Virus genome (UHGV): UHGV-0378206
Reading direction: 5' to 3' (one strand)
DNA length: 34,503 nucleotides
DNA from: a virus
In this document: piece by piece, positions 1 through 34,503 of the stretch
Layout of the letters: every line of letters starts with the position of its first letter
How positions within the stretch are numbered: the first letter of the stretch is position 1
The notes under the pieces: model-generated
Seen by the model: the letters and a program-made list of their open reading frames with translations, nothing else
What the model was told of the DNA's origin: nothing
The model's database searches: none
Made by a program: the position numbers and the translations under genes

Positions 1-86
1 ATCATTGAGTTATAGCCATTTTATGGCATGTTTAATGATATTGTAGTAAAATTCACCCATAAATAGTTAACGTTAAGGAGGTACAT

Positions 87-563
87 ATGTTTTCCAAAGA
101 AAAAGTTAGCGATATTTTATTTGCGAATGGTTTTGAGATAAAAAATCAAAGTAATATAGGTGACTCATATACGTTTGATTTAGGTAATGAATGGCAAGTC
201 TCTGTATTTTGTCCTTTTGTTGGGAATGTGTTTGAAGGAAATGTGGATAAATTAAATTATGAGGCAATAAGTGCGTCTTTATTTGATTGTATTGGTACAA
301 AATTTAAATTTAAAAACGTAGTTTCATTAGAAGCTAATATTAAAAGAGTACTCAGAATACTAAAAGAAAACTCTGATGATGATGAGATTTTAAAGTGTGA
401 AAAATGTGGTGTAAGATACGTGCAACCTAAAGAACCTACATTTGGTAAAAAATGGAAGCCATTCCTCTCTTGTAGTGGAATGATAATTAAAGGAACAGGT
501 AAAAACAAAGGGATTCTTTGTGATGGGACATCTAAAAAATTACCGGCAGTAGTTTTGCTATAA
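87..563 (+). CDS. hypothetical protein with C-terminal Cys-rich (zinc-ribbon-like) motif
   Basis: 158-aa ORF with a strong RBS ('aaggagg' about 7 nt upstream of ATG); C-terminal 'CEKCG...CSG...C' pattern; no catalytic motif recognised by eye. Confidence 0.5.
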   Translation: MFSKEKVSDILFANGFEIKNQSNIGDSYTFDLGNEWQVSVFCPFVGNVFEGNVDKLNYEAISASLFDCIGTKFKFKNVVSLEANIKRVLRILKENSDDDEILKCEKCGVRYVQPKEPTFGKKWKPFLSCSGMIIKGTGKNKGILCDGTSKKLPAVVLL

Positions 564-586
564 ATTTAAATATTTGTTTTTATAGT

Positions 587-1117
587 GTGGCAAGGAAAAA
601 CATGTTCGATTTTCTTATGATTAACTCTGAGTATGTGTCTATTGTCGGTGCGGTTTTAGCTTTTGTGGGCACAATTGTACTCGCTTTTTCTATGGGAAAA
701 GTATTGTGGGAATTCATGTTCTCAATTGACGCGATATCTACCAGTATTGAAAGTATAGCAGACGGGGGCGATATTTACGTCTTTCAAGGACTTCATGAAA
801 GAATATCAAAAGCTATTTCTTCATCCAAAAAGCCCACTTGGATTGGGATAATATTAGTATTTATATCAATGCTAATGCAAGGTTATTCTTTATATCTAAG
901 TTTTGAAAGTAATAAAATAAATTCGATGAAGTACGAAAATAGAATAAATGAAGTTCATGACGAAATTACTGAAACAAAAAATACACTGAACATATTAAAC
1001 AGTAAGTTGTTAGCTAAAATTGATGAAAAACAGTTCCAAATAGATGAGCTTAAACGTATTCAGAGAGAACAAAATGAAAGTTTACGGAGCATTATTAAAA
1101 AACAGAAAAAGAATTAA
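587..1117 (+). CDS. hypothetical membrane protein with C-terminal coiled-coil
   Basis: ORF with two hydrophobic helices ('VSIVGAVLAFVGTIVLAF', 'WIGIILVFISMLMQGY') then a charged, heptad-like C-terminus; start is GTG at 587 or ATG at 602 (RBS 'aagga'). Confidence 0.45.
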   Translation: MARKNMFDFLMINSEYVSIVGAVLAFVGTIVLAFSMGKVLWEFMFSIDAISTSIESIADGGDIYVFQGLHERISKAISSSKKPTWIGIILVFISMLMQGYSLYLSFESNKINSMKYENRINEVHDEITETKNTLNILNSKLLAKIDEKQFQIDELKRIQREQNESLRSIIKKQKKN

Positions 1118-1165
1118 TAAATTTAGATGTTGATTTTTTCAACCGTAGGGCAGAAAAAACAAGGC

Positions 1166-1194
1166 AACAAATAGAAGCTCGGCTTCTATTTGTT
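1166..1194 (+). terminator. candidate stem-loop terminator downstream of 587..1117 gene
   Basis: 12-bp perfect inverted repeat 'acaaatagaag'/'cttctatttgt' with a 5-nt loop; weak U-tract, so intrinsic-terminator status is uncertain. Confidence 0.3.
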
Positions 1195-1281
1195 AGCTCT
1201 TGCTCTTCAATTATGAATTAAAAATTTGATATTTAATTATTTTGATGATAACAATGAAGAAATATAAAAAGAGGAGGTGTT

Positions 1282-1479
1282 ATGAAAGCAGTTTATTTAT
1301 TTGGGGTGATTTTTTTAATAATTGATTTGTTGCTTGGTTTTTATATTTTTGATAAAGGCGGGACCGATGCAGCTATCAAATCTGGGCTAATGGGGAATCT
1401 GTCGGTATGTATTATTTTTATGACTGTGGGAGTGTATGTGCCGGTACTTATCTGGTCACTTGCAGAAAGGAAAAAATAG
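1282..1479 (+). CDS. small hydrophobic (membrane) protein, 65 aa
   Basis: Strong RBS 'agaggagg' upstream of ATG; two hydrophobic segments; function unknown. Confidence 0.4.
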   Translation: MKAVYLFGVIFLIIDLLLGFYIFDKGGTDAAIKSGLMGNLSVCIIFMTVGVYVPVLIWSLAERKK

Positions 1480-1518
1480 CTATTAATACAACTCGAATAT
1501 AATAGCTATTACCGGAAC

Positions 1519-2058
1519 TTATTTCTTTATCGAGATCTCTATTTTATTATCCTTTTCGACCAAGGCATATATATCTTTGCTATCCAATGAGCGAATGGAG
1601 ATATACGTGTGGTCATCTGGCTTTTGTTTTACACAGATGACCGGGGCTTCATTTTCGGGATTGGCCAACTTGCTGTATTCATTGGAAAATTCCTTTAGAC
1701 TAATTAATAATTTTATCACTCCAGACAAGCTTACCATTGTAAGGAATAGATAACCCCAGACACTGGAGAAAATATTAGCAAATGTAAGGTTAGAATTAAT
1801 ATTCGAGATGCAATATATATAATATGCATAACTTATTAGAGAGAATAAACTGAGCAACGAATCTACAGACTTTTTTAAAACTTCACTGTAGATATTATGT
1901 GAGAAGAAAAATATAATACCACCGCAAAACAATGGAATTATAAGCAGTATCAATGTCAGGGCCCAATTGTGGTTGTTACCATATATGTAAAGGGAGATGA
2001 AGCATGTAAATGTAGTTAACAATGCGACCAATTTACTGAGAGTAGGATTATTTATCAC
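1519..2058 (-). CDS. multi-pass membrane protein (about 4 TM helices) with short soluble C-terminal domain
   Basis: 179-aa ORF, RBS 'aggag' 7 nt upstream of ATG; hydrophobic stretches through the first ~110 aa; same strand as and downstream of the SIR2-like gene. Confidence 0.5.
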   Translation of the reverse strand: MINNPTLSKLVALLTTFTCFISLYIYGNNHNWALTLILLIIPLFCGGIIFFFSHNIYSEVLKKSVDSLLSLFSLISYAYYIYCISNINSNLTFANIFSSVWGYLFLTMVSLSGVIKLLISLKEFSNEYSKLANPENEAPVICVKQKPDDHTYISIRSLDSKDIYALVEKDNKIEISIKK

Positions 2059-2279
2059 TTGAAACTCCTGTTAAAAACTTCGGTTTTAATTGTCAATAAT
2101 AGATCATATGCTGTAGTTGATATAGTCATATAAACATAACAGTCTTCTGTATGATGTGCTGTTTTTATCTTTGCAGTTTAATAAGTAAATTTTTATTTGT
2201 TCTGAGGGGATTCTATTCTCATAATAACTATGGAAAATGCAATCATCTTTTTTAGATAAAGGGATTGTTAAGTCTTCAA

Positions 2280-3602
2280 TTATTTCCTCTGTAGATAAAT
2301 GAATGTTTTACAGTTATTATTAGAGGTTCTTTCAAAATGATCAGCAAGTTTATTTATTTGCTGATCTTTATACATTTCTATATTGTCAAGTTCAGGACAG
2401 ATTTCACTGAACGCAAAGATTGGAAAGAACTGGGAACTCTGTATCTTCTGTTTATTTAATAATATAATTAATTGCTTATTTGCTTCCTCTACAATCTTGA
2501 AATAATCTTGCATCATTTCAGGCTTGGTTTGAAACTCATACTTAACTCGTTTATGAGAACCTACGGCTAATACCATTTGTCCATTTTTTAACTGGTCTAA
2601 ATCTTCTGTGATTTTTACTTCAATTTCACCACCGCTTTTTATTTCATTCCAGACTTTTTGAACTTTTCTAATATCCATTGCTGAAACTGGTAATATTAAG
2701 TCTGATAAACTTTTATATATAGAAGAGTAATCGTCGGTTTTGATTTTATTTATTCTTATAGTGGTAGCATTCCCTATGTATATATCGTGTTCAGATATGG
2801 CAGTAGATCTTGAATCTTTTTCATATTCCACAAGCAAAAAATTACTTCTAATTTTATTTGCTATATCTGAGTTAGTAGGTACATAGGAAAAAATGGTCTT
2901 TAGAATTTGCTGTATGTTTCTGTCACTAATGCTGTATCCAATAAAGATAACAGGATTATGAATAAATAGTGAGAGTAATTGTGCTCTAATTAGTTCATAT
3001 TTGTTATCGAAATAGTCATAATCTTGTTCTGTAATCGTTAGTTCGTAAGGGGCTGACACACAACCATGTATTTTATAGACAGAACCATAAGGATTACTTA
3101 AAAGTATGCTATTGCCTATTAGTGGTTCAAATTCAAAGAGTTGCTCAATCAATAAATCATAGTTCGTTGTGATGATTGATCCGATGTTTTTTCTCATCTT
3201 AATGAGTTCAGCTATCTCTTCGCTTTTTTCTTCTTTTAATTCTACAGTTGATAATAGCTGAGTAATATATATTTTAAATCTGCTTAAATTAATTCCCTTA
3301 TCCATCTCTTTATAGAAAATATCATTTATTTCTTTAAACTTTCCATTTCTATCGTTAGACAAAGTTTCATTGAATTTTCTTTCTATATCACTGGCAATTT
3401 TATCATATTTATATTCACCATTGATTTGACATTTTGATTTAATATCAAGATATGTTTCTTTATCACCAGTGAGTTCGAAACAAATATATGAGAGTAAACC
3501 ATTCCAATCATAGGAATTAGAGAGATATCGCAAGCTAAACCCAGTTCCGATGAAGAGCACTGGATGATTTCGATACTTTGCTATGAATTCATTAATTTCC
3601 AT
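2280..3602 (-). CDS. SIR2-like (SIR2_2-type) domain protein, probable NAD+-consuming defence effector
   Basis: Ordered motifs in the N-terminal ~230 aa: 'PVLFIGTGFS' (GxGxS), 'IITTNYDLL' (TTNYD), 'YKIHGC' (KxHG), 'VIFIGYSISD' (GYSxxD); C-terminal ~200 aa unassigned. Confidence 0.75.
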   Translation of the reverse strand: MEINEFIAKYRNHPVLFIGTGFSLRYLSNSYDWNGLLSYICFELTGDKETYLDIKSKCQINGEYKYDKIASDIERKFNETLSNDRNGKFKEINDIFYKEMDKGINLSRFKIYITQLLSTVELKEEKSEEIAELIKMRKNIGSIITTNYDLLIEQLFEFEPLIGNSILLSNPYGSVYKIHGCVSAPYELTITEQDYDYFDNKYELIRAQLLSLFIHNPVIFIGYSISDRNIQQILKTIFSYVPTNSDIANKIRSNFLLVEYEKDSRSTAISEHDIYIGNATTIRINKIKTDDYSSIYKSLSDLILPVSAMDIRKVQKVWNEIKSGGEIEVKITEDLDQLKNGQMVLAVGSHKRVKYEFQTKPEMMQDYFKIVEEANKQLIILLNKQKIQSSQFFPIFAFSEICPELDNIEMYKDQQINKLADHFERTSNNNCKTFIYLQRK

Positions 3603-3812
3603 ATCTCACCATAACTTGTTGATTTTATGTGCTTTAATGTGTTACTGTTGACGTATTAAGGTATATCTAACATACATTATTATTCTTTATGCCAGTTGTC
3701 TAGCATATAGTCATAACTCTTTAAGCCAAAAAATTGTCTGTTCGCGCTTTGTCCGTAGTACATGTGTATACTAACATGTATTAGATTTTTCATTATACGT
3801 TTGGTGTAATTA

Positions 3813-4577
3813 ATGCTGAAAATTAACAAATGTCCACTTTGCCGTAAAAATAATGAACTTGTCCATAGCCATTTGATTTCTAAGTTTGTTTATAAAATTA
3901 TTCGCGAATGTCAGCCATATGAGAAAATAAACGAATGTTCTCCAATGATTGTTGATAGCCGTTTAGGTCTTCTACAGAAATCAACACGTCAAGAAAAACA
4001 AATTCTCCTTTGTTCTGCATGTGAAGAGTTATTTTCTGAAAAAGAAACTGCGATGGCGAAAATTATTCGTGAACTGCAAAGAACAGATGTGAGGCAGAAA
4101 AAGATATTAGCATACCAAAAGGAACTGTGTAGCAAATTAAATGGTCAAGACATTCTTTATTTTACAGATGAAAAAGTCTCTACAATTAAATATTTTGCTA
4201 TGTTGAATTTATTTAGAAATATAGTGTGCGAGAGAGTGCCTCGCATAGTAAGAAAAGAGTTAATTAAGATTAGAAAATATCTTCTACGCGAATCTGATTA
4301 TTCTTTGCCATTAATCATTCATGTTAACGACAGTGATTTTTTCCCCATAGCCTCAACTCCATTCAAAATTGATTCTGATAATTGCTATCATTATATTTTT
4401 TTAATTCCTGAGTTTTTATTTCATTTCTTCTTTTGTATGTCACAACTAAACTTGCAGTTTAATGACGTAATGATTATGCCAGAACATCTTTCTTCAAAAG
4501 AAGAAGTGGAAATTCACCTTAGGAACTCAATGAAAGACATTCGCATTGCTAATAATGCAAAGAAATATATAAAATGA
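3813..4577 (+). CDS. hypothetical protein with N-terminal Cys/His cluster
   Basis: 254-aa ORF; 'CPLC...HSH...CSAC' suggests a zinc-binding module; remainder unrecognised; weak RBS. Confidence 0.45.
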   Translation: MLKINKCPLCRKNNELVHSHLISKFVYKIIRECQPYEKINECSPMIVDSRLGLLQKSTRQEKQILLCSACEELFSEKETAMAKIIRELQRTDVRQKKILAYQKELCSKLNGQDILYFTDEKVSTIKYFAMLNLFRNIVCERVPRIVRKELIKIRKYLLRESDYSLPLIIHVNDSDFFPIASTPFKIDSDNCYHYIFLIPEFLFHFFFCMSQLNLQFNDVMIMPEHLSSKEEVEIHLRNSMKDIRIANNAKKYIK

Positions 4578-4625
4578 TTAGCTTTTGATGGACTTCGAGT
4601 GACTTGGCAAATAAGTACGTATTGG

Positions 4626-4916
4626 TTATTTTTTGAGGCATTTAATAGCATAATGAAAAGAAATGTCCTCTAATCCAGTTTTTGTTTTCAAATAAAAACA
4701 TCTGGTGCCGTGTAGTGATCTACCTGCAGTGATTCCTATGCATTCATTCTTACTTTTTTCTTCCCACTCATCGTGGTTTTTAAATAATTCGATCAAAAAA
4801 TTATAATCACTAATGCTCACTTCTTGATGGTCTTTGGTTTTGTTTAGAATGCTTTGTGCCTGACTGATTATATCTTTCTTAGTAGCATAAATAATATTGT
4901 TGATAGTGTATGACAT
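4626..4916 (-). CDS. hypothetical protein, 96 aa
   Basis: ORF with RBS 'agga' upstream of ATG; no recognisable motif. Confidence 0.4.
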   Translation of the reverse strand: MSYTINNIIYATKKDIISQAQSILNKTKDHQEVSISDYNFLIELFKNHDEWEEKSKNECIGITAGRSLHGTRCFYLKTKTGLEDISFHYAIKCLKK

Positions 4917-5115
4917 GTTTTTTCCTATTGTTAGATAACATCGATTTTCTTACCTAATTAGGCATGAGATATTAAATTGTAACATATTTAATTGATAGTG
5001 CTTTCTGGAATCAGATTTTTGAAAGTTTAAAATGTTTTTCAGTTCTATTATTGTAAATAATAAAAACGTATCCTTAACAGAACAGTATGGAATTTCTAAA
5101 AAATCTATAATCATA

Positions 5116-5165
5116 AATTAATTCACTGAAGTTTTGACTGCTAAAATTACTTCAGTGAATTAATT
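5116..5165. repeat. 17-bp perfect inverted repeat (hairpin) just 3' of the 5189..6328 gene
   Basis: 'aattaattcactgaagt' (5116..5132) and its exact reverse complement 'acttcagtgaattaatt' (5149..5165) with a 16-nt loop; likely operon terminator or regulatory/recombination site. Confidence 0.5.
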
Positions 5166-5188
5166 ATGAATGGAAATTTGCTTTGTAG

Positions 5189-6328
5189 TTAGTTTTGTTT
5201 TTGATAGTCTCTTTGATGTTGAAGAATCAATTCAAATTCTCTAACTTCTGCAACTATATGAGTTACATGATGTGTCGTGTCTATTGATACCCAATTCGTA
5301 GTATTACCAACAAATTCTTCATTGGCACATTCATAAATCTTTTTATCACCCCAGCTAAATTTCTCACCTTTATAATGGGGGGATGAAACCAGTATCTTAC
5401 ACAAATCTTGCATTTGTGCTCCCTTTTTACCGGTAGCACGAGAATACCCTCTTACAACGAAAAGGCTATCGTCTATAGTATATCTAATCTTACCGTTAGC
5501 ATCGGGTGCAATGATGTCATCTCCGATAGAGGGATTAACGATACCATAATCTCCAAATACTAAATTTAAATCAGGTTGGAATTTTTTGAATGCTTTCCAT
5601 ACCTTAGCTTCTTTACGGATAACTATACCTTCTGAATTGTGGGTAGGAACCATTCCATTAATATCACTTGTTATTGAACTTCCTGCAATTGAAATAAATT
5701 TAAAATCATACTTGTATAATGAATCCAGTGCTCTCTGCACTGTTTCATTTAGGTCAACTATGGATGTTTTAGTTATATCTTCTAAATCTATCATTACCGA
5801 GCAATTTTCTGGCATTGCACCCAAGGAAGTTAAAATGCCTTCTATTGTTTCAATAAACGGTTCCTCTTCGATCATATCTTCAAAAGCAAAGGAGTTTAAC
5901 CGAATTACAAAGTCAGTATAGCTTGTACCTAATTGTTGCAAAGTAGTTGCATACTCATCATCTTCCCATCGATCATAACCGACGACAGGAATGATATTGC
6001 ACCCAGCATTTCTTAAGGCACTGGTGAGATGACTCAAAATATGCTCTCCTGTTTCAAGAGAAGAGTTTGGAGGCCATCTGCTTATATCAATCCCCATGGG
6101 GAGATTTTGCATCCTTTCGGACAATGTTTTAATTGTATTGTTTAGAAAAAACTCAACTGGATTACCTATGTTAGAGTATTTTTTATTTGTTCTCTGCTTT
6201 TTCGACAGATATGGGATTTCAAAAATCGGAAGCATGTCCCTCATAACGTGGGGATAAGGAAGCATAGACTTAATGGCATCTAACTCACCTTTCTTAGCTT
6301 TTAAAATCGGCATATATTTAGGGTACAT
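5189..6328 (-). CDS. hypothetical protein (379 aa), third gene of the HigB/HigA-ImmA operon
   Basis: ORF starts 14 nt after the stop of the upstream gene, RBS 'gaggtg'; N-terminus 'MYPKYMPILKAKKGELDAIKSM'; no catalytic motif recognised by eye. Confidence 0.6.
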   Translation of the reverse strand: MYPKYMPILKAKKGELDAIKSMLPYPHVMRDMLPIFEIPYLSKKQRTNKKYSNIGNPVEFFLNNTIKTLSERMQNLPMGIDISRWPPNSSLETGEHILSHLTSALRNAGCNIIPVVGYDRWEDDEYATTLQQLGTSYTDFVIRLNSFAFEDMIEEEPFIETIEGILTSLGAMPENCSVMIDLEDITKTSIVDLNETVQRALDSLYKYDFKFISIAGSSITSDINGMVPTHNSEGIVIRKEAKVWKAFKKFQPDLNLVFGDYGIVNPSIGDDIIAPDANGKIRYTIDDSLFVVRGYSRATGKKGAQMQDLCKILVSSPHYKGEKFSWGDKKIYECANEEFVGNTTNWVSIDTTHHVTHIVAEVREFELILQHQRDYQKQN

Positions 6329-6341
6329 ATAGACACCTCGT

Positions 6342-7571
6342 CTACCAAATATGATTAGGGAAATGCTTTCTTACTTCACCTTGACCAACTAAATCAGAAA
6401 ATTGATTGTATTTTCCAGTTTCTCTTCTAATTCTTCCTGCGATTATTGCAGGATGAATTCTTAATTCTCTTGAAAGCTCATCTATCGTGAATGTGCTGGG
6501 ATTTAAGTAAGCTGAACTCCGTTTCCAAATGACGCGAGGAATGAGAGTATCTCTGGCTATTCGATTAGCCTCTGCTTCCATTTTGTCTGTACTATTCTTG
6601 AGTGTTTCAATGTCATCGATAAATGTGTTAGTAGAATCTGCATGTTTCCAGATATGGACTAACTCATGTAAAAGTGTAAACCAGAAATTATCCAAACGAT
6701 CTTGTCTTAAAGTGAGTGCAATAATTGGTCTACCGTCAATATCCCTCAGAGCAGCCCCATCAACAGCAGTACCAGTCAGACAAGGTTCAATGATCACACA
6801 AATCCCATTTTTTTCTAAGAACTCCACCGCTAATAGAGGTCCATATTCGGACCAACTTAAATGTGCGATCTCTTTTAAAAAATCTTTAGTTATGCAATCT
6901 TGCTTAAATTTAGTTGCGAGTTTTTTTTCCCTGGCTTTCTGGACTACTCTTGCAATCCATGCATGTAATTTATAAACAGTTGTAGGTGAGTAAGACTCTC
7001 CGTTAAGTGTTCGCTTGAAGGCTGCTGTAGAAAAATTCGCACCCAAACCCTCAATGAAATTTTTGACTTTTTCTTCTGTAGTCGTTTTTGTTTGCGAGAC
7101 AATGTTTTCTATCCAACCTTTGGAAAGCATTTCTTTTATAGGAAATTTTGACCAATTAACCTCCTCAACTGGAGAACGATTTGCATATCCAGTTTCTGTT
7201 TCTAAGCCCAATAATGTTTGAGGAGACATACCTAAACCTATTGATAAGGCTTTGATCATAGCGACGGTTAAAGGACGTTTTCCCGATAACACCTCTGATA
7301 CACGACTTTTTGTTCCAAAATATGGGGTGAGATCCGCTTGGCGTAAGCCCTGTTCGTCCATTCGGAATTTGATTGCCTCGATTGGATCTACCGGTGTTAC
7401 TGGATAGTTAGCATTTTCATAATTTTCAATAACAACTGTAAGTAAATCAAGACGTTCTGATTCTTCAGATCCTGCAGGAAGATCCAATCTGAGTAATCTC
7501 TCAACTTCTGAAAGGGCCGCATGATATTGTTCTTCAGTTCGAATAACCCGAACTTCAGTAAGTTTACTCAT
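6342..7571 (-). CDS. HigA-like HTH antitoxin domain fused to ImmA/IrrE-type zinc metallopeptidase domain
   Basis: N-terminal region resembles HigA-type HTH antitoxins ('GTKSRVSEVLSGKRPLTVAMIKALSIGLGMSPQTL'); C-terminal half has HEXXH 'LLHELVHIW'; start overlaps upstream stop as ATGA. Confidence 0.7.
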   Translation of the reverse strand: MSKLTEVRVIRTEEQYHAALSEVERLLRLDLPAGSEESERLDLLTVVIENYENANYPVTPVDPIEAIKFRMDEQGLRQADLTPYFGTKSRVSEVLSGKRPLTVAMIKALSIGLGMSPQTLLGLETETGYANRSPVEEVNWSKFPIKEMLSKGWIENIVSQTKTTTEEKVKNFIEGLGANFSTAAFKRTLNGESYSPTTVYKLHAWIARVVQKAREKKLATKFKQDCITKDFLKEIAHLSWSEYGPLLAVEFLEKNGICVIIEPCLTGTAVDGAALRDIDGRPIIALTLRQDRLDNFWFTLLHELVHIWKHADSTNTFIDDIETLKNSTDKMEAEANRIARDTLIPRVIWKRSSAYLNPSTFTIDELSRELRIHPAIIAGRIRRETGKYNQFSDLVGQGEVRKHFPNHIW

Positions 7572-7831
7572 TTAGATACCACCTGGTTAATCACCGCAAT
7601 GCTCCTTTCAAACTGAAATGTTACTTTTATGCCCTGCGATTTAATGCCTCGAACAAAGAACACATAGCACAAATTATCAATCTGCTGTGCTCTGGGGAAA
7701 GCATCTAAAACTCCCTTAGCATCTTTCCAGTAAGCGTTAGTGAGCTCTGCAACCCAAGCGGAAAGCCAAACATCCGTTTCAGGGTTAGTACCACTTAGCA
7801 CTTGAAGCCTTTGCTTGCCGATTAGTCGCAT
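7568..7831 (-). CDS. higB: HigB-family (RelE/ParE-fold) toxin-like protein
   Basis: About 87 aa from the internal ATG with RBS 'ggaga' (ORF extends to 7882); sequence pattern resembles E. coli-type HigB; toxin-upstream-of-antitoxin order as in higBA. Confidence 0.55.
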   Translation of the reverse strand: MRLIGKQRLQVLSGTNPETDVWLSAWVAELTNAYWKDAKGVLDAFPRAQQIDNLCYVFFVRGIKSQGIKVTFQFERSIAVINQVVSK

Positions 7832-8037
7832 TGATGTTCTCCATTTGGGAACCAGAATAAGTGTGGTGATTCTGAATGTCAATACAATGTTCCCATAAGT
7901 GGAACTTGTCGCCTCCAGTTCTCATCTCTTTATGGCTACATAACTCTAAGAATCAATGGAAAGCTCTTTAATAAGAATAAAAATATGATTTAGATCAAAT
8001 GTATATCGGCGTGCCGGGATGCTTATAGTGGGGCGAT

Positions 8038-9267
8038 TTAGGCCGCAATCGCTTTTAGCTTTTGAGCCTGAACATAGTTACTCCACCACTGCATGAGAAC
8101 CACTCGTTCTGCAAGATAATCTGCGCGATTATATGCGGCAATTATTTCATCTTTCTTCGAGTGAGCAAGGGCCGCTTCTAAGACATCTGTCCTGAACTTA
8201 CCCGACTCCTCTGAGGCCGTTCGTGCAATAGATCTCATTCCATGGGCTACAAGCTCTCCACCAAAGCCCATACGGATTATGGCCGCATTCGCTGTTTGTT
8301 CATGCATATGATTGAGTGGAGCTTTGATACTGGGGAAAACCCACTCTCTGTGCCCACTGATGGCTTTCATTGAATCCAAGACTCGCAAAGCTTCTTTGCT
8401 TAGTGGAACTTTGTGAGGCTTCTTCATTTTCATAAACTCAGCCGGGATGTTCCACATCGAGTTGTCAGTATCTATATCGGCCCATCTCGCACGAACGGCT
8501 TCCCCTGGACGAACCCAGGTCAGCAATTGCCATTCAATCAGCAATCTTGTCTCCATACGAACTGAGGCATTGTTTAACACCATTAGGAAGCGGGGTAACT
8601 CGGAAGGGGGTAATGCTGGCATATTCTGTTTTTTAGGCTTACTGAACCGTTGCCCAAGGTTGTCAGCCGGATTGAACTCGATAAGTTCTTCAGTCGCGGC
8701 CCAGCGAAAAATTTCATTTAATCGGGAAATGATTCGCCGTAAGGTTTCGAGGACTCCTCGTTGTTCAATAGGGTCGAGATGTTGCTTTAAGAGTTTGGGT
8801 CGGATCTCATTGATAGGAACCTTACCCAAGCCGGGAAATATATTTCTCTCCAAGCTTCGCCAGATGTCTTCTGCATGGTCTTGTGAGATACCAGAGGTCT
8901 TTACCTTCTCATCCAACCATTTCCTTGCCACGGCTTGGAGAGTGTGTTCAGTAGCATTCTTTAAGGCATTAGCTTTATCGTTGTTATGAACTTGGGGATC
9001 AATGCCATTAGCAAGCAAGGAAAGGTATTCATCTCGTAAGGCTCTGGCTCTTGCCAGTGTAAGGTGAGGATAGGTCCCAAGGCTCATTTTGGTTCTTTTT
9101 TTACTCACTGGCACTGCATACCTGAAATACCAATTCTTCTTTCCTCCTTTCGAGAGGGGAGCGATTCGTAGTATCAAACCATCTCCGTCAAACAAGTTGA
9201 TTTCTTTGTCGGCTGGCTTGGTGCTTTTGATTTCAGTGTCAGTGAGCTTCTTAGCGATTTTTGCCAT
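8038..9267 (-). CDS. intA: tyrosine integrase, IntA/P4 family (CP4-57-like)
   Basis: 'DIWRSLERNIFP' and C-terminal 'HGMRSIARTA...LAHS...AYNR' are integrase catalytic-domain features; sits next to the ssrA 3' fragment as in CP4-57; start at ATG 9267 (RBS 'gaggg'), alternative ATG at 9309. Confidence 0.85.
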   Translation of the reverse strand: MAKIAKKLTDTEIKSTKPADKEINLFDGDGLILRIAPLSKGGKKNWYFRYAVPVSKKRTKMSLGTYPHLTLARARALRDEYLSLLANGIDPQVHNNDKANALKNATEHTLQAVARKWLDEKVKTSGISQDHAEDIWRSLERNIFPGLGKVPINEIRPKLLKQHLDPIEQRGVLETLRRIISRLNEIFRWAATEELIEFNPADNLGQRFSKPKKQNMPALPPSELPRFLMVLNNASVRMETRLLIEWQLLTWVRPGEAVRARWADIDTDNSMWNIPAEFMKMKKPHKVPLSKEALRVLDSMKAISGHREWVFPSIKAPLNHMHEQTANAAIIRMGFGGELVAHGMRSIARTASEESGKFRTDVLEAALAHSKKDEIIAAYNRADYLAERVVLMQWWSNYVQAQKLKAIAA

Positions 9268-9364
9268 TTTGGGACCCTCGGTTTTTGGACCCTTCTTAGT
9301 GGGTCCCATTCAGGGTGCCATATGTGATAGTTCTCAGCAATTCTCACTGGACGACAATAGACGT

Positions 9365-9397
9365 AAAAAAGCCCGCAGAGCTTATGCTATGCGGGCT
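9365..9397 (-). terminator. intrinsic terminator downstream of the ssrA 3' fragment
   Basis: On the minus strand a GC stem 'gcccgca...tgcgggc' is followed by a run of six U. Confidence 0.6.
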
Positions 9398-9432
9398 TAG
9401 TAGACTTCATTGTACTTCAAACAACTAAAAAG

Positions 9433-9477
9433 TGGTGGAGCTGGCGGGAGTTGAACCCGCGTCCGAAATTCCTACAT
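9433..9477 (-). other. ssrA: 45-nt 3' end of tmRNA gene ssrA (att core / direct repeat); not an intact tmRNA gene
   Basis: Reverse complement reads 'atgtaggaatttcggacgcgggttcaactcccgccagctccacca', the acceptor/T-arm 3' terminus of enterobacterial tmRNA; flanking sequence does not continue into the tmRNA body. Confidence 0.8.
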
Positions 9478-9603
9478 ACTATTTTTAATACAATGAAAAC
9501 AGTAGTTTGCGTTTAAAAACAGTGTGTTACTATTATCCTGTGTTTATCCGTTTTACGCATTTTTAATGCTCTGCCGCCAAGTTGTCGCCAATTTTAGGCT
9601 AAC

Positions 9604-10617
9604 TTACGGTTGGCTGTTTTTAACATTCAAAAGAAAGTTCTTCCAAATTATTTGCAGTGAATTTTTATCTAAATCAATCTTATGAGGTTTGATGTTTTTT
9701 CCTTCATATATATTTTTGTAATAGCAATCGATAGCAAAATGAATAGTTAAATTATCTGGATGTATGGCTAGTAGACCTCGGTCAAGCAAGGCATGAAGGG
9801 TAGGTTCAAGAGGTATTCCATTGTTGGTTCTATGGTTTTGGGTCTGAGAAAATGGTTCAAGGTGACATGCCTGCAATACTGGGAGGTTGTAACCTGTTAT
9901 TGCGCATACATTTGAGAAGTTTTTTAGAACCCTTTTTTTAAAGTCAACCTGTTCGCCAGAGTCACGCTGTAATACTGTTTGCAGATGAGTATTGCCTTTT
10001 GTGACAACTGGTATACTAATTGTATCAGAGGGATTTATAAATATGACTGGCGGTAGAGTAGGTTCTAGAATGTTTTTTTGTCCAAGAAACTGCCTTGATA
10101 ATAATTCATCTTTAGCGATTTTTATTGCTTCACTTTTTGTTAATGAAAGGCATGCCAGATTATACGCATCTACATTGAAATATTTAGTTTCCCTGTTTAG
10201 CGTAATGGATGATATTTTTTTATCGTGTTCTGCTATTGGTATACCTTTTGTGACAGGATGCGAAATGCTTTCAAGCAGTGTTGTATTGCCATTTATTTCT
10301 TTATTAAACAATGAGGTAGGGTGTTCAATCATATTGCTATGCTTGGCGCGATAGTGCTCATATAGGCCATGAGCACTTTTGAAATTTTTCTTGCATATTA
10401 TACAGCTAACATTTCCTCCATTAATTTTTTTTGAATTTCTTTTTCTGGATTCAACAAGAGAGTTTGTTAGATCTTCTCTTAGTTTTAATATTCTGAGGTT
10501 GGTTGGGTTGTTTCCTCGTCTATATGGTAAGCTCTCAAGTCTATTTAACTCATTTTTGAGGTGTTGGTACTGTTTACGTGAAATTAAATTAGGTTTCATA
10601 TTTAAGATTAAGATCAC
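9604..10617 (-). CDS. C2H2 zinc-finger plus HNH_2-type nuclease domain protein (prophage cargo between att and int)
   Basis: 'CIICKKNFKSAHGLYEHYRAKH' (C2H2 finger); C-terminal 'CAITGYNLPVLQACHLEP...NNGIPLEPTLHALLDRGLLAIH' matches the HNH_2 signature; gene is AT-rich unlike the adjacent int. Confidence 0.65.
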   Translation of the reverse strand: MILILNMKPNLISRKQYQHLKNELNRLESLPYRRGNNPTNLRILKLREDLTNSLVESRKRNSKKINGGNVSCIICKKNFKSAHGLYEHYRAKHSNMIEHPTSLFNKEINGNTTLLESISHPVTKGIPIAEHDKKISSITLNRETKYFNVDAYNLACLSLTKSEAIKIAKDELLSRQFLGQKNILEPTLPPVIFINPSDTISIPVVTKGNTHLQTVLQRDSGEQVDFKKRVLKNFSNVCAITGYNLPVLQACHLEPFSQTQNHRTNNGIPLEPTLHALLDRGLLAIHPDNLTIHFAIDCYYKNIYEGKNIKPHKIDLDKNSLQIIWKNFLLNVKNSQP

Positions 10618-10639
10618 TTTTGTGTACTTACATTATAAG

Positions 10640-11671
10640 TTACATGTTATTCGACAAGTATATAAAGTTCAAAGGGTTTTTCGTTACTGCATCTTCCAGA
10701 TGGTCTGGAGAAAAATGGGCGTAAATCATCGTCATTTTTATATCGGCATGGCCCAAAATATCGCGCAGTACCAGTATGTTTCCGCCGTTCATCATGAAAT
10801 GGCTGGCGAATGTATGGCGTAGAACGTGGGTGCATTGTCCCTCTGGCAGTTCAATACCAGCTCGTTTTACTGCCCGTTCAAAGGCTTTTCTGCATGGGGT
10901 GAATAGCCTTCCTCTGTTTTTAGGGAGTTCGTTGTAAAGATCCTGAGATATTGGCACGGTACGGTTTTTCTTGCCCTTCGTCTTGGTATAAGTGATGCGG
11001 TATTTGGATAACTGATGGCCCTGCAGATTTTCTGCTTCACTCCACCGTGCGCCAGTAGCTAGGCATATTTTTGCAATCATTAGTAAGCTAGGGCTTTGAG
11101 ATTCAGCACATGCCGCCAACAGGCGCTTGATTTCGTCCGTGGAAAGAAAAGCCAGCTCACCTTCGGCAATTTTGAAGGTCGGAAGTCCTGCCAGCGGGTT
11201 TGGTGCTGACCAGTGTCCTAGTTTTTTTAATGTACCGAACACCGATGATAGATTGCGCTGTTCAAGGTTTACCGTGCGGGGCTTAACGGGCGACATAAGC
11301 GTGCCATCTTCATTTCGTATTTCACCTTTTAACCGTGCTTCGCGGTATTTCGTAAAGTCTCCGGCTGTCAGCTCAGAGGCGATGGGGTCGCCTAGACCAT
11401 TACAGATAATTCTAAGTTTCGCCATGAGGCGCTTGGGGTCTGCGAGTGTCTGACCATACAGGGAATACCAAAGCTCAATTAATTCTGATAGGCGTCGCCG
11501 ATCATCCTTTTCACCCAACCACGGTTTTTTATTCACTTCTTCCATTGTGAAGCTTTCAAACGCAATGGCTTCGCCTTTCGTGGCAAATTGCTTACGCACG
11601 CGCTTGCCATTGCGTCCATTGGGATAGCACTCACACAACCATTTTCCGTTCGGCTGTTTTCTGATGGTCAT
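10640..11671 (-). CDS. int: P2-type tyrosine integrase
   Basis: 'GRNGKR', 'RRLSEL', 'TGARWSEA', 'RTVPIS', 'HVLRHTFASHFMMNGG', 'LGH...MTMIYAHFSPDHLEDAV' match P2 Int signature blocks. Confidence 0.9.
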   Translation of the reverse strand: MTIRKQPNGKWLCECYPNGRNGKRVRKQFATKGEAIAFESFTMEEVNKKPWLGEKDDRRRLSELIELWYSLYGQTLADPKRLMAKLRIICNGLGDPIASELTAGDFTKYREARLKGEIRNEDGTLMSPVKPRTVNLEQRNLSSVFGTLKKLGHWSAPNPLAGLPTFKIAEGELAFLSTDEIKRLLAACAESQSPSLLMIAKICLATGARWSEAENLQGHQLSKYRITYTKTKGKKNRTVPISQDLYNELPKNRGRLFTPCRKAFERAVKRAGIELPEGQCTHVLRHTFASHFMMNGGNILVLRDILGHADIKMTMIYAHFSPDHLEDAVTKNPLNFIYLSNNM

Positions 11672-11672
11672 A

Positions 11673-12305
11673 TCAAAGGCTCTTAATGATTTTCAGTGCG
11701 CGGCCTACTACCTCAATGTCATCCAGATCGCACTCAAACGATGAATCATCCTGATGCACTACTAATTTGTTTCCCGGGAGTCGAGTCAATTTAACGATGC
11801 TTTTTATCCCGTCGATATCGACTAACCACATACCATTTACTGGTGGTGTTTGGTTGCGATCTATTAAATAAGAATCACCAGAAGTAGTCACCAGCAGTAG
11901 GTTGCTTGAGTCTGAGGGGAGTATGCTGCTATCAATGATTGCTTTTCCAGCATCGACCAATAAACCACCGTTGAGAGTCGCCTTGTCAATTTCAGGAGAT
12001 ACTAGTTCAGAAAGAGGTACAACCTTGCTGGAGTTCACGGAATTGATATTTTTTTTAGGTTCAATGTTTGGACCTGGATCCCCCTGTCCGGTGGTTAGCC
12101 ACAGTAAAGAAACTCCTGTTTCCAAGGCGCACTGAATCACCCACTCTGCAGGGAAACTATCTCTTAAGTATCTGTTTGCCATGGTGCTTTTTGATGCGCC
12201 TAAGTGATCGCAAAGTTGCTGTCTGGACTTGAAATCATAGGCTGCCATTAGTCTATGGATAGCCTCTCTTCCCCCTGTATTCTCTCCAACCTTTACCTGT
12301 ATCAT
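11673..12305 (-). CDS. cI: 186-type CI immunity repressor
   Basis: N-terminal HTH ('QCALETGVSLLWLTTGQG') and C-terminal 'WLVDIDGIKSIVKLTRLPGNKL...FECDLDDIEVVGR' resemble coliphage 186 CI; divergent from the cox/apl-like gene. Confidence 0.7.
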   Translation of the reverse strand: MIQVKVGENTGGREAIHRLMAAYDFKSRQQLCDHLGASKSTMANRYLRDSFPAEWVIQCALETGVSLLWLTTGQGDPGPNIEPKKNINSVNSSKVVPLSELVSPEIDKATLNGGLLVDAGKAIIDSSILPSDSSNLLLVTTSGDSYLIDRNQTPPVNGMWLVDIDGIKSIVKLTRLPGNKLVVHQDDSSFECDLDDIEVVGRALKIIKSL

Positions 12306-12317
12306 TTTTTAATCCTG

Positions 12318-12369
12318 TTGACGTATCAAATATTGGATCGTAGTATCTCGATGTATCAAATATTGAATC
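12318..12369 (+). promoter_or_regulatory. candidate early rightward promoter with two repeated operator-like sites
   Basis: -35 'ttgacg' (12318..12323), 17-nt spacer, -10 'tagtat' (12341..12346); 18-nt near-identical direct repeats 'gtatcaaatattggatcg' (12323..12340) and 'gtatcaaatattgaatca' (12352..12369), each with internal dyad symmetry. Confidence 0.4.
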
Positions 12370-12424
12370 AAGTAAAACGAGATAAAACGACGTAAACCAA
12401 ACCTTAATCGGGAGATACTGCACT

Positions 12425-12667
12425 ATGAGCACTGATATTTCAATTCGTGTACCAAAAGAGATGGCTACGCCTGCAGAGTTCGCGGAATGGGAAGGTATCT
12501 CCCGCGGCTCCGTGTATCAAAAAATTCACCATGGTCAGCTTGCTAAATACATGGTCAAGAAAGAAAAAAACAAAGGCCGCGTAAGCCTGCGTTATTTAAT
12601 GTACAAAACCGATCAGGTCCGTGAATCCCTCGGTCATTCCAACTTCCGCGTCATTGTTGGTAAGTAA
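12425..12667 (+). CDS. Cox/Apl-like small HTH regulator/excisionase (putative)
   Basis: 80-aa ORF first in the rightward early operon; HTH-like 'AEFAEWEGISRGSVYQKIHHGQL'; same position as P2 cox / 186 apl. Confidence 0.5.
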   Translation: MSTDISIRVPKEMATPAEFAEWEGISRGSVYQKIHHGQLAKYMVKKEKNKGRVSLRYLMYKTDQVRESLGHSNFRVIVGK

Positions 12668-12699
12668 GTTCAATTATGAGAACTTTCTAAGGGGGTAGC

Positions 12700-13209
12700 A
12701 TGTTTGATTATAAGATTTCCAAACACCCGCATTTTGATGAAGCCTGTAGAGCTTTTGCACTTCGTCACAATATGGCGAAGCTGGCAGAACGTGCAGGAAT
12801 GAATGTCCAGACTCTGCGAAACAAACTCAACCCAGATCAACCGCATCAGCTCAATGCGCCAGATATCTGGCTACTTACCGATCTGACGGAAGATTCAACG
12901 CTGGTAGACGGTTTTCTGGCACAGATTCACTGCCTGCCATGTGTACCGATTAATGAGGTGGCAAAAGAGAAACTGCCACATTACGTCATGAGTGCAACCG
13001 CAGAGATCGGGCGTGTTGCTGCAGGTGCGGTATCTGGCGATGTAAAAACCAGTGCAGGTCGTCGTGATGCTATCAGCAGCATTAACTCTGTTACACGACT
13101 GATGGCGTTAGCTGCTGTTTCATTGCAGGCCCGTTTACAGGTTAATCCTGCGATGGCAAGTGCAGTTGATACTGTAACTGGCCTCGGTGCTTCATTCGGT
13201 TTGCTGTGA
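12700..13209 (+). CDS. cII: phage CII-like regulatory protein (186 CII family)
   Basis: 'MFDYKISKHPHFDEACRAFALRHNMAKLAERAGM...LRNKLNPDQPH' resembles 186 CII; RBS 'aagggggtag'. Confidence 0.7.
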   Translation: MFDYKISKHPHFDEACRAFALRHNMAKLAERAGMNVQTLRNKLNPDQPHQLNAPDIWLLTDLTEDSTLVDGFLAQIHCLPCVPINEVAKEKLPHYVMSATAEIGRVAAGAVSGDVKTSAGRRDAISSINSVTRLMALAAVSLQARLQVNPAMASAVDTVTGLGASFGLL

Positions 13210-13216
13210 GGTGCTT

Positions 13217-13417
13217 ATGCTGACGAAAGAACCATCATTTGCATCGCTGCTGGTAAAACAAAGTCCGGCAATGCACTACGGTCACGGCTGGATCATGGGT
13301 GAGGATGGTAAACGCTGGCATCCGTGCCGTTCGCAAGATGAATTGCTGGCAGAACTATCAACGAAAAAACGGGGGAACCAATGGCTATTGAAGGCGCTGC
13401 GGCGACTGTTCCATTAA
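13217..13417 (+). CDS. hypothetical early phage protein
   Basis: ORF 13187..13417; preferred start ATG 13217 after RBS 'gaggtg'. Confidence 0.4.
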   Translation: MLTKEPSFASLLVKQSPAMHYGHGWIMGEDGKRWHPCRSQDELLAELSTKKRGNQWLLKALRRLFH

Positions 13418-13722
13418 GACCCGGTGAACGCCTGAATGGACTTAATCATATTGCGGAGTTAAGGGCGAAAGTTTTTGGCCTGAATATTGAGTCAGAGCTG
13501 GAGCGGTTTATTAAAGATATGCGTGATCCACGGGATATCAATAATGAACAAAATAAACGGGCACTGGCTGCCATATTCTTTATGGCAAAAATTCCAGCTG
13601 AACGTCATAGCATCAGCATTAATGAGCTGACCACTGACGAAAAGCGGGAGTTGATTAAAGCAATGAATCATTTTCGTGCAGTGGTGAGCTTATTTCCCAG
13701 ACGGTTAACCATGCCGAATTAA
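13381..13722 (+). CDS. hypothetical early phage protein
   Basis: 113-aa ORF in the early operon; function not recognised. Confidence 0.4.
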   Translation: MAIEGAAATVPLRPGERLNGLNHIAELRAKVFGLNIESELERFIKDMRDPRDINNEQNKRALAAIFFMAKIPAERHSISINELTTDEKRELIKAMNHFRAVVSLFPRRLTMPN

Positions 13723-13783
13723 CCAACTAATGAAATTAATGGCGTAAACCCGCCGGGCATCCCTTTATCTAAATTCAGGAGAA

Positions 13784-14023
13784 TTGATTATGCGTAATAT
13801 TGAAACCCTCACGACTAAAACCGGACCGGATGACGCAGGGCTTAATATTTTACTGACAGAGGCTCGTCTGGAAGAACGCCGGGCAAGGGCTGAAGCAATG
13901 GCAGCTCGCCTTGATAGTCTGGCGTGTCATATTACATCCCGCCAGCTAAACCACGTCGAAGCGGCAGAACTGCTGCGTGTGACTGCTGAAGCAATCCAGA
14001 ACGAAGCGCAGGAGATCCACTAA
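13784..14023 (+). CDS. hypothetical early phage protein
   Basis: 79-aa ORF with RBS 'caggag'; coiled-coil-like. Confidence 0.4.
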   Translation: MIMRNIETLTTKTGPDDAGLNILLTEARLEERRARAEAMAARLDSLACHITSRQLNHVEAAELLRVTAEAIQNEAQEIH

Positions 14024-14250
14024 TGGCTGATGCAATGGATCTCGTACAGCAGCGCGTTGAAGAAGAACGCCAGCGCCATATCCGTGCTGCCCGTGCCAAA
14101 ACACCGGGCGTGTCACGCGTACTTTGCATTGAATGTGAAGCGCCAATTCCGCCAGCACGACGCCGCGCCATTCCGGGAGTGCAGCTTTGCATTACCTGTC
14201 AGGAAATCGCAGAACTGAAAGGCAAACATTACAACGGAGGTGCTGTATGA
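14023..14250 (+). CDS. TraR/DksA-family C4 zinc-finger protein
   Basis: 'CIECEAPIP...CITCQE' four-Cys finger; typical small P2/186 early protein; stop overlaps the dam start (ATGA). Confidence 0.65.
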   Translation: MADAMDLVQQRVEEERQRHIRAARAKTPGVSRVLCIECEAPIPPARRRAIPGVQLCITCQEIAELKGKHYNGGAV

Positions 14251-15095
14251 GCACCATCCTGAAATGGGCGGGAAATAAAACGGCCATTATGGCAGAACTG
14301 AAAAAATACCTTCCTGCTGGCCCGCGACTGGTTGAACCTTTCGCGGGTTCCTGCGCAGTGATGATGGAGACGGATTACCCCAGCTATCTGGTTGCGGATA
14401 TTAATTCTGATTTAATCAACCTCTATAAAAAGGTTGCCGCTGATTGTGAATCGTTTATATCTCGCGCCAGAGTTTTATTTGAGAACGCAAACAGGGAGAT
14501 GGCTTATTACAACATAAGGCAGGAGTTTAATTACTCAACTGAAATTACTGATTTCATGAAAGCAGTATATTTCCTGTATCTCAATCGTCACGGTTACCGT
14601 GGTTTATGTCGCTATAACAAGAGCGGGCATTTCAACATTCCCTACGGTAATTATAAAAATCCGTATTTCCCTGAAAAAGAAATTCGTGCATTTGCAGAAA
14701 AAGCCCAGCGGGCAACATTTATCTGCGCCAGCTTCGATGAAACGCTGGCAATGTTGCACGCGGGGGATGTTGTGTATTGCGATCCGCCTTATGACGGTAC
14801 GTTTTCCGGTTATCACACTGACGGCTTCACTGAAGATGACCAGTATCACCTGGCATCCGTTCTTGAACATCGGTCATCAGAAGGACATCCGGTCATTGTT
14901 TCTAACAGTGACACATCCCTGATCCGTTCGCTGTATCGCAATTTCACTCACCACTACATCAAGGCAAAACGCAGCATTGGCGTGTCAGCTGGCGAGAGTA
15001 AATCTGCAACAGAAATCATTGCCACCAAATCAGCTGGGTGGTTTGGTGTCGATTTTGCCAGCGGCTCTGACCGTACCGTTGAGGTACGCGCATGA
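14247..15095 (+). CDS. dam: DNA adenine methyltransferase (Dam family)
   Basis: N-terminal 'LKWAGNK...EPFAGS' AdoMet-binding motif and 'DPPY' catalytic motif ('[10 protein letters not shown]'); ORF 14187..15095 with preferred start 14247. Confidence 0.85.
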
Positions 15096-16102
15096 ATGCT
15101 ATCGATCCGCGTTGCTTTGCCTCAGGCACAATTAACGTCATCACTACTTCTGGTGGCAAAGATAGTCTCGCTCAATGGCTAAGAGCCATTGAAAACGATG
15201 TTCCGCATATTTCTGTATTTGCCGATACGGGTCATGAACATCCACAGACAATAGAATATCTGGATTATCTGGAATCAAAGCTGGGCAAGATTATTCGCGT
15301 CAAAGCGGATTTCACACGCCAGATAGAAGGGAAACGTAAATTCATTGCGGAAAAGTGGCCCATTTCTCTCGTTGAGGAATGTGGTATGTCGACAGATGAG
15401 GCTGAGGAACGTATTTACCGGGCACTGGAAATCCTTAAACCAACCGGCGTTCCGTTTCTTGATTTGTGCATGTGGAAAGGTCGCTTCCCTTCAACAAAAG
15501 CTCGTTTCTGCACTTTTGAACTGAAACATGAACCAATACGTACACAGGTAATCGATCCAGCTCTGGATGAATACGATGAGGTAATAAGCTGGCAAGGAGT
15601 CCGGGGGCAGGAATCACCGGAACGTGCATTGTTGCCTGAGTGGGAGGACGATGCAGACAATACTCTGGGGCTGCATGTTTATCGTCCGATCCTTAATTGG
15701 CTGCATGAGGATGTGTTTGCTATTGCCAAACGTCATGGCATTAAGCCTAACCCCCTTTATATGCAGGGATGCAGTCGTGTCGGTTGTATGCCATGCATTC
15801 ATGCTCGCAAGTCAGAACTTGGAGAGATTTTCCAACGCTGGCCAGAAGAAATCCGCCGAGTGGCTGAGTGGGAAAGACTGGTTGCGGAATGTTCAAGACG
15901 TGGCAATTCAACGTTCTTTCAATCCACGCATGATCCGCGCCGTGCTGAAAAACGGATCGAAGTCATAACTGTTGATGCTTATGGCATTGAAACTTATCGG
16001 GACTGGGCCTTAACGACTCGGGGCGGTATGCAGTTTGACCTGCTGGCAGGCATGAATGATAAAGCGGTGTGCAGCAGTGTATATGCAGGAGTCTGTGAGT
16101 GA
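15092..16102 (+). CDS. PAPS-reductase-like (PP-loop ATP pyrophosphatase family) protein
   Basis: PP-loop 'TSGGKDS' near N-terminus; Cys cluster '[13 protein letters not shown]'; translationally coupled to dam and gene A. Confidence 0.7.
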
Positions 16103-18540
16103 CAGAGATCAGCACAGGCCGTCTTGCCGATCCATTTGTCAGTGTAACTTCCGGTAGCATTGAGAATTCTGCCGGGGGTTATTCGTGGAATTTACCTAAG
16201 AAAGCCATTAACCCTTATCTGGACCCGGCGGAAGTTGCGCCGGTTTCTGCGCTTTCAAACCTGATCACTCTGTACGCTACCGATAACGAGCAGGAACAAC
16301 TGCGCCGCGAGGCACTGAGTGATCAGGTCTGGGAGCGTTATTTCTTTAATGAATCCCGTGATCCTGTCCAGCGCGAAATGGAGCAGGATAAGCTCATTAG
16401 CCGGGCAAAGTTGGCGCATGAGCAGCAGCGTTTTAACCCGGACATGGTCATTCTGGCAGACGTCAGCGCCCAGCCCTCCCATATCAGCAAGCCGCTGATG
16501 CAACGTATTGAATACTTCAGCAGCCTGGGCAGGCCAAAGGCTTATTCCCGCTATTTACGTGAGACGATTAAGCCATGTCTGGAACGACTGGAGCATGTAC
16601 GCGACAGCCAGCTATCTGCATCTTTTCGTTTTATGGCAAGCCATGTAGGGCTGGACGGCCTGCTGATTCTGCCTGAAATGAGTCAGGATCAGGTGAAACG
16701 CCTGTCTACCCTTGTCGCTGCGCATATGAGTATGTGCCTTGATGCAGCTTGTGGTGATTTGTATGCCACCGATGACGTTAAGCCAGAAGAAATCCGCAAG
16801 ACATGGGAAAAGGTGGCAGCGGAAACCCTGCGTCTGGATGTCATCCCGCCTGCGTTTGAGCAACTCCGTCGGAAAAGAAACCGCCGTAAACCCGTGCCCT
16901 ATGAACTCATTCCGGGTTCGCTGGCGCGTATGTTGTGCGCCGACTGGTGGTACCGGAAATTATGGAAAATGCGTTGCGAATGGCGGGAAGAGCAGTTGCG
17001 TGCTGTCTGCCTGGTCAGCAAAAAAGCATCTCCCTATGTCAGCTATGAAGCCGTGATGCATAAACGTGAGCAGCGCCGCAAGTCACTGGAGTTTTTCCGT
17101 TCTCATGAACTGGTGAACGAAGAGGGCGACACGCTGGATATGGAAGACGTGGTAAACGCCAGCAGCAGCAACCCGGCGCACCGCCGCAATGAGATGATGG
17201 CCTGTGTTAAAGGTCTGGAGCTTATCGCGGAAATGCGCGGTGACTGCGCCGTTTTCTACACCATTACCTGTCCGTCACGTTTCCATTCTACGCTCAATAA
17301 CGGCAGACCAAACCCAACCTGGACAAATGCGACGGTAAGACAAAGCAGCGATTATCTGGTCGGCATGTTTGCTGCATTTCGTAAGGCGATGCACAAAGCC
17401 GGGTTGCGCTGGTATGGCGTGCGGGTGGCTGAGCCGCATCATGACGGTACAGTTCACTGGCACCTGTTGTGTTTCATGCGCAAAAAAGACCGCCGCGCCA
17501 TTACTGCATTGTTGCGTAAGTTTGCCATCCGTGAAGACCGCGAGGAACTGGGTAATAACACTGGTCCACGCTTTAAATCTGAGCTGATAAACCCGCGCAA
17601 AGGAACGCCGACAAGCTACATCGCGAAATACATCAGTAAGAACATTGACGGGCGTGGTCTGGCTGGCGAGATCAGCAAGGAAACGGGTAAATCCCTGCGT
17701 GATAACGCTGAATACGTTAATGCCTGGGCGTCTCTGCATCGTGTACAGCAATTCCGCTTCTTTGGTATTCCGGGACGTCAGGCTTACCGTGAACTTCGCT
17801 TGCTGGCTGGTCAGGCGGCAAGGCAACAAGGTGACAAAAAAGCAGGTGCGCCGGTACTGGATAACCCGCGTCTTGATGCCATTCTGGCTGCTGCTGATGC
17901 TGGTTGTTTTGCCACCTACATCATGAAGCAGGGCGGCGTACTGGTCCCCCGCAAATATCACCTCATCAGAACCGCTTATGAAATCAACGAAGAGCCAACC
18001 GCCTATGGCGATCACGGTATTCGTATTTATGGCATCTGGTCACCCATTGCAGAGGGCAAGATCTGCACTCATGCAGTGAAGTGGAAAATGGTTCGTAAGG
18101 CCGTTGACGTTCAGGAGGCGGCAGCCGACCAGGGCGCTTGCGCCCCTTGGACTCGTGGCAATAACTGTCCCCTTGCTGAAAATTTGAACCAACAGGAGAA
18201 AGATAAATCAGCTGATGGGGACCCCAGAACGGACATTACCAGCATGGATGACAAGGAGTTGCACGATTACCTGCACAGTATGAGCAAAAAAGAGCGCCGG
18301 GAACTGGCAGCAAGGTTACGCCTGGTGAAACCGAAACGGCGTAAAGACTACAAACAGCGAATTACAGACCATCAGCGACTGCAGCTCGTGTATGAGCTGA
18401 AGTCCAGAGGATTTGATGGCAGCGAGAAAGAGGTCGATTTACTCCTTCGCGGAGGCAGTATTCCGTCAGGAGCAGGCCTGCGTATCTTCTATCGGAACCA
18501 GCGTTTGCAGGAAGATGATCAGTGGCGGAACCTGTATTAA
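16099..18540 (+). CDS. A: replication initiation endonuclease (P2 gpA family, rolling-circle HUH)
   Basis: 813-aa ORF with '[13 protein letters not shown]' HUH-type motif and conserved Tyr-containing region; position and size match P2 A. Confidence 0.85.
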
Positions 18541-18632
18541 TTACGCGGGTTAACAATTCGTGCTCTTAATAATACCAGGCATATCAGGCTGATGAACGTA
18601 AAAAAACGTTTTACATCAGTAAGATTATTATA

Positions 18633-18652
18633 TACTGTAAATATAAACAGTG
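18633..18652. promoter_or_regulatory. LexA (SOS) box
   Basis: 'tactgtaaatataaacagtg' = CTGT-N8-ACAG with AT-rich spacer, 41 nt upstream of the 18694 start. Confidence 0.6.
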
Positions 18653-18693
18653 GTTATGCATACAGTATTGCGTGTGGTGTCATAGGAGGAAAG

Positions 18694-18882
18694 ATGCAGG
18701 ACTATTTTTTGGAGTCTTTGAAGCTCCAGCGCATTGATTTTTTTCTTAAGCTTGTAGCGGCTAGTGAGTGTAGTGATGAGGAGAAGGGGCTGGCTCTGCA
18801 GTGGGTTTCTGAATTGACTGATGAACTCATGGCAAAAATCAGAACCCACGAATACAACCGCTCAATGGATGTCATCAGCTGA
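18694..18882 (+). CDS. hypothetical protein; possible N-terminal part of a Tum-like antirepressor
   Basis: 62 aa from ATG 18694 (RBS 'aggagga'); follows the LexA box; overlaps the next ORF in a different frame. Confidence 0.4.
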   Translation: MQDYFLESLKLQRIDFFLKLVAASECSDEEKGLALQWVSELTDELMAKIRTHEYNRSMDVIS

Positions 18883-18892
18883 GGTGACTTTT

Positions 18893-19126
18893 ATGCGCAT
18901 TGAAATAATGATCGATAAAGAGCAGAAGATTAGCCAGTCTACCCTGGACGCCCTTGAATCCGAGCTTTACCGCAATCTGCGCCCCCTGTATCCCAAAACG
19001 GTAATTCGCATTCGCAAAGGTAGCTCTAACGGTGTGGAACTAACCGGACTGCAACTGGACGAAGAAAGAAAACAAGTGATGAAAATTATGCAGAAGGTGT
19101 GGGAAGACGACAGCTGGCTGCATTAA
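18893..19126 (+). CDS. DinI-like protein (possibly the DinI-like domain of a Tum-type antirepressor)
   Basis: 'MRIEIMIDKEQ...LDALESELYRNL...VIRIRKGS...KQVMKIMQKVWEDDSW' parallels E. coli DinI over its full length; RBS 'gaggtga'. Confidence 0.7.
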   Translation: MRIEIMIDKEQKISQSTLDALESELYRNLRPLYPKTVIRIRKGSSNGVELTGLQLDEERKQVMKIMQKVWEDDSWLH

Positions 19127-19260
19127 GAAACGTTGCTGGCGTCTGAACTTGCTTCTGGCGTCAGCAAGGTTGAACAACGAGCCCTTGCGAGGCGTTAGCT
19201 CTGTAGTGCATGTCTATGCTGCATGAGATCGCATGATCGTTTGAGGATCGTTTTTGCTAA

Positions 19261-19288
19261 GGCCCGCCAGAACTGGCGGGCTTTTGCG
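19261..19288 (+). terminator. rho-independent terminator
   Basis: 'ggcccgccag aa ctggcgggc' stem-loop followed by 'ttttgcg'. Confidence 0.65.
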
Positions 19289-19330
19289 TAGATCATGCAG
19301 GTGCATGAAAACCACTACATAAAGCGGGCA

Positions 19331-19349
19331 GGCGTGGCGGGGATACGAG
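19331..19349. other. candidate cos-like GC-rich motif (low confidence)
   Basis: 'ggcgtggcgggga' resembles the 5' part of the P2/186 cohesive-end sequence as I recall it (GGCG[A/T]GGCGGGGAAAGCA-); the 3' part diverges. Confidence 0.25.
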
Positions 19350-19439
19350 CGCGCGTTGCAAACCATGTCGATGCTGTTATCATTTGCAGCAAGTTTTCAA
19401 AGTGCTAAAGCATTCTTTAATTCCAAGGTAGGTATAGAT

Positions 19440-21380
19440 ATGATAGCCGGGTTGTTTATCCGTAACGTCAAAACATATCAAGGCATAAATTATATTCCTT
19501 TGACAGACGCTCCAAATTTTAGCGGTTTCTTAGGAAATAATGGGATAGGGAAAAGCTCAATACTTGAGGCATTGGATGTAATATTTAATGCTAAAGAGTG
19601 GAATTATAATACAGCTGTCAAAAAGAGCGGTATAGAAAAAACCAGCCCACATATTGTACCGGTTTTTATATTGGAGGAGGATTTTTTTGATTCTGAGACA
19701 CTCCCTTTTGCAAAAACGCTAGATGCTTTAGCTAGGGAGGTTAGCTTAGAGGATGCTACAAACTCACAAACAAAAACTATTCTTGAAAATTTTATAAGTC
19801 ATCGTGATAGACTTTTTGCACGAAATGATATGCAAGGGCAGTTAATTATTCCTATTGGACGCCTTCATAATAATAATATGTCATTATCTGTTTTAGCAGG
19901 TAGAAGTCTATCTACTATAATGGAAAAAGATATATTTGGTGCCGGATTCAAGTTAAGTGAAGGTATAGAGTTAGCTAAACATTTTCAAGTTTTATTTGAT
20001 TATATCACTGGTAAGTTAGAATATTTATATATACCAAAAGAGATTGATACTGAGGTTTTTACTAAGCTTGAGAGTATTGGAACTCAAGTATTGATGGGTG
20101 AATCGCTGCATGAAATTCTTGATAGAATAGTTGGTGAGTCAAAAATTGGAGAAATCAACAGAGAACTAAGCGGATTTCTTGAAGATATCTCAACGAAGCT
20201 AGTTAACTATACGTATAGAACGCCTTCGGATAGGCAAAAAAGAATTCAAAAAAAAGAAGTCTATAACTTAATTATACAAGCGTTTTTTAACGTCAGAAAA
20301 TTACATAAAACCCACAATGGCGAGCATTTTTTAGAAATTAGTAATTTGAGTTCGGGGGAAAAGCAGAAGGCTATTATTGATGTTGCGCATGCATTGCTGA
20401 CAAAGCATAGAAGTAATAGTGATAATTTAATCATAGCCATAGATGAGCCTGAGTCTTCATTGCACATGTCTGCTTGTTTTGAACAATTTCAAGCGTTATC
20501 AGAACTAAGTTTAGGATGTAGGCAACTATTGTTTTCCTCTCATTGGTATGGTTTTCTCCCCACCTTGGAAAAGGGAACTGTTACAATAATAACTAAAAAA
20601 AATAATGAGCATCTTTTTGATCTGATCAATTTAGCATCTTACCGGGAAGAAATAAAACAACTTGTTCGAGATAGTAGGGGAAAGTTACCATTTGATATTA
20701 GAATTAAAAGTATGAATGATTTTACTCAGTCATTATTATCTAGTGCAACAGGTGAGAAACCATATAATTGGTTGATTTGTGAGGGTTCATCGGAAAGAAT
20801 TTATCTTTCAGCATATTTTAAGGATTTGATAAAGAATCATAATCTTCGTATTGTACCTGTTGGGGGGGCGTCGGAAATTAAAAAAATATATAACTATCTC
20901 TCTGCCTGCTATAAGGATGTCGAAGGGGAGATTACCGGAAATATATATTTGTTAGCTGATACTGATAGCCAGTTGGTCAGATATGACGTCGGAACATATC
21001 AAAGATTACATTGTAAAAGATTTGTTTATGATTCGTCTAAAAACAGGGCGATCTTAGTTAAGATAGACACAAATCCGGTATCGCCTGCAACTGAGATAGA
21101 GGATGTTTTGAACGCAAAAATCTATTACCAGACCTTATTGTCATTTGCTGGTGATTACGATTATTTAAGTTTCATTAATAATATTGATGCTCCAAGTGAT
21201 AATCTGGAATCTTACTCAGCTCTTGATCTCAGAGTTAGTGAAAAAAATGCCATAAATAGATTTTTTGATGATGGAAATAATAAGTTTTTATTCGCAAAAA
21301 GATATGTTGAATTAATGACGGAAGAAAATAGTGTTCCAGAGTGGATTAGTGAGATTAGAGAGGTAATGACTTCAGCTTAG
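19440..21380 (+). CDS. ABC-type ATPase fused to Toprim-like nuclease domain (OLD-family-like; possibly fused PARIS AriA-AriB-like) at the P2 old/tin cargo position
   Basis: Walker A 'GNNGIGKSS', ABC signature-like 'LSSGEKQ', Walker B 'LIIAIDEPESSLH'; C-terminal 'LICEGSSER' and 'LLADTDS' fit Toprim E / DxD motifs; AT-rich; preferred start ATG 19440 (RBS 'aaggtagg'), ORF opens at 19356. Confidence 0.75.
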   Translation: MIAGLFIRNVKTYQGINYIPLTDAPNFSGFLGNNGIGKSSILEALDVIFNAKEWNYNTAVKKSGIEKTSPHIVPVFILEEDFFDSETLPFAKTLDALAREVSLEDATNSQTKTILENFISHRDRLFARNDMQGQLIIPIGRLHNNNMSLSVLAGRSLSTIMEKDIFGAGFKLSEGIELAKHFQVLFDYITGKLEYLYIPKEIDTEVFTKLESIGTQVLMGESLHEILDRIVGESKIGEINRELSGFLEDISTKLVNYTYRTPSDRQKRIQKKEVYNLIIQAFFNVRKLHKTHNGEHFLEISNLSSGEKQKAIIDVAHALLTKHRSNSDNLIIAIDEPESSLHMSACFEQFQALSELSLGCRQLLFSSHWYGFLPTLEKGTVTIITKKNNEHLFDLINLASYREEIKQLVRDSRGKLPFDIRIKSMNDFTQSLLSSATGEKPYNWLICEGSSERIYLSAYFKDLIKNHNLRIVPVGGASEIKKIYNYLSACYKDVEGEITGNIYLLADTDSQLVRYDVGTYQRLHCKRFVYDSSKNRAILVKIDTNPVSPATEIEDVLNAKIYYQTLLSFAGDYDYLSFINNIDAPSDNLESYSALDLRVSEKNAINRFFDDGNNKFLFAKRYVELMTEENSVPEWISEIREVMTSA

Positions 21381-21405
21381 TCATTACCTGATTATATTTA
21401 TTCAG

Positions 21406-22437
21406 TTACATGAGGTCATAAAATTCGAATTTTATGACCTCATTATCTATCCAATTGTTAATTTCAATTATTTTCTTTTGTAGAGGAAGAAGTTCATTAC
21501 GAACAAACACTTTACTCGCCTTCTCCACATCCCCAAACCCCCCGACATTATTAGGCATAATCCCCATCATCTGAGGCGGTACGCGGTGCGCAGCCATCAT
21601 GTCATCACGGCTCACGTTTTTGATATTCAGAAACTCATCCTTCGCTGCGACTTCTGACAACGGGATAATCTGAAGTCCGTCCTTTTTGCCGTTAGGCGAG
21701 TACATAAACAGATTGCGGAAGTTGCCAGGGCCTTTGGCGCTTTTCATCGCATTGCGGAGGTTGTTCACATCTTCCTGGTTCTGCGCGGCATCGGTCATGT
21801 ACATGATGAAGCCTGCATGACTACCGTTAATGTAATACTTCCGGCGGAATAGCGTGGCGGATTCGTTGAGCAGGGCGGATGGAATGGCAGAAAGATAGCC
21901 GGGCAGGCCGTAGATCTCCTGGTTGATGTCCGGTTCCATCAGATGAAAAATGCTGCCTTTCGTGAACTGATACGGCTGGGTTGTCATACCGTATTGCACA
22001 AACCAGTAGGTATCCAGGTCTAACCCGCGTCGGGTGTATTTTGCCAGAGCAGGCTCAAGGGCGATAACTTCACCGAAGCGGTTCGTGCGTTTCTCCAGGT
22101 AGGCGTTACCAAATACCAGATAGTCCTGCACAAAACGTGAAAAAGCCTGCTGGCTGAGCAGCGGGTGAGGGATGTAGGTACTGGTCAGAATGTTGCATTT
22201 TACTGCAATCGGTGAGCTGTGATGCACGGCAGCGCGGAAGGTTCGTGCCAGTCCGTCAAAGCTGACGGGCGGCTCATACCAACGGTCCATCTGTACGCAT
22301 TCCACATAGTCCAGTAATTCTCGGCGGTCCAGAACTGGAACGGGATCGCCGAAGCTGAATGCTTCGGCTGTAGTCTGGTTTTTATGCTGGATCTGATTCG
22401 TCGCCGCAGTGCGGTTTTTCTTACTCTTTCCCATCAA
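21406..22437 (-). CDS. Q: portal protein (P2 gpQ)
   Basis: 343 aa, size and position immediately downstream of P on the same strand as in P2. Confidence 0.9.
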   Translation of the reverse strand: MMGKSKKNRTAATNQIQHKNQTTAEAFSFGDPVPVLDRRELLDYVECVQMDRWYEPPVSFDGLARTFRAAVHHSSPIAVKCNILTSTYIPHPLLSQQAFSRFVQDYLVFGNAYLEKRTNRFGEVIALEPALAKYTRRGLDLDTYWFVQYGMTTQPYQFTKGSIFHLMEPDINQEIYGLPGYLSAIPSALLNESATLFRRKYYINGSHAGFIMYMTDAAQNQEDVNNLRNAMKSAKGPGNFRNLFMYSPNGKKDGLQIIPLSEVAAKDEFLNIKNVSRDDMMAAHRVPPQMMGIMPNNVGGFGDVEKASKVFVRNELLPLQKKIIEINNWIDNEVIKFEFYDLM

Positions 22438-24200
22438 AAAATCTCCACAATATTGCTGGTATTGGCGGACTCGCCCTGCAGCGGTTCGTTAAACAGTGCG
22501 TGCATCGTTGCCCAAGCCAGATCGGCGTGGCTGGCTTCTTCGCTGCGGCTGGCTTCATAGGTTGGGCGGTTGCCACTGGCGGTGGTTGCGCGACGGATTG
22601 CCATGAATGACTGCGCAATGTCGGTGTGCCCGGCGTCAAACTCCAGACGGCGGTGACTGATAATGTCGTAGGCCTTGAGTACCAGGGCGTTTTTAACGTT
22701 GGGGTTGTAGACAAACTCCCGGACGGCTGGAAAAAACGCTTTCACGTTCTCGTAAACCCCGTGGCCGACACCTGTCGAGTCGATGCCGATGTAGGTCACG
22801 TTGTACTGTTCAGTCAGTTTTTTGATGGCGTCAGCCTGGGCGCGGAAGTCCATCCCGCGCCACTGGTGACGCTCAAGAATGCGGAACTTACCGCCCGGCA
22901 CGGCTGGCGGTGCCACCACCACGCATCCGGCGCTGTCGCCGTTCTGCGTACCTTTTGCCGGGTCATAACCGATCCACACCTCGCGCCAGCCAAACGGGCG
23001 CAGGGCCAGTGCATGAAAGTCGGTCCAGACTTCCCAACTGTCCACCATGCACGCCTGCAGTTCGCTGAGCGGGAACACGGACGCGAGATCGTCCACAAAC
23101 TCGCACATCAGCAGGTTCTGGTATTCGTCCGGGCTGTACTCCATGCGCAACTGGTCAAGGTCGAACAGGTTACAGCCGCCGCGCACCGCATCTTCCACGG
23201 TGACTATCTGGCGGTATTGCCCGTCTGCGCACAGCAGGCCGGGGGCCAGATTGCTGTGGGACAGGTCGATGTCCACCTTATCGGCTTTGTTGCGCCCACG
23301 GTTGAACAGCGCACCGGACCAGAACGGATAAGCACTGTGGGTCAGGCTGGATGGCGTGGAAAAATAGGTTTGTCGCCATTTTTTGTGAATAGCCATACCG
23401 GAAGCCACTTTGCGCAGCTCCTGGAATTTCGGTATCCAGAAATATTCATCCAGATACAGGTTGCCGTGGTAACTCTGGGCCGTGCGGGCATTGGTGCCGA
23501 GGAAGTAAAGCGTGGCCCCGTTAGGAAGCACCATCGGATCGCCTTTCAGCTCCACCTCGACTTCTTTGGCGAAGTCGATGATGTACTGCTTAAAGACGTG
23601 AGCCTGTGCCTTACTGGCAGAAAGGAAAATCTGGTTACGTCCGGTAAGCAGGGCGTCAATCAGGGCTTCACGGGCAAAGTAAAAGGTCGCGCCGATCTGG
23701 CGTGACTTCAGCAGGTTGCGGATGCGGTTGGTTTTTCCGGCTTCCCACCAGTGGCGCTGGTAGTTGAACATGGAGGAATGGAAGATTTCTTCCAGCTTCT
23801 CAATCTGTTCATCAGTGAAAACGTTCTTTTCCGGCTGACGACGCGGGCCTTTGTTGCGGTTGGCGACGTTAGGGTTTAAGTCGGCTTCGTTGCCGCCATT
23901 GTTAAACTTGCCGATCCGCGCGTGGCGCTCAGACTGGCGCGCCAGCAGGTCAATCTCTTTGAAATCTTTCCCTTCTTTGTGCTCCTTCATGATGAGCTGG
24001 CAGTAGCGTGCGGCGGTGGTGAGCTGCATCTGATCCAGCGGCCCATAGTCACCCCACTTGTCGCGTTTTTTCCAGCTGTGAACGGTTGCAACTTTCTCGC
24101 CCAGCATTTCAGCAATGCGGGCTACGCGGTATCCCTGAAAGTACAGCAGCATGGCCTGCCGACGGGGATCGAGATCTGCGGGTGTCAGTGTGGTGTTCAT
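22434..24200 (-). CDS. P: terminase large (ATPase) subunit (P2 gpP)
   Basis: 588 aa; overlaps Q start; divergent from the O-N-M-L operon as in P2. Confidence 0.9.
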   Translation of the reverse strand: MNTTLTPADLDPRRQAMLLYFQGYRVARIAEMLGEKVATVHSWKKRDKWGDYGPLDQMQLTTAARYCQLIMKEHKEGKDFKEIDLLARQSERHARIGKFNNGGNEADLNPNVANRNKGPRRQPEKNVFTDEQIEKLEEIFHSSMFNYQRHWWEAGKTNRIRNLLKSRQIGATFYFAREALIDALLTGRNQIFLSASKAQAHVFKQYIIDFAKEVEVELKGDPMVLPNGATLYFLGTNARTAQSYHGNLYLDEYFWIPKFQELRKVASGMAIHKKWRQTYFSTPSSLTHSAYPFWSGALFNRGRNKADKVDIDLSHSNLAPGLLCADGQYRQIVTVEDAVRGGCNLFDLDQLRMEYSPDEYQNLLMCEFVDDLASVFPLSELQACMVDSWEVWTDFHALALRPFGWREVWIGYDPAKGTQNGDSAGCVVVAPPAVPGGKFRILERHQWRGMDFRAQADAIKKLTEQYNVTYIGIDSTGVGHGVYENVKAFFPAVREFVYNPNVKNALVLKAYDIISHRRLEFDAGHTDIAQSFMAIRRATTASGNRPTYEASRSEEASHADLAWATMHALFNEPLQGESANTSNIVEIF

Positions 24201-24246
24201 GGCACAAACCTACAGCCTTGAATGAAGGCTTTCCCCGCCTGCGGTT

Positions 24247-24264
24247 TGTGTGGTTGTCGGTACA
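24247..24264. promoter_or_regulatory. late-promoter activator (Ogr/Delta-type) binding site, TGT-N12-ACA
   Basis: 'TGTgtggttgtcggtACA' in the P/O divergent intergenic region, about 88 nt upstream of the O start codon. Confidence 0.55.
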
Positions 24265-24342
24265 AATACCGCGCATTGTTTCACTGCCCCCATCACCGCA
24301 ACCATAAGGCTCCAGTAAGTTTTTTCTAACGGAGCACGGCTC

Positions 24343-25176
24343 ATGACAGTGAAAGCAAAGCGTTTTCGCATCGGGGTGGAAGGTGCCACTACCGACGGAC
24401 GTGAAATCCAGCGTGAATGGCTGGAACAGATGGCAGCCAGCTACAACCCGGCGGTGTATACCGCGCTGATTAACCTTGAGCACATTAAGTCTTATCTGCC
24501 GGACAGCACCTTTAACCGCTACGGCAAGGTGACGGCGCTGTTTGCTGAAGAAATCACGGAAGGTCCGCTGGCGGGCAAGATGGCGCTGTATGCCGACGTT
24601 GAGCCAACGGAGTCCCTGGTGGAGCTGGTGAAAAAAGGCCAGAAATTATTCACATCTATGGAAGTCAGCCCGAAGTTTGCTGATACGGGCAAAGCCTACC
24701 TGGTCGGCCTGGCGGCCACTGATGACCCTGCCAGTCTGGGCACTGAAATGCTGACATTCAGCGCCAGTGCAGCCCATAACCCGCTGGCAAACCGCAAGCA
24801 GAATCCCGCCAATCTTTTTACCGCTGCAGAGGAAACGGTGATCGAACTGGAAGAAATCCAGGAGGACAAGCCGTCCCTGTTTGCCCGTGTCACGGCGCTG
24901 TTTACCAAAAAAGAGCAGTCCGATGACGCCCGGTTCTCTGATGTGCATAAGGCCGTGGAGCTGGTCGCCACTGAGCAGCAGAACCTGAGCGCACGCACCG
25001 AAAAATCCCTGTCTGAGCAGGAAGAACGCCTGTCTGAGCTGGAGACTGCTCTGCAGGAGCAGCAAACCGCCTTTAACGAACTGGTGAATAAGCTGAGTCA
25101 TGAAGACAGCCGCCAGGACTACCGCCAGCGTGCAACAGGCGGTAACGCCCCCGCTGACACTCTGACCAATTGCTGA
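24343..25176 (+). CDS. O: capsid scaffolding protein (P2 gpO)
   Basis: 277 aa; first gene of rightward head operon; RBS 'aacggag'. Confidence 0.85.
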   Translation: MTVKAKRFRIGVEGATTDGREIQREWLEQMAASYNPAVYTALINLEHIKSYLPDSTFNRYGKVTALFAEEITEGPLAGKMALYADVEPTESLVELVKKGQKLFTSMEVSPKFADTGKAYLVGLAATDDPASLGTEMLTFSASAAHNPLANRKQNPANLFTAAEETVIELEEIQEDKPSLFARVTALFTKKEQSDDARFSDVHKAVELVATEQQNLSARTEKSLSEQEERLSELETALQEQQTAFNELVNKLSHEDSRQDYRQRATGGNAPADTLTNC

Positions 25177-25192
25177 TGGAGCACAAAACCTG

Positions 25193-26251
25193 ATGAAGAA
25201 GAATACCCGCTTTGCTTTTAACGCTTACCTGCAGCAACTGGCACGTCTGAACGGTGTGGCAGTTGAAGAACTGTCCAGCAAGTTCACTGTAGAGCCGTCT
25301 GTGCAGCAGACGCTGGAAGACCAGATCCAGCAGTCCGCCGCTTTCCTGACGCTGATTAACGTCACGCCAGTGACTGAGCAGTCCGGTCAGCTGCTGGGGC
25401 TGGGTGTTGGCAGCACCATTGCCGGAACCACTGACACCACCGCGAAAGAGCGTGAACCTGTCGATCCGACGCTGATGGTCGATGTGGAATACAAATGCGA
25501 GCAGACCAACTTTGACACGGTGCTGACCTACGCGAAGCTGGACCTGTGGGCGAAGTTTCAGGATTTCCAGGTGCGTATCCGTGACGCCATCGTGAAACGT
25601 CAGGCACTGGACCGCATCATGATCGGCTTTAACGGCGTGAAGCGTGCGAAAACCTCCAACCGTAGTGAAAACCCGCTGCTGCAGGATGTGAACAAAGGCT
25701 GGCTGCAGAAAATCCGTGAGGATGCACCGGATCACGTCATGGGCAGCACCACCACGGGCGGCGAAACCACACCGGGTGCGGTGAAAGTCGGGAAAGGTGG
25801 CGAATATGCCAACCTGGACGCTGTGGTGATGGATGCGGTCAATGAGCTTATCGACGTGGTCTACCAGGACGATGACGATCTGGTGGTGATTTGCGGTCGT
25901 GAACTGCTGTCTGACAAGTATTTCCCGCTGGTCAACAAAGAGCAGGAAAACAGTGAAAAACTGGCAGCCGATATGATCATCAGTCAGAAACGCATGGGTG
26001 GCCTGCAGGCCGTGCGTGCGCCGTTCTTCCCGCCGAATGCGCTGCTGATCACCCGTCTGGATAACCTGTCCATCTACTGGCAGGAAGATACCCGCCGCCG
26101 TTCAGTTATCGACAACCCGAAACGTGACCGGATTGAAAATTTTGAATCCGTTAACGAAGCCTATGTGGTTGAGGACTACCGCTGCGCCGCACTGGTGGAA
26201 AACATCCAGATTGGTGACTTCAGCGCCGCCGCAGCAGAAACCGGAGTGTAA
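25193..26251 (+). CDS. N: major capsid protein (P2 gpN)
   Basis: 352 aa, position and size as P2 N. Confidence 0.9.
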   Translation: MKKNTRFAFNAYLQQLARLNGVAVEELSSKFTVEPSVQQTLEDQIQQSAAFLTLINVTPVTEQSGQLLGLGVGSTIAGTTDTTAKEREPVDPTLMVDVEYKCEQTNFDTVLTYAKLDLWAKFQDFQVRIRDAIVKRQALDRIMIGFNGVKRAKTSNRSENPLLQDVNKGWLQKIREDAPDHVMGSTTTGGETTPGAVKVGKGGEYANLDAVVMDAVNELIDVVYQDDDDLVVICGRELLSDKYFPLVNKEQENSEKLAADMIISQKRMGGLQAVRAPFFPPNALLITRLDNLSIYWQEDTRRRSVIDNPKRDRIENFESVNEAYVVEDYRCAALVENIQIGDFSAAAAETGV

Positions 26252-26254
26252 TTC

Positions 26255-26905
26255 ATGAGCCTGAGTCCCGCACGGCAGCATCGCCTGCGCGTTCAGGCTG
26301 AACAGGCCGCTCGCGAGGGTGGCAGTGTTCGCCACGCGTCGGGCTATGACCTGATGCTGCTGCAACTGGCGGAAGACCGCCGCCGTCTCAAGGGCGTTCA
26401 GTCCACGGTCAAAAAAGCGGAAATCAAGGTGGAACTGCTGCCGAAATACGCCGCCTGGGCAGAGGGTGTCCTGGCTGGCGGAGGCGCGCAACAGGATGAC
26501 GTGCTGATGTACGTGATGCTGTGGCGCATTGATGCCGGAGATTATGCCGGGGCGCTGGAGATCGGGCGTCACGCCCTGCGTCATGGCTGGGTGATGCCGT
26601 TGGGTAACCGCAACGTGCAGACCGTGCTGGCAGAGGAAATGGCAGACGCGGCGCAGAGCGCAATGCTTGCCGCCACCGGCTTTGATGCTGATCTGTTGCT
26701 GCAGACGCTGGAGCTGACAGACGGTCTGGATATGCCGGACCAGTCACGGGCACGTCTGCATAAAGCGATTGGCGCTGTCCTGAGTGAAAGCAATCCGGCT
26801 TCCGCCCTTAATCATCTCAACCATGCGTTACAGCTCGATCCCCGCTGTGGCGTGAAAAAAGACAAACAGCAGCTGGAGCGCAGACTGCGCAATGACAGCC
26901 GCTGA
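26255..26905 (+). CDS. M: terminase small/endonuclease subunit (P2 gpM)
   Basis: 216 aa following N, as in P2. Confidence 0.8.
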   Translation: MSLSPARQHRLRVQAEQAAREGGSVRHASGYDLMLLQLAEDRRRLKGVQSTVKKAEIKVELLPKYAAWAEGVLAGGGAQQDDVLMYVMLWRIDAGDYAGALEIGRHALRHGWVMPLGNRNVQTVLAEEMADAAQSAMLAATGFDADLLLQTLELTDGLDMPDQSRARLHKAIGAVLSESNPASALNHLNHALQLDPRCGVKKDKQQLERRLRNDSR

Positions 26906-27000
26906 CAGAACGTGCCCCCGCGCACGGGCGGCACGGGGTGGCGAAAGGCACTGCCACATCAAAACCCCGTCCACCGCCCTTTATTTCAGGAGAAAGCAGC

Positions 27001-27465
27001 ATGAAGTTTGTTGCGCCAGAACAGGCACCGGAACAGGCGGAAATCATCAGAAATACGCCGTTCTGGCCTGATGTGGACCTGTCGGAGTTTCGCAGCGTGA
27101 TGCGCACTGACGGCACGGTGACGCAGCCGCGTTTAAAGCAGGTTGCGCTGTCGGCAATTTCGGAGGTCAACGCAGAGCTGTATGAGTTTCGCAGACGCCA
27201 GCAGATGCTGGGGTATGCCTCGCTGGCAGAGGTTCCGGCGGAACAGCTGGACGGCAAAAGTGAGCGCATTCAGCACTATTTCAACGCGGTTTACTGCTGG
27301 GCACGCGCCATGCTCAACGAACGTTACCAGGACTATGACGCCACGGCGTCCGGTGTGAAGCGGGGCGAGGAACTGGCGGAAGCAAGCGGTGATTTGTGGC
27401 GTGACGCCCGCTGGGCCATCAGCCGGGTGCAGGATGCGCCGCACTGCACAGTGGAGCTTATCTGA
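27001..27465 (+). CDS. L: head completion/stabilisation protein (P2 gpL)
   Basis: Preferred start ATG 27001 with RBS 'aggagaaag' (ORF opens 26938); position after M. Confidence 0.8.
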   Translation: MKFVAPEQAPEQAEIIRNTPFWPDVDLSEFRSVMRTDGTVTQPRLKQVALSAISEVNAELYEFRRRQQMLGYASLAEVPAEQLDGKSERIQHYFNAVYCWARAMLNERYQDYDATASGVKRGEELAEASGDLWRDARWAISRVQDAPHCTVELI

Positions 27466-27668
27466 TGAAAGTGCGTGCGCATCAGTATGACACGGTGGAC
27501 GCGCTTTGCTGGCGTCATTACGGGCGCACGCAGGGTGTCACGGAGCAGGTACTGAAGGCAAATCCGGGGCTTGCCGAATACGGCCCCTTTTTACCTCACG
27601 GGCTGCAGGTGGAGTTGCCGGACATTCCGACCACCACCACCGTGCAGACCGTCCAGCTATGGGACTGA
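27465..27668 (+). CDS. X: tail protein X (P2 gpX)
   Basis: 67 aa, 'MKVRAHQYDTVDALCWRHYG' typical of P2 X. Confidence 0.8.
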   Translation: MKVRAHQYDTVDALCWRHYGRTQGVTEQVLKANPGLAEYGPFLPHGLQVELPDIPTTTTVQTVQLWD

Positions 27669-27671
27669 ATT

Positions 27672-27887
27672 ATGACGCTTGAGCGAATCAGCGCCTTTAT
27701 CACGTATTGCATCGCCGTCGTGCTGGCCTGGCTGGGCGATTTGTCCATCAAGGATGCCTCAACGCTGGGCGGCCTGATGATTGGTGTGCTGATGCTGGCT
27801 ATCAACTGGTACTACAAACACAAAGCCTACCAGCTTCTGCGCGACGGGCAGATCTCGCGGGAGGACTATGAATCCATCAATCGTTAA
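27672..27887 (+). CDS. Y: holin (positional homolog of P2 Y)
   Basis: 71 aa with two hydrophobic helices and a charged C-terminus, immediately upstream of the endolysin. Confidence 0.7.
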   Translation: MTLERISAFITYCIAVVLAWLGDLSIKDASTLGGLMIGVLMLAINWYYKHKAYQLLRDGQISREDYESINR

Positions 27888-28380
27888 ACGCTGCCTTGTC
27901 GGGGCCGTGCTGGCTATTGCTGCCACGCTGCCGGGTTTTCAGCAGCTTCACACCTCCGTGGAAGGGCTGAAATTGATTGCCGATTACGAAGGTTGTCGTC
28001 TGCAGCCGTATCAGTGCAGCGCGGGTGTCTGGACCGACGGCATTGGTAATACGTCGGGCGTCATTCCCGGCAAAACCATTACGGAGCGACAGGCAGCAGA
28101 AGGGCTGATCTCCAACGTGCTGCGTGTGGAGCGGGCGCTGGAAAGGTGTGTGAAGCAACAGCCGCCGCAGAAGGTGTATGACGCTGCGGTGTCGTTTGCC
28201 TTCAACGTGGGTACGGGCAATGCCTGCAGTTCCACGCTGGTGAAATTGCTCAATCAGCGGCGCTGGGCGGATGCGTGCCGACAGTTGCCGCGCTGGGTGT
28301 ATGTAAAAGGTGTGTTTAATCAGGGGCTGGATAACCGCCGTGCGCGGGAGATGGCCTGGTGCTTACAGGGAGCAAACTGA
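27868..28380 (+). CDS. K: endolysin (lysozyme, P2 gpK-like) with N-terminal hydrophobic SAR-like segment
   Basis: Catalytic-triad spacing E-x8-C/D-x5-T ('YEGCRLQPYQCSAGVWTDGIGNT'); N-terminal 'LVGAVLAIAATLPG'. Confidence 0.8.
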   Translation: MNPSIVKRCLVGAVLAIAATLPGFQQLHTSVEGLKLIADYEGCRLQPYQCSAGVWTDGIGNTSGVIPGKTITERQAAEGLISNVLRVERALERCVKQQPPQKVYDAAVSFAFNVGTGNACSSTLVKLLNQRRWADACRQLPRWVYVKGVFNQGLDNRRAREMAWCLQGAN

Positions 28381-28381
28381 A

Positions 28382-28759
28382 ATGAAAAAGAAAGTAATCA
28401 GCGGGCTGTTTCTGATGTTATGGATAGCGCTGTTAATCGCCGCAATGGTGTATCCGCAGGGGATTTTTCCGGTACTGGCAGCATCTGGTGTCTGGGTAGC
28501 CTGTCTGCTGACATGGGCAGTAATTCCGGTATCACTGGCTGCGTTAATTAAGAACGGCCCGCTCTGGCAGGAGTTGAGGGCATCTTTGCTGAAGACAATT
28601 ACCCGAAAAGAAAACGTATTTATCAGCTGGATGATGCGATTGCTGATTGTCGTCAGTCTCGCCTGGACGGGGTGGGCTATTACCCTGGTCTTTTATCTAC
28701 TGACCGTTATTGCCTTCTGGATCACCCGTAATCAGATGGCGCAACAGGTAGCAGCATGA
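28382..28759 (+). CDS. lysA: LysA-like membrane protein (lysis timing)
   Basis: Multi-TM 125 aa after K; preferred start 28382 (ORF opens 28310). Confidence 0.6.
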   Translation: MKKKVISGLFLMLWIALLIAAMVYPQGIFPVLAASGVWVACLLTWAVIPVSLAALIKNGPLWQELRASLLKTITRKENVFISWMMRLLIVVSLAWTGWAITLVFYLLTVIAFWITRNQMAQQVAA

Positions 28760-29184
28760 ACCGGTTGCTGCTGGTTGTGCTGGCGTTATTACTGGCGGCG
28801 CTGGGCTGGCAGACGTGGCGGCTGGCTGATGCCAGCCAGACCATCAGCATGCAGGCAGATGTGCTTCGGAGCAAAAGCCAGGCACTGGCAAAGAGCAACA
28901 GCCAGCTTATCAGCCTGTCCATTCTGACAGAAACCAACAACCGGGAGCAGGCGCGACTCTATGCCGACGCAGAACAGACCAGCGCACTACTGAGACAACG
29001 ACAACACCGGATTGAGGAACTGAAACGTGAGAACGAGGATTTACGCCGCTGGGCTGATACTCCTTTGCCTGCTGACATTATCCGGCTGCGGGAACGTCCG
29101 GCACTCACCGGAGGTGCAGCTTACCGTCAGTGGTTGTCCGCGAGTGACGCCGTGTCGGCTGGGGCAGGCAGCGCCGCGCACTAA
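28756..29184 (+). CDS. lysB: LysB, Rz-like inner-membrane spanin
   Basis: N-terminal TM 'LLLVVLALLLAALGW', coiled-coil periplasmic region. Confidence 0.65.
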   Translation: MNRLLLVVLALLLAALGWQTWRLADASQTISMQADVLRSKSQALAKSNSQLISLSILTETNNREQARLYADAEQTSALLRQRQHRIEELKRENEDLRRWADTPLPADIIRLRERPALTGGAAYRQWLSASDAVSAGAGSAAH

Positions 29185-29317
29185 CGGTGACCTGAACGCG
29201 TTGCAGGATGAAACGGAGGCCGCCTGGGCGGTCTGTGCAGACAAAGTGGACATGATTATTGCGTGTCAGGAGCGAAACAGTGAACAAACCACAATCCCTG
29301 CGCCACGCCCTCAATAA
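29027..29317 (+). CDS. lysC: LysC, Rz1-like outer-membrane lipoprotein spanin (embedded, alternative frame)
   Basis: Signal peptide with lipobox 'LTLSGC'; reading frame overlaps lysB 3' end and R 5' end as in P2. Confidence 0.55.
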   Translation: MRTRIYAAGLILLCLLTLSGCGNVRHSPEVQLTVSGCPRVTPCRLGQAAPRTNGDLNALQDETEAAWAVCADKVDMIIACQERNSEQTTIPAPRPQ

Positions 29318-29711
29318 AGCGGTGCCTTATGTCCGCAATAACCCGGACAAACTGCATCTGTTTGTGGATAACGGTTCGCTGGTTGCCACGGGGGCCAGCT
29401 CCATGTCATGGGAGTACCGCTACACCCTGAACGTGGTGATAGAGGATTTCAGCGGCGACCAGAATCTGCTGATGGCCCCGGTTTTACTGTGGCTTCGGGA
29501 TAACCAGCCCGATGCCATCAATAACCCGGCGTTACGGGAAAAGCTATTCACCTTTGATGTGGATATTTTGCGCAACGATGTCTGTGATATCAGCCTTAAC
29601 CTGCAACTGACGGAACGTGTGCTGGTCAGCACTGACGGCAGTGTGTCGAGCGTTGAAGCTGTAGCAGAACCCGATGAACCTGAAGAAATGTGGACGGTGA
29701 AACGTGGCTGA
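29259..29711 (+). CDS. R: tail completion protein (P2 gpR)
   Basis: 150-aa ORF; real start may be GTG at 29280; position and order as P2 R. Confidence 0.75.
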   Translation: MRVRSETVNKPQSLRHALNKAVPYVRNNPDKLHLFVDNGSLVATGASSMSWEYRYTLNVVIEDFSGDQNLLMAPVLLWLRDNQPDAINNPALREKLFTFDVDILRNDVCDISLNLQLTERVLVSTDGSVSSVEAVAEPDEPEEMWTVKRG

Positions 29712-30150
29712 ACTGCAGAAGGTGGACGACTGGCTGAGTGCCTTGCTGGCGAATCTGGAACCAGCCACGAGAAGCCGCATGATGCGCCAGCTGGCGCAGG
29801 AACTGCGCCGGACACAGCAGCAGAATATCAGGATGCAGCGCAATCCAGATGGCAGCAGTTATGAACCGCGCAGGGTAACAGCACGCAGCAAGAAGGGGCG
29901 CATCAAACGTCAGATGTTTGCAAAGCTGCGCACCACAAAATACCTGAAAACTGCCGCCAGCGCCGACTCTGCCAGCGTACAGTTTGAAGGCAAGGTGCAG
30001 CGTATTGCCCGTGTTCACCATTACGGCCTGCGTGATCGCGTCAGTCGCAAAGGACCGGAGGTCCGTTACGCAGAGCGCCGCCTGCTGGGTGTAAATGATG
30101 ATGTTGAGGCAATGACCCGCGACATGATTCTGCAATGGCTGGCGGGGTGA
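29704..30150 (+). CDS. S: tail completion protein (P2 gpS)
   Basis: 148 aa following R. Confidence 0.75.
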   Translation: MAELQKVDDWLSALLANLEPATRSRMMRQLAQELRRTQQQNIRMQRNPDGSSYEPRRVTARSKKGRIKRQMFAKLRTTKYLKTAASADSASVQFEGKVQRIARVHHYGLRDRVSRKGPEVRYAERRLLGVNDDVEAMTRDMILQWLAG

Positions 30151-30154
30151 TCTT

Positions 30155-30172
30155 TGTATCAGCACTGATACA
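30155..30172. promoter_or_regulatory. late-promoter activator (Ogr/Delta-type) binding site, TGT-N12-ACA
   Basis: 'TGTatcagcactgatACA', nearly perfect dyad, in the S-V intergenic region upstream of V. Confidence 0.55.
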
Positions 30173-30218
30173 AGTTGCAGCACTGCCGCCTTTCTTCCCC
30201 TGATGGCAACCTTTCCCT

Positions 30219-30797
30219 ATGAACGCACAATTAACCGAAATCATGCGCCTTATCACCAACCTGATCCGCACAGGGGTAGTCACCGAAGTGGACAGGGAAA
30301 ACTGGCTTTGCCGGGTGAAAACGGGCGAGCTTGAAACCAACTGGATCAGCTGGCTGACGCTGCGTGCCGGGAATGCCCGCACATGGTGGCGACCATCGGA
30401 AGGTGAGCAGGTGGTGCTGCTGAGTCTGGGCGGCAATCTGGAAACCGCCTTTGCGTTACCCGCCATCTATTCGAATCAGTTCGCGCCACCGTCGACGTCG
30501 GCGGACGCCTGCGTGACAGAACATCCTGACGGTGGCTGGTTTGAATACGAACCCGCCACCGGGCGCTGGTATGTCAGGGGCATCAAATCAATGGTCATTG
30601 AGGCCGCTGACAACATCACCATGAAAACCAGTGAGTTTGTACTGGAGGCTGACCGCACGCGCATTAACAGCGAAGTGGTGATCAATGGTGGCGTTACCCA
30701 GGGCGGCGGAGCGATGAGTTCTAACGGGATCGTGGTTGATGCGCATCAGCATACTGGCGTCCTGAAAGGCGGCGATACAACCGGAGGCCCGGTATGA
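30219..30797 (+). CDS. V: baseplate spike/assembly protein (P2 gpV)
   Basis: 192 aa; first gene after the late-promoter site. Confidence 0.85.
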   Translation: MNAQLTEIMRLITNLIRTGVVTEVDRENWLCRVKTGELETNWISWLTLRAGNARTWWRPSEGEQVVLLSLGGNLETAFALPAIYSNQFAPPSTSADACVTEHPDGGWFEYEPATGRWYVRGIKSMVIEAADNITMKTSEFVLEADRTRINSEVVINGGVTQGGGAMSSNGIVVDAHQHTGVLKGGDTTGGPV

Positions 30798-31153
30798 CGC
30801 TTTATAGCGGGATGAACAATACCAGCGGCAAAGTCATTACTGATATTGACCATCTGCGCCAGTCGGTGCGGGACATTCTGCTGACGCCGCAGGGTAGCCG
30901 CATTGCTCGTCGTGAATATGGTTCCCTGCTGTCGTCGCTAATAGACCAGCCACAAAATCCGGCATTACGCCTGCAGGTCATGTCGGCAGTGTATGTGGCG
31001 CTGAGTCGCTGGGAGCCACGGCTGACGCTGGATTCCATCACCATTAACAGCAATTTTGACGGTTCAATGGTGGTGGCGCTGAGCGGGCGGCGTAATAACG
31101 GTGTGCCTGTTTCCCTTTCCGTATCAACAGGAGCAGAGAATGGCAGTGATTGA
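30794..31153 (+). CDS. W: baseplate wedge protein (P2 gpW, gp25-like)
   Basis: 119 aa, overlapping V stop. Confidence 0.85.
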   Translation: MTLYSGMNNTSGKVITDIDHLRQSVRDILLTPQGSRIARREYGSLLSSLIDQPQNPALRLQVMSAVYVALSRWEPRLTLDSITINSNFDGSMVVALSGRRNNGVPVSLSVSTGAENGSD

Positions 31154-32048
31154 CCTTTCGCAGTTGCCTGCGCCGCAGATTGTGGATGTGCCGGACTTTG
31201 AGACGCTGCTTGCCGAACGCAAGGCCGAATTTGTTGCGCTTCATCCGAAAGATGAGCAGGAAGCAGTGATCCGCACGCTGGAACTGGAATCTGAACCCGT
31301 CACCAAATTGCTGCAGGAGAACGCTTACCGTGAGTTGCTTCTGCGCCAGCGCATTAACGAAGCCGCGCAGGCTGTGATGGTGGCTTACGCGATGGGCAGC
31401 GATCTTGACCAGCTCGCTGCCAACTACAACGTGAAACGCCTGACGGTGACGCCTGCTGATAATGACGCTGTGCCGCCCGTTGCAGCTGTGATGGAAAGCG
31501 ATGAAGCGTTACGCCTGCGTGTGCCTGCAGCCTTTGAAGGGCTTTCAGTTGCGGGGCCAACTGCAGCTTATGAATTTCATGCCCGAAGCGCCGACGGTCG
31601 GGTGGCGGATGCCAGTGCAACCAGCCCGGCACCTGCAGAGGTGGTGCTGACTGTCCTTAGCCGCGAAGGCGATGGAACCGCAGAAAAAGACCTGCTGGAC
31701 GTGGTGGAAAAAGCTCTGAACAGTGAGAACGTCCGCCCGGTGGCTGACCGTCTTACGGTTCGCAGCGCAGAAATCATCCCGTATCGCGTGGAAGCCACCA
31801 TTTTTCTCTATCCTGGACCGGAAGCAGAGCCGGTAATGGCAGCGGCAAAAGCCAGCCTGCAGAAGTACATCGCCAGTCAGACGCGTCTTGGTCGGGATAT
31901 TCGCCGTAGCGCCATCTTTGCCGCCCTGCATGTTGAGGGGGTGCAGCGTGTGGAGCTGGCTTCTCCTCTGGCGGATGTGGTCCTGAACAAAACACAGGCG
32001 GCATCATGTACGCAGTGGAGCGTAACCAACGGAGGAACGGATGAATAG
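31140..32048 (+). CDS. J: baseplate assembly protein (P2 gpJ)
   Basis: Preferred start ATG 31140 (ORF opens 31101), 302 aa. Confidence 0.85.
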   Translation: MAVIDLSQLPAPQIVDVPDFETLLAERKAEFVALHPKDEQEAVIRTLELESEPVTKLLQENAYRELLLRQRINEAAQAVMVAYAMGSDLDQLAANYNVKRLTVTPADNDAVPPVAAVMESDEALRLRVPAAFEGLSVAGPTAAYEFHARSADGRVADASATSPAPAEVVLTVLSREGDGTAEKDLLDVVEKALNSENVRPVADRLTVRSAEIIPYRVEATIFLYPGPEAEPVMAAAKASLQKYIASQTRLGRDIRRSAIFAALHVEGVQRVELASPLADVVLNKTQAASCTQWSVTNGGTDE

Positions 32049-32646
32049 TCTGCTGCCACCGGGTTCAACACCACTGGAGCGCCGACTGGCGCAAACCTGC
32101 AGCGGGATTTCTGATCTGCAGGTGCCGCTTCGTGACTTGTGGAATCCGGCAACCTGTCCGGTCAGTTTCCTGCCTTATCTCGCCTGGGCGTTCTCTGTGG
32201 ATCGCTGGGACGAGGGCTGGACAGAAAGCGTCAAGCGCCAGGTGGTGAAGGATGCTTTTTATATTCATCAGCATAAAGGGACCACCAGTGCCGTGCGGCG
32301 GGTGGTGGAGCCGTTCGGCTTTCTGATCCGCATTATTGAGTGGTGGCAGACCGGAGAGGCACCGGGCACGTTTCGCCTGGATATCGGCGTGCAGGACCAG
32401 GGCATCACTGAAGATACCTATCTGGAACTTGAGCGACTGATAAGCGATGCCAAACCATGTAGCCGCCACATGATCGGCATGTCCATCAATCTGCAGACCA
32501 GCGGACCGCATTGGGTGGGAGCCGCCAGCTATCTTGGCGAAGAAATCACGATCTATCCGTATATCAACGAAACGATTATTTCCGGTGGCACCGCGCATGA
32601 AGGCGGGGCGGTCCATGTTATTGACACAATGAGAGTGAATCCATGA
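32041..32646 (+). CDS. I: tail/baseplate protein (P2 gpI)
   Basis: 201 aa following J. Confidence 0.85.
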   Translation: MNSLLPPGSTPLERRLAQTCSGISDLQVPLRDLWNPATCPVSFLPYLAWAFSVDRWDEGWTESVKRQVVKDAFYIHQHKGTTSAVRRVVEPFGFLIRIIEWWQTGEAPGTFRLDIGVQDQGITEDTYLELERLISDAKPCSRHMIGMSINLQTSGPHWVGAASYLGEEITIYPYINETIISGGTAHEGGAVHVIDTMRVNP

Positions 32647-34148
32647 GCACAAAATTTTATACCCTGCTGACGGATATTGGCGCGGCGAAACTTGCCAGCG
32701 CCGCCGCGCTCGGTGTGCCGCTAAAAATTACCCATATGGCGGTGGGCGATGGCGGCGGAGTATTGCCAACGCCGGACGCAAAGCAGACGGCACTGGTAAA
32801 TGAGAAACGCCGGGCTGCGCTGAATATGCTTTATATCGACCCGCAGAATAGCAGCCAGATTATTGCTGAACAGGTGATCCCTGAAAACGAGGGCGGTTGG
32901 TGGATACGTGAAGTGGGCCTGTTTGATGAGTCAGGGGCATTGATTGCCGTGGGGAACTGCCCGGAAAGCTATAAACCGCAACTGGCTGAAGGCAGCGGGC
33001 GTACCCAGACCGTGCGCATGGTGCTGATTACCAGCAGTACGGACAATATCACACTGAAAATTGACCCTGCCGTAGTGCTGGCAACCCGCAAGTATGTGGA
33101 TGATAAGGTACTGGAGCTGAAGGTGTACGCGGATGATCAGATGGCAAAACATCTTGCCGCACAAGATCCTCATACCCAGTATGCGCAGAAACATAATCCG
33201 ACATTTACCGGAGAACCAAAAGCGCCGACGCCTGCAGCAGGAAATAACACCACGCGGATTGCGACCACTGAGTTTGTTCAGGCCGCTATTACTGCTCTGA
33301 TTAACGGTGCGCCAGCCACGCTGGACACACTGAAAGAAATTGCCGCAGCCATTAACAATGACCCGAAATTCAGTACCACCATTAACAATGCGCTGGCACT
33401 GAAAGCACCGCTGTCGAGTCCGGCACTCACCGGAACGCCAACAGCACCTACTGCGGCACAGTCGGTCAACAATACACAGATTGCCACTACAGCTTTTGTG
33501 AAATCAGCGATTGCAGCAATGGTGGGTTCTGCACCTGCGGCACTGGATACACTGAACGAACTGGCGGCGGCGCTGGGGAATGACCCGAACTTTGCCACGA
33601 CAATGCTTAATGCACTGGCAGGTAAACAACCGCTGGACAATACGCTGACTAATTTGAGTGGAAAGGATGTAACTGGTCTTCTCACATACCTTGGTTTGGG
33701 AGAAGGTGCTCCAGCTATTGGCGTTCCGTTCTTCTGGCCGTCCGCCGCAATGCCAAATACTGTAATCGACAGCTGGTCCAGTATGGTGTTTTTGAAGTTC
33801 AACGGCGCGAAATTTTCTGCCACTGATTACCCTGTGCTGGCGAAAGTGTTTCCTTCGCTGGTATTACCTGAAGCCCGCGGTGATTTCATTCGTATCTGGG
33901 ATGACGGGCGAGGTGCAGATGGTGGTCGCGAATTATTAAGCTGGCAGGCAGCTACAAACTTTTCTCAGTTTGCCGGGAATATAGGCGGAGGTGCGGGACA
34001 CGCAATTAACTTTCATGATGGCATCGCCGGAAATCAGCCAGGATTTTCACGATTTAATTTCACCAGTAACTCTGTGGGTGATGGTGTGAATTTTGTTGCT
34101 GTCAGACCGCGAAATATTGCATTTAACTTTCTGGTGAGGGCTAAATAA
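32643..34148 (+). CDS. H: tail fibre protein (P2 gpH-like)
   Basis: N-terminus 'MSTKFYTLLTDIGAAKLASAAALGVPLKITHMAVGDGGG' parallels P2 H; central repeats 'TAFV..AI.A...' and a divergent C-terminal receptor-binding region. Confidence 0.85.
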   Translation: MSTKFYTLLTDIGAAKLASAAALGVPLKITHMAVGDGGGVLPTPDAKQTALVNEKRRAALNMLYIDPQNSSQIIAEQVIPENEGGWWIREVGLFDESGALIAVGNCPESYKPQLAEGSGRTQTVRMVLITSSTDNITLKIDPAVVLATRKYVDDKVLELKVYADDQMAKHLAAQDPHTQYAQKHNPTFTGEPKAPTPAAGNNTTRIATTEFVQAAITALINGAPATLDTLKEIAAAINNDPKFSTTINNALALKAPLSSPALTGTPTAPTAAQSVNNTQIATTAFVKSAIAAMVGSAPAALDTLNELAAALGNDPNFATTMLNALAGKQPLDNTLTNLSGKDVTGLLTYLGLGEGAPAIGVPFFWPSAAMPNTVIDSWSSMVFLKFNGAKFSATDYPVLAKVFPSLVLPEARGDFIRIWDDGRGADGGRELLSWQAATNFSQFAGNIGGGAGHAINFHDGIAGNQPGFSRFNFTSNSVGDGVNFVAVRPRNIAFNFLVRAK

Positions 34149-34503
34149 TGAAACCTGTTTTTGATGAAAATGGGCTGGCTACAGTGCCGGGCGATATGCG
34201 TTGTTTTTATTATGATGCTGAAACATCTGAGTATACGGGCTGGTCTGATGAATATATTAATACTGGCGTAAGTATGCCCGCCTGTTCCACTGGTATTGAC
34301 CCTGGCGAAAACATTCCGGGAAAAGTGGCAGTATTTACGGGTAAGGGATGGAGCCATGAAGAAGACCATCGCAATGAGACTGTTTACTCAACAGAAAATG
34401 GCGCAGCTGTTACAGTGGATTATATCGGTGCCATCAAAGACGGTTATGTCACGCTTTCACCGTTAACGCCATACGATAAATGGGATGGTGAGAAATGGGT
34501 GAC
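34148..34503 (+). CDS. G: tail fibre assembly chaperone (P2 gpG-like), truncated by window end
   Basis: ATG overlaps H stop ('taATG'); open frame 'MKPVFDENGLATVPGDMRCFYYDAETSEYTGW...' runs to the end of the window. Confidence 0.6.
   Translation, partial: MKPVFDENGLATVPGDMRCFYYDAETSEYTGWSDEYINTGVSMPACSTGIDPGENIPGKVAVFTGKGWSHEEDHRNETVYSTENGAAVTVDYIGAIKDGYVTLSPLTPYDKWDGEKWV

Follow-up and report, generated by a model that had tools for sequence, protein, structure and literature searches.

The three minus-strand genes that fill positions 5189 to 7831 of the window (the whole 34,503-nucleotide stretch of UHGV virus genome UHGV-0378206 analyzed here) almost certainly constitute a divergent member of the PD-λ-2 family, as judged by the match of each predicted protein to the corresponding PADLOC profile. 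PD-Lambda-2_A (PDLC03978) covers residues 1 to 85 of the 87 in gene A (E = 5.3e-29), PD-Lambda-2_B covers residues 6 to 406 of the 409 in gene B (E = 9.3e-178), and PD-Lambda-2_C covers residues 1 to 373 of the 379 in gene C (E = 5e-156). The layout is also that of PD-λ-2, with HigB-like A, HTH-plus-M78-peptidase B, and Beta-family C adjacent and co-oriented. The genes are as follows.

7568 to 7831, minus strand: gene A, ATG at 7831 to TGA at 7568, 87 aa, HigB-derived small protein (PD-Lambda-2_A)
6342 to 7571, minus strand: gene B, ATG at 7571 to TAG at 6342, 409 aa, HigA-like HTH plus M78 peptidase (PD-Lambda-2_B)
5189 to 6328, minus strand: gene C, start ATG at 6328, 379 aa, Beta-family protein (PF14350; PD-Lambda-2_C)

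Profile searches, which the first-pass annotation had proposed, thus matched all three proteins (HigB, HTH/M78, and Beta). PD-λ-2 is already published, PADLOC includes it, and RefSeq has names for its genes, so the system itself is not new. In RefSeq, an identical operon in E. coli 2021CK-01361 is labeled HigB family toxin, ImmA/IrrE metallo-endopeptidase, and beta family protein, and a 97%-identical copy is found in E. coli AREA_C483.

The PD-λ-2 system of ECOR42, which was obtained in a functional selection for phage resistance, protects against λvir via abortive infection and is described as having the same three domains as the window operon (Vassallo et al. 2022, Nat Microbiol, PMC9519451). 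In that system, overexpressed B alone is toxic and is neutralized by A, and C is needed for defense but not for neutralization (PMC9519451). The first-pass annotation had suggested that the system might be triggered by phage and would not be a simple addiction module, which is in line with these results for the orthologue. Identity of the window proteins with the ECOR42 proteins themselves was not confirmed, as the ECOR42 gene-specific primers have no match in the window and the RCO9335x accessions are absent among the cluster members listed. The primers fit only two related loci, L031 and L108, with 0 to 2 mismatches, which indicates that the window carries a divergent orthologue and not the tested system. 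Compared with the ECOR42-like locus L031, the window proteins have identities of 30% (A), 57% (B), and 39% (C). The gene order of HigB-like protein, HigA-HTH and M78 fusion, and Beta (PF14350) is shared with ECOR42, as are, with L031 as a proxy, the degenerate type of A and an upstream operator motif. However, the A-B junction in ECOR42 is an 11-nt overlap with a GTG start (inferred from the primers), compared to the ATGA found here.

The genes are densely packed and translationally coupled. A and B overlap by 4 nt (ATGA), and B and C are separated by 13 nt (6329 to 6341) that contain GAGGTG; the tight packing, the coordinates, and the ATGA overlap had been reported in the first-pass annotation and were verified. 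A longer mechanical ORF for gene A that begins at TTG 7882 was rejected, because this TTG opens the −35 box TTGACA of the predicted promoter; ATG 7831, which is preceded by the Shine-Dalgarno sequence GGAG, is thus the start of gene A. The order and strand of A, B, and C are kept in 76 of 79 loci seeded from C and in 69 of 80 seeded from B, and 12 of the 14 exceptions in the two sets are loci cut by contig ends. This arrangement is far beyond chance, and very few homologous operons lack the 379-aa gene, in support of the first-pass annotation. Among related loci, the A-B junction is mostly overlapping and the B-C junction ranges from a 4-nt overlap to a 20-nt gap. The operon is conserved across Proteobacteria and beyond. 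Identities are 54 to 68% for B where they are 33 to 56% for C and 27 to 49% for A. By these values, B is the most conserved and slowest-evolving component, and the fast divergence of A and C relative to B is what would be expected if A and C face the phage.

Profile comparisons indicate that gene A is homologous to HigB (PF09907, RelE superfamily). Its match to Pfam HigB_toxin (E = 3e-5, 24.6 bits) is under the GA of 27, and its profile matches the HigB structures 5ifg and 5ycl in PDB with an E value of 1e-3; HHalign aligns it with the canonical HigB clade at 99.4% (E = 1e-21), in an alignment that stops before H86-A87-x-Y89. The GNxYR and THxEY motifs were not found in gene A, the product of which stops short of the THxEY position. 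The H-x-[ED]-Y motif is found in 0 of 77 and 0 of 69 PD-λ-2-type A proteins, compared to 7 of 8 proteins in a sister clade with canonical HigB, and in the alignment the HigB positions N59, G62, N63, and R66 are not conserved in PD-λ-2-type A. The conserved Arg of HigB is missing from all of these proteins, including that of the window; residues W22, W26, E29, and W35 are still conserved. The loss of GNxYR and THxEY suggests that A is probably not an RNase but a degenerate, noncatalytic HigB, which would explain the published “reversed” toxicity, and, by analogy with the orthologue, A is probably an inhibitor (antitoxin) of B. Thus, of the first-pass description of gene A as a HigB-like toxin, the relationship to HigB stands, but the roles of toxin and antitoxin were probably assigned the wrong way around, given that B is toxic and rescued by A in the orthologue and that the motifs are gone from A.

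The arrangement nonetheless retains much of the HigB-HigA systems of K-12 and Shigella (PF09907; PDB 5ifg, 5ycl, and 6kml), in which a toxin-like gene likewise comes first and palindromic operators are found at the promoter. The whole of K-12 HigA is homologous to the N-terminal 120 residues of B (about 36% identity). In the window, however, A lacks GNxYR, THxEY, and the C-terminal 10 to 18 residues of HigB, the HigA part is extended by ~290 residues with an M78 peptidase, and a third gene is added; furthermore, toxicity resides in B and not in A in the tested ECOR42 orthologue. A classical reading, in which A would be an active, ribosome-dependent HigB RNase, B an antitoxin that destroys itself via its protease, and C an accessory, could draw on the true descent of A from HigB and on a gene order like that of higBA, with A ahead of a HigA-like protein. 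B-like proteins are also paired with a canonical 94-aa HigB that retains GNxYR and GTHAEY in the sister clade (L150 to L158) and in two-gene plasmid modules (L166 and L167), and for those relatives the classical reading may hold. Systems of this kind were predicted by Makarova, Wolf & Koonin (2009, PMC2701414) as a “three-component TAS” in which fusions of Xre and COG2856 are combined with RelE or PIN toxins. As in that prediction, the window has a RelE-superfamily gene preceding a fusion of Xre and COG2856 (HTH with Zn-peptidase), but the prediction includes no Beta protein and assumes that the RelE-like protein is the toxin. For the window operon we consider the classical reading improbable, as the tested system has a toxic B that is rescued by an A that is likewise degenerate (L031 as proxy) and as all PD-λ-2-type A proteins end before THxEY and lack the conserved Arg.

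Gene B encodes the following regions.

7206 to 7550, minus strand: HigA-like HTH N-domain, about residues 8 to 122
between the HTH N-domain and the M78 domain, minus strand: helical middle region
6417 to 6887, minus strand: ImmA/IrrE M78 metallopeptidase domain, about residues 229 to 385
6654 to 6668, minus strand: HEXXH, residues 302 to 306

The N-domain matches HigA of K-12 and Shigella (5ycl and 5ifg; E = 2e-9), with residues 8 to 122 aligned on 21 to 137 of 138, and Foldseek returns HigA (6jq4 and 6kml) at 36% identity along with PprI/IrrE and CapP. At 409 aa, B is not a small stand-alone HigA of about 100 to 140 aa. Two linkers in B, at residues 125 to 136 and 179 to 196, are disordered. 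HTH_3 is also matched, and Peptidase_M78 scores 33.5 bits, above its GA of 22. The sequence LLHELVHIW spans residues 300 to 308, with H302, E303, and H306 encoded at 6668 to 6654; these three residues of the zinc motif do not vary among 40 homologues, and neither do the downstream E332 and E334. The fusion of a HigA-like HTH to an HEXXH peptidase noted in the first-pass annotation is thus borne out, and the HEXXH region does belong to a metallopeptidase profile. B is probably both the effector (toxin), as in the orthologue, and an autorepressor.

Upstream of gene A, a predicted promoter lies between two putative operators.

7889 to 7905, no strand assigned: operator O1 (putative), perfect palindrome GTTCC-ACTTATG-GGAAC, 7 nt upstream of the −35 box
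7854 to 7882, minus strand: σ70-like promoter (predicted), −35 TTGACA at 7882 to 7877, 17-nt spacer, −10 TATTCT at 7859 to 7854
7836 to 7852, no strand assigned: operator O2 (putative), GTTCC-CAAATGG-AGAAC, 1 mismatch

A promoter scan finds 10 of 12 consensus matches for this promoter, which is the best site in the region. O2 begins 1 nt past the −10 box and spans the likely transcription start and the GGAG of gene A. In the related loci, GTTCC-N7-GGAAC with 1 mismatch or none is found 6.73 times per kb in the sequence upstream of A and 0.078 times per kb elsewhere in these loci, an 86-fold enrichment, and the hits fall in clusters at two fixed distances, −70 to −90 and −20 to −35. At least one site is present in 50 of 76 loci, and both are present in 37. 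The O2 sequence is unchanged at −21 in loci L002 to L007, most loci have related sites at −21 to −35, and the B-seeded set and the sister clade with canonical HigB have the motif as well. A conserved palindromic operator pair therefore brackets the operon promoter, as read from the sequence, which predicts autoregulation by B, and O1 is probably a binding site of its HTH. The stem-loop at 7889 to 7905 had been flagged as terminator-like in a scan; since many loci keep the palindrome at this place, it was reread as O1.

The M78 domain places B beside ImmA/ImmR of ICEBs1, IrrE(PprI)/DdrO of Deinococcus, and CapP/CapH of CBASS, which also have HEXXH with a downstream Glu and an association with an XRE-type HTH. 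These M78 proteases cleave repressors: ImmA cleaves ImmR, IrrE cleaves DdrO, and CapP cleaves CapH. In the window, however, a HigA-like HTH forms one protein with the peptidase, its partners being a HigB relic and a TIM-barrel protein, and the operon encodes no separate repressor substrate. Cleavage would be a candidate activity here, with the fused HTH of B as a candidate substrate. The resemblance of the peptidase domain to PprI/IrrE and CapP, together with the tight autorepression that the conserved operators indicate, would fit an alternative in which the protease of B cleaves only the HTH of B or of a partner, thereby derepressing the operon, and growth arrest comes from C or from a high dose of B. 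This alternative appears unlikely; B of the orthologue is toxic alone, without C. The properties of C that bear on it are considered below.

A hairpin lies downstream of the operon.

5116 to 5165, minus strand: inverted repeat hairpin, arms 5116 to 5132 and 5149 to 5165, 17 nt each, 16-nt loop

The first-pass annotation had the operon end in this perfect 17-bp hairpin. Its arms are indeed 100% complementary, it is located 24 nt beyond the stop codon of gene C, and as RNA it has a predicted energy of −24 kcal/mol (z = −5.4 versus shuffles). It is AT-rich, with a large loop and without an adjacent T-run, and the terminator scan made no call at 5116 to 5165. Furthermore, homology between the window and E. 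coli AREA_C483 ends at window position 5199, which puts the hairpin outside the mobile cassette there; it was therefore rejected as a part of the system. It is possibly a weak terminator.

Gene C was left in the first-pass annotation as a protein of unknown function and family, but it belongs to the Beta family, with residues 5 to 359 matching positions 1 to 341 of the 342 in Pfam PF14350 (Beta_protein; E = 5.5e-65). This family is named after phage P4 beta, to which gene C is 24% identical over 229 aligned residues (aa 162 to 379); the PADLOC “beta” profile also matches (E = 2e-8). The predicted structure is a confident TIM-barrel model, in which the invariant residues D81, R143, D181, S218, R238/E240, D260, and K280/R282 lie at or near the C-terminal ends of the strands, so that C looks like an enzyme in the model; H353/H354 are invariant as well. 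No domain fusions were found among the best 150 of 3,537 Beta-family cluster representatives, all of which are single-domain proteins or shorter fragments of at most 411 aa, and the literature library that was searched offered nothing usable about catalytic residues in PF09907 HigB or about how Beta proteins work.

The P4 gop-β-cII system is toxin-antitoxin-like and protects against λ, and its Beta neutralizes Gop (Ghisotti 1990; Rousset et al. 2022, PMC9122126). It has a Beta-family protein (PF14350) in common with the window but differs from PD-λ-2, in which C is dispensable for neutralization. Neither gop nor sce7726 (cII) has a tblastn match in the window, and the neighboring ORFs have no match to NCBIfam sce7726. 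A convergent ORF of 254 aa (3813 to 4577), considered as a cII/sce7726 homologue by analogy to P4, was rejected, as searches with Pfam, NCBIfam, and tblastn gave no match. Elsewhere, locus L154 has an intermediate architecture, with HigB, B, and Beta plus a convergent sce7726. In six loci from viral contigs, a B-like M78 peptidase that lacks the HTH is followed directly by Beta, again with a convergent sce7726. The sce7726 protein has a possible PD-(D/E)xK-like D...ExK motif. On the evidence of these gene arrangements, the link between M78 peptidase and Beta is independent of HigB/HigA, and the peptidase-Beta-sce7726 modules tie PD-λ-2 to P4 gop-β-cII. That Beta is the constant element in gop-β-cII and in these modules, and that C is enzyme-like and is required for defense in the orthologue, could be taken in favor of growth arrest by C following derepression. 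However, there is no report of C toxicity, and P4 Beta suppresses the toxicity of Gop and does not kill.

The operon is cargo of an integrase-bearing genomic island. It adjoins the island integrase, and its other neighbors are defense candidates (SIR2/PDC-S25 and DUF3223). A tRNA/tmRNA scan of the window found none; the attachment at ssrA that is seen in E. coli 2021CK-01361 is displaced in the window by a P2-like prophage. Proximity to the integrase, along with the occurrence of two-gene HigB and HigA-M78 relatives on plasmids beside other TA modules, might suggest a plain addiction or stabilization module of the island, with no role in phage defense in this host. We regard this as very improbable, since the orthologue was selected for phage resistance and gives abortive infection, the neighboring genes are defense candidates, and an addiction module would not be expected to have a strictly conserved third gene that neutralization does not require.

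We therefore favor a PD-λ-2-family abortive-infection defense, and this explanation as a whole seems likely to us. In this model, the HigA-like HTH of B would bind the two 17-bp palindromes around the σ70-like promoter and repress its own operon; the overlapping and closely spaced genes would lead to coupled translation of A, B, and C; and A would dock on the HigA-like N-domain of B, as HigB does on HigA, holding B inactive. Taken jointly, autorepression, coupled translation, and inhibition by A are somewhat favored. More tentatively, and with rather less than even confidence for the two steps together, the TIM-barrel protein C may sense or process a phage-dependent cue upon infection and lift the inhibition, after which the M78 zinc peptidase of B may cleave one or more targets, which could be A, the linker of B, or proteins of the host or phage, such that growth stops before phage release.

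A still more speculative possibility is that PD-λ-2 and gop-β-cII belong to one larger, unrecognized class of defense systems built around a Beta TIM-barrel core, often with M78 and/or sce7726, in which a protease is activated by a cue and, in the PD-λ-2 branch, HigB was turned into a pseudo-toxin antitoxin. If so, the barrel would detect or produce this cue, either a small molecule or something derived from the phage, and thereby turn on the protease, and a HigB toxin would have become a catalytically dead “pseudo-toxin,” the antitoxin of its own former antitoxin. With PD-λ-2 published and present in PADLOC and RefSeq, the operon is minor as a discovery. Its value lies in the handles that it offers on mechanism: the degenerate A, the operators, the contrast in evolutionary rates, and the pairing of peptidase with Beta could guide mutagenesis and the hunt for the trigger.

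Three tightly packed genes on the minus strand form the operon, in the layout that the first-pass annotation had claimed and that the window ORFs confirm; they encode a HigB-like protein (A), a HigA-like helix-turn-helix (HTH) domain joined to an M78 peptidase (B), and a Beta family protein (C).

Features of the operon and its flanks
7905-7889, predicted operator O1, a perfect palindrome 7 nt upstream of the -35 box
7882-7854, putative σ70-like promoter (TTGACA, 17 nt, TATTCT), the best in the region by promoter scan
7852-7836, predicted operator O2, a palindrome with one mismatch, from 1 nt past the -10 box and over the Shine-Dalgarno sequence
7831 (ATG) to 7568 (TGA), minus strand, gene A, 87 aa
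7571 (ATG) to 6342 (TAG), minus strand, gene B, 409 aa, with an ATGA overlap with A
6328 (ATG) to 5189, minus strand, gene C, 379 aa, with a 13-nt spacer containing GAGGTG upstream
5116-5132 and 5149-5165, perfect inverted repeat of 17 nt with a 16-nt loop, 3' of C

The perfect hairpin reported downstream of C was thus found, and folded as RNA it has an energy of -24 kcal/mol (z = -5.4). A longer ORF for A, reaching 7882 from a TTG start, is an artefact, since that TTG lies at the first base of the TTGACA -35 box.

The system is already known as PD-λ-2. PADLOC PD-Lambda-2 models cover A, B, and C end to end (5e-29, 9e-178, and 5e-156, respectively), and E. coli 2021CK-01361 has the same operon in its chromosome at 100% identity (one SNP), with products that RefSeq names “HigB family toxin,” “ImmA/IrrE family metallo-endopeptidase,” and “beta family protein.” PD-λ-2 was discovered in E. 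coli ECOR42 by functional selection (Vassallo et al. 2022; PMC9519451) and was described as a HigB-like gene, a HigA-like Xre HTH-peptidase fusion, and a relative of the P4 “antitoxin” (PMC9519451). It defends against λvir by abortive infection; overexpression of B is toxic and is rescued by A, and C is needed for defense but not for neutralization (PMC9519451). Beside these defense phenotypes, the reading of the operon as a plain addiction module is very improbable. The ECOR42 cloning primers (Table S8) had no match in the window but matched, with 0 to 2 mismatches each, a locus of Salmonella enterica subsp. arizonae (L031, our ECOR42-like proxy) and a gut metagenome locus (L108). Together with protein identities to L031 of 30% (A), 57% (B), and 39% (C), this indicates that the window operon is, as judged by sequence, a divergent orthologue of the tested PD-λ-2. 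The architecture and the guess at phage defense in the first-pass annotation therefore stand, whereas its assignment of toxin and antitoxin is probably reversed, since in the orthologue B is toxic and A rescues.

The middle protein is indeed a HigA-like HTH protein with a metallopeptidase domain (Pfam HTH_3 and Peptidase_M78). Residues 8 to 122 are homologous to the entire HigA of K-12/Shigella (E 2e-9; 36% identity in Foldseek), and the C-terminal domain is similar to PprI/IrrE and CapP in Foldseek. The HEXXH segment LLHELVHIW lies at residues 300 to 308, and H302, E303, H306, and E332/E334 are invariant among 40 homologues, so B has an intact peptidase site. AlphaFold2 gives a model of B of moderate quality (pLDDT 77), with low-confidence linkers at 125 to 136 and 179 to 196.

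The first protein scores 24.6 bits against Pfam HigB_toxin, below the gathering threshold (GA) of 27, and a profile of PD-λ-2-type A proteins matches E. coli/Shigella HigB in the PDB weakly (E about 1e-3; residues 1 to 84 aligned to 1 to 86 of 104). The connection is made by a metagenomic sister clade (L150 to L158; B at 46 to 49% identity), where, as in two plasmid two-gene loci (L166 and L167), a canonical 94-aa HigB partners the B-like protein. All eight canonical HigB partners (8/8) match PF09907, with E values down to 4e-30, and HHalign relates PD-λ-2-type A to this group with 99.4% probability (E 1e-21); therefore, A is clearly HigB derived, as had been proposed. The alignment stops at column 85 of 95, ahead of the invariant H86-A87-x-Y89, and A has nothing conserved to match the HigB invariants N59, G62, N63, and R66 (the FNVKGNxYR motif). 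H-x-[ED]-Y is absent from all PD-λ-2-type A proteins (0/77 and 0/69) and present in seven of the eight sister-clade HigB proteins, the remaining one having SHAQY. The GNxYR motif and the H-x-[ED]-Y region are probably catalytic, given their invariance and general knowledge of the RelE superfamily; a literature search found no paper testing HigB motifs in this subfamily. The same degeneration is seen in the ECOR42-like A (L031), which fits the published role of A as neutralizer rather than toxin. The classical model, in which A would act as a HigB toxin, has the ancestry of A on its side; given the missing motifs and the toxicity of B, we consider it improbable.

Within the sister clade, the loci with Beta (L150, L151, L153 to L155, and L157) have a HigB that keeps GNxYR and GTHAEY. 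Canonical HigB with a B-like protein occurs without Beta in L158 and on Limnohabitans and Acinetobacter plasmids, and a Paraburkholderia plasmid (L165) carries a degenerate HigB and no Beta gene.

The third protein, previously called unknown, matches a named family, PF14350 Beta_protein (E 5.5e-65). This family comprises about 3,500 clusters at 50% identity, the best 150 of which are all single-domain proteins; C has no sequence relative in the PDB, and in BFVD its family has one other member, from Gordonia phage Powerball. Identity to P4 Beta is 24% over 229 aligned residues (aa 162 to 379). Invariant polar residues (D81, R143, D181, S218, R238/E240, D260, K280/R282, D350, and H353/H354) fall at or just past predicted β-strands of what is modeled as a TIM barrel. 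The strand ends are where TIM barrels normally carry their catalytic site, which suggests that C may be an enzyme or ligand binder.

The window variant is rare in E. coli, occurring in 3 of 5,426 complete genomes at ≥97% DNA identity, with a more distant variant in 5 others; given the sensitivity of blastn, both are minimum counts. Protein clusters at 90% identity reach Klebsiella, Salmonella, Enterobacter, Citrobacter, and Yersinia, and a genome scan seeded with C gave 79 loci in Gamma-, Beta-, and Alphaproteobacteria and a few other phyla. C is a regular member of homologous operons: A-B-C occurs in the same order and strand in 76 of these 79 loci (two others end at contig edges, and in L077 A was undetected by tblastn) and in 69 of 80 loci of a metagenome scan seeded with B (10 are cut by contig ends, and L158 is a true two-gene locus). 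A and B overlap in most loci, and between B and C the spacing varies from a 4-nt overlap up to 20 nt. By these alignments B is by far the most conserved component, with 54 to 68% identity where C has 33 to 56% and A 27 to 49%, and a mean column identity of 68%.

The region upstream of A carries a 17-bp palindrome, GTTCC-N7-GGAAC (consensus GTTCCCAnATTGGGAAC), at a density of 6.73 per kb versus 0.078 per kb in the rest of these loci. The sites group at two fixed positions relative to the start of A, -70 to -90 and -20 to -35; at least one is present in 50 of 76 loci and both in 37, and the palindrome also occurs in the B-seeded set and the canonical-HigB clade. The pair is a new regulatory feature, and the obvious reading is that the highly conserved HTH of B would autorepress the operon via O1 and O2. 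These operators would also suit an ImmA-style derepression in which the effector is C or high-dose B; we regard this as unlikely and favor the M78 protease of B as the effector.

Neighboring features
2280-3602, minus strand, SIR2-like protein (PADLOC candidate system PDC-S25, E 2e-149, profile positions 13 to 441 of 517)
3813-4577, plus strand, convergent 254-aa ORF with CxxC in its N terminus
4626-4916, minus strand, DUF3223 (HamC-like) ORF, 96 aa, 270 nt downstream of C
8038-9309, P4-type island integrase, directly adjoining the operon
9604-10617, minus strand, HNH endonuclease (HNH_2), between the island and prophage integrases
10640-11671, P2-like prophage integrase
11673-12305, P2-like prophage CI repressor
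16099-18540, 813-aa ORF, probably replication endonuclease, upstream flank of the OLD-family gene
19356-21380, plus strand, 674-aa OLD-family protein (AAA_15/AAA_21 ATPase and OLD-like TOPRIM)
21406-22437, 343-aa ORF, probably portal, other flank of the OLD-family gene

Positions 1 to 9477 are 99.7% identical to an ssrA-linked island of E. coli 2021CK-01361, and 9450 to 34400 are a P2-like (Peduovirus) prophage that most resembles Klebsiella phage Kp4849-2 (95.6% identity across 80% of the prophage). The window has no tmRNA gene; the prophage is inserted beside the island, and the ssrA of 2021CK-01361 is therefore not included. E. coli AREA_C483 (L164) carries a 97%-identical A-B-C cassette in an unrelated context, which shows that movement of the cassette does not depend on the ssrA island; homology ends at 5199, and the hairpin thus lies outside the shared cassette. 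The neighbors in L164 are a DUF6119 gene, an IS3-disrupted His-Xaa-Ser (Hxs) radical-SAM system, and an integrase remnant.

The SIR2 gene is probably a pseudogene, as a 1-bp deletion at about 2306 truncates its C terminus (440 aa versus 499 aa for the RefSeq gene of 2021CK-01361). A 59%-identical SIR2 adjoins divergent PD-λ-2 in Enterobacter (L019), Buttiauxella (L033), and E. coli C (L161), making this co-location recurrent (4 of about 160 loci). The DUF3223 ORF differs from a 137-aa RefSeq gene by 13-bp and 1-bp insertions, so a frameshift lies in one copy or the other, and the 254-aa ORF has no Pfam, NCBIfam, or PADLOC match. The OLD-family protein, with weak AriA/Old/AbiL matches in PADLOC, occupies the P2 old/tin defense hotspot position within the prophage. 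Elsewhere in E. coli, e.g., in strain 600468, the place of HNH_2 is taken by an “anti-phage dCTP deaminase,” which suggests that the prophage end has a site for variable cargo.

The P4 gop-β-cII system defends against both λ and P1 (PMC9122126), and phage orf184 acts as its trigger (bioRxiv 10.1101/2023.04.06.535777). In six IMG/VR viral-contig loci (L177 to L179, L192, L193, and L197), an M78 peptidase that resembles B but has no HTH (match to B residues about 165 to 402) is followed by Beta and then by a convergent gene of the sce7726 family, to which P4 cII belongs (NF033832); we found no PADLOC name for this module. Five of these loci have a GNAT-like gene ahead of the peptidase, and in L179, the sole locus inspected in detail, an HTH-like ORF lies there as well. 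Another locus, L154, combines canonical HigB, B, and Beta with a convergent sce7726 gene, and the two-gene modules of the plasmids and L158 consist of HigB and the HigA-M78 fusion and lack Beta; gop and sce7726 are both absent from the window. Because of the mixed architectures of the peptidase-Beta-sce7726 loci and L154, PD-λ-2 and P4 gop-β-cII appear to share a common Beta-centered core with exchangeable partners, a link for which we found no statement in the literature searched. By eye, the sce7726 proteins have a D...E-x-K pattern (ADVV...YEIKGETD) resembling a PD-(D/E)xK nuclease motif.

Our best guess at the mechanism, whose literature-derived steps are known for the orthologue only, is that the operon would be autorepressed by operator binding and that A, a dead HigB, would clamp B by docking on its HigA-like domain. 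Upon infection, C may sense or process a cue so that B is freed or activated, and the M78 protease of B would then cause growth arrest. Handles on the mechanism of PD-λ-2 are offered by the A relic, the operators, and the Beta link.

Follow-up and report, generated by a model that had tools for sequence, protein, structure and literature searches.

A 45-nt copy of the 3' end of ssrA, the tmRNA gene, lies at 9433..9477 (minus strand) in the window, the whole 34,503-nt stretch of DNA analysed here. It is very probably (roughly 0.93) the original ssrA 3' end, displaced by integration of a Fels-2/186-type P2-like phage, giving the array ssrA, prophage, 45-mer and IntA-type island. The observations that carry this reading are the fragment itself, the two integrases beside it, the chimeric junction, both single-occupancy forms and a related full array in other strains, and the same 45-mer in a phage attP.

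On the minus strand, positions 9433..9477 read ATGTAGGAATTTCGGACGCGGGTTCAACTCCCGCCAGCTCCACCA. E. coli K-12 ssrA ends in exactly these 45 nt (L002 1412..1456), as the preliminary description had stated for enterobacterial tmRNA. The ssrA 3' end is the same 45-mer in every other E. coli comparator aligned, and the 45-mer is found in all 5426 complete E. coli genomes, with 336 extra copies over one per genome. The window contains a single copy, also when up to three mismatches are allowed, and shuffling gave no chance copy (0 in 100 shuffles). A search of the window for a second or degenerate copy of the core returned just chance 12-mers and 20-mers in phage genes (24617, 13934).

ARAGORN detected no tRNA or tmRNA in the whole window, Rfam gave no family at gathering score, and in the alignment the stretch 5' of the 45-mer shows no relation to the ssrA body. 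Because no tmRNA is found by either program and the 5' side fails to align with ssrA, the 45-mer is best read as an att duplication and no part of an ssrA gene. The absence of a tmRNA body, also claimed from the letters alone, is thereby confirmed, and the possibility that the 45-mer belongs to a complete tmRNA gene is ruled out. It appears to be the att core common to the end of the P2-like prophage and the head of the IntA-type island.

The fragment is followed on its island side by an intrinsic terminator (9365..9398, minus strand), which starts 34 bases 3' of the CCA end of the fragment. The stem AAGCCCGCA...UGCGGGCUU spans 9398..9369 and a run of six T residues extends down to 9365. The clean terminator reported earlier is borne out by its fold energy (-22.9 kcal/mol, z = -3.3) and by a pattern scan for terminators, which also recovers the 9398..9365 hairpin. 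By alignment, it is homologous to the terminator downstream of ssrA in K-12, and likewise in strains that carry the island only. Between this terminator and the start of the IntA-type integrase, at 9270..9320 (minus strand), GGGACCC, GGGTCC and GGGTCCC motifs are repeated. They are kept in E. coli WS4437A-1 and may be arm-type sites of the integrase or regulatory sites.

Two tyrosine integrases, both full length with catalytic domains, flank the fragment. On the left, a 409-aa P4/IntA-type integrase (8038..9267, minus strand; Pfam Arm-DNA-bind_3, Phage_int_M and Phage_integrase) lies on the downstream side of the fragment and is transcribed away from it. An IntA-type integrase had been proposed for this side. 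The position and type are correct; the protein shows only 49% identity to IntA of K-12, so it is an IntA-type (P4-type) integrase, not IntA itself. On the right, a P2-family, Fels-2-type integrase (10640..11671, minus strand; Pfam Int_N and Phage_integrase) is transcribed toward the fragment, and a single cargo gene for an HNH endonuclease (9604..10599, minus strand; Pfam HNH_2; phrog_20585, function unknown) lies between them, as had been described.

Comparator strains contain each element alone beside ssrA. E. coli 2021CK-01361 is 99.7% identical to window 1..9432, and in it a complete ssrA abuts the same integrase with no prophage. Five further island-only contigs, obtained from isolates and from sequencing runs, match window 1..9480 at 99.96-99.98% identity. 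They differ from the window by one or two substitutions and at most one 1-nt indel over up to 9.5 kb. At the place of the fragment, each has a complete tmRNA (tag ANDENYALAA) ending in the 45-mer. In the island-only strains, the integrase thus directly adjoins a complete ssrA. E. coli ET734 represents the phage-only state. It is 99.7% identical to the window rightwards, starting exactly at 9433. In ET734 the 45-mer is followed by the native flank ATCATGATTGG... and ypjA, with no island, and this flank (ATCATGATTGGACGG...) is the native flank behind attR of CP4-57 (psaA) in K-12.

In a three-way alignment, the window agrees with the island-only strain on the left side and across the 45-mer, and with the phage-only strain across the 45-mer and on the right side. 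The breakpoints are 9432|9433 and 9477|9478, and the 45-mer is the sole segment common to all three. The window therefore reads, at the level of sequence, as a clean chimera at the 45-mer. These breakpoints set the borders of the prophage and the island, which is useful for annotation.

The double state is observed in the complete genome of E. coli WS4437A-1, which carries the whole array at 94% identity. Its left part comprises smpB, an intact ssrA, a phage-type terminator arm and a partly deleted P2-like prophage with CI, Int and HNH. Its right part comprises a second exact 45-mer, the IntA-type integrase and island, a degenerate fragment GCCAGCCCACCA, the native flank and ypjA. The two 45-mers are at L001 20145..20189, as the 3' end of the full ssrA, and at 39475..39519, as the fragment. 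The intact ssrA and the second copy of the repeat, expected from the att reading in the preliminary description, are thus both present in this related genome, with ssrA at the far end of the prophage. With both single-occupancy forms and this double form, the claim that two elements used one ssrA site in series is supported.

The record of the Salmonella phage RE-2010 has 84-bp terminal repeats, which consist of a 39-nt terminator arm and the 45-mer. This repeat is the attP of the phage. The same terminator arm is also found behind the regenerated ssrA in WS4437A-1. The attP core is identical to the ssrA 3' end, and the replacement end would be supplied by the phage. The chimera at the 45-mer, the second copy in WS4437A-1 and the 45-mer in attP of RE-2010 agree with the earlier claim of an att direct repeat.

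The window has no tmRNA body, and in principle the 45-mer could be what is left of an ssrA gene lost through a deletion or rearrangement rather than an att duplication. This pseudogene reading is practically excluded, as the 5' side of the fragment is the conserved attP arm of the phage, as in RE-2010, ET734 and Citrobacter lysogens, and as intact ssrA is kept at the other end of the prophage in related genomes. These two features of the comparators refute it.

The junction is found beyond these strains. With a query composed of the IntA N-terminus, the terminator, the 45-mer and the phage arm, covered by at least 80%, the tandem junction was observed in 62 of 5426 complete E. coli genomes (~1%). 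Two Citrobacter species representatives have the same junction of the phage arm and the 45-mer, with an integrase 92% identical, and a pattern scan of genome contigs for the phage arm and the 45-mer gave no matches besides these two.

Such distribution bears on the idea that the junction is an artefact, created when a metagenome assembler merged two strains, one with the phage and one with the island, via the 45-nt repeat. The sole 100% match found to the window is a metagenome scaffold (L010), which matches 1..19267 and stops inside the prophage. The window extends ~0.76 kb beyond the start of this scaffold, and the two are therefore different assemblies. These points leave some room for an artefact. 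Against it, the repeat is shorter than ordinary read lengths, at least two more places similar to the listed loci are reported, and the closed chromosome of WS4437A-1 has the full array. Since many closed genomes carry the same junction, a join made by the assembler is highly improbable.

The displacement of the ssrA 3' end by the phage would have proceeded as follows. The phage tyrosine integrase would recombine the attP core with the ssrA 3' end, somewhere inside the 45-nt block of identity. The phage-borne 3' end and terminator would make the tmRNA gene whole again at the ogr-proximal prophage end, which is outside the window. The int-proximal end would keep the old ssrA 3' end, next to the island-side terminator and the P4/IntA-type island, which was already present. 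The intact ssrA and the second 45-mer, followed by a phage-type terminator arm (AATAAA..AAGGGGTTACG..CCCCTTTTT), should then lie beside smpB ~10 kb past the right end of the window in the source genome; this distance is based on relatives, which measure 34-35.5 kb. Either element may still be able to excise. These steps follow the established targeting of tRNA and tmRNA genes by tyrosine integrases (PMC4383910; PMC3448106).

Since both single-occupancy forms exist, the order of arrival is beyond proof from sequence. The island is more likely to have come first and the phage second, because the island abuts intact ssrA in five of the six island loci listed (L011-L015), following the phage in L010 alone, and because these loci are nearly identical to the window. 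This near-identity fits a recent phage insertion into an island-bearing lineage. In the reversed order, the phage would have lysogenised an island-free ssrA, and the IntA-type island would have entered the displaced 45-nt fragment later. The phage-only state exists, in ET734. The repeat of CP4-57 is only ~14 nt at the extreme 3' end, and so the 45-mer would be a sufficient attB for the island. P4-type integrases use a short 3'-terminal core, which is still within the 45-nt fragment. Against the five island loci abutting intact ssrA and their few differences from the window, the reversed order is unlikely.

The Fels-2/186-type P2-like prophage occupies 9478..34503 and extends beyond the window on the right. 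Its identity to the prophage of ET734 is 99.7%. It is estimated that ~25 kb of a ~35-kb prophage is inside the window. Compared with Felsduovirus-like records from Klebsiella and Salmonella, the identity is 92-95%, and the matches begin at 9433 or 9478. In the structural region, P2-like phage records match at 92-95% identity. The integrase is 95% identical to its counterpart in RE-2010 (Felsduovirus) and 39% identical to P2 Int, and 29 phage records have an integrase at least 90% identical to it. By these similarities, it is assigned to the ssrA-specific Fels-2 lineage.

Next to the integrase is a 186-type CI repressor gene (11673..12305, minus strand; Pfam Phage_CI_repr and Phage_CI_C). Divergent from cI is a gene for a Cox/Apl-like excisionase (12425..12667, plus strand; phrog_6912, excisionase, and phrog_575, Cox-like excisionase and repressor). 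It is followed by genes for CII, Fil, TraR, Dam, a PAPS-reductase-like protein, the GpA replication protein (Phage_GPA), DinI and an OLD-like ATPase-TOPRIM protein. For the early region, the families also appear in the gene annotation of L010, the 100% match to window 1..19267. Beyond the OLD-like gene, portal, terminase, capsid, lysis and tail genes continue up to the window end. The portal, terminase and capsid genes were assigned by ORF sizes matching those of loci that carry the same GpI protein. The P2-like gene set, with the CI/Apl switch, GpA, portal, terminase, capsid and tail genes, is thus present.

The OLD-family ATPase-TOPRIM protein (19356..21380, plus strand; 674 aa; AAA_15/AAA_21 and OLD-like_TOPRIM) is located in the GpA-GpQ hotspot of the prophage, where P2 has old/tin. 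In P2-like phages, cargo slots are described at the GpA-GpQ hotspot and at a minor hotspot between int and att (PMC9122126; PMC13586616), and the latter is a minor defence hotspot (PMC13586616). The HNH_2 gene in the att-int slot fits the minor hotspot. In other E. coli lysogens of related phages, this slot contains an anti-phage dCTP deaminase, GapS1 or a hypothetical gene, and in RE-2010 and the Citrobacter lysogens it contains other genes again.

The proximal part of the IntA-type island occupies 1..9432 and runs past the left end of the window. Directly behind the integrase is a complete three-gene anti-phage system, PD-Lambda-2 (5189..7882, minus strand), which consists of a HigB-like A, an ImmA/IrrE-HTH B and a "Beta protein" C, with PADLOC E-values of 1e-28, 9e-178 and 5e-156, respectively. 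Family matches identified a DUF3223 gene (4626..4916, minus strand) and a SIR2/PDC-S25-like gene (2280..3602, minus strand), and this part of the island also holds hypothetical genes. No AlpA-like excisionase or regulator was found among the island ORFs within the window. The concentration of accessory genes pointed out earlier is real, and most of them are anti-phage defence genes in the family and PADLOC matches. The two delimited elements explain the pile-up of defence and accessory genes at this locus.

The SIR2/PDC-S25-like protein has 440 aa in the window; in the island-only strains it has 499 aa. The lengths differ because one base is changed in a T/A homopolymer run at ~2305, so that the C-terminal part is read in another frame. 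This is either a genuine frameshift or a mistake of the assembly.

The island extends further left than the window in 2021CK-01361 (L003), where 17150..24522 contains a relaxase/mobilisation protein, a cluster of additional tyrosine recombinases and then copies of IS1 and IS110. It could be an integrative mobilisable or a composite element. A pairing of P2 helper and P4 satellite was considered for the two elements and rejected; the part of the island in view has no P4 core genes, and a relaxase is found further along. A distal att or ssrA fragment of the island was not detectable in 2021CK-01361, where the distal region has probably been rearranged by IS. In the WS4437A-1 array, the distal repeat of the island is merely the degenerate fragment of ~12 nt ahead of the native flank.

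The gene ssrA is the best-known integration hotspot in enterobacteria. Fels-2 and SopEPhi are described in PMC3448106 and PMC10107115 (citing Pelludat 2003) as integrating in ssrA. The same two papers present Fels-2, SopEPhi and SpaX as phages with P2 integrases at ssrA with a perfect distal repeat, and place islands of the CP4-57 type there too. The prophage in the window resembles Fels-2, SopEPhi and RE-2010 (Felsduovirus) in its integrase and in the 45-mer core, which is identical in attP. It shares with RE-2010 the module order att, cargo, int, cI / apl/cox, cII and the phage-borne terminator behind the regenerated ssrA. It differs from these phages in the cargo, which is an HNH endonuclease in the att-int slot and an OLD-like nuclease in the GpA-GpQ slot, and in the host, which is E. 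coli for the window prophage and Salmonella for the others.

The island resembles CP4-57 of K-12, in which a P4-type integrase gene directly follows the ssrA 3' end and has the same orientation, and a homologous terminator separates the two. The distal end of the WS4437A-1 array has the same degenerate fragment and native flank as attR (psaA) of CP4-57. In contrast, the integrase sequences are considerably diverged, as stated above, and the cargo is wholly different (PD-Lambda-2, SIR2, and the relaxase further on). The island in the window abuts the displaced fragment, whereas CP4-57 abuts the functional gene.

The arrangement also resembles the tandem island arrays at tRNA and tmRNA genes described with Islander/TIGER, in which every member brings an integrase and a tDNA fragment of its own, in series from a single target gene (PMC4383910). 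There is no material difference; the window contains only the middle fragment of the array and WS4437A-1 contains all of it. Among integration targets, the tmRNA gene shows the strongest enrichment, and tandem arrays in which an integrase and a fragment go with every element form a standard category (PMC4383910, citing Williams 2003). The tandem ssrA arrangement is thus ordinary, already known and common in E. coli, and represents no new biology.

One consequence can be suggested. When CP4-57 excises in K-12, T357 of ssrA is lost and tmRNA becomes inactive (PMC10107115). With both elements in tandem, excision of the island might instead recombine the displaced 45-mer and the degenerate fragment at the far end. 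This would leave the functional ssrA untouched and uncouple the excision from the switch from tmRNA to ArfA ribosome rescue. This proposal is tentative and rather doubtful. If true, the prophage would protect the functional gene against the T357 loss seen with excision of the CP4-57 type, which would be mildly new.

Two further regions of the prophage have distinct structures. In the early region, 14187..16102 (plus strand) codes for a Dam-type methylase and then for a 336-aa PAPS-reductase-like protein (SspD/DndC/BrxP-like in PADLOC), inserted ahead of the GpA gene. The PAPS-reductase-like gene is missing from the early operons of WS4437A-1 and RE-2010. In the tail-fibre region (32643..34503), there are oppositely directed ORFs, at 33278..33823 and 34034..34369 (minus strand). 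No exact match to the 501-aa fibre protein was found among protein records. In related prophages, a resolvase-type invertase is located just past the point in the tail-fibre region where the window stops. The segment 32643..34503 is therefore probably invertible.

Follow-up and report, generated by a model that had tools for sequence, protein, structure and literature searches.

What does a gene for a putative zinc-finger nuclease do between the attachment site and the integrase gene of a prophage? The question is raised by 34,503 nucleotides of viral DNA (UHGV virus genome UHGV-0378206; this whole stretch is called the window below), in which an AT-rich open reading frame appeared to combine a C2H2-type finger with a C-terminal HNH_2-type motif. 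The original prediction, made from the letters of the sequence, saw in it a candidate defence or superinfection-exclusion gene, or else a homing-endonuclease-like passenger. Here, we argue that the gene is accessory cargo and that its product is most likely a solitary, methylase-independent, restriction-like nuclease that would protect the lysogen against other phages or mobile DNA, a reading to which we give a probability of roughly 0.6.

The prophage and its attachment site

The element that carries the gene is a 186/Fels-2-like prophage of E. coli. The original prediction had likened it to P2, and P2-like it is in the broad sense, but its CI-type repressor, cII and fil place it with 186 and Fels-2 rather than with P2 proper. 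At the prophage junction, the att core consists of the 3' end of ssrA, the tmRNA gene (9433..9477, minus strand), and a 5'-truncated match to Rfam RF00023 (48 bits) confirms the ssrA fragment that had been placed there. The window contains this exact 45-mer a single time, and the ssrA part of the query was matched in 5426 of 5426 complete E. coli genomes. Given this ssrA 3' fragment at att, the lack of any complete tmRNA or tRNA gene within the window, and a CP4-57-like island integrase gene to the left, beyond the att core (8038..9309), we conclude that the prophage is inserted into ssrA beside an older ssrA island.

The att core is followed by a phage attP arm of 113 bp (9478..9590, no strand assigned), which is 83-90% identical in phages with other cargo or with none; this conservation places the cargo cassette inside the phage side of att. 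The arm ends in a tandem pair of heptamers, GCCGCCA (9573..9579) and GTCGCCA (9584..9590), spaced at 11 bp, which may be Int arm-type sites.

On the other side of the cargo gene, the reading frame at 10640..11671 (minus strand) bears the Int_N and Phage_integrase domains of a prophage tyrosine integrase, in keeping with its earlier designation as int. The two genes share a strand, with int immediately upstream and 40 nt between its end and the start of the cargo gene (22 nt if the cargo gene begins at an upstream GTG, see below). Next comes the gene for a 186-type CI repressor (11673..12305, minus strand; Phage_CI_repr and Phage_CI_C domains), the first gene of a leftward, lysogenic cI-int-cargo string, which is preceded by a promoter-like site at 12329..12301 in a promoter scan. 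A scan of the window revealed no terminator-like site between int and the cargo gene, and the cargo gene starts between -4 and +40 nt after the int stop codon in seven of the eight filled loci examined (122 nt in the remaining one). With this close spacing and no terminator-like site in between, the simplest assumption, from gene order and from what is known of phage 186, is that the cargo is expressed by read-through of the lysogenic cI-int transcript. Elsewhere in the window, a D12 adenine (Dam-type) methylase gene at 14187..15095 belongs to the phage backbone and is present whatever the cargo. The window also contains OLD-like and PD-Lambda-2 genes.

The cargo gene

The open reading frame as first described, 9604..10617 on the minus strand, starts with GTG and encodes 337 aa. 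The GTG at 10617 adds six codons (18 nt) before an ATG at 10599. Because the RefSeq protein WP_001413720.1 begins at this ATG (331 aa) and the homologues align from the same Met, the gene probably starts 18 nt downstream of the GTG. The predicted frame and its position between int and the ssrA att fragment therefore stand, but its start is more likely the ATG, which gives a gene of 331 codons at 9604..10599 (minus strand); all residue numbers below refer to the 331-aa form. No Shine-Dalgarno sequence could be read before either candidate start codon. The frame is 1 kb long in DNA of 34% GC and has homologues down to 28% identity, and on these grounds we do not take it for a chance one.

The identical gene is annotated in four complete E. 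coli genomes in RefSeq, under the name 'HNH endonuclease signature motif containing protein'. In PHROGs, the protein is a full-length member of phrog_20585 (E 2e-193), an entry without assigned function; the PHROG and RefSeq entries are thus catalogue names with no function attached. Two generic 'HNH' models of PADLOC matched, over the HNH domain only, and no full-length PADLOC defence model fits the protein.

An exchangeable slot between att and int

If the gene is cargo, related prophages should reveal where it begins and ends. The variable cassette is 1.08 kb long (~9591..10670) and consists of the HNH gene, a short spacer and the last int codons. At the left border, homology stops at ~9590-9598 in every comparison with a locus that has other cargo or an empty slot, and, base by base, the alignment breaks immediately behind ...CGCCA, at 9590. 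At the right border, homology resumes at 10659..10674, within the last int codons after the conserved ...EDAVTKNPL, and the C-terminal tails of int differ by cargo. The GC content of the cassette is 0.336, versus 0.511 in the prophage part of the window.

Comparison with related att-int junctions makes plain that this slot is variable, as had been suspected: it is empty, or it holds gapS1, a gene of phage Cartapus or at least five other genes. The empty state, with 32-38 bp between the borders, occurs in Salmonella phage SEN8 and several E. coli strains. In sister prophages the slot is occupied by gapS1 (506 aa; NCBIfam antiphage_GapS1, E 3e-128). The Cartapus gene encodes a 401-aa protein, annotated as a putative RES protein, that has no Pfam match, and the other occupants are unrelated single genes of 309, 327, 353, 418 and 419 aa. 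Searches of eight alternative cargo proteins against Pfam, PADLOC and NCBIfam returned nothing except GapS1.

When the junction without its cargo was used as a query, at least 80% of this att-arm/int/cI/cII backbone was present in 162 complete E. coli genomes. Among the best 60 of these 162, the insert measured 38, 686, 1014, 1051, 1058, 1083 (the HNH gene), 1261, 1288, 1574 (gapS1) or 1582 bp. In total there are about ten slot states, including the empty one and gapS1, and about eight cargoes other than the HNH gene. Far from being a conserved core gene of such prophages, the HNH gene was found in 4 of 5426 complete E. coli genomes. Moreover, a tblastn search of 50,697 phage records gave no match over the full length of the cargo protein; the matches, in 7-11-like Salmonella phages, were confined to the HNH domain.

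The int-att interval thus shows the pattern of a defence hotspot, in that unrelated genes are found at one fixed site and a known defence gene, gapS1, is among them. The gpA-portal and Z/fun hotspots of P2-like phages were defined by Rousset et al. (2022) and Vassallo et al. (2022), and the int-att interval of these phages has been recorded as a minor defence hotspot that accounts for 3% of systems (bioRxiv 10.64898/2026.02.27.708500). In the same preprint, six of eight randomly chosen P4-hotspot loci without known function protected against phages.

Could the gene instead serve the phage itself, as a helper in integration or excision or in the processing of DNA for its own life cycle? The gene adjoins int and is apparently co-transcribed with it, as one might expect of such a helper, but nearly all related prophages lack it, and some of them combine an empty slot with an intact int. 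In addition, unrelated genes take its place and its base composition is foreign. A phage function of this kind is scarcely credible. A terminase-associated HNH role was also considered, and was ruled out by position and non-conservation.

Architecture of the protein and its nuclease domain

The predicted structure is an AlphaFold model built from a 72-sequence alignment (mean pLDDT 81.9; an earlier version from 7 sequences gave a pLDDT of 41.8 and was unusable). The model has five parts: a basic helical hairpin (residues 8-46, block-mean pLDDT 71-94), a beta-beta-alpha finger (64-90, pLDDT 87-90), a disordered linker (92-135, pLDDT below 50), a three-helix module (143-177, pLDDT 93-96) and the HNH nuclease domain (214-329, pLDDT 95-98), the last two being joined by a second linker (178-212, block-mean pLDDT 70-83).

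The C-terminal nuclease domain covers residues 213-331 (9607..9963, minus strand). The HNH_2-type motif read from the sequence is upheld by a profile search, with a match to Pfam HNH_2 (PF13391) at 9760..9906 that scores 41.9 bits against a cut-off of 21 (E 9e-11), and the same profile matches 72 of 72 family members scanned. In the predicted structure, the beta-beta-alpha-metal fold of HNH_2 is present with its catalytic His, structural Asn and metal ligands. The four catalytic residues, H246, N260, H269 and D273, are all intact and are invariant in 72 sequences, and the enzyme is therefore predicted to be active. A HMMER alignment pairs these four residues with H224, N241, D250 and D254 of VcaM4I, which have been validated by mutational analysis (PMC7897488).

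What kind of HNH enzyme is this? In a PDB search with the family profile, VcaM4I was matched at 2.8e-7 and TagI far more weakly (E 0.089). The top ranks in Foldseek went to TagI, VcaM4I and EcoKMcrA, all of them Type IV modification-dependent restriction endonucleases. TagI and VcaM4I were the only strong structural matches of the HNH domain, and nothing else scored above 6.4 in the structure comparison. The structural alignments span ~130 residues, at the nuclease end only, and with homing-type HNH structures the scores are far lower than with TagI and VcaM4I.

Alternatively, the protein might be a Type II or IIS-like restriction enzyme that cuts unmethylated incoming DNA, with the lysogen protected by the Dam-type methylase of the prophage or the host. 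The HNH_2 family does include the Type II enzymes HphI and AlwI, there is a weak PADLOC match to a Type II 'HNH' model, and the D12 adenine methylase of the prophage could supply the protection. This methylase, however, belongs to the phage backbone irrespective of the cargo, and it is encoded ~3.6 kb away, on the other strand and in another operon. The immediate neighbours of the HNH gene are int and att, with no methylase gene among them, and its relatives elsewhere generally have none either. Furthermore, the closest structures are modification-dependent, not modification-blocked. We consider a Type II arrangement very unlikely.

One further candidate link arose when a phosphorothioate-dependent restriction enzyme was weakly matched in NCBIfam, which led us to consider a connection with the PAPS-reductase (SspD/DndC-like) gene of the prophage. 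The link was dropped, since prophages with the same HNH gene lack the PAPS-reductase.

The N-terminal half

The N-terminal basic hairpin (10462..10599, minus strand) is predicted from the AlphaFold model and the alignment to consist of helices 8-22 and 31-46. Residues 1-60 have a pI of 11, and the motif LPYRRG in the hairpin loop is kept in close homologues only.

The C2H2 finger follows at residues 66-87 (CIICKKNFKSAHGLYEHYRAKH; 10339..10404, minus strand). Its spacing is C-x2-C-x12-H-x4-H, with C66, C69, H82 and H87 as putative ligands, and it fits the classical C2H2 pattern in having F at +4 after the second Cys and L six residues later. None of the four varies among six homologues, the most distant of which is 47% identical, and the model gives the beta-beta-alpha arrangement of such a finger (strands 64-65 and 72-73, helix 76-90). 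The Pfam zf-C2H2 models all stay below threshold on this protein (best 16.5 bits against 27, with cut-offs of 20.6-30 across models), and some relatives reach E values of 1e-7 with zf-C2H2_4, 4e-7 with zf-met and 1.5e-6 with zf-C2H2_jaz. The finger is thus borne out by its invariant ligands and modelled fold, as had been claimed, with the Pfam score for the protein itself lying below threshold; by conservation and predicted fold, we take it to be real. The pattern C-x2-C-x10-14-H-x3-5-H is found in 29 of 156 collected family proteins, two of which have two tandem fingers.

Does the finger read DNA? When the family profile was compared with the PDB, it matched eukaryotic finger proteins, mostly of the RNA-binding U1/ZNF593/ZNF622 kind, and the finger is as close to RNA-binding fingers of the U1/JAZ type as it is to DNA-binding ones. 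In our reading of the sequence, its putative base-contact positions are not typical of DNA readers. A single zinc finger confers little sequence specificity.

The three-helix module (residues 141-177; 10069..10179, minus strand) emerges from both the model and the alignment. Its family consensus is YFNxEAYxxAIRxMxxxEAxKLAKD, and in 16 sequences Y146 and A158 are invariant, with A149 and A162 nearly so. A profile of this motif matched only designed helical repeat proteins in the PDB and no natural relative. These matches were set aside as composition artefacts, and the module was therefore left without an assigned family. A Pfam search of the cargo protein and 72 relatives found no PUA, SRA, EVE, YTH, ASCH or other known reader.

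An N-terminal half of this kind could serve to hold a toxin in check. According to such a model, the nuclease would be auto-inhibited by its N-terminal half until a phage protein or replication intermediate triggered indiscriminate degradation of host and phage DNA, in an abortive response. The isolated HNH domain of VcaM4I is toxic and is restrained by a linker helix (PMC7897488), so a domain of the same type can be controlled by steric auto-inhibition. The missing DNA-modification reader would also suit this model, and several hotspot cargoes are of the abortive type, for example the OLD-like and PD-Lambda-2 genes in the window. On the other hand, the 1.08-kb cassette holds a single gene, with no gene for a partner, antitoxin or sensor, and the basic N-terminus and the finger suggest direct binding of nucleic acid. 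Sequence does not separate the toxin model from direct restriction; we regard the former as doubtful without being far-fetched.

Relatives and their genomic contexts

A word-indexed protein search returned six close proteins, a second one with the family profile added four more, and an exhaustive search of representatives yielded 2868 proteins at E up to 0.001 and 86 at E up to 1e-10. Because many of the best matches begin at residue 60 or 130 and run to the C-terminus, the conserved core of the family is the three-helix module plus HNH_2; a large subset also has the finger, and the far N-termini vary. Among homologues of 47-54% overall identity, the HNH domain is 71-76% identical and the three-helix module 67-72%, followed by the hairpin (40-44%), the finger (37-40%) and the linkers (16-32%).

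Homologues that are at least 47% identical all lie in the same int-att slot wherever their context is readable. The 79% homologue and three ~50% homologues come directly after int, or after a remnant of int disrupted by an IS, the same att arm follows each of the four, and for two homologues (P0003 and P0006) the neighbouring genes are clearly P2/186-like. Relatives with the finger at 33-35% identity were found on four viral contigs between gpA and the portal gene of other P2-like phages, an interval that is the classical old/tin hotspot; the gpA-portal relative is likewise a full-length member of phrog_20585 (E 4e-181). Relatives of 28-29% identity on two contigs lie beside int in convergent orientation, and another two follow directly on a P4-type primase, a sign of a P4-like satellite. 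Single relatives sit beside a CAP12/Pycsar TIR effector gene, beside ArdC, and in a lambdoid region near Q. A genome scan by alignment gave eight loci, in Buttiauxella, Pectobacterium, Citrobacter, Pantoea, Enterobacter and one cyanobacterium. Wherever the neighbouring genes were inspected, no methylase gene adjoins the HNH gene, and none recurs among the relatives.

These contexts bear on the possibility that the gene is a selfish homing endonuclease, which would cut the int-att junction in related phages with an empty slot and spread through recombinational repair, the host gaining nothing. The HNH class is rich in phage homing endonucleases, and the presence/absence polymorphism, the fixed site, the sharp borders and the confinement of close homologues to one slot are all features that a homing gene might display. 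Yet the slot takes about eight other, unrelated cargoes, which cannot all be homing genes, and distant relatives reside in other hotspots (gpA-portal, the P4 primase-att interval and others). The nuclease domain, in turn, matches Type IV enzymes, with far lower scores for homing-type HNH structures, and Pfam detects no NUMOD, AP2 or other homing-type DNA-binding module in the protein. Homing is quite unlikely in our judgement. Of the alternatives in the original prediction, we therefore favour defence or superinfection exclusion, since the slot holds many unrelated cargoes and the nuclease domain resembles those of Type IV enzymes.

A model for the cargo protein

How might a solitary restriction-like nuclease of this architecture act? 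Gene order suggests that, in the lysogen, the HNH gene would form the end of the cI-int transcript. The basic N-terminal half, with its hairpin, finger and three-helix module, would recognise some feature of the invading nucleic acid, and would also keep the TagI/VcaM4I-type HNH nuclease harmless to the host. Because a PUA-type or other known modified-base reader is absent, the Type IV mode of action serves here only as an analogy. In the same way, the overall layout is like that of a Type IV enzyme, but the protein is not a member of the PUA-HNH families, since the reader that defines them was looked for and is absent.

A more specific version of the restriction-like reading would assign the sensing of the invader to the C2H2 finger (classical or U1/JAZ-like) together with the three-helix module, which would do so in a way that known Type IV enzymes do not use and would then license the TagI-type HNH domain to cut. 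The protein would thereby represent an unrecognised class of 'natural zinc-finger nucleases', a possibility that we put forward tentatively. Candidates for the sensed signal are a modified base read by the finger, and an A-form or RNA:DNA hybrid intermediate.

Significance and comparison with known systems

Defence cargo in a prophage hotspot and an HNH effector are both already known; the protein is an uncharacterised variant with an unusual putative sensor half. A literature search found no paper that links a C2H2-HNH protein, or HNH_2, to phage defence. Should the gene prove protective, the restriction-like nucleases would gain a single-protein system of compact size (1 kb) whose sensor architecture is new, and classical C2H2 fingers, which are rare in bacteria, would be seen at work in prokaryotic immunity. 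Should it have no phenotype, it would be an ordinary prophage accessory gene (a 'moron'). The HNH gene is a good candidate for a simple plating test, though as a find it would not surprise a specialist. Apart from the gene itself, the int-att slot of 186-like prophages is now documented at base resolution as a one-gene exchange cassette, in which the cargo takes the final codons of int along with it and a repeated motif of the attP arm lies immediately beyond the other border. With at least six alternative cargo types that have no recognisable domain, the slot is also a cheap source of candidate defence genes.

How does the protein compare with characterised enzymes? TagI (SRA-HNH) and VcaM4I (EVE-HNH) are Type IV modification-dependent restriction endonucleases, and the cargo protein differs from both in lacking a base-flipping reader of the PUA superfamily, whether SRA or EVE. 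In the predicted structure, the place of that reader is taken by the basic hairpin, a single C2H2 finger and a novel three-helix module, and sequence identity in the nuclease domain amounts to 17-20%. Like the Type IV PUA-HNH enzymes, it is solitary, with no cognate methylase gene adjoining, here or in most relatives. The pairing of a zinc module with a separate nuclease of low specificity is shared with engineered zinc-finger nucleases and with natural zinc-ribbon HNH enzymes, the latter reportedly described by Xu and Gupta in 2013 (cited in PMC7461809). Engineered zinc-finger nucleases, however, carry an array of fingers and a FokI-type nuclease, whereas the cargo protein has one C2H2 finger and an HNH domain; and in the natural enzymes the zinc ribbon lies inside the HNH fold, in contrast to the C2H2 finger found here. 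As a genomic element, the gene occupies an int-att slot that is a minor one next to the classical P2-like hotspots (gpA-portal and Z/fun), and it belongs to a family with no reported phenotype. It resembles the hotspot cargo of P2-like phages (old, tin, fun) in being a low-GC gene with sharp borders, lodged between core elements and swapped among near-identical phages.

Borders and alternative cargoes of the int-att slot

The variable cassette between the prophage attachment site and int begins directly after a tandem pair of short motifs, GCCGCCA and GTCGCCA (9573..9590, spaced by 11 bp), which is kept in all of the sister phages. The two motifs are candidate arm-type binding sites for Int, and as such may mark a border of recombination. 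At the other end of the cassette, the integrase finishes with 2-9 residues that follow the conserved ...TKNPL and are cargo-specific, both in the window (10640..10670) and in the corresponding slots of sister prophages (loci L002 and L004-L012). Because this tail varies according to the cargo, the C-terminal end of int must move along with the cassette.

Six of the alternative cargo proteins found in the sister prophages, 309-419 aa in length (L005, L007, L008, L010, L011 and L012), have no match in Pfam, PADLOC or NCBIfam; one of them is a protein of phage Cartapus annotated as RES. These six can be considered candidates for further, still putative, defense genes. In a separate case, a Logan contig (SRR6165288; locus L013) carries a homolog of the zinc-finger/HNH_2 gene with 49% identity, located in a decayed int-att slot that is itself split by an IS3-family element. 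Adjoining this homolog are a Multi_ubiq/ThiF/BubE set of ubiquitin-like conjugation genes and a gene for a large M78-UvrD-PD-(D/E)XK protein, a neighborhood that looks like a defense island.

Two copies of the same att-int-cI backbone with a 1.08-kb insert were also found in the genome of E. coli ET734, near positions 1153541 and 1188511 of NZ_CP100922.1. Lying 34,970 bp apart, they suggest either a double lysogen in tandem or duplication of the prophage.

Other loci of the window

A plus-strand gene at 19356..21380, flanked by gpA (16099..18540) and the portal gene (21406..22437), encodes an AAA_15 ATPase of 674 aa that also has an OLD-like TOPRIM domain and resembles OLD, AriA and AbiL. With this gene, whose GC content is 0.34, the classical P2 hotspot of the same prophage is loaded as well.

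To the left of the att core, the older CP4-57-like ssrA island contains a full PD-Lambda-2 defense system, with three minus-strand genes at 5189..7882: gene A (7568..7882; HigB-like), gene B (6342..7571; HTH plus M78 peptidase) and gene C (5189..6328; Beta_protein), with PADLOC E values from 1e-28 to 1e-177. A SIR2-like protein is encoded at 2280..3602 (minus strand), within an island of about 30% GC in which the nearby ORFs 587..1117, 1519..2058 and 3813..4577 have no Pfam or PADLOC match. PADLOC places this protein with the candidate system PDC-S25 (E 2e-149), ThsA being a weaker match.

Finally, a D12 (Dam-type) methylase gene followed by a PAPS-reductase-like gene occupies 14187..16102 (plus strand), directly upstream of gpA. 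The WS4437A-1 prophage, with the same HNH gene, is without the PAPS-reductase gene, and a prophage with a 79%-identical HNH gene has it in a longer form. The top PADLOC matches of the PAPS-reductase-like protein are SspD, BrxP and DndC.

Follow-up and report, generated by a model that had tools for sequence, protein, structure and literature searches.

Dam and an Orf84-like PP-loop protein share the early-operon cargo slot of a 186/P2-type prophage: a common accessory cassette with a plausible role in DNA modification or counter-defence

Introduction

In the early operon of the viral genome UHGV-0378206, a gene for a Dam methylase runs directly into a gene for a protein of the PAPS-reductase fold, and the question raised by this arrangement is whether the two genes constitute a dedicated system acting on phage DNA or are separate accessory genes lodged at the same place. 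Phage genes labelled as PAPS reductases (PHROG 424 and its relatives) are very common, and virome studies routinely count them as auxiliary metabolic genes (AMGs) of sulfur metabolism. An earlier note on this DNA had instead proposed that the pair could be a DNA-modification or anti-restriction module. The window considered here, which is the whole stretch of 34,503 nucleotides, is a 186/P2-type prophage.

Organization of the locus

In the early lytic operon, two accessory genes, dam and a homologue of orf84 of phage 186, occupy a variable cargo slot bounded upstream by a conserved TraR-like gene and downstream by the replication gene A. The features are as follows:

14023-14250, plus strand: TraR/DksA-type C4 zinc-finger gene, 75 aa (PF01258, E=3e-11; TIGR02419, 65.8 bits, over the cut-off)
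14247-15095, plus strand: dam, Dam-family N6-adenine DNA methyltransferase, 282 aa (PF02086, TIGR00571, alignment with E. coli Dam)
14781-14792, plus strand: DPPY catalytic motif IV of Dam (read in the sequence; aligned to the DPPY of E. coli Dam)
15092-16102, plus strand: PP-loop gene of the PAPS-reductase fold, 336 aa, homologue of phage 186 Orf84/CP84 (PF01507, PHROGs, homology to 186)
16099-18540, plus strand: gene A, rolling-circle replication initiator, 813 aa (PF05840, E=1.7e-127)

As read from the sequence, the four genes are linked in this order by 4-base overlaps: the TGA stop of the TraR-like gene and the ATG start of dam share ATGA (14247-14250), the dam stop and the PP-loop start share a second ATGA (15092-15095), and the PP-loop stop and the start of A share GTGA (16099-16102), A beginning at the GTG at 16099. 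Ribosomes ending one gene can therefore restart on the next; in phage 186, according to its annotation, gene A is translated only when orf84 is read through to its stop. In UHGV-0378206, dam is also preceded by a GGAGG Shine-Dalgarno sequence 6 nt upstream. What the earlier note had described here, namely a dam gene with a DPPY motif overlapping its upstream neighbour by ATGA and a 336-aa PP-loop protein with SGGKDS and a cysteine cluster overlapping both dam and A, was confirmed at these coordinates. A promoter and terminator scan between 12300 and 18800 gave sites no more numerous than in shuffled sequence, and none is put forward as an internal regulatory element. In relatives, Dam-to-PP-loop junctions are mostly -4 or -1 and PP-loop-to-A junctions mostly -4 or -10, values that are approximate because longest-ORF starts were used for the gaps. 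The PP-loop gene stands directly upstream of A with overlapping stop and start in 186, P37 and 27 of 54 species loci. Such overlaps mirror the expression of gene A behind whichever gene precedes it and indicate no special tie between Dam and the PP-loop protein.

The Dam methylase

Judged by curated cut-offs and motifs, the product of dam is a member of the Dam family. It reaches 255.7 bits against PF02086 (E=7e-76; cut-off 22) and 321.1 bits against TIGR00571 (cut-off 114.85), matches the PADLOC 'orphan MTase' profile at E=2.5e-110, and scores 290 against the host-Dam equivalog model, under the cut-off of 441. It aligns near full-length with the E. coli Dam structure 2g1p (E=1.5e-73), including the region of the DNA-recognition hairpin, and the AdoMet-binding motif I EPFAGS and motif IV CDPPY found in its translation both align with that structure. 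From this likeness, the phage enzyme is probably GATC-specific. GATC sites are mildly under-represented (107 observed vs 132 expected), a deviation that is uninformative.

A variable slot and its neighbours in related phages

The PP-loop protein belongs to an already known family (186 Orf84/CP84, PHROG 424) and is 80.5% identical in amino acids to Orf84 of phage 186 (NP_052288.1) over residues 4-336, 99% of its length. In both phages, which are P2-like and of the CI/Apl/CII type, the gene lies in the early lytic operon directly upstream of A, which it overlaps by 4 bases, whereas the upstream genes in 186 encode a DnaQ-like exonuclease (orf82) and a DUF5405 protein (orf83), with no dam. The contents of the slot vary further among relatives: dam only in Cartapus and RE2010, DUF5405 with the PP-loop gene in 186 and P37, and Dam, PP-loop protein and a C5 methyltransferase in a Kosakonia prophage. 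Phages with dam only (Cartapus, RE2010, KP12 and many Klebsiella prophages) are 95-97% identical in nucleotides across TraR, dam and A and have the same regulatory region, but they are missing the PP-loop gene, and their dam overlaps A directly. The megablast match falls into two pieces that together span 49% of the query, and one segment is missing from the closest dam-only phages:

15022-16181, plus strand: mosaic segment (pairwise alignment with Cartapus)

This segment takes in the last ~24 dam codons and the entire PP-loop gene and reaches into A as far as codon ~27. Homology to Cartapus ends near 15022 and returns near 16181, the difference being a replacement.

A search for the family yielded full-length intact ORFs in over 6000 clusters at 90% identity; at 50% identity, there were 343 representatives with E<=1e-30. 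A methyltransferase lies directly upstream of the PP-loop homologue at 26 of 63-64 loci (D12 in 14, C5 in 8, N6_N4 in 3 and MT-A70 in 1). Within 3.5 kb, 28 of 44 methyltransferase ORFs abut the PP-loop gene (binomial p about 7e-8 vs 25% expected), as do 14 of 23 in non-P2 lineages (p about 3e-4), the loci being phylogenetically non-independent. The association could also come in part from accessory genes sharing an early-operon hotspot; other neighbours of the PP-loop gene include ParB-like genes, ASCH/DUF3850, Lar and a dATP/dGTP diphosphohydrolase. Shorter PAPS-like proteins of about 250 aa (BcepB1A, phiAC-1 and Vibrio 1.047.O), whose genes lie among replication genes without methylases, were treated as a separate subfamily and left out of these statistics. 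Among the best 150 representatives at 50% identity, all proteins are stand-alone and none is fused to a methylase. Two candidate fusions were discarded: a 560-aa family protein has only a weak match to Methyltransf_23 (2.7e-4), and the 'DNA modification methylase' of Methanoculleus virus Blf4 has a PAPS domain and no Pfam methylase domain.

These distributions bear on the strictest form of the proposal, an obligate two-gene module in which Dam would give GATC recognition and the PP-loop enzyme would place another mark at these sites or close to them, each being useless alone. The 4-base overlap of the two genes is consistent with such a module, and so are the presence of Dam directly upstream of the PP-loop gene at 13 of the 29 loci from P2-like species and in 25 of the 80 IMG/VR relatives, the methyltransferases on both flanks of the PP-loop gene in Rivra and in the Kosakonia prophage, and a natural PAPS-Dam fusion with anti-Dnd activity when swapped in together with one neighbour gene (see below). 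However, close relatives carry dam alone, joined to A, or the PP-loop gene alone, as 186 and P37 do; TraR is directly upstream of a ~90%-identical PP-loop allele at 12 of 80 loci from IMG/VR relatives; and the 1252 E. coli genomes that match the pair mostly match the dam part only, with at least 80% of the pair matched in just 24. The partner methyltransferases come from four unrelated families and therefore have no single chemistry or site in common. A caveat in favour of the module is that the Dam of Enterobacterial hosts could replace an absent phage dam. Dam-only, PP-loop-only and double variants all occur among close relatives, in which the two genes thus assort independently, and an obligate module is considered unlikely. 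In about half or more of relatives, moreover, no dam adjoins the PP-loop gene, and occurrence without dam in most relatives is part of what the earlier note had itself named as speaking against its proposal. What is found at this locus is a real and common accessory cassette in which the pairing of Dam with the PP-loop protein is not obligatory.

Sequence and fold of the PP-loop protein

The PP-loop protein matches PF01507 with E=5.6e-34 and 118.1 bits (gathering threshold 22.5), which, like the Dam assignment, lies well outside what chance would give, and among PHROGs it matches phrog_424 (E=7e-82) and phrog_15238 (E=1.7e-85). Its cysteines are C140, C227, C232, C235, C327 and C335. Conservation was assessed in 121 representatives with 38-60% identity, and the following features were located:

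15149-15166, plus strand: SGGKDS adenylation (PP-loop) motif, residues 20-25 (read in the sequence; conserved in homologues)
15509-15511, plus strand: Cys140, candidate Fe-S ligand (100% conserved)
15785-15796, plus strand: C232-M-P-C235 CxxC, candidate Fe-S ligands (100% and 98% conserved)
16070-16096, plus strand: C-terminal cysteine pair C327...C335 (C335 98%, C327 79% conserved)

SGGKDS is unchanged in 10 diverse phage homologues and 93-95% conserved in the representatives. C232-M-P-C235 aligns with 'GCAPC' in the APS reductase of M. tuberculosis (7lhr), the Fe-S-binding CxxC of that enzyme. From these positions, a [4Fe-4S] site formed by C140, C232, C235 and a fourth ligand is probable. 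In the AF2 model, the core has a pLDDT of about 85-95 and residues 271-336 fall below 50, suggesting that the C-terminal tail with C327...C335 is probably mobile; a reactive cysteine may be carried on this flexible tail. With Foldseek, PAPS/APS reductases were the best matches of the model (probability 1.00), followed by TtuA, and searches of PDB and viral folds gave only generic matches, to PAPS/APS reductases, TtuA and QueC, with no DndC or SspD structure among them. A weak PDB sequence match (21fy_C, E=0.003) is called 'PptA', a name not found in the literature.

Relation to sulfur-transfer and sulfur-assimilation families

DndC is a [4Fe-4S] ATP pyrophosphatase with an SGGKDS motif (PMC6435447). 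The features in common with it are SGGKDS and the 98-100% conservation of C140, C232, C235 and C335, the cluster itself being a prediction. More widely, DndC, SspD and BrxP resemble the PP-loop protein in their PAPS-reductase fold, an identical SGGKDS and cysteines suited to a [4Fe-4S] cluster, and ParB-like (DndB-like) genes occur near some of its relatives. They differ in that the PP-loop protein is a smaller (336 aa), stand-alone protein of a phage, without DndD/E, SspB/C or a restriction module. No dndD or dndE gene was found beside the PP-loop gene (the neighbours being TraR, dam and A) or in upstream and downstream Pfam surveys of 64 loci, and sspBC-like neighbours are absent at this locus; known phosphorothioation requires such partners (DndD/E or SspB/C), and none adjoins the PP-loop gene. 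Against the DndC model TIGR03183, the protein scores 17.2 bits over residues 133-210 only, with a cut-off of 290.4. Its PADLOC matches are SspD (3.8e-23), BrxP (5.6e-12) and DndC (3e-6); the SspD match is the best in the defence library, but it is partial, residues 126-269 aligning with positions 71-203 of a 277-position profile that has no curated cut-off.

The reductase families of sulfate assimilation share the fold, the DTG and W-G-R-x-x-S motifs are common to the PP-loop protein and CysH, and the CxxC aligns with that of the Fe-S APS reductase. An ECGLH-type C-terminal catalytic motif defines the CysH family. The PP-loop protein has no ECGLH-type motif at its C-terminus, which reads YAGVCE, and its P-loop is canonical, SGGKDS aligning with the degenerate SSSFGIQA of CysH. 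It falls below the cut-offs of the CysH/APS-reductase models PRK02090 (63.5 vs 154), TIGR00434 (36.7 vs 165.1), TIGR02057 (36.4 vs 254.2) and TIGR02055 (47.9 vs 235.3), and these matches span only about residues 150-250. The profile search suggested by the earlier note thus upheld the PAPS-reductase-like assignment through PF01507 and placed SspD first in the defence library, whereas the CysH, APS-reductase and DndC cut-offs were all failed. A closer resemblance to DndC and SspD than to CysH is supported by these sequence comparisons, membership of DndC or SspD having no backing from scores.

Regulatory, metabolic and passenger readings

IbrA combines a PAPS-reductase-like part with a C-terminal DUF3440, next to the ParB-like IbrB. 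If the PP-loop protein were a regulator of this kind, it would join a ParB-like or other partner in tuning the expression of prophage or host genes, rather than act in anti-restriction. ParB-like genes are found directly upstream of 81-85%-identical homologues at four loci outside P2 contexts, and near homologues in Riah and phiE125; a homologue in phi458, 34% identical, is annotated as a transcriptional regulator, and work from 2002, in the form in which it is cited in PMC10434257 and PMC4490671, has been counted in favour. However, the operon of UHGV-0378206 has no ParB-like gene, PF01507 is the sole Pfam domain found in the protein, with no DUF3440 or DNA-binding domain detected, the conserved catalytic residues speak for an enzyme, and IbrA could equally work by DNA modification. 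A regulatory role is accordingly rated as improbable.

A metabolic role, in which a thioredoxin-dependent PAPS/APS reductase (cysH) would boost the host's sulfate assimilation, is what many papers assume in classing such genes as AMGs, and what is conveyed by the Pfam PAPS_reduct match, the best structural matches and the PHROG 424 label 'moron, auxiliary metabolic gene'. It is disfavoured by scores under every curated CysH/APS-reductase cut-off, by the ATP-type P-loop and the divergent C-terminus, and by the position of the gene in an early lytic operon, close to replication and methylase genes and among neighbours that act on DNA. Hosts also have their own cysH. This role is held to be very improbable.

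The ORF could finally be a passenger with a dispensable or decaying enzyme function, kept since translation through it drives gene A. In favour of this, 186 Orf84 (NP_052288.1) is annotated as non-essential, with translation of A requiring that orf84 be read through to its stop, and the slot may be empty or hold other genes which then overlap A. The strict conservation of motifs over clusters at 50% identity that number in the hundreds and include phages lacking gene A, together with the intact ORFs in thousands of clusters, makes this barely credible.

Proposed function

The conserved residues suggest that the Orf84-like protein adenylates a substrate as an ATP pyrophosphatase and is no PAPS reductase of sulfate assimilation. 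Its putative toolkit would match those of the phosphorothioation enzymes DndC and SspD and of the thiolase TtuA. The protein may plausibly act in DNA modification or counter-defence.

A precedent comes from the podovirus 44E38.1 of Vibrio crassostreae, in which a fused PAPS-Dam protein (p0018) and the adjacent p0019, when swapped into a sensitive phage, conferred anti-Dnd activity (Piel et al. 2022; 10.1101/2021.05.05.442762). The effect was credited at least partly to the PAPS domain, and no function was assigned to p0019 (10.1101/2021.05.05.442762). As in UHGV-0378206, a phage PAPS-reductase-type domain is joined with an adenine methylase, but p0018 carries both domains on a single polypeptide, the PAPS domain at the N-terminus, where UHGV-0378206 has two ORFs with dam first, and the Dam domain of p0018, at about 170 aa, is short beside the 282-aa D12-class Dam of UHGV-0378206. 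The PAPS domain of p0018 and the PP-loop protein are likened here by description, and they may belong to different subfamilies. Anti-defence operons under Aca control likewise include PAPS reductases. Altogether, the DndC/SspD-like features, the repeated juxtaposition with methyltransferases of four families in unrelated phages and the Vibrio precedent leave the DNA-modification or anti-restriction part of the earlier proposal standing, and its dedicated two-gene form is not supported, given the independent assortment of the genes.

In the reading preferred here, the slot would supply the phage with Dam and an Orf84-like ATP/Fe-S enzyme. The latter would adenylate an oxygen on a nucleic-acid target, and this oxygen would be swapped for sulfur supplied by the host's pool of cysteine desulfurase; alternatively, the enzyme might otherwise interfere with sulfur-based DNA marking. 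Replicating phage DNA would thereby be shielded from phosphorothioate-sensing or other restriction systems. The enzyme would act beside the phage's DNA methyltransferase without depending on it, Dam separately adding GATC methylation. This reading as a whole is given about an even chance of being right.

A bolder version, which is a long shot, would make the stand-alone PP-loop enzyme a minimal and portable DNA sulfur-writer using sulfur from the host desulfurase, with the adjoining methyltransferase (Dam at GATC) as its targeting partner and a phosphorothioate or thio mark that counterfeits 'self' and evades Dnd, Ssp or BREX-type-4 systems. It would account for the existence of a natural PAPS-Dam fusion as well as for the recurrence of the PP-loop gene beside methyltransferases of four unrelated families.

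Judging from sequence features and genomic surroundings, this PP-loop subfamily at least would consist of ATP-dependent Fe-S enzymes tied to DNA modification or counter-defence, instead of sulfur-metabolism enzymes. If true, many AMG interpretations would need revision, and phages would have a new answer to phosphorothioate-based immunity. Natural dam-only, PP-loop-only and double variants exist in the tractable 186/P2 system of Enterobacteria, and the question is therefore directly testable.

Organization of the prophage and of the dam/PP-loop cassette

The window is a 186/P2-type prophage. Besides the genes listed here, it carries DUF5347, DUF2732 and a DinI/Tum-like gene, together with the replication initiator gene A.

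10640-11671, minus strand: integrase
11673-12305, minus strand: CI repressor, 186-type
12700-13209: CII
14023-14250: TraR/DksA zinc-finger gene
14247-15095: dam, 282 aa, with PFAGS and DPPY motifs
15092-16102: PP-loop gene, 336 aa, with SGGKDS at residues 20-25
16099: GTG start of gene A

The successive junctions TraR/dam, dam/PP-loop and PP-loop/A read ATGA, ATGA and GTGA, and a Shine-Dalgarno sequence is found at normal spacing before dam and before the PP-loop gene. An earlier note had described dam, the PP-loop gene and their overlaps with the neighbouring genes correctly to the base, and its coordinates, motifs and overlapping junctions can all be read in the sequence.

The PP-loop gene is already known as a family, and the gene described here is a new member of the phage 186 orf84 family, located beside a Dam-family methylase. 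Its product is 80.5% identical to 186 Orf84 (CP84) by tblastn, which also matches counterpart genes in Yersinia phage P37 and in an entry labelled Peduovirus P2; the gene likewise lies directly upstream of A in both 186 and P37. According to the 186 record, orf84 is of 'unknown function; not essential', and translation of the A protein apparently needs translation to the end of orf84. The translational coupling pointed out in the earlier note is thus already established as part of A expression. The family is large: clustering at 90% identity gives more than 6268 clusters, and at 50% identity there are 343 representatives (E<=1e-30), nearly all stand-alone proteins of 300-380 aa. The dam and PP-loop pair is found at 98-99.6% nucleotide identity in 24 complete Escherichia coli genomes, where PGAP annotation already covers it. 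The cassette is a real finding, yet a common accessory one with existing annotation.

Enzyme type of the PP-loop protein and of Dam

The likeness to PAPS reductases proposed from the sequence holds in a profile search (Pfam PAPS_reduct, E=5.6e-34), but a DndC assignment does not, as the protein reaches none of the curated cut-offs for CysH, APS reductase or DndC. In most papers, phage PAPS reductases are labelled as auxiliary genes of sulfur metabolism, a label given without testing. Here, a cysH auxiliary metabolic gene is poorly supported: besides the failed CysH and APS-reductase cut-offs, the protein has the canonical adenylation motif SGGKDS where profile alignments place the degenerate SSSFGIQA of CysH, and its C-terminus differs from the ECGLH motif. 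Its 'RVGCMPC' aligns with 'SIGCAPC' of Mycobacterium tuberculosis APS reductase, the Fe-S CxxC of that enzyme, whereas E. coli CysH has no cysteines at this position.

Across 10 diverse homologues from phages and 121 representatives (38-60% identity), the PP-loop residues and C140, C232, C235 and C335 are 93-100% conserved, which argues for a functional enzyme and against a decoy. In the AlphaFold model, confidence is high for residues 1-270 and the cysteine-bearing tail is disordered; among solved structures, the closest folds to the model are PAPS/APS reductases, then the Fe-S thiolase TtuA and QueC. DndC, a sulfurtransferase of DNA phosphorothioation, is described as a [4Fe-4S]-dependent ATP pyrophosphatase with an identical SGGKDS motif (PMC6435447), and the top defence-library match is to SspD (E=3.8e-23). 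Altogether, motif, CxxC alignment, conserved residues, fold and these two likenesses suggest a DndC/SspD-like adenylating Fe-S enzyme forming its own subfamily.

In Acidovorax phage Acica (L007) and Comamonadaceae loci L044-L061, homologues contain an insertion of ~40-60 residues after about residue 95 (window protein numbering), separating the PP-loop half from the C140 region. In Methanoculleus virus Blf4 (L150 1242-2486), a 414-aa 'DNA modification methylase' has a PAPS_reduct domain (residues 183-357) preceded by an unassigned 180-residue N-terminal region, and no methylase domain is found in it by Pfam.

The Dam protein scores well over Dam-family cut-offs and aligns with E. coli Dam structures over nearly its whole length (E=1.5e-73), so that GATC is reasonably predicted as its specificity. 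GATC is mildly under-represented in the whole window (107 observed, ~132 expected) despite the phage-encoded Dam. The literature disagrees on whether GATC methylation by itself confers protection from GATC-type Dnd restriction.

A variable slot upstream of gene A

The closest phages, Cartapus, KP12 and RE2010 (95-97% nucleotide identity), match in two pieces and have no PP-loop gene; their dam overlaps A directly. Homology to Cartapus is lost ~24 codons short of the dam stop and restarts ~27 codons into A. Because both breaks fall inside the flanking genes, the PP-loop gene is a cassette swapped by recombination within them, with overlapping junctions kept intact. At 15023-15048 (plus strand), within the 3' end of dam, a hairpin with a 10-bp stem is followed by a T-rich tract and coincides exactly with this homology break; terminator-like sites in the surrounding region are no commoner than in shuffles.

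Conversely, the PP-loop gene occurs without dam in phage 186 (exonuclease, DUF5405, PP-loop gene) and P37 (TraR, DUF5405-like gene, PP-loop gene). Among 80 IMG/VR relatives (69-100% identity), Dam is directly upstream in 25 and within the upstream few genes in ~10 more; the upstream gene is TraR in 12, including alleles ~90% identical to the window's, DUF5405 in 10 and ParB-like in 4, none of them P2-like. In complete E. coli genomes, 1252/5426 match the dam and PP-loop query, mostly over dam only, and only 24 match over >=80% of the pair. Since the slot is variable and each gene is found without the other, a strict two-gene module is unlikely, with the caveat that enterobacterial hosts encode their own Dam, which could stand in for a missing phage dam.

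Methyltransferases and other neighbours

Neighbours were compared in 64 loci: 10 from phages and 54 from genomes, the latter one per species. By Pfam, a methylase lies immediately upstream of the PP-loop gene in 26 (D12 14, C5 8, N6_N4 3, MT-A70 1), and four more lie immediately downstream. In an independent survey by jackhmmer, 44 methylase ORFs lay within 3.5 kb, and 28 of them abut the PP-loop gene against ~25% expected from random placement in the flank (p ~7e-8; 14/23 in non-P2 lineages alone, p ~3e-4), although these p-values overstate the case because loci are phylogenetically non-independent and early operons are accessory-gene hotspots. Examples are phiE125 gp56-gp57, Rivra gp59-60-61, Acidovorax Acica and Shewanella SFCi1. 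Chance hardly accounts for a juxtaposition that recurs with four unrelated methylase families across several phage lineages. Of the DNA-modification or anti-restriction pair suggested in the earlier note, the recurrent association with methylases is supported, and an obligate pairing with dam is not.

Methylases flank the gene on both sides in a Kosakonia oryziphila prophage (L013 2518-5434: Dam, PP-loop gene, C5 methyltransferase, gpA), and in Agrobacterium phage Rivra (L003 2050-5212) it stands between MT-A70 and a second annotated methyltransferase.

Experiments by Piel et al. bear on this: podoviruses of Vibrio crassostreae encode a 479-aa protein in which an N-terminal PAPS domain is fused to a C-terminal Dam domain (preprint 10.1101/2021.05.05.442762). 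Two genes, the one for this fusion and a neighbour of unknown function, are specific to phages growing on a Dnd-carrying host, and swapping both into a sensitive phage overcame the Dnd system, an effect that the authors ascribe at least partly to the PAPS domain (10.1101/2021.05.05.442762). By domain description, the fusion resembles the window pair. Recently, a 2026 survey placed PAPS reductases within Aca-regulated anti-defence operons, citing the anti-Dnd result of Piel et al. In the likeliest reading, given about even odds, the PP-loop protein would be an Fe-S sulfur- or adenylyl-transferase that depends on ATP, targets nucleic acid and serves phage DNA modification or counter-defence; it would be genomically linked to methyltransferases without depending on this Dam.

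Other recurrent DNA-acting neighbours are ParB-like, ASCH/DUF3850, Lar, dATP/dGTP diphosphohydrolase and DUF5405 proteins. Four IMG/VR contigs (L096, L099, L107, L108) encode homologues 81-85% identical to the window PP-loop protein in non-P2 contexts that lack gene A, each directly preceded by a ParB-like gene; such pairs parallel DndB-DndC and IbrB-IbrA. The other gene that recurs upstream is DUF5405 (186 CP83; 5/64 and 10/80 loci), and in the unrelated Vibrio phage 1.047.O a homologue of CP83 is found three genes ahead of a short PAPS-like gene. These observations cover L001 3226-3501 (186 orf83), L016, L018, L021, L024, L042 and L066 344-637. DUF5405 may work together with the PP-loop gene.

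Elsewhere in the window, a 674-aa ORF (19356-21380, plus strand) has AAA_15/AAA_21 ATPase and OLD-like TOPRIM domains of an OLD-family nuclease. It occupies the P2 cargo hotspot that separates the A region from the portal gene, and probably serves as a defence gene of the prophage. Directly outside the integrase, a 337-aa protein with an HNH_2 endonuclease domain (9604-10617, minus strand) could be prophage-edge cargo or the product of a host gene.

Follow-up and report, generated by a model that had tools for sequence, protein, structure and literature searches.

In phage 186 the Tum protein is reported to bind the CI repressor, to prevent it from binding to its operators, and to be both required and sufficient for SOS induction (Shearwin et al. 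1998, as cited in PMC3121763), and the notes of the 186 sequence record state that Tum "inhibits CI DNA binding" and that a GTG-initiated DinI-like product "modulates SOS induction". Lemire et al. 2011 described Tum as resembling an antirepressor fused to DinI, and pointed out that the tum region is split in two in Fels-2 and PSP3 (PMC3121763). For PSP3 the same article relays a personal communication in Bunny et al. 2002, according to which the upstream gene has antirepressor activity, and in the PSP3 record tumB is annotated as dinI-like, while the note for tumA reads "similar to 5' end 186 tum; UV induction of prophage". In the Gifsy-1/2/3 prophages the dinI-gfoA/gftA operon is repressed by LexA and encodes a small antirepressor and a DinI homologue, and here the repressor is not cleaved (PMC3121763).

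The stretch of DNA analyzed here (34,503 nt, referred to as the window) is a Fels-2/186-type (P2/186-like, Peduoviridae) prophage. The region in question, summarized with its surroundings in Table 1, is with high probability the SOS operon of this prophage, in which a LexA-repressed antirepressor gene is followed by a separate DinI-like gene.

Table 1 Features of the predicted SOS operon and of the associated phage genes in the window.
Feature	Position	Strand	Basis or remark
-35 hexamer TTTACA of the SOS promoter	18610-18615	+	read from the sequence
Predicted SOS (LexA) box 1, TACTGTAAATATAAACAGTG; its first six bases are the -10 hexamer TACTGT	18633-18652	+	
Predicted SOS box 2, CAGTGGTTATGCATACAGTA; 5 nt in common with box 1	18648-18667	+	pattern match
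Shine-Dalgarno sequence AGGAGG of the 62-aa gene	18684-18689	+	read from the sequence
tumA-like gene, 62 aa, predicted antirepressor; stop codon TGA at 18880-18882	18694-18882	+	homology to the N-terminal part of Tum
Shine-Dalgarno sequence GAGGTG of the DinI-like gene; overlaps the TGA of the upstream gene	18881-18886	+	read from the sequence
tumB/DinI-like gene, 77 aa	18893-19126	+	Pfam DinI
Predicted intrinsic terminator, end of the two-gene operon	19259-19288	+	folding energy
186-type CI immunity repressor, presumed target of the antirepressor	11673-12305	-	Pfam domains
Integrase	10640-11671		
gpA-type replicase gene	16099-18540		precedes the SOS module

The putative SOS promoter and the predicted extent of the operon

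The original prediction placed a LexA box a short distance upstream of a 62-aa open reading frame, and this holds: the box TACTGTAAATATAAACAGTG lies 41 nt before the ATG at position 18694, and no other site in the 34.5-kb window deviates from the palindromic LexA consensus TACTGTATATATATACAGTA at three or fewer positions, three mismatches being the cut-off of the scan (shuffles 0/100). A LexA box was present at the equivalent place in all of 43 related loci, including those of 186, PSP3 and Fels-2; the CTGT-N8-ACAG core was perfect in 33 of them and contained one mismatch in the other 10.

The predicted box overlaps a putative promoter located directly 5' of the 62-aa gene. This promoter is made up of TTTACA, a spacing of 17 nt and TACTGT, and its layout matches that of the annotated p95 promoter of 186; at the -35 position TTT(A/C)AC is kept in nearly all related loci. 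A simple promoter scan left the SOS promoter unflagged because the -10 hexamer fits TATAAT at only three of the six positions. An alignment of the upstream regions further showed that GGAGG(G/A)AA followed by ATG is conserved. At the other end the operon would be closed by the terminator listed in Table 1, where an 11-bp GC-rich stem is followed by UUUU (-24.6 kcal/mol, z-score -5.1, equalled by 0 of 200 shuffles). A search of Rfam with the region 18400-19500 gave no credible match.

The junction between the two genes

It is clear that the 77-aa reading frame encodes a DinI-like protein, as the original prediction had it. It matched the Pfam family DinI (PF06183) with an E-value of 6.6e-23 and a score of 81.3 bits (cut-off 24.2) over the whole length of the model (positions 1-63 of 63), and it matched the structure of E. 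coli DinI (1GHH) over residues 1-75 with an E-value of 2.7e-6. The protein is identical to Fels-2 STM2726.1 (77/77, 100%) and shares 78% of its residues with PSP3 TumB. With residues 71-145 of 186 Tum the identity is 41% (E 3e-24), and this last alignment starts exactly at the GTG-initiated "truncated Tum" annotated in the 186 record. When scored with the NCBIfam equivalog for the chromosomal DinI the protein reached 42.7 against a cut-off of 111, which shows that we are dealing with a paralogue and not with dinI itself. The protein would be an accessory modulator that probably acts on RecA filaments, and we propose that the switch can operate without it. In the Gifsy prophages deletion of the dinI homologues was without clear effect (PMC3121763).

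Upstream of it, the 62-aa reading frame at 18694-18882 proved to be real, and the overlap between the two frames that had been claimed did not. Between the TGA of the upstream gene (18880-18882) and the ATG of the DinI-like gene (18893) lies a 10-nt gap, with the Shine-Dalgarno sequence of the DinI-like gene at the junction. An overlap arises only when a mechanical 101-aa reading frame is started at an upstream ATG at 18821, and this extension is not conserved in the relatives.

Three explanations had been offered for the split appearance of the tum-like region, namely a genuine two-protein arrangement, programmed frameshifting, or a frameshift mutation that inactivates induction. For a decision between them we compared 40 loci, taken from different species of Enterobacterales. 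In nearly all of them the upstream gene has a length of 62 aa, and its dN/dS over 37 loci was 0.093, the two control frames giving 1.3 and 2.0, while the DinI-like gene gave 0.101 (19 loci) against 1.3 and 3.0 in its control frames; values of about 0.1 indicate strong purifying selection on both genes. Every one of 20 junctions consists of a stop codon, a spacer of 9-13 nt with a G-rich Shine-Dalgarno sequence, and an ATG, and the relative frame of the second gene is 0 in 5 junctions, +1 in 8 and +2 in 7. The stop codon itself varies between TGA, TAA and TAG, with a tandem TAG TGA in one locus. Following the 62-aa gene, the DinI-like gene is absent in approximately 18 of the 40 loci and is truncated or frameshifted in two others. 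Stand-alone genes of the Tum N-terminal type were also present in the phages ENT90 and vB_YenM_06.16-2.

Since one 146-aa reading frame holds both parts in 186 and its close relatives, and since the DinI frame in the window is +1 relative to the upstream reading frame, one might suspect that a frameshift or nonsense mutation has split a single tum gene and left a prophage that DNA damage no longer induces. We regard this as extremely improbable. The same layout of 62-aa and 77-aa genes is found in Fels-2 and in many phages of Klebsiella, Salmonella and E. coli, and the 760-bp locus is carried by 1145 of 5426 complete E. coli genomes (about a fifth). Both genes have kept their low dN/dS across genera, and the DinI-like gene has its own Shine-Dalgarno sequence and an ATG exactly where DinI, PSP3 TumB and the GTG-initiated product of 186 start. 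Furthermore, Fels-2 is lethal in lexA-null Salmonella, as stated in the title of Bunny et al. 2002 (cited in PMC3121763), which argues that the module is active.

A second way of connecting the two frames would be a programmed +1 frameshift at AGC-TGA-G, which would yield a Tum-like fusion of approximately 143 aa alongside the two individual proteins. Both in the window and in Fels-2, slippage by +1 at the stop codon does read ...AEVTF-MRIEI..., which is formally of Tum length and colinear with 186 Tum. Three different relative frames and varied stop codons nevertheless leave no single recoding route that is conserved, the canonical slippery heptamer is absent from 18821-18882, and roughly 18 of the 40 loci have no DinI-like gene at all. 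A hairpin at 18871-18888 that could have assisted is neither significant (z-score -1.6) nor conserved. Such recoding therefore appears very unlikely. The same hairpin, which comprises the stop codon and the Shine-Dalgarno sequence, was likewise discarded as an element for translational coupling.

Collectively, these data identify two separate and intact genes that are predicted to be translated separately, because the reading frames are adjacent, have their own ribosome-binding sites, are under purifying selection, and occur in all three relative frames among the relatives. Of the three explanations offered it is thus the two-protein arrangement that stands. The outcome that had been named as speaking against the original prediction applies in one half only: the two reading frames are independently conserved as separate genes, but they are not unrelated to Tum. 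We conclude that one and the same module exists in two versions, fused in 186 and split in the window. In 186 a free DinI-like product is also made, starting at a GTG codon behind an internal Shine-Dalgarno sequence, so that the outputs of the fused and the split form are similar.

Kinship of the 62-residue protein to Tum and its presumed target

The kinship to Tum that had been proposed for the upstream reading frame was upheld for the N-terminal part of Tum, and it was profiles alone that revealed it, a BLASTP comparison of the 62-aa protein with 186 Tum having given no match. The 62-aa protein matched phrog_698 (E 3.6e-38), phrog_8554 (2.4e-8) and phrog_1993 (2.2e-3), the last of which is defined by PSP3 TumA. 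Residues 1-70 of 186 Tum matched the same three families (phrog_1993 at 2e-23, phrog_8554 at 3e-12, phrog_698 at 6.7e-6), and residues 7-44 aligned to positions 7-44 of the phrog_698 profile. When an alignment of 33 diverse members of the 62-aa family, obtained from a profile search of 1.8 billion representative proteins, was compared with 186 Tum by hhalign, the two aligned without gaps, 5-46 on 5-46, with a probability of 95% and an E-value of 3.5e-8. The homology extends over approximately 42 residues with 19% identity.

The profile search itself returned 86 clusters, nearly all of them stand-alone proteins of 50-75 aa, and no fused Tum of approximately 146 aa above the library-wide threshold, so that a link between the families could not be drawn from this search alone. 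Where the two genes of a locus are in one frame, a tblastn search with the whole of Tum was colinear across the stop codon. The direct similarity to PSP3 TumA, among the split forms the only one with a reported activity, was weak in hhalign (E 0.004, probability 8.5%), and the closest described counterpart, Fels-2 STM2728, is identical at 61 of 62 positions (98.4%). AlphaFold2 predicted a two-helix hairpin (pLDDT 89); a sequence search of the PDB came back empty, and Foldseek with this model matched only generic helical hairpins, every E-value being at least 0.39.

Pfam, NCBIfam and PADLOC held no family for the 62-aa protein. In the databases it is named "hypothetical protein" (PGAP), or "Levan regulatory protein" in some UniRef entries, and the pair of genes in the E. 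coli loci is annotated by PGAP as "hypothetical protein" and "DinI-like family protein".

We infer from the above that the 62-aa protein would be an antirepressor and that the CI protein of the window would be its target. This CI protein contains the Pfam domains Phage_CI_repr and Phage_CI_C, and Pfam detected no Peptidase_S24 (self-cleavage) domain in it. It is 32% identical to 186 CI (E 2e-34) and 58% identical to Fels-2 CI, and the gene families of an Apl/Cox-like protein and of CII, typical of a 186-type immunity region, are present as well. A CI protein without a self-cleavage domain requires an antirepressor for SOS induction, as in the established mechanism of 186, and the proposed sequence of events is as follows. 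A sigma-70 promoter lying beneath two overlapping LexA boxes would drive transcription of both cistrons as far as the terminator. Upon DNA damage LexA would be inactivated, the operon transcribed and the 62-aa protein made; this protein would bind the non-cleavable 186-type CI and block its binding to the operators, which would free the lytic promoter and induce the prophage. The second cistron would supply a free DinI-like protein, an optional modulator equivalent to PSP3 TumB or to the internally initiated short Tum of 186.

In a comparison of the window with Fels-2, E. coli Ecol_542 and Escherichia sp. MOD1-EC7003, identical TumA-like and DinI-like proteins were found next to CI proteins with a mutual identity of only 44-58%, so that specific recognition of each of these CI proteins by the same TumA-like protein has to be assumed. 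Across 34 loci with the 62-aa type of gene, CI is best conserved in its helix-turn-helix domain, and 33 of the 34 carry the motif S(K/Q)ST(M/L)ANR..RxxFPx(D/E)W; the exception is a locus from Pantoea stewartii (L027) with a 186-like CI motif. All four phages with the 186-type Tum N-terminus (186, BIS20, EtG and ENT90) have the 186-type CI motif SSLxNRYTRGxxSYD, and PSP3 and vB_YenM_06.16-2 each combine an antirepressor type of their own with a CI variant of their own. This suggests that, among the related phages sampled, the type of antirepressor follows the DNA-binding domain of CI, and such a dependence would be in keeping with an action against operator binding.

One could still imagine that the 62-aa protein is SOS-induced without being an antirepressor, that it modulates RecA or DinI or acts on host physiology, and that the prophage is induced by another route. 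The missing Pfam and NCBIfam family and the database names given above would agree with this, and so would the weak direct link to PSP3 TumA and the fact that identical copies adjoin quite different CI proteins. Yet the 62-aa protein is homologous to the very part of Tum that only the full-length antirepressor possesses, and the 186 record assigns inhibition of CI to full-length Tum and "modulation" alone to the DinI-like short forms. The 62-aa gene is moreover the constant member of the LexA-controlled unit, in which DinI is optional, the repressor lacks the means of self-cleavage and needs an antirepressor, and the type of antirepressor tracks the helix-turn-helix type of CI in the 33 of 34 loci and the four of four phages mentioned above. 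A role of this other kind is therefore improbable in our opinion, and we retain the interpretation of the 62-aa protein as a putative antirepressor.

The predicted double SOS box and comparison with known switches

Overlapping the box discussed above is a second predicted SOS box (18648-18667) that had been missed in the original prediction. The two 20-bp boxes are offset by 15 nt and have CAGTG in common, and together they conform to the pattern CTGT-N9-CAGTGG-N8-ACAG, which occurs once in the window against an expectation of 0.01. The same pattern is present in ColE1 at 5063-5093, which we take to be the operator/promoter region of the colicin E1 gene (cea). The PLSDB gene table for ColE1 shows no gene at that position. 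Ebina and co-workers are said to have found in 1983 that LexA protects both boxes at the colicin E1 promoter. The window (18633-18667) and the ColE1 stretch are identical at 28 of 35 positions, with the boxes in the same register. Box 2 is the weaker of the pair, with six mismatches against five in box 2 of ColE1, and box 2 of Fels-2 is identical to that of ColE1. ACAGTA at 18662-18667 was at first discounted as part of a second box, its left half being GTGG, and the comparison with ColE1 reversed that assessment.

A second box in the same +15 register was found in 25 of 42 loci with the 62-aa type of gene. A single SOS box is present in the loci from Pantoea, Erwinia and Tatumella and in 186, PSP3, BIS20, EtG and vB_YenM_06.16-2. 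The operator at 18633-18667 is thus a colicin-type pair of overlapping predicted SOS boxes, placed here before a putative prophage antirepressor gene, whereas in ColE1 it stands before the colicin gene. By analogy with the colicin operator, the antirepressor gene would be held under very tight repression and would be released only upon a strong depletion of LexA. A literature search, which did not include the main Fels-2 paper, found no paper tying overlapping SOS boxes to prophage antirepressors.

Combining the double operator with the diversity of the neighboring CI proteins leads to a tentative idea, which we consider possible but rather doubtful. The 62-aa antirepressor could be a generalist directed at the conserved helix-turn-helix face of CI and could cross-induce heteroimmune P2-like prophages whose CI proteins are 44-58% identical, with its release delayed to late or severe SOS by the colicin-style double LexA operator, a feature present here and absent in 186 and PSP3. 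The double operator, and the combination of one antirepressor with several immunity types, may also matter for the response of co-resident P2-like prophages, and of the cargo genes they carry, to SOS-triggering antibiotics. The value of the present analysis lies mainly in annotation, as an antirepressor gene without a Pfam or NCBIfam family and with the labels given above will be missed by automated pipelines, although it is the gene that would decide whether the prophage responds to DNA damage.

With respect to the described systems, the Gifsy-1/2/3 operons differ from the present one in having the reversed gene order (dinI first), in belonging to lambdoid phages and in being directed at repressors of an unrelated family. 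Phage 186 shares with the window the layout of promoter and LexA box, with the -10 hexamer TACTGT inside the box, the position of the module in the genome and the CI/Apl/CII switch; it differs in the fused 146-aa reading frame, the single SOS box, and orf97 as the next gene in the same operon. PSP3 has a LexA box, a gene of approximately 60 aa and a separate gene for a 77-aa DinI-like protein, likewise after the replicase gene, and differs from the window in that its TumA is of another sequence type (phrog_1993), its two genes share one frame with a 3-nt gap, its SOS box is single and its CI is longer (286 aa). The closest relative is Fels-2, where STM2728 and STM2726.1 have the same 10-nt spacer, the same +1 frame and the same dual-box layout with an identical box 1. 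The module of Fels-2 is also found after a gpA-like replicase gene, and its Apl is 100% identical, in contrast to CI with only 58% identity. The gene following the DinI-like gene differs too, encoding a 243-aa hypothetical protein in Fels-2 and an OLD-family ATPase/TOPRIM protein in the window. The locus is accordingly a near-identical copy of the described, already known Fels-2/186-type induction switch, and the points that deserve mention are an unannotated family of putative antirepressors, a colicin-like double operator, and a pattern of one antirepressor with many repressors.

Antirepressor, repressor and DinI-like gene

The Apl protein encoded in the window was 100% identical to that of Fels-2 (L046), and the CI protein, whose gene adjoins apl and is divergently transcribed, shared only 58% identity with its Fels-2 counterpart, so that the immunity region is mosaic. 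Three types of CI, 44-58% identical to one another, were found beside identical TumA-like and DinI-like proteins (in the window, where CI is encoded at 11673-12305 and the other two at 18694-19126, and in the related loci L006, L046 and L047). A motif in the helix-turn-helix domain of CI was tracked by the type of antirepressor, with one exception in Pantoea stewartii (L027). The 62-aa gene remained intact in loci where the DinI-like gene is truncated (L020, 8201-8326), frameshifted (L044, 8199-8428) or missing (about 18 of the 40 loci); DinI is the dispensable member of the pair.

Features of the window and their coordinates.
Feature	Coordinates	Strand	Description
Immunity region	11673-12667		mosaic
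SOS box 2 (predicted)	18648-18667		5-nt overlap with SOS box 1 (18633-18652)
62-aa gene	18694-18882	+	TumA-like
Imperfect hairpin	19133-19167		long; TTGCTGGCGTC...GGCGTCAGCAA; directly 3' of the DinI-like stop codon; no U-tract
OLD-family gene	19356/19437-21380	+	single gene, ATPase and TOPRIM; Pfam AAA_15, OLD-like_TOPRIM
CTGT-N8-ACAG match	28915-28930		CTGTCCATTCTGACAG; GC-rich spacer; within late genes

Annotation and distant members of the 62-aa family

Neither Pfam nor NCBIfam holds a model for the 62-aa family, which PGAP labels “hypothetical protein” and some UniRef entries “Levan regulatory protein”. Gene callers often start the ORF at the upstream ATG at 18592, thereby spanning its own promoter and giving versions of 84-109 aa. 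Many distant members recovered in the profile search (P0146, P0156, P0162, P0174, P0178, P0182, P0184, P0187 and P0193) share a glycine-rich C-terminal tail, ...KNPQxGGxxGGxLQ, which is absent from the 62-aa protein of the window and from 186 Tum. In the same search, eight repeats of P0170, a 1205-aa NACHT/HEAT-repeat-like protein, matched the family profile (AIDALVKLIADSNVDD...), a resemblance that seems to stem from composition or helical repeats rather than from homology.

The region downstream of the DinI-like gene

The hairpin following the DinI-like gene might serve to stabilise the RNA or might be a partial terminator like t95a of 186. Folding of the entire 19127-19260 stretch gave a z-score of -1.7, which is not significant. 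Between the terminator of the SOS operon and the portal gene lies the OLD-family gene, the product of which gave weak PADLOC matches to AriA, Old and AbiLi. The cargo at this position differs among relatives: E. coli Ecol_542 carries DUF262 and a HEPN-like nuclease, and vB_EcoM-813R9 a Hypoth_Ymh protein. The site looks like a variable slot for anti-phage defence.

The predicted dual SOS operator

Besides the operator, the window contains a single match to CTGT-N8-ACAG, which is probably due to chance because of its GC-rich spacer and its position inside the late genes. SOS boxes 1 and 2 together form a predicted colicin-type dual operator, and the segment containing both is identical in 28 of 35 positions to the ColE1 operator. 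The second box was found in 25 of 42 related loci; 186 and PSP3, unlike the window, lack it.

Follow-up and report, generated by a model that had tools for sequence, protein, structure and literature searches.

The window, a 34,503-nucleotide stretch of viral DNA (UHGV-0378206), carries a P2-like prophage. Its genes follow the order P2-type CI, CII, Dam, gpA, a DinI-like gene and a gene of the OLD family, after which come the portal gene Q and the terminase gene P on the opposite strand. By Pfam matches and annotation of the neighbours, gpA was placed at 16099-18540. The DinI-like (tum-type) gene (18893..19126, plus strand; Pfam DinI, 6.6e-23), for which a homologous RefSeq locus bears the annotation "DinI-like family protein", is the last conserved early/replication gene and represents the context of the cargo, not the cargo itself.

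In the conserved cos-proximal flank, a G+C-rich hairpin, GCCCGCCA-GAAC-TGGCGGGC followed by TTTT, can be read at 19262..19285 (plus strand). It is kept in two homologous loci (L013 and L014) and may terminate the early operon; with only 4 T's in its T-run, it went unreported by the terminator scan. The cos-like 19-mer GGCGTGGCGGGGATACGAG (19331..19349, plus strand), which corresponds to the P2 cohesive end GGCGAGGCGGGGAAAGCAC, bounds the cargo slot on the left. It was located by alignment to P2 cosR/cosL, together with the flanking AAGCGGGC and GCGCG..TG, and differs from P2 cos at 5 positions; a search for the exact P2 19-mer allowing up to 3 mismatches gave no match. In five other loci (L001, L013, L014, L015, L018) the cos-like motif is found some 100 nt 5′ of the homolog, and the flank 19200-19362 is matched in other E. 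coli genomes that do not have the gene (partial matches H11-H15). The boundary between conserved and variable DNA is spanned by a candidate sigma-70 promoter (TTGCAA, 16 nt, TG-TATCAT; 19356..19383, plus strand), which matches the consensus at only 9 of 12 positions, and promoter-like sites in the cargo region were not enriched over shuffled sequences.

The stand-alone gene for the OLD-family ABC-ATPase/Toprim protein occupies 19440..21380 on the plus strand (646 aa, stop codon included). The open-reading-frame list gave 19356-21380 (674 aa, starting from TTG), and the first-pass annotation allowed 646-674 aa. The real start is almost certainly the ATG at 19440, since a Shine-Dalgarno sequence, AAGGTAGG, lies 8 nt 5′ of it, the homologs measure 640-646 aa with N-termini reading MI(V/A)G, the upstream frame differs in L013, and the protein is tabulated from MIAGLF onward by Rousset et al. 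2022. This evidence favours the shorter length of that range over the TTG-started frame. The beginning formerly assigned to the region, 19289, falls upstream of the gene, inside the conserved cos flank.

Around the gene, non-coding DNA is limited to 77 nt on the 5′ side and 25 nt on the 3′ side. A terminator-like hairpin with an 11-bp stem (21361..21389, plus strand) overlaps the stop codon and separates the gene from the convergent Q, at the place where P2 has its tQ terminator (in P2, tQ lies in the cos-to-Q spacer). The portal gene Q itself (21406..22437, minus strand; Pfam Phage_portal and RefSeq annotation) is context and the right border of the slot. The locus had been equated with the old/tin locus of P2. 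This holds for the interval from gpA/DinI to Q but not for the exact position, because old and tin of P2 lie on the gpA side of cos and the OLD gene lies here between cos and Q.

Domain architecture and predicted fold

The product of the gene is an OLD-family enzyme, in which a Rad50/SMC-type ABC ATPase with an insertion is fused to an OLD-type Toprim domain. Pfam AAA_15 was matched with 54 bits (cut-off 32) and OLD-like_TOPRIM with 27-29 bits (cut-off 23.2). This domain content is not due to chance, because both scores exceed the Pfam cut-offs; AAA_21 also scored above its own. The OLD-like_TOPRIM family (PF20469) was matched by the C-terminal halves of 19/19 family members. The reading of the sequence as a single-gene ABC-ATPase/Toprim protein is thereby confirmed, including the Toprim profile match which it called for.

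Residues are numbered here along the 646-aa protein. The N-terminal half has the full set of motifs expected of an OLD-family ATPase: Walker A (P-loop GNNGIGKS, aa 32-39, 19533..19556, plus strand, with invariant K38), the ABC signature LSSGEKQ (aa 303-309) and Walker B IAIDEPE (aa 332-338, with invariant D335 and E336), the last two within 20346..20453 (plus strand) in a stretch collinear with P2 Old, and an H-loop histidine. The C-terminal half has the Toprim glutamate and DxD motif by which the nuclease of this family is recognized. Walker A, signature, Walker B, the H-loop His, the Toprim E and DxD are all invariant in 30 sequences of 50-83% identity. The motifs quoted from the sequence in the first-pass annotation are all present, and across the family they are invariant or nearly so.

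Between Walker A and the signature lies a conserved insertion (aa 201-300, 20040..20339, plus strand), which includes a YRTPxDRQ motif and has 30 invariant positions out of 100. The AlphaFold model gives it no confident placement (pLDDT <50 for aa 204-300). Judged by the architecture of TsOLD and GajA (PMC10568477), it may correspond to the element that serves dimerisation or sensing in OLD ATPases.

The Toprim nuclease core (aa 441-560, 20760..21119, plus strand) contains the invariant E448 in CEGSSE (aa 447-452, nt 20778-20795), the invariant D507-T-D509 (DTD, aa 507-509, nt 20958-20966) and the invariant E554 in TEIED (nt 21090-21104). The following helical subdomain (aa 561-646, 21120..21377, plus strand) is less conserved. 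Its K615, however low the conservation around it, is invariant and could be the catalytic lysine that the helical domain supplies in OLD nucleases.

The C-terminal half was modelled with a pLDDT of 90.7, and its specific top structural matches are all OLD-type Toprim nucleases; Foldseek gave no PDB match below E 1e-3. When the PDB was searched by sequence, whether with one protein, with the family profile or with the C-terminal profile, the matches were only spurious or at the level of Walker A, and the nuclease half had none.

Distribution of the gene and its family

Some part of the 2.2-kb query is matched by 1277 of 5426 complete E. coli genomes, and among the matches listed the partial ones cover only the conserved left flank. 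The gene itself is present in only 10 of the 5426. Its GC content is 0.338, against 0.491 in the prophage to the left and 0.555 to the right, so that the AT-richness seen at first pass (about 0.34 against 0.49-0.56) is real. The gene has been acquired horizontally and sits as cargo between cos and Q of a P2-like prophage, and the earlier idea of swapped cargo agrees both with the foreign base composition and with a rare gene beside a widespread flank.

The family comprises 294 clusters (50% identity) at E ≤ 1e-30 and occurs in several phyla, including Proteobacteria, Bacteroidota and Cyanobacteria, with a patchy, cross-phylum distribution at high identity. A tblastn search of 50,697 GenBank phage records detected no relatives, and IMG/VR yielded 14 full-length homolog loci. 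The gene uses the cos-to-Q slot in divergent P2-like phages, and in some homolog loci it adjoins a P2-type integrase. Other phages carry other, unrelated cargo in this slot; for example, the extra genes of L013 have no relation to those of L014. Many homologs are chromosomal and have no phage gene that could be recognised within 6 kb, and two homologs are interrupted.

No conserved partner gene was found in 8 genomic loci or in the 14 full-length viral-contig loci. The flanks of the former, compared all-against-all by BLAST, share no neighbour; those of the latter, probed with the genes of the present prophage, showed only P2-type phage genes. The gene is mobile, phage-borne and stand-alone.

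The variable gene between gpA and Q belongs to the cos-proximal gpA-gpQ region, an experimentally validated anti-phage hotspot of P2-like prophages (PMC9122126). The identical protein is candidate system #164, with 11 occurrences, in the list of Rousset et al. 2022; the gene has therefore been catalogued as a hotspot candidate since 2022.

Could such a gene have no anti-phage role? It might work for the prophage near cos, in its replication, its packaging or the control of lysogeny; it might be a selfish addiction module; or it might do housekeeping as Cran1 or YbjD may. Some OLD-family proteins do have non-defence roles or Toprim-independent phenotypes: the archaeal OLD protein Cran1 works in the cell cycle, so not all OLD proteins are defensive (PMC12796447), and the phenotype of YbjD is independent of its Toprim domain (PMC13261556). 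The immediate vicinity of cos and the many chromosomal homologs away from phage genes point the same way. However, P2-like phages do not need the gene, because so few of the genomes that match part of the query carry it. Its foreign composition, the unrelated cargo that fills this validated defence hotspot elsewhere, the interruption of two homologs and a patchy spread across phyla, which is typical of mobile defence genes, also speak against such a role, and we consider it very unlikely.

Relation to other ATPase-Toprim systems

By the genomic-context definition the protein is a Class 1 OLD, because no helicase, reverse transcriptase or distinct Toprim partner is conserved next to it. Its identity to every characterised OLD compared is at most 24%, and PADLOC matches to characterised systems do not exceed 55 bits.

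P2 Old (NP_046798, 586 aa), also of Class 1, likewise has an ABC ATPase and, C-terminal to it, an OLD-type Toprim in one chain, and its gene is likewise the stand-alone non-essential cargo of a P2-type phage in the cos-proximal gpA-gpQ hotspot. The two proteins align collinearly from the signature motif through the Toprim glutamate, with 24% identity over 262 aa (E 2e-6), and hhalign of the family against P2 Old gave 80.6% probability (E 1.3e-5, 220 columns). By these comparisons P2 Old is a distant homolog only. The present protein is 60 residues longer (646 against 586 aa, as first suspected) and matches PF20469 at 6e-6, in contrast to 1e-17 for P2 Old; its gene lies on the other side of cos in the opposite orientation, and it has no tin partner, whereas P2 old is accompanied by tin. 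An orthologue of P2 Old, or near-identity to it, is excluded by 24% identity, and what had been proposed as a check on the gene's novelty shows that it is not the known one. A divergent Old or another OLD-family variant, the first and third of the identities suggested for it, fits both the OLD-like_TOPRIM match and the collinearity with P2 Old.

The other classes of OLD differ in their partners. The C-terminal region of the Class 2 OLD from B. pseudomallei (BpOLD, PDB 6NK8) is the best structural match, but sequence identity to BpOLD and GajA is about 13-16% and the Foldseek E-values are above 1e-3. In Gabija, GajA has the UvrD-like helicase GajB next to it. No helicase occurs in the window locus or in related loci, and GajA models score at most 28 bits, so the gene was correctly set apart from Gabija at the outset for want of a helicase partner. 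The second-best structural match is the RT-Toprim effector of Retron-Eco2. There the Toprim shares a polypeptide with a reverse transcriptase and is under the control of msDNA; here control falls to an ABC ATPase, no RT gene is found among the neighbours, and the ATPase-Toprim_I-B model of Class 3 OLD/retron systems scores 26 bits.

Vibrio cholerae Class 1 OLD (Vc OLD) and E. coli YbjD are also OLD proteins that stand alone, and both have anti-phage phenotypes. Vc OLD works by abortive infection and depends on the residues of Walker A, Walker B and the Toprim DxD, which are spaced differently (K48, D313 and D468/D470, compared with K38, D335 and D507/D509 here). YbjD was rejected as a close relative, with alignment only around Walker A. 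The 518-aa IbfA/HEC-04 is set apart by its length and description and is not among the 25 PADLOC matches listed.

[quoted passage not shown] Here they give weak profile matches (AriA 3e-15, AbiLi 5e-14, AbiLii and PDC-M38B about 1e-4 to 1e-5). PARIS consists of two polypeptides and the present protein of one, and a fused AriA-AriB had been offered as a second identity; as a Class 4-like PARIS it would respond to anti-restriction proteins (Ocr, for example) and cut tRNA-Lys. In its favour, the AriA model is the best PADLOC match of the whole protein and the AriAB model reaches 38.6 bits, while in the C-terminal halves there are weak matches to AbiLii and PDC-M38B, which are Toprim partners in two-gene PARIS-like systems. 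But the AriA and AriAB scores come from generic ATPase motifs, because the C-terminal halves scanned alone match neither AriB nor AriAB. All 19 of these halves match OLD-like_TOPRIM and none matches DUF4435 (PF14491), even at E ≤ 10. Two fused-PARIS-like plasmid proteins (L030, L031), about 33-36% identical to a Vibrio protein that Rousset labelled fused PARIS and whose tabulated sequence stops short of the nuclease domain, are themselves without a Pfam DUF4435 match and so imperfect comparators; they gave 4% hhalign probability, compared with 81% for P2 Old. A fused PARIS is therefore very unlikely, and this part of the first-pass annotation is unsupported.

Possible function in the lysogen

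From the domain content, the hotspot position and the precedents, we infer that this stand-alone Class 1 OLD cargo probably protects the lysogen from other phages by ATP-gated abortive infection. The protein would be expressed from the lysogen, with its ATPase and insertion keeping the nuclease inactive and sensing a cue of infection, either a phage protein or DNA whose structure is aberrant or that is being replicated. Binding and hydrolysis of ATP would then reshape the oligomer so that the Toprim site (E448, D507, D509 and probably E554) becomes accessible, and cleavage of an essential nucleic acid would stop phage growth.

Which nucleic acid might be cleaved? Host tRNA is slightly favoured over DNA, with a little less than an even chance. 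P2 Old, the nearest characterised relative by profile comparison, is now shown to be an ATP-activated tRNase (PMC12445682; bioRxiv 10.64898/2026.07.10.737580), the Retron-Eco2 Toprim cleaves tRNAs, and the PARIS system, which has AriB as its nuclease, degrades tRNA (PMC10802454). The call is weak because the best structural match, BpOLD, belongs to Class 2 and is a DNase in vitro.

A DNA-targeting enzyme, similar to Vc OLD, GajA, TsOLD and BpOLD, is a less probable but still substantial alternative. Its activated Toprim would nick or degrade phage and possibly host DNA, blocking replication and not translation. The characterised stand-alone bacterial Vc OLD is indeed an abortive DNA nickase that blocks phage replication, and GajA nicks DNA. 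Against this alternative stand the tRNA-directed relatives named above and the case of P2 Old, whose earlier reported in vitro DNase activity was no guide to its in vivo target.

It is also conceivable, though rather doubtful, that the clade forms a separate unnamed lineage of single-polypeptide OLD enzymes. Such a lineage would have its own sensor insertion (aa 201-300, with YRTPxDRQ) and a trigger unlike those of P2 Old, PARIS, Gabija and Vc OLD, and would by a single gene protect Proteobacteria, Bacteroidota and Cyanobacteria broadly against phages; its substrate specificity might also be new.

On current evidence the gene extends the known OLD family and reveals no new principle. A 2023 review of OLD proteins asked: do stand-alone Class 1 OLD proteins alone confer anti-phage defence? 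Studies of such proteins are so far confined to P2 Old, Vc OLD and YbjD, and the present clade is large, well conserved, distributed over multiple phyla and repeatedly borne by P2-like phages. As a single gene native to E. coli, this member would be a convenient fourth Class 1 model, in which triggers and substrates (tRNA or DNA) may be compared between OLD lineages and it can be asked what the conserved insertion senses.

The OLD gene and its product

The open reading frame occupies 19356-21380 (+) and would give 674 aa if counted from a TTG. Translation almost certainly begins, however, at the ATG at 19440, which yields a protein of 646 aa. This start codon is indicated by the ribosome-binding site AAGGTAGG lying 8 nt upstream, by hundreds of homologs of 640-646 aa with the N-terminus MI(V/A)G, by a related prophage (L013) in which the frame upstream of the ATG is not kept, and by the Rousset et al. 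entry for this protein, which begins MIAGLF. The AT-rich composition reported by the first-pass annotation was confirmed: GC of the gene is 0.338 against 0.491 in the prophage on the left and 0.555 on the right. A terminator-like hairpin at the 3′ end overlaps the stop codon.

The protein carries Walker A (GNNGIGKS, aa 32-39), an ABC signature (LSSGEKQ, aa 303-309), Walker B (IAIDEPE, aa 332-338), a candidate H-loop residue (H368), the Toprim Glu motif (CEGSSE, aa 447-452, with E448), a Toprim DxD (DTD, aa 507-509) and an additional invariant acidic residue, E554; in Vc OLD, by comparison, the catalytic residues are K48, D313 and D468/D470. All these motifs, including each one quoted by the first reading, are invariant or almost so in an alignment of 30 sequences with 50-83% identity. 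Pfam assigned AAA_15 (54 bits) and AAA_21 to the N-terminal two-thirds and OLD-like_TOPRIM (PF20469) to the C-terminal part, all above curated cut-offs, in agreement with the Toprim domain expected there. Residues 201-300 (20040-20339) form a conserved insertion with 30 of 100 positions invariant and a YRTPxDRQ motif. This stretch is among the most conserved in the family, yet it is the worst region of the AlphaFold model (pLDDT <50), and may fold only within an oligomer or on a ligand. In TsOLD and GajA this position is taken by the dimerisation domain (PMC10568477).

Family assignment and the fused PARIS alternative

In the 2023 PADLOC library the protein had only weak matches (55 bits or less, models AriA, AbiLi, Old, MADS3, PtuA and GajA), while the PD-Lambda-2 and PDC-S25 genes of the same window, serving as internal control, were recognised at 98-590 bits; the protein is therefore outside every family of this library. 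NCBIfam and PHROGs searches added nothing specific. P2 Old itself is ruled out by an identity of 24% across 262 residues, far from the near-identity that would have made this the known gene. Between the ABC signature and the Toprim glutamate, the family profile and P2 Old align collinearly (hhalign 80.6%, E 1.3e-5). The best structural matches were BpOLD of Class 2 (10.2), the Retron-Eco2 Toprim (9.2), AriB (8.3), TsOLD of Class 1 (7.7), PH0156 (7.1) and GajA (7.1), with only generic Rossmann/CheY folds ranked under them; Foldseek agreed, with no match below E 1e-3. Domain profiles, the P2 Old alignment and structural matches together identify the product as a predicted divergent OLD-family ATPase-nuclease, one of the options proposed at first.

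Another option was a fused PARIS AriA-AriB, and full-length scores for AriA and AriAB seem to favour it. However, the C-terminal halves scanned alone against PADLOC matched neither AriB nor AriAB and gave only weak AbiLii and PDC-M38B matches, so these scores stem from generic ATPase motifs. In current Pfam, DUF4435 was matched by none of 19 family C-terminal halves, even at E<=10, and OLD-like_TOPRIM by all 19. Against two plasmid proteins kin to a fused PARIS labelled by Rousset et al., imperfect comparators themselves lacking a Pfam DUF4435 match, hhalign gave 4%, compared with 81% for P2 Old. On balance, a fused PARIS is not supported.

The modelled fold does not discriminate between classes. 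OLD classes are defined by genomic context (PMC10568477), and by that definition our divergent OLD gene is Class 1. The characterised Class 1 proteins (P2 Old, Vc OLD and YbjD) represent other lineages.

Prophage setting and position relative to cos

The gene order is integrase, CI, CII, Dam, gpA, a small ORF, a DinI-like gene and the OLD gene, followed on the opposite strand by portal Q and terminase P, and then by capsid genes, as expected of a P2-like prophage. Among 5426 complete E. coli genomes, some part of our 2.2-kb query was matched by 1277, the partial matches among those listed covering only its first ~160 nt, whereas the gene itself occurs in only 10. It is therefore swapped-in cargo, as had been suspected.

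The conserved DNA preceding the gene can be aligned with cosR/cosL of P2. Its 19-mer GGCGTGGCGGGGATACGAG at 19331-19349 corresponds to the P2 cohesive end, and P2 similarity ends ~9 nt past it. In L001, L013, L014, L015 and L018 the homolog is likewise preceded by this motif, at a distance of ~100 nt. P2 itself has old and tin in the interval from gpA/orf91 to cos, and nothing but the tQ terminator in the 167-nt spacer from cos to Q. In our prophage nothing lies between DinI and cos, and the OLD gene takes up the cos-to-Q interval (19350-21405). This comparison places the gene within the gpA-gpQ "cos-proximal" hotspot as defined by Rousset et al. (PMC9122126), but across cos from where old and tin classically lie, and in reversed orientation. 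The proposed old/tin location thus holds for the hotspot and fails for the side of cos.

Two closely related prophages have extra genes in the DinI-to-cos interval: L013 at 4047-4658 (+), 203 aa with a hydrophobic N-terminus, and L014 at 3975-4505 (-), 176 aa. Being mutually unrelated and on opposite strands, these are added cargo and not partners of the OLD gene, and the two sides of cos are therefore separate cargo slots. In the viral contig L015 the cos-flank motif occurs twice (343-363 and 4886-4906), with portal and terminase fragments duplicated on either side of the gene; either prophages in tandem or an artefact of assembly could explain this.

A PAPS-reductase-fold gene (15092-16102, +; Pfam 5.6e-34; PADLOC SspD 4e-23, BrxP 6e-12, DndC weak) separates the Dam methylase from gpA. 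In the otherwise homologous L001 prophage Dam directly precedes gpA, so this interval may be a second cargo site. The left end of the window is an AT-rich island (1-9500, GC 0.35) that just one of the 5426 complete E. coli genomes shares at 80% coverage or more. It encodes a complete three-gene PD-Lambda-2 system (5189-7882, -), namely A (7568-7882, 1e-28), B, an M78/IrrE-like peptidase (6342-7571, 9e-178), and C, a Beta_protein (5189-6328, 5e-156), adjoining a P4-type integrase (8038-9309). The same island contains a SIR2_2-domain gene (2280-3602, -; GC about 0.30) whose product hits PDC-S25, a candidate defence family (2e-149), and has a weak ThsA match. An HNH_2 endonuclease-domain gene (9604-10617, -; 9e-11) separates the P4-type integrase from the P2-type one (10640-11671). 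The island directly abuts the prophage; thus two mobile elements with defence cargo lie side by side. The window contains no tRNA gene.

Distribution and probable mode of action

The family is large. A word-indexed search gave 904 clusters at 90% identity with E<=1e-3, and when representatives at 50% identity were searched exhaustively with a profile, matches numbered 772 at an E cut-off of 1e-3 and 294 at 1e-30; among the 150 listed, most were full-length (about 625-670 aa) and the remainder fragments. Named sources include Enterobacter, Salmonella, Pantoea, Serratia, Yersinia, Pseudomonas, Shewanella, Halomonas, Marinomonas, Comamonas, Vibrio, Methylomonas, Acinetobacter, Bacteroidales, Dyadobacter, Limnothrix and Nostoc. 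An all-against-all comparison of flanking ORFs at eight genomic loci found no common neighbour gene, except that the Acinetobacter homolog also adjoins P2-type portal and terminase genes; this bears out the view of a stand-alone single gene. IMG/VR has full-length homologs on 14 contigs. Six of them (L013-L018) carry it in the same gpA...Q slot, L016-L018 being quite different P2-like phages (gpA 31-35%, portal 60-74% identical), and in three it adjoins a P2-type integrase. The Vreelandella aquamarina homolog (L008, 6001-9600) appears split by a ~1.7 kb insertion between residues ~370 and ~371, and that of Nostoc desertorum (L010, 6001-6546) appears reduced to its first ~150-180 residues, suggesting occasional inactivation.

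How might the protein work? Complete catalytic and signature residues of the ABC ATPase imply ATP-dependent head engagement, and the metal-binding E and DxD of the Toprim are present. By analogy with characterised relatives, the ATPase and insertion would keep the nuclease in a caged state and detect a sign of infection. A rearrangement driven by ATP would then uncover the Toprim site, and the nuclease would abort infection by cutting an essential nucleic acid. The Retron-Eco2 Toprim cleaves tRNAs. P2 Old, a tRNase activated by ATP, senses DNA structures, and its tetramer opens to dimers (PMC12445682; bioRxiv 10.64898/2026.07.10.737580). The PARIS system, with AriB as its nuclease, is described as degrading tRNA (PMC10802454). 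Vc OLD nicks DNA, as does GajA (PMC10568477). Our weak call for the substrate is tRNA, just short of an even chance, with DNA a more doubtful but serious candidate. We favour tRNA because tRNA-cleaving systems account for P2 Old, the closest relative by profile, and for two of the top three structural matches. A PARIS-like mode of working is possible.

We found no paper testing this clade. The gene is an uncharacterised addition to a known family, already catalogued as a candidate in a known hotspot. It is no surprise, but a good candidate for experiment.
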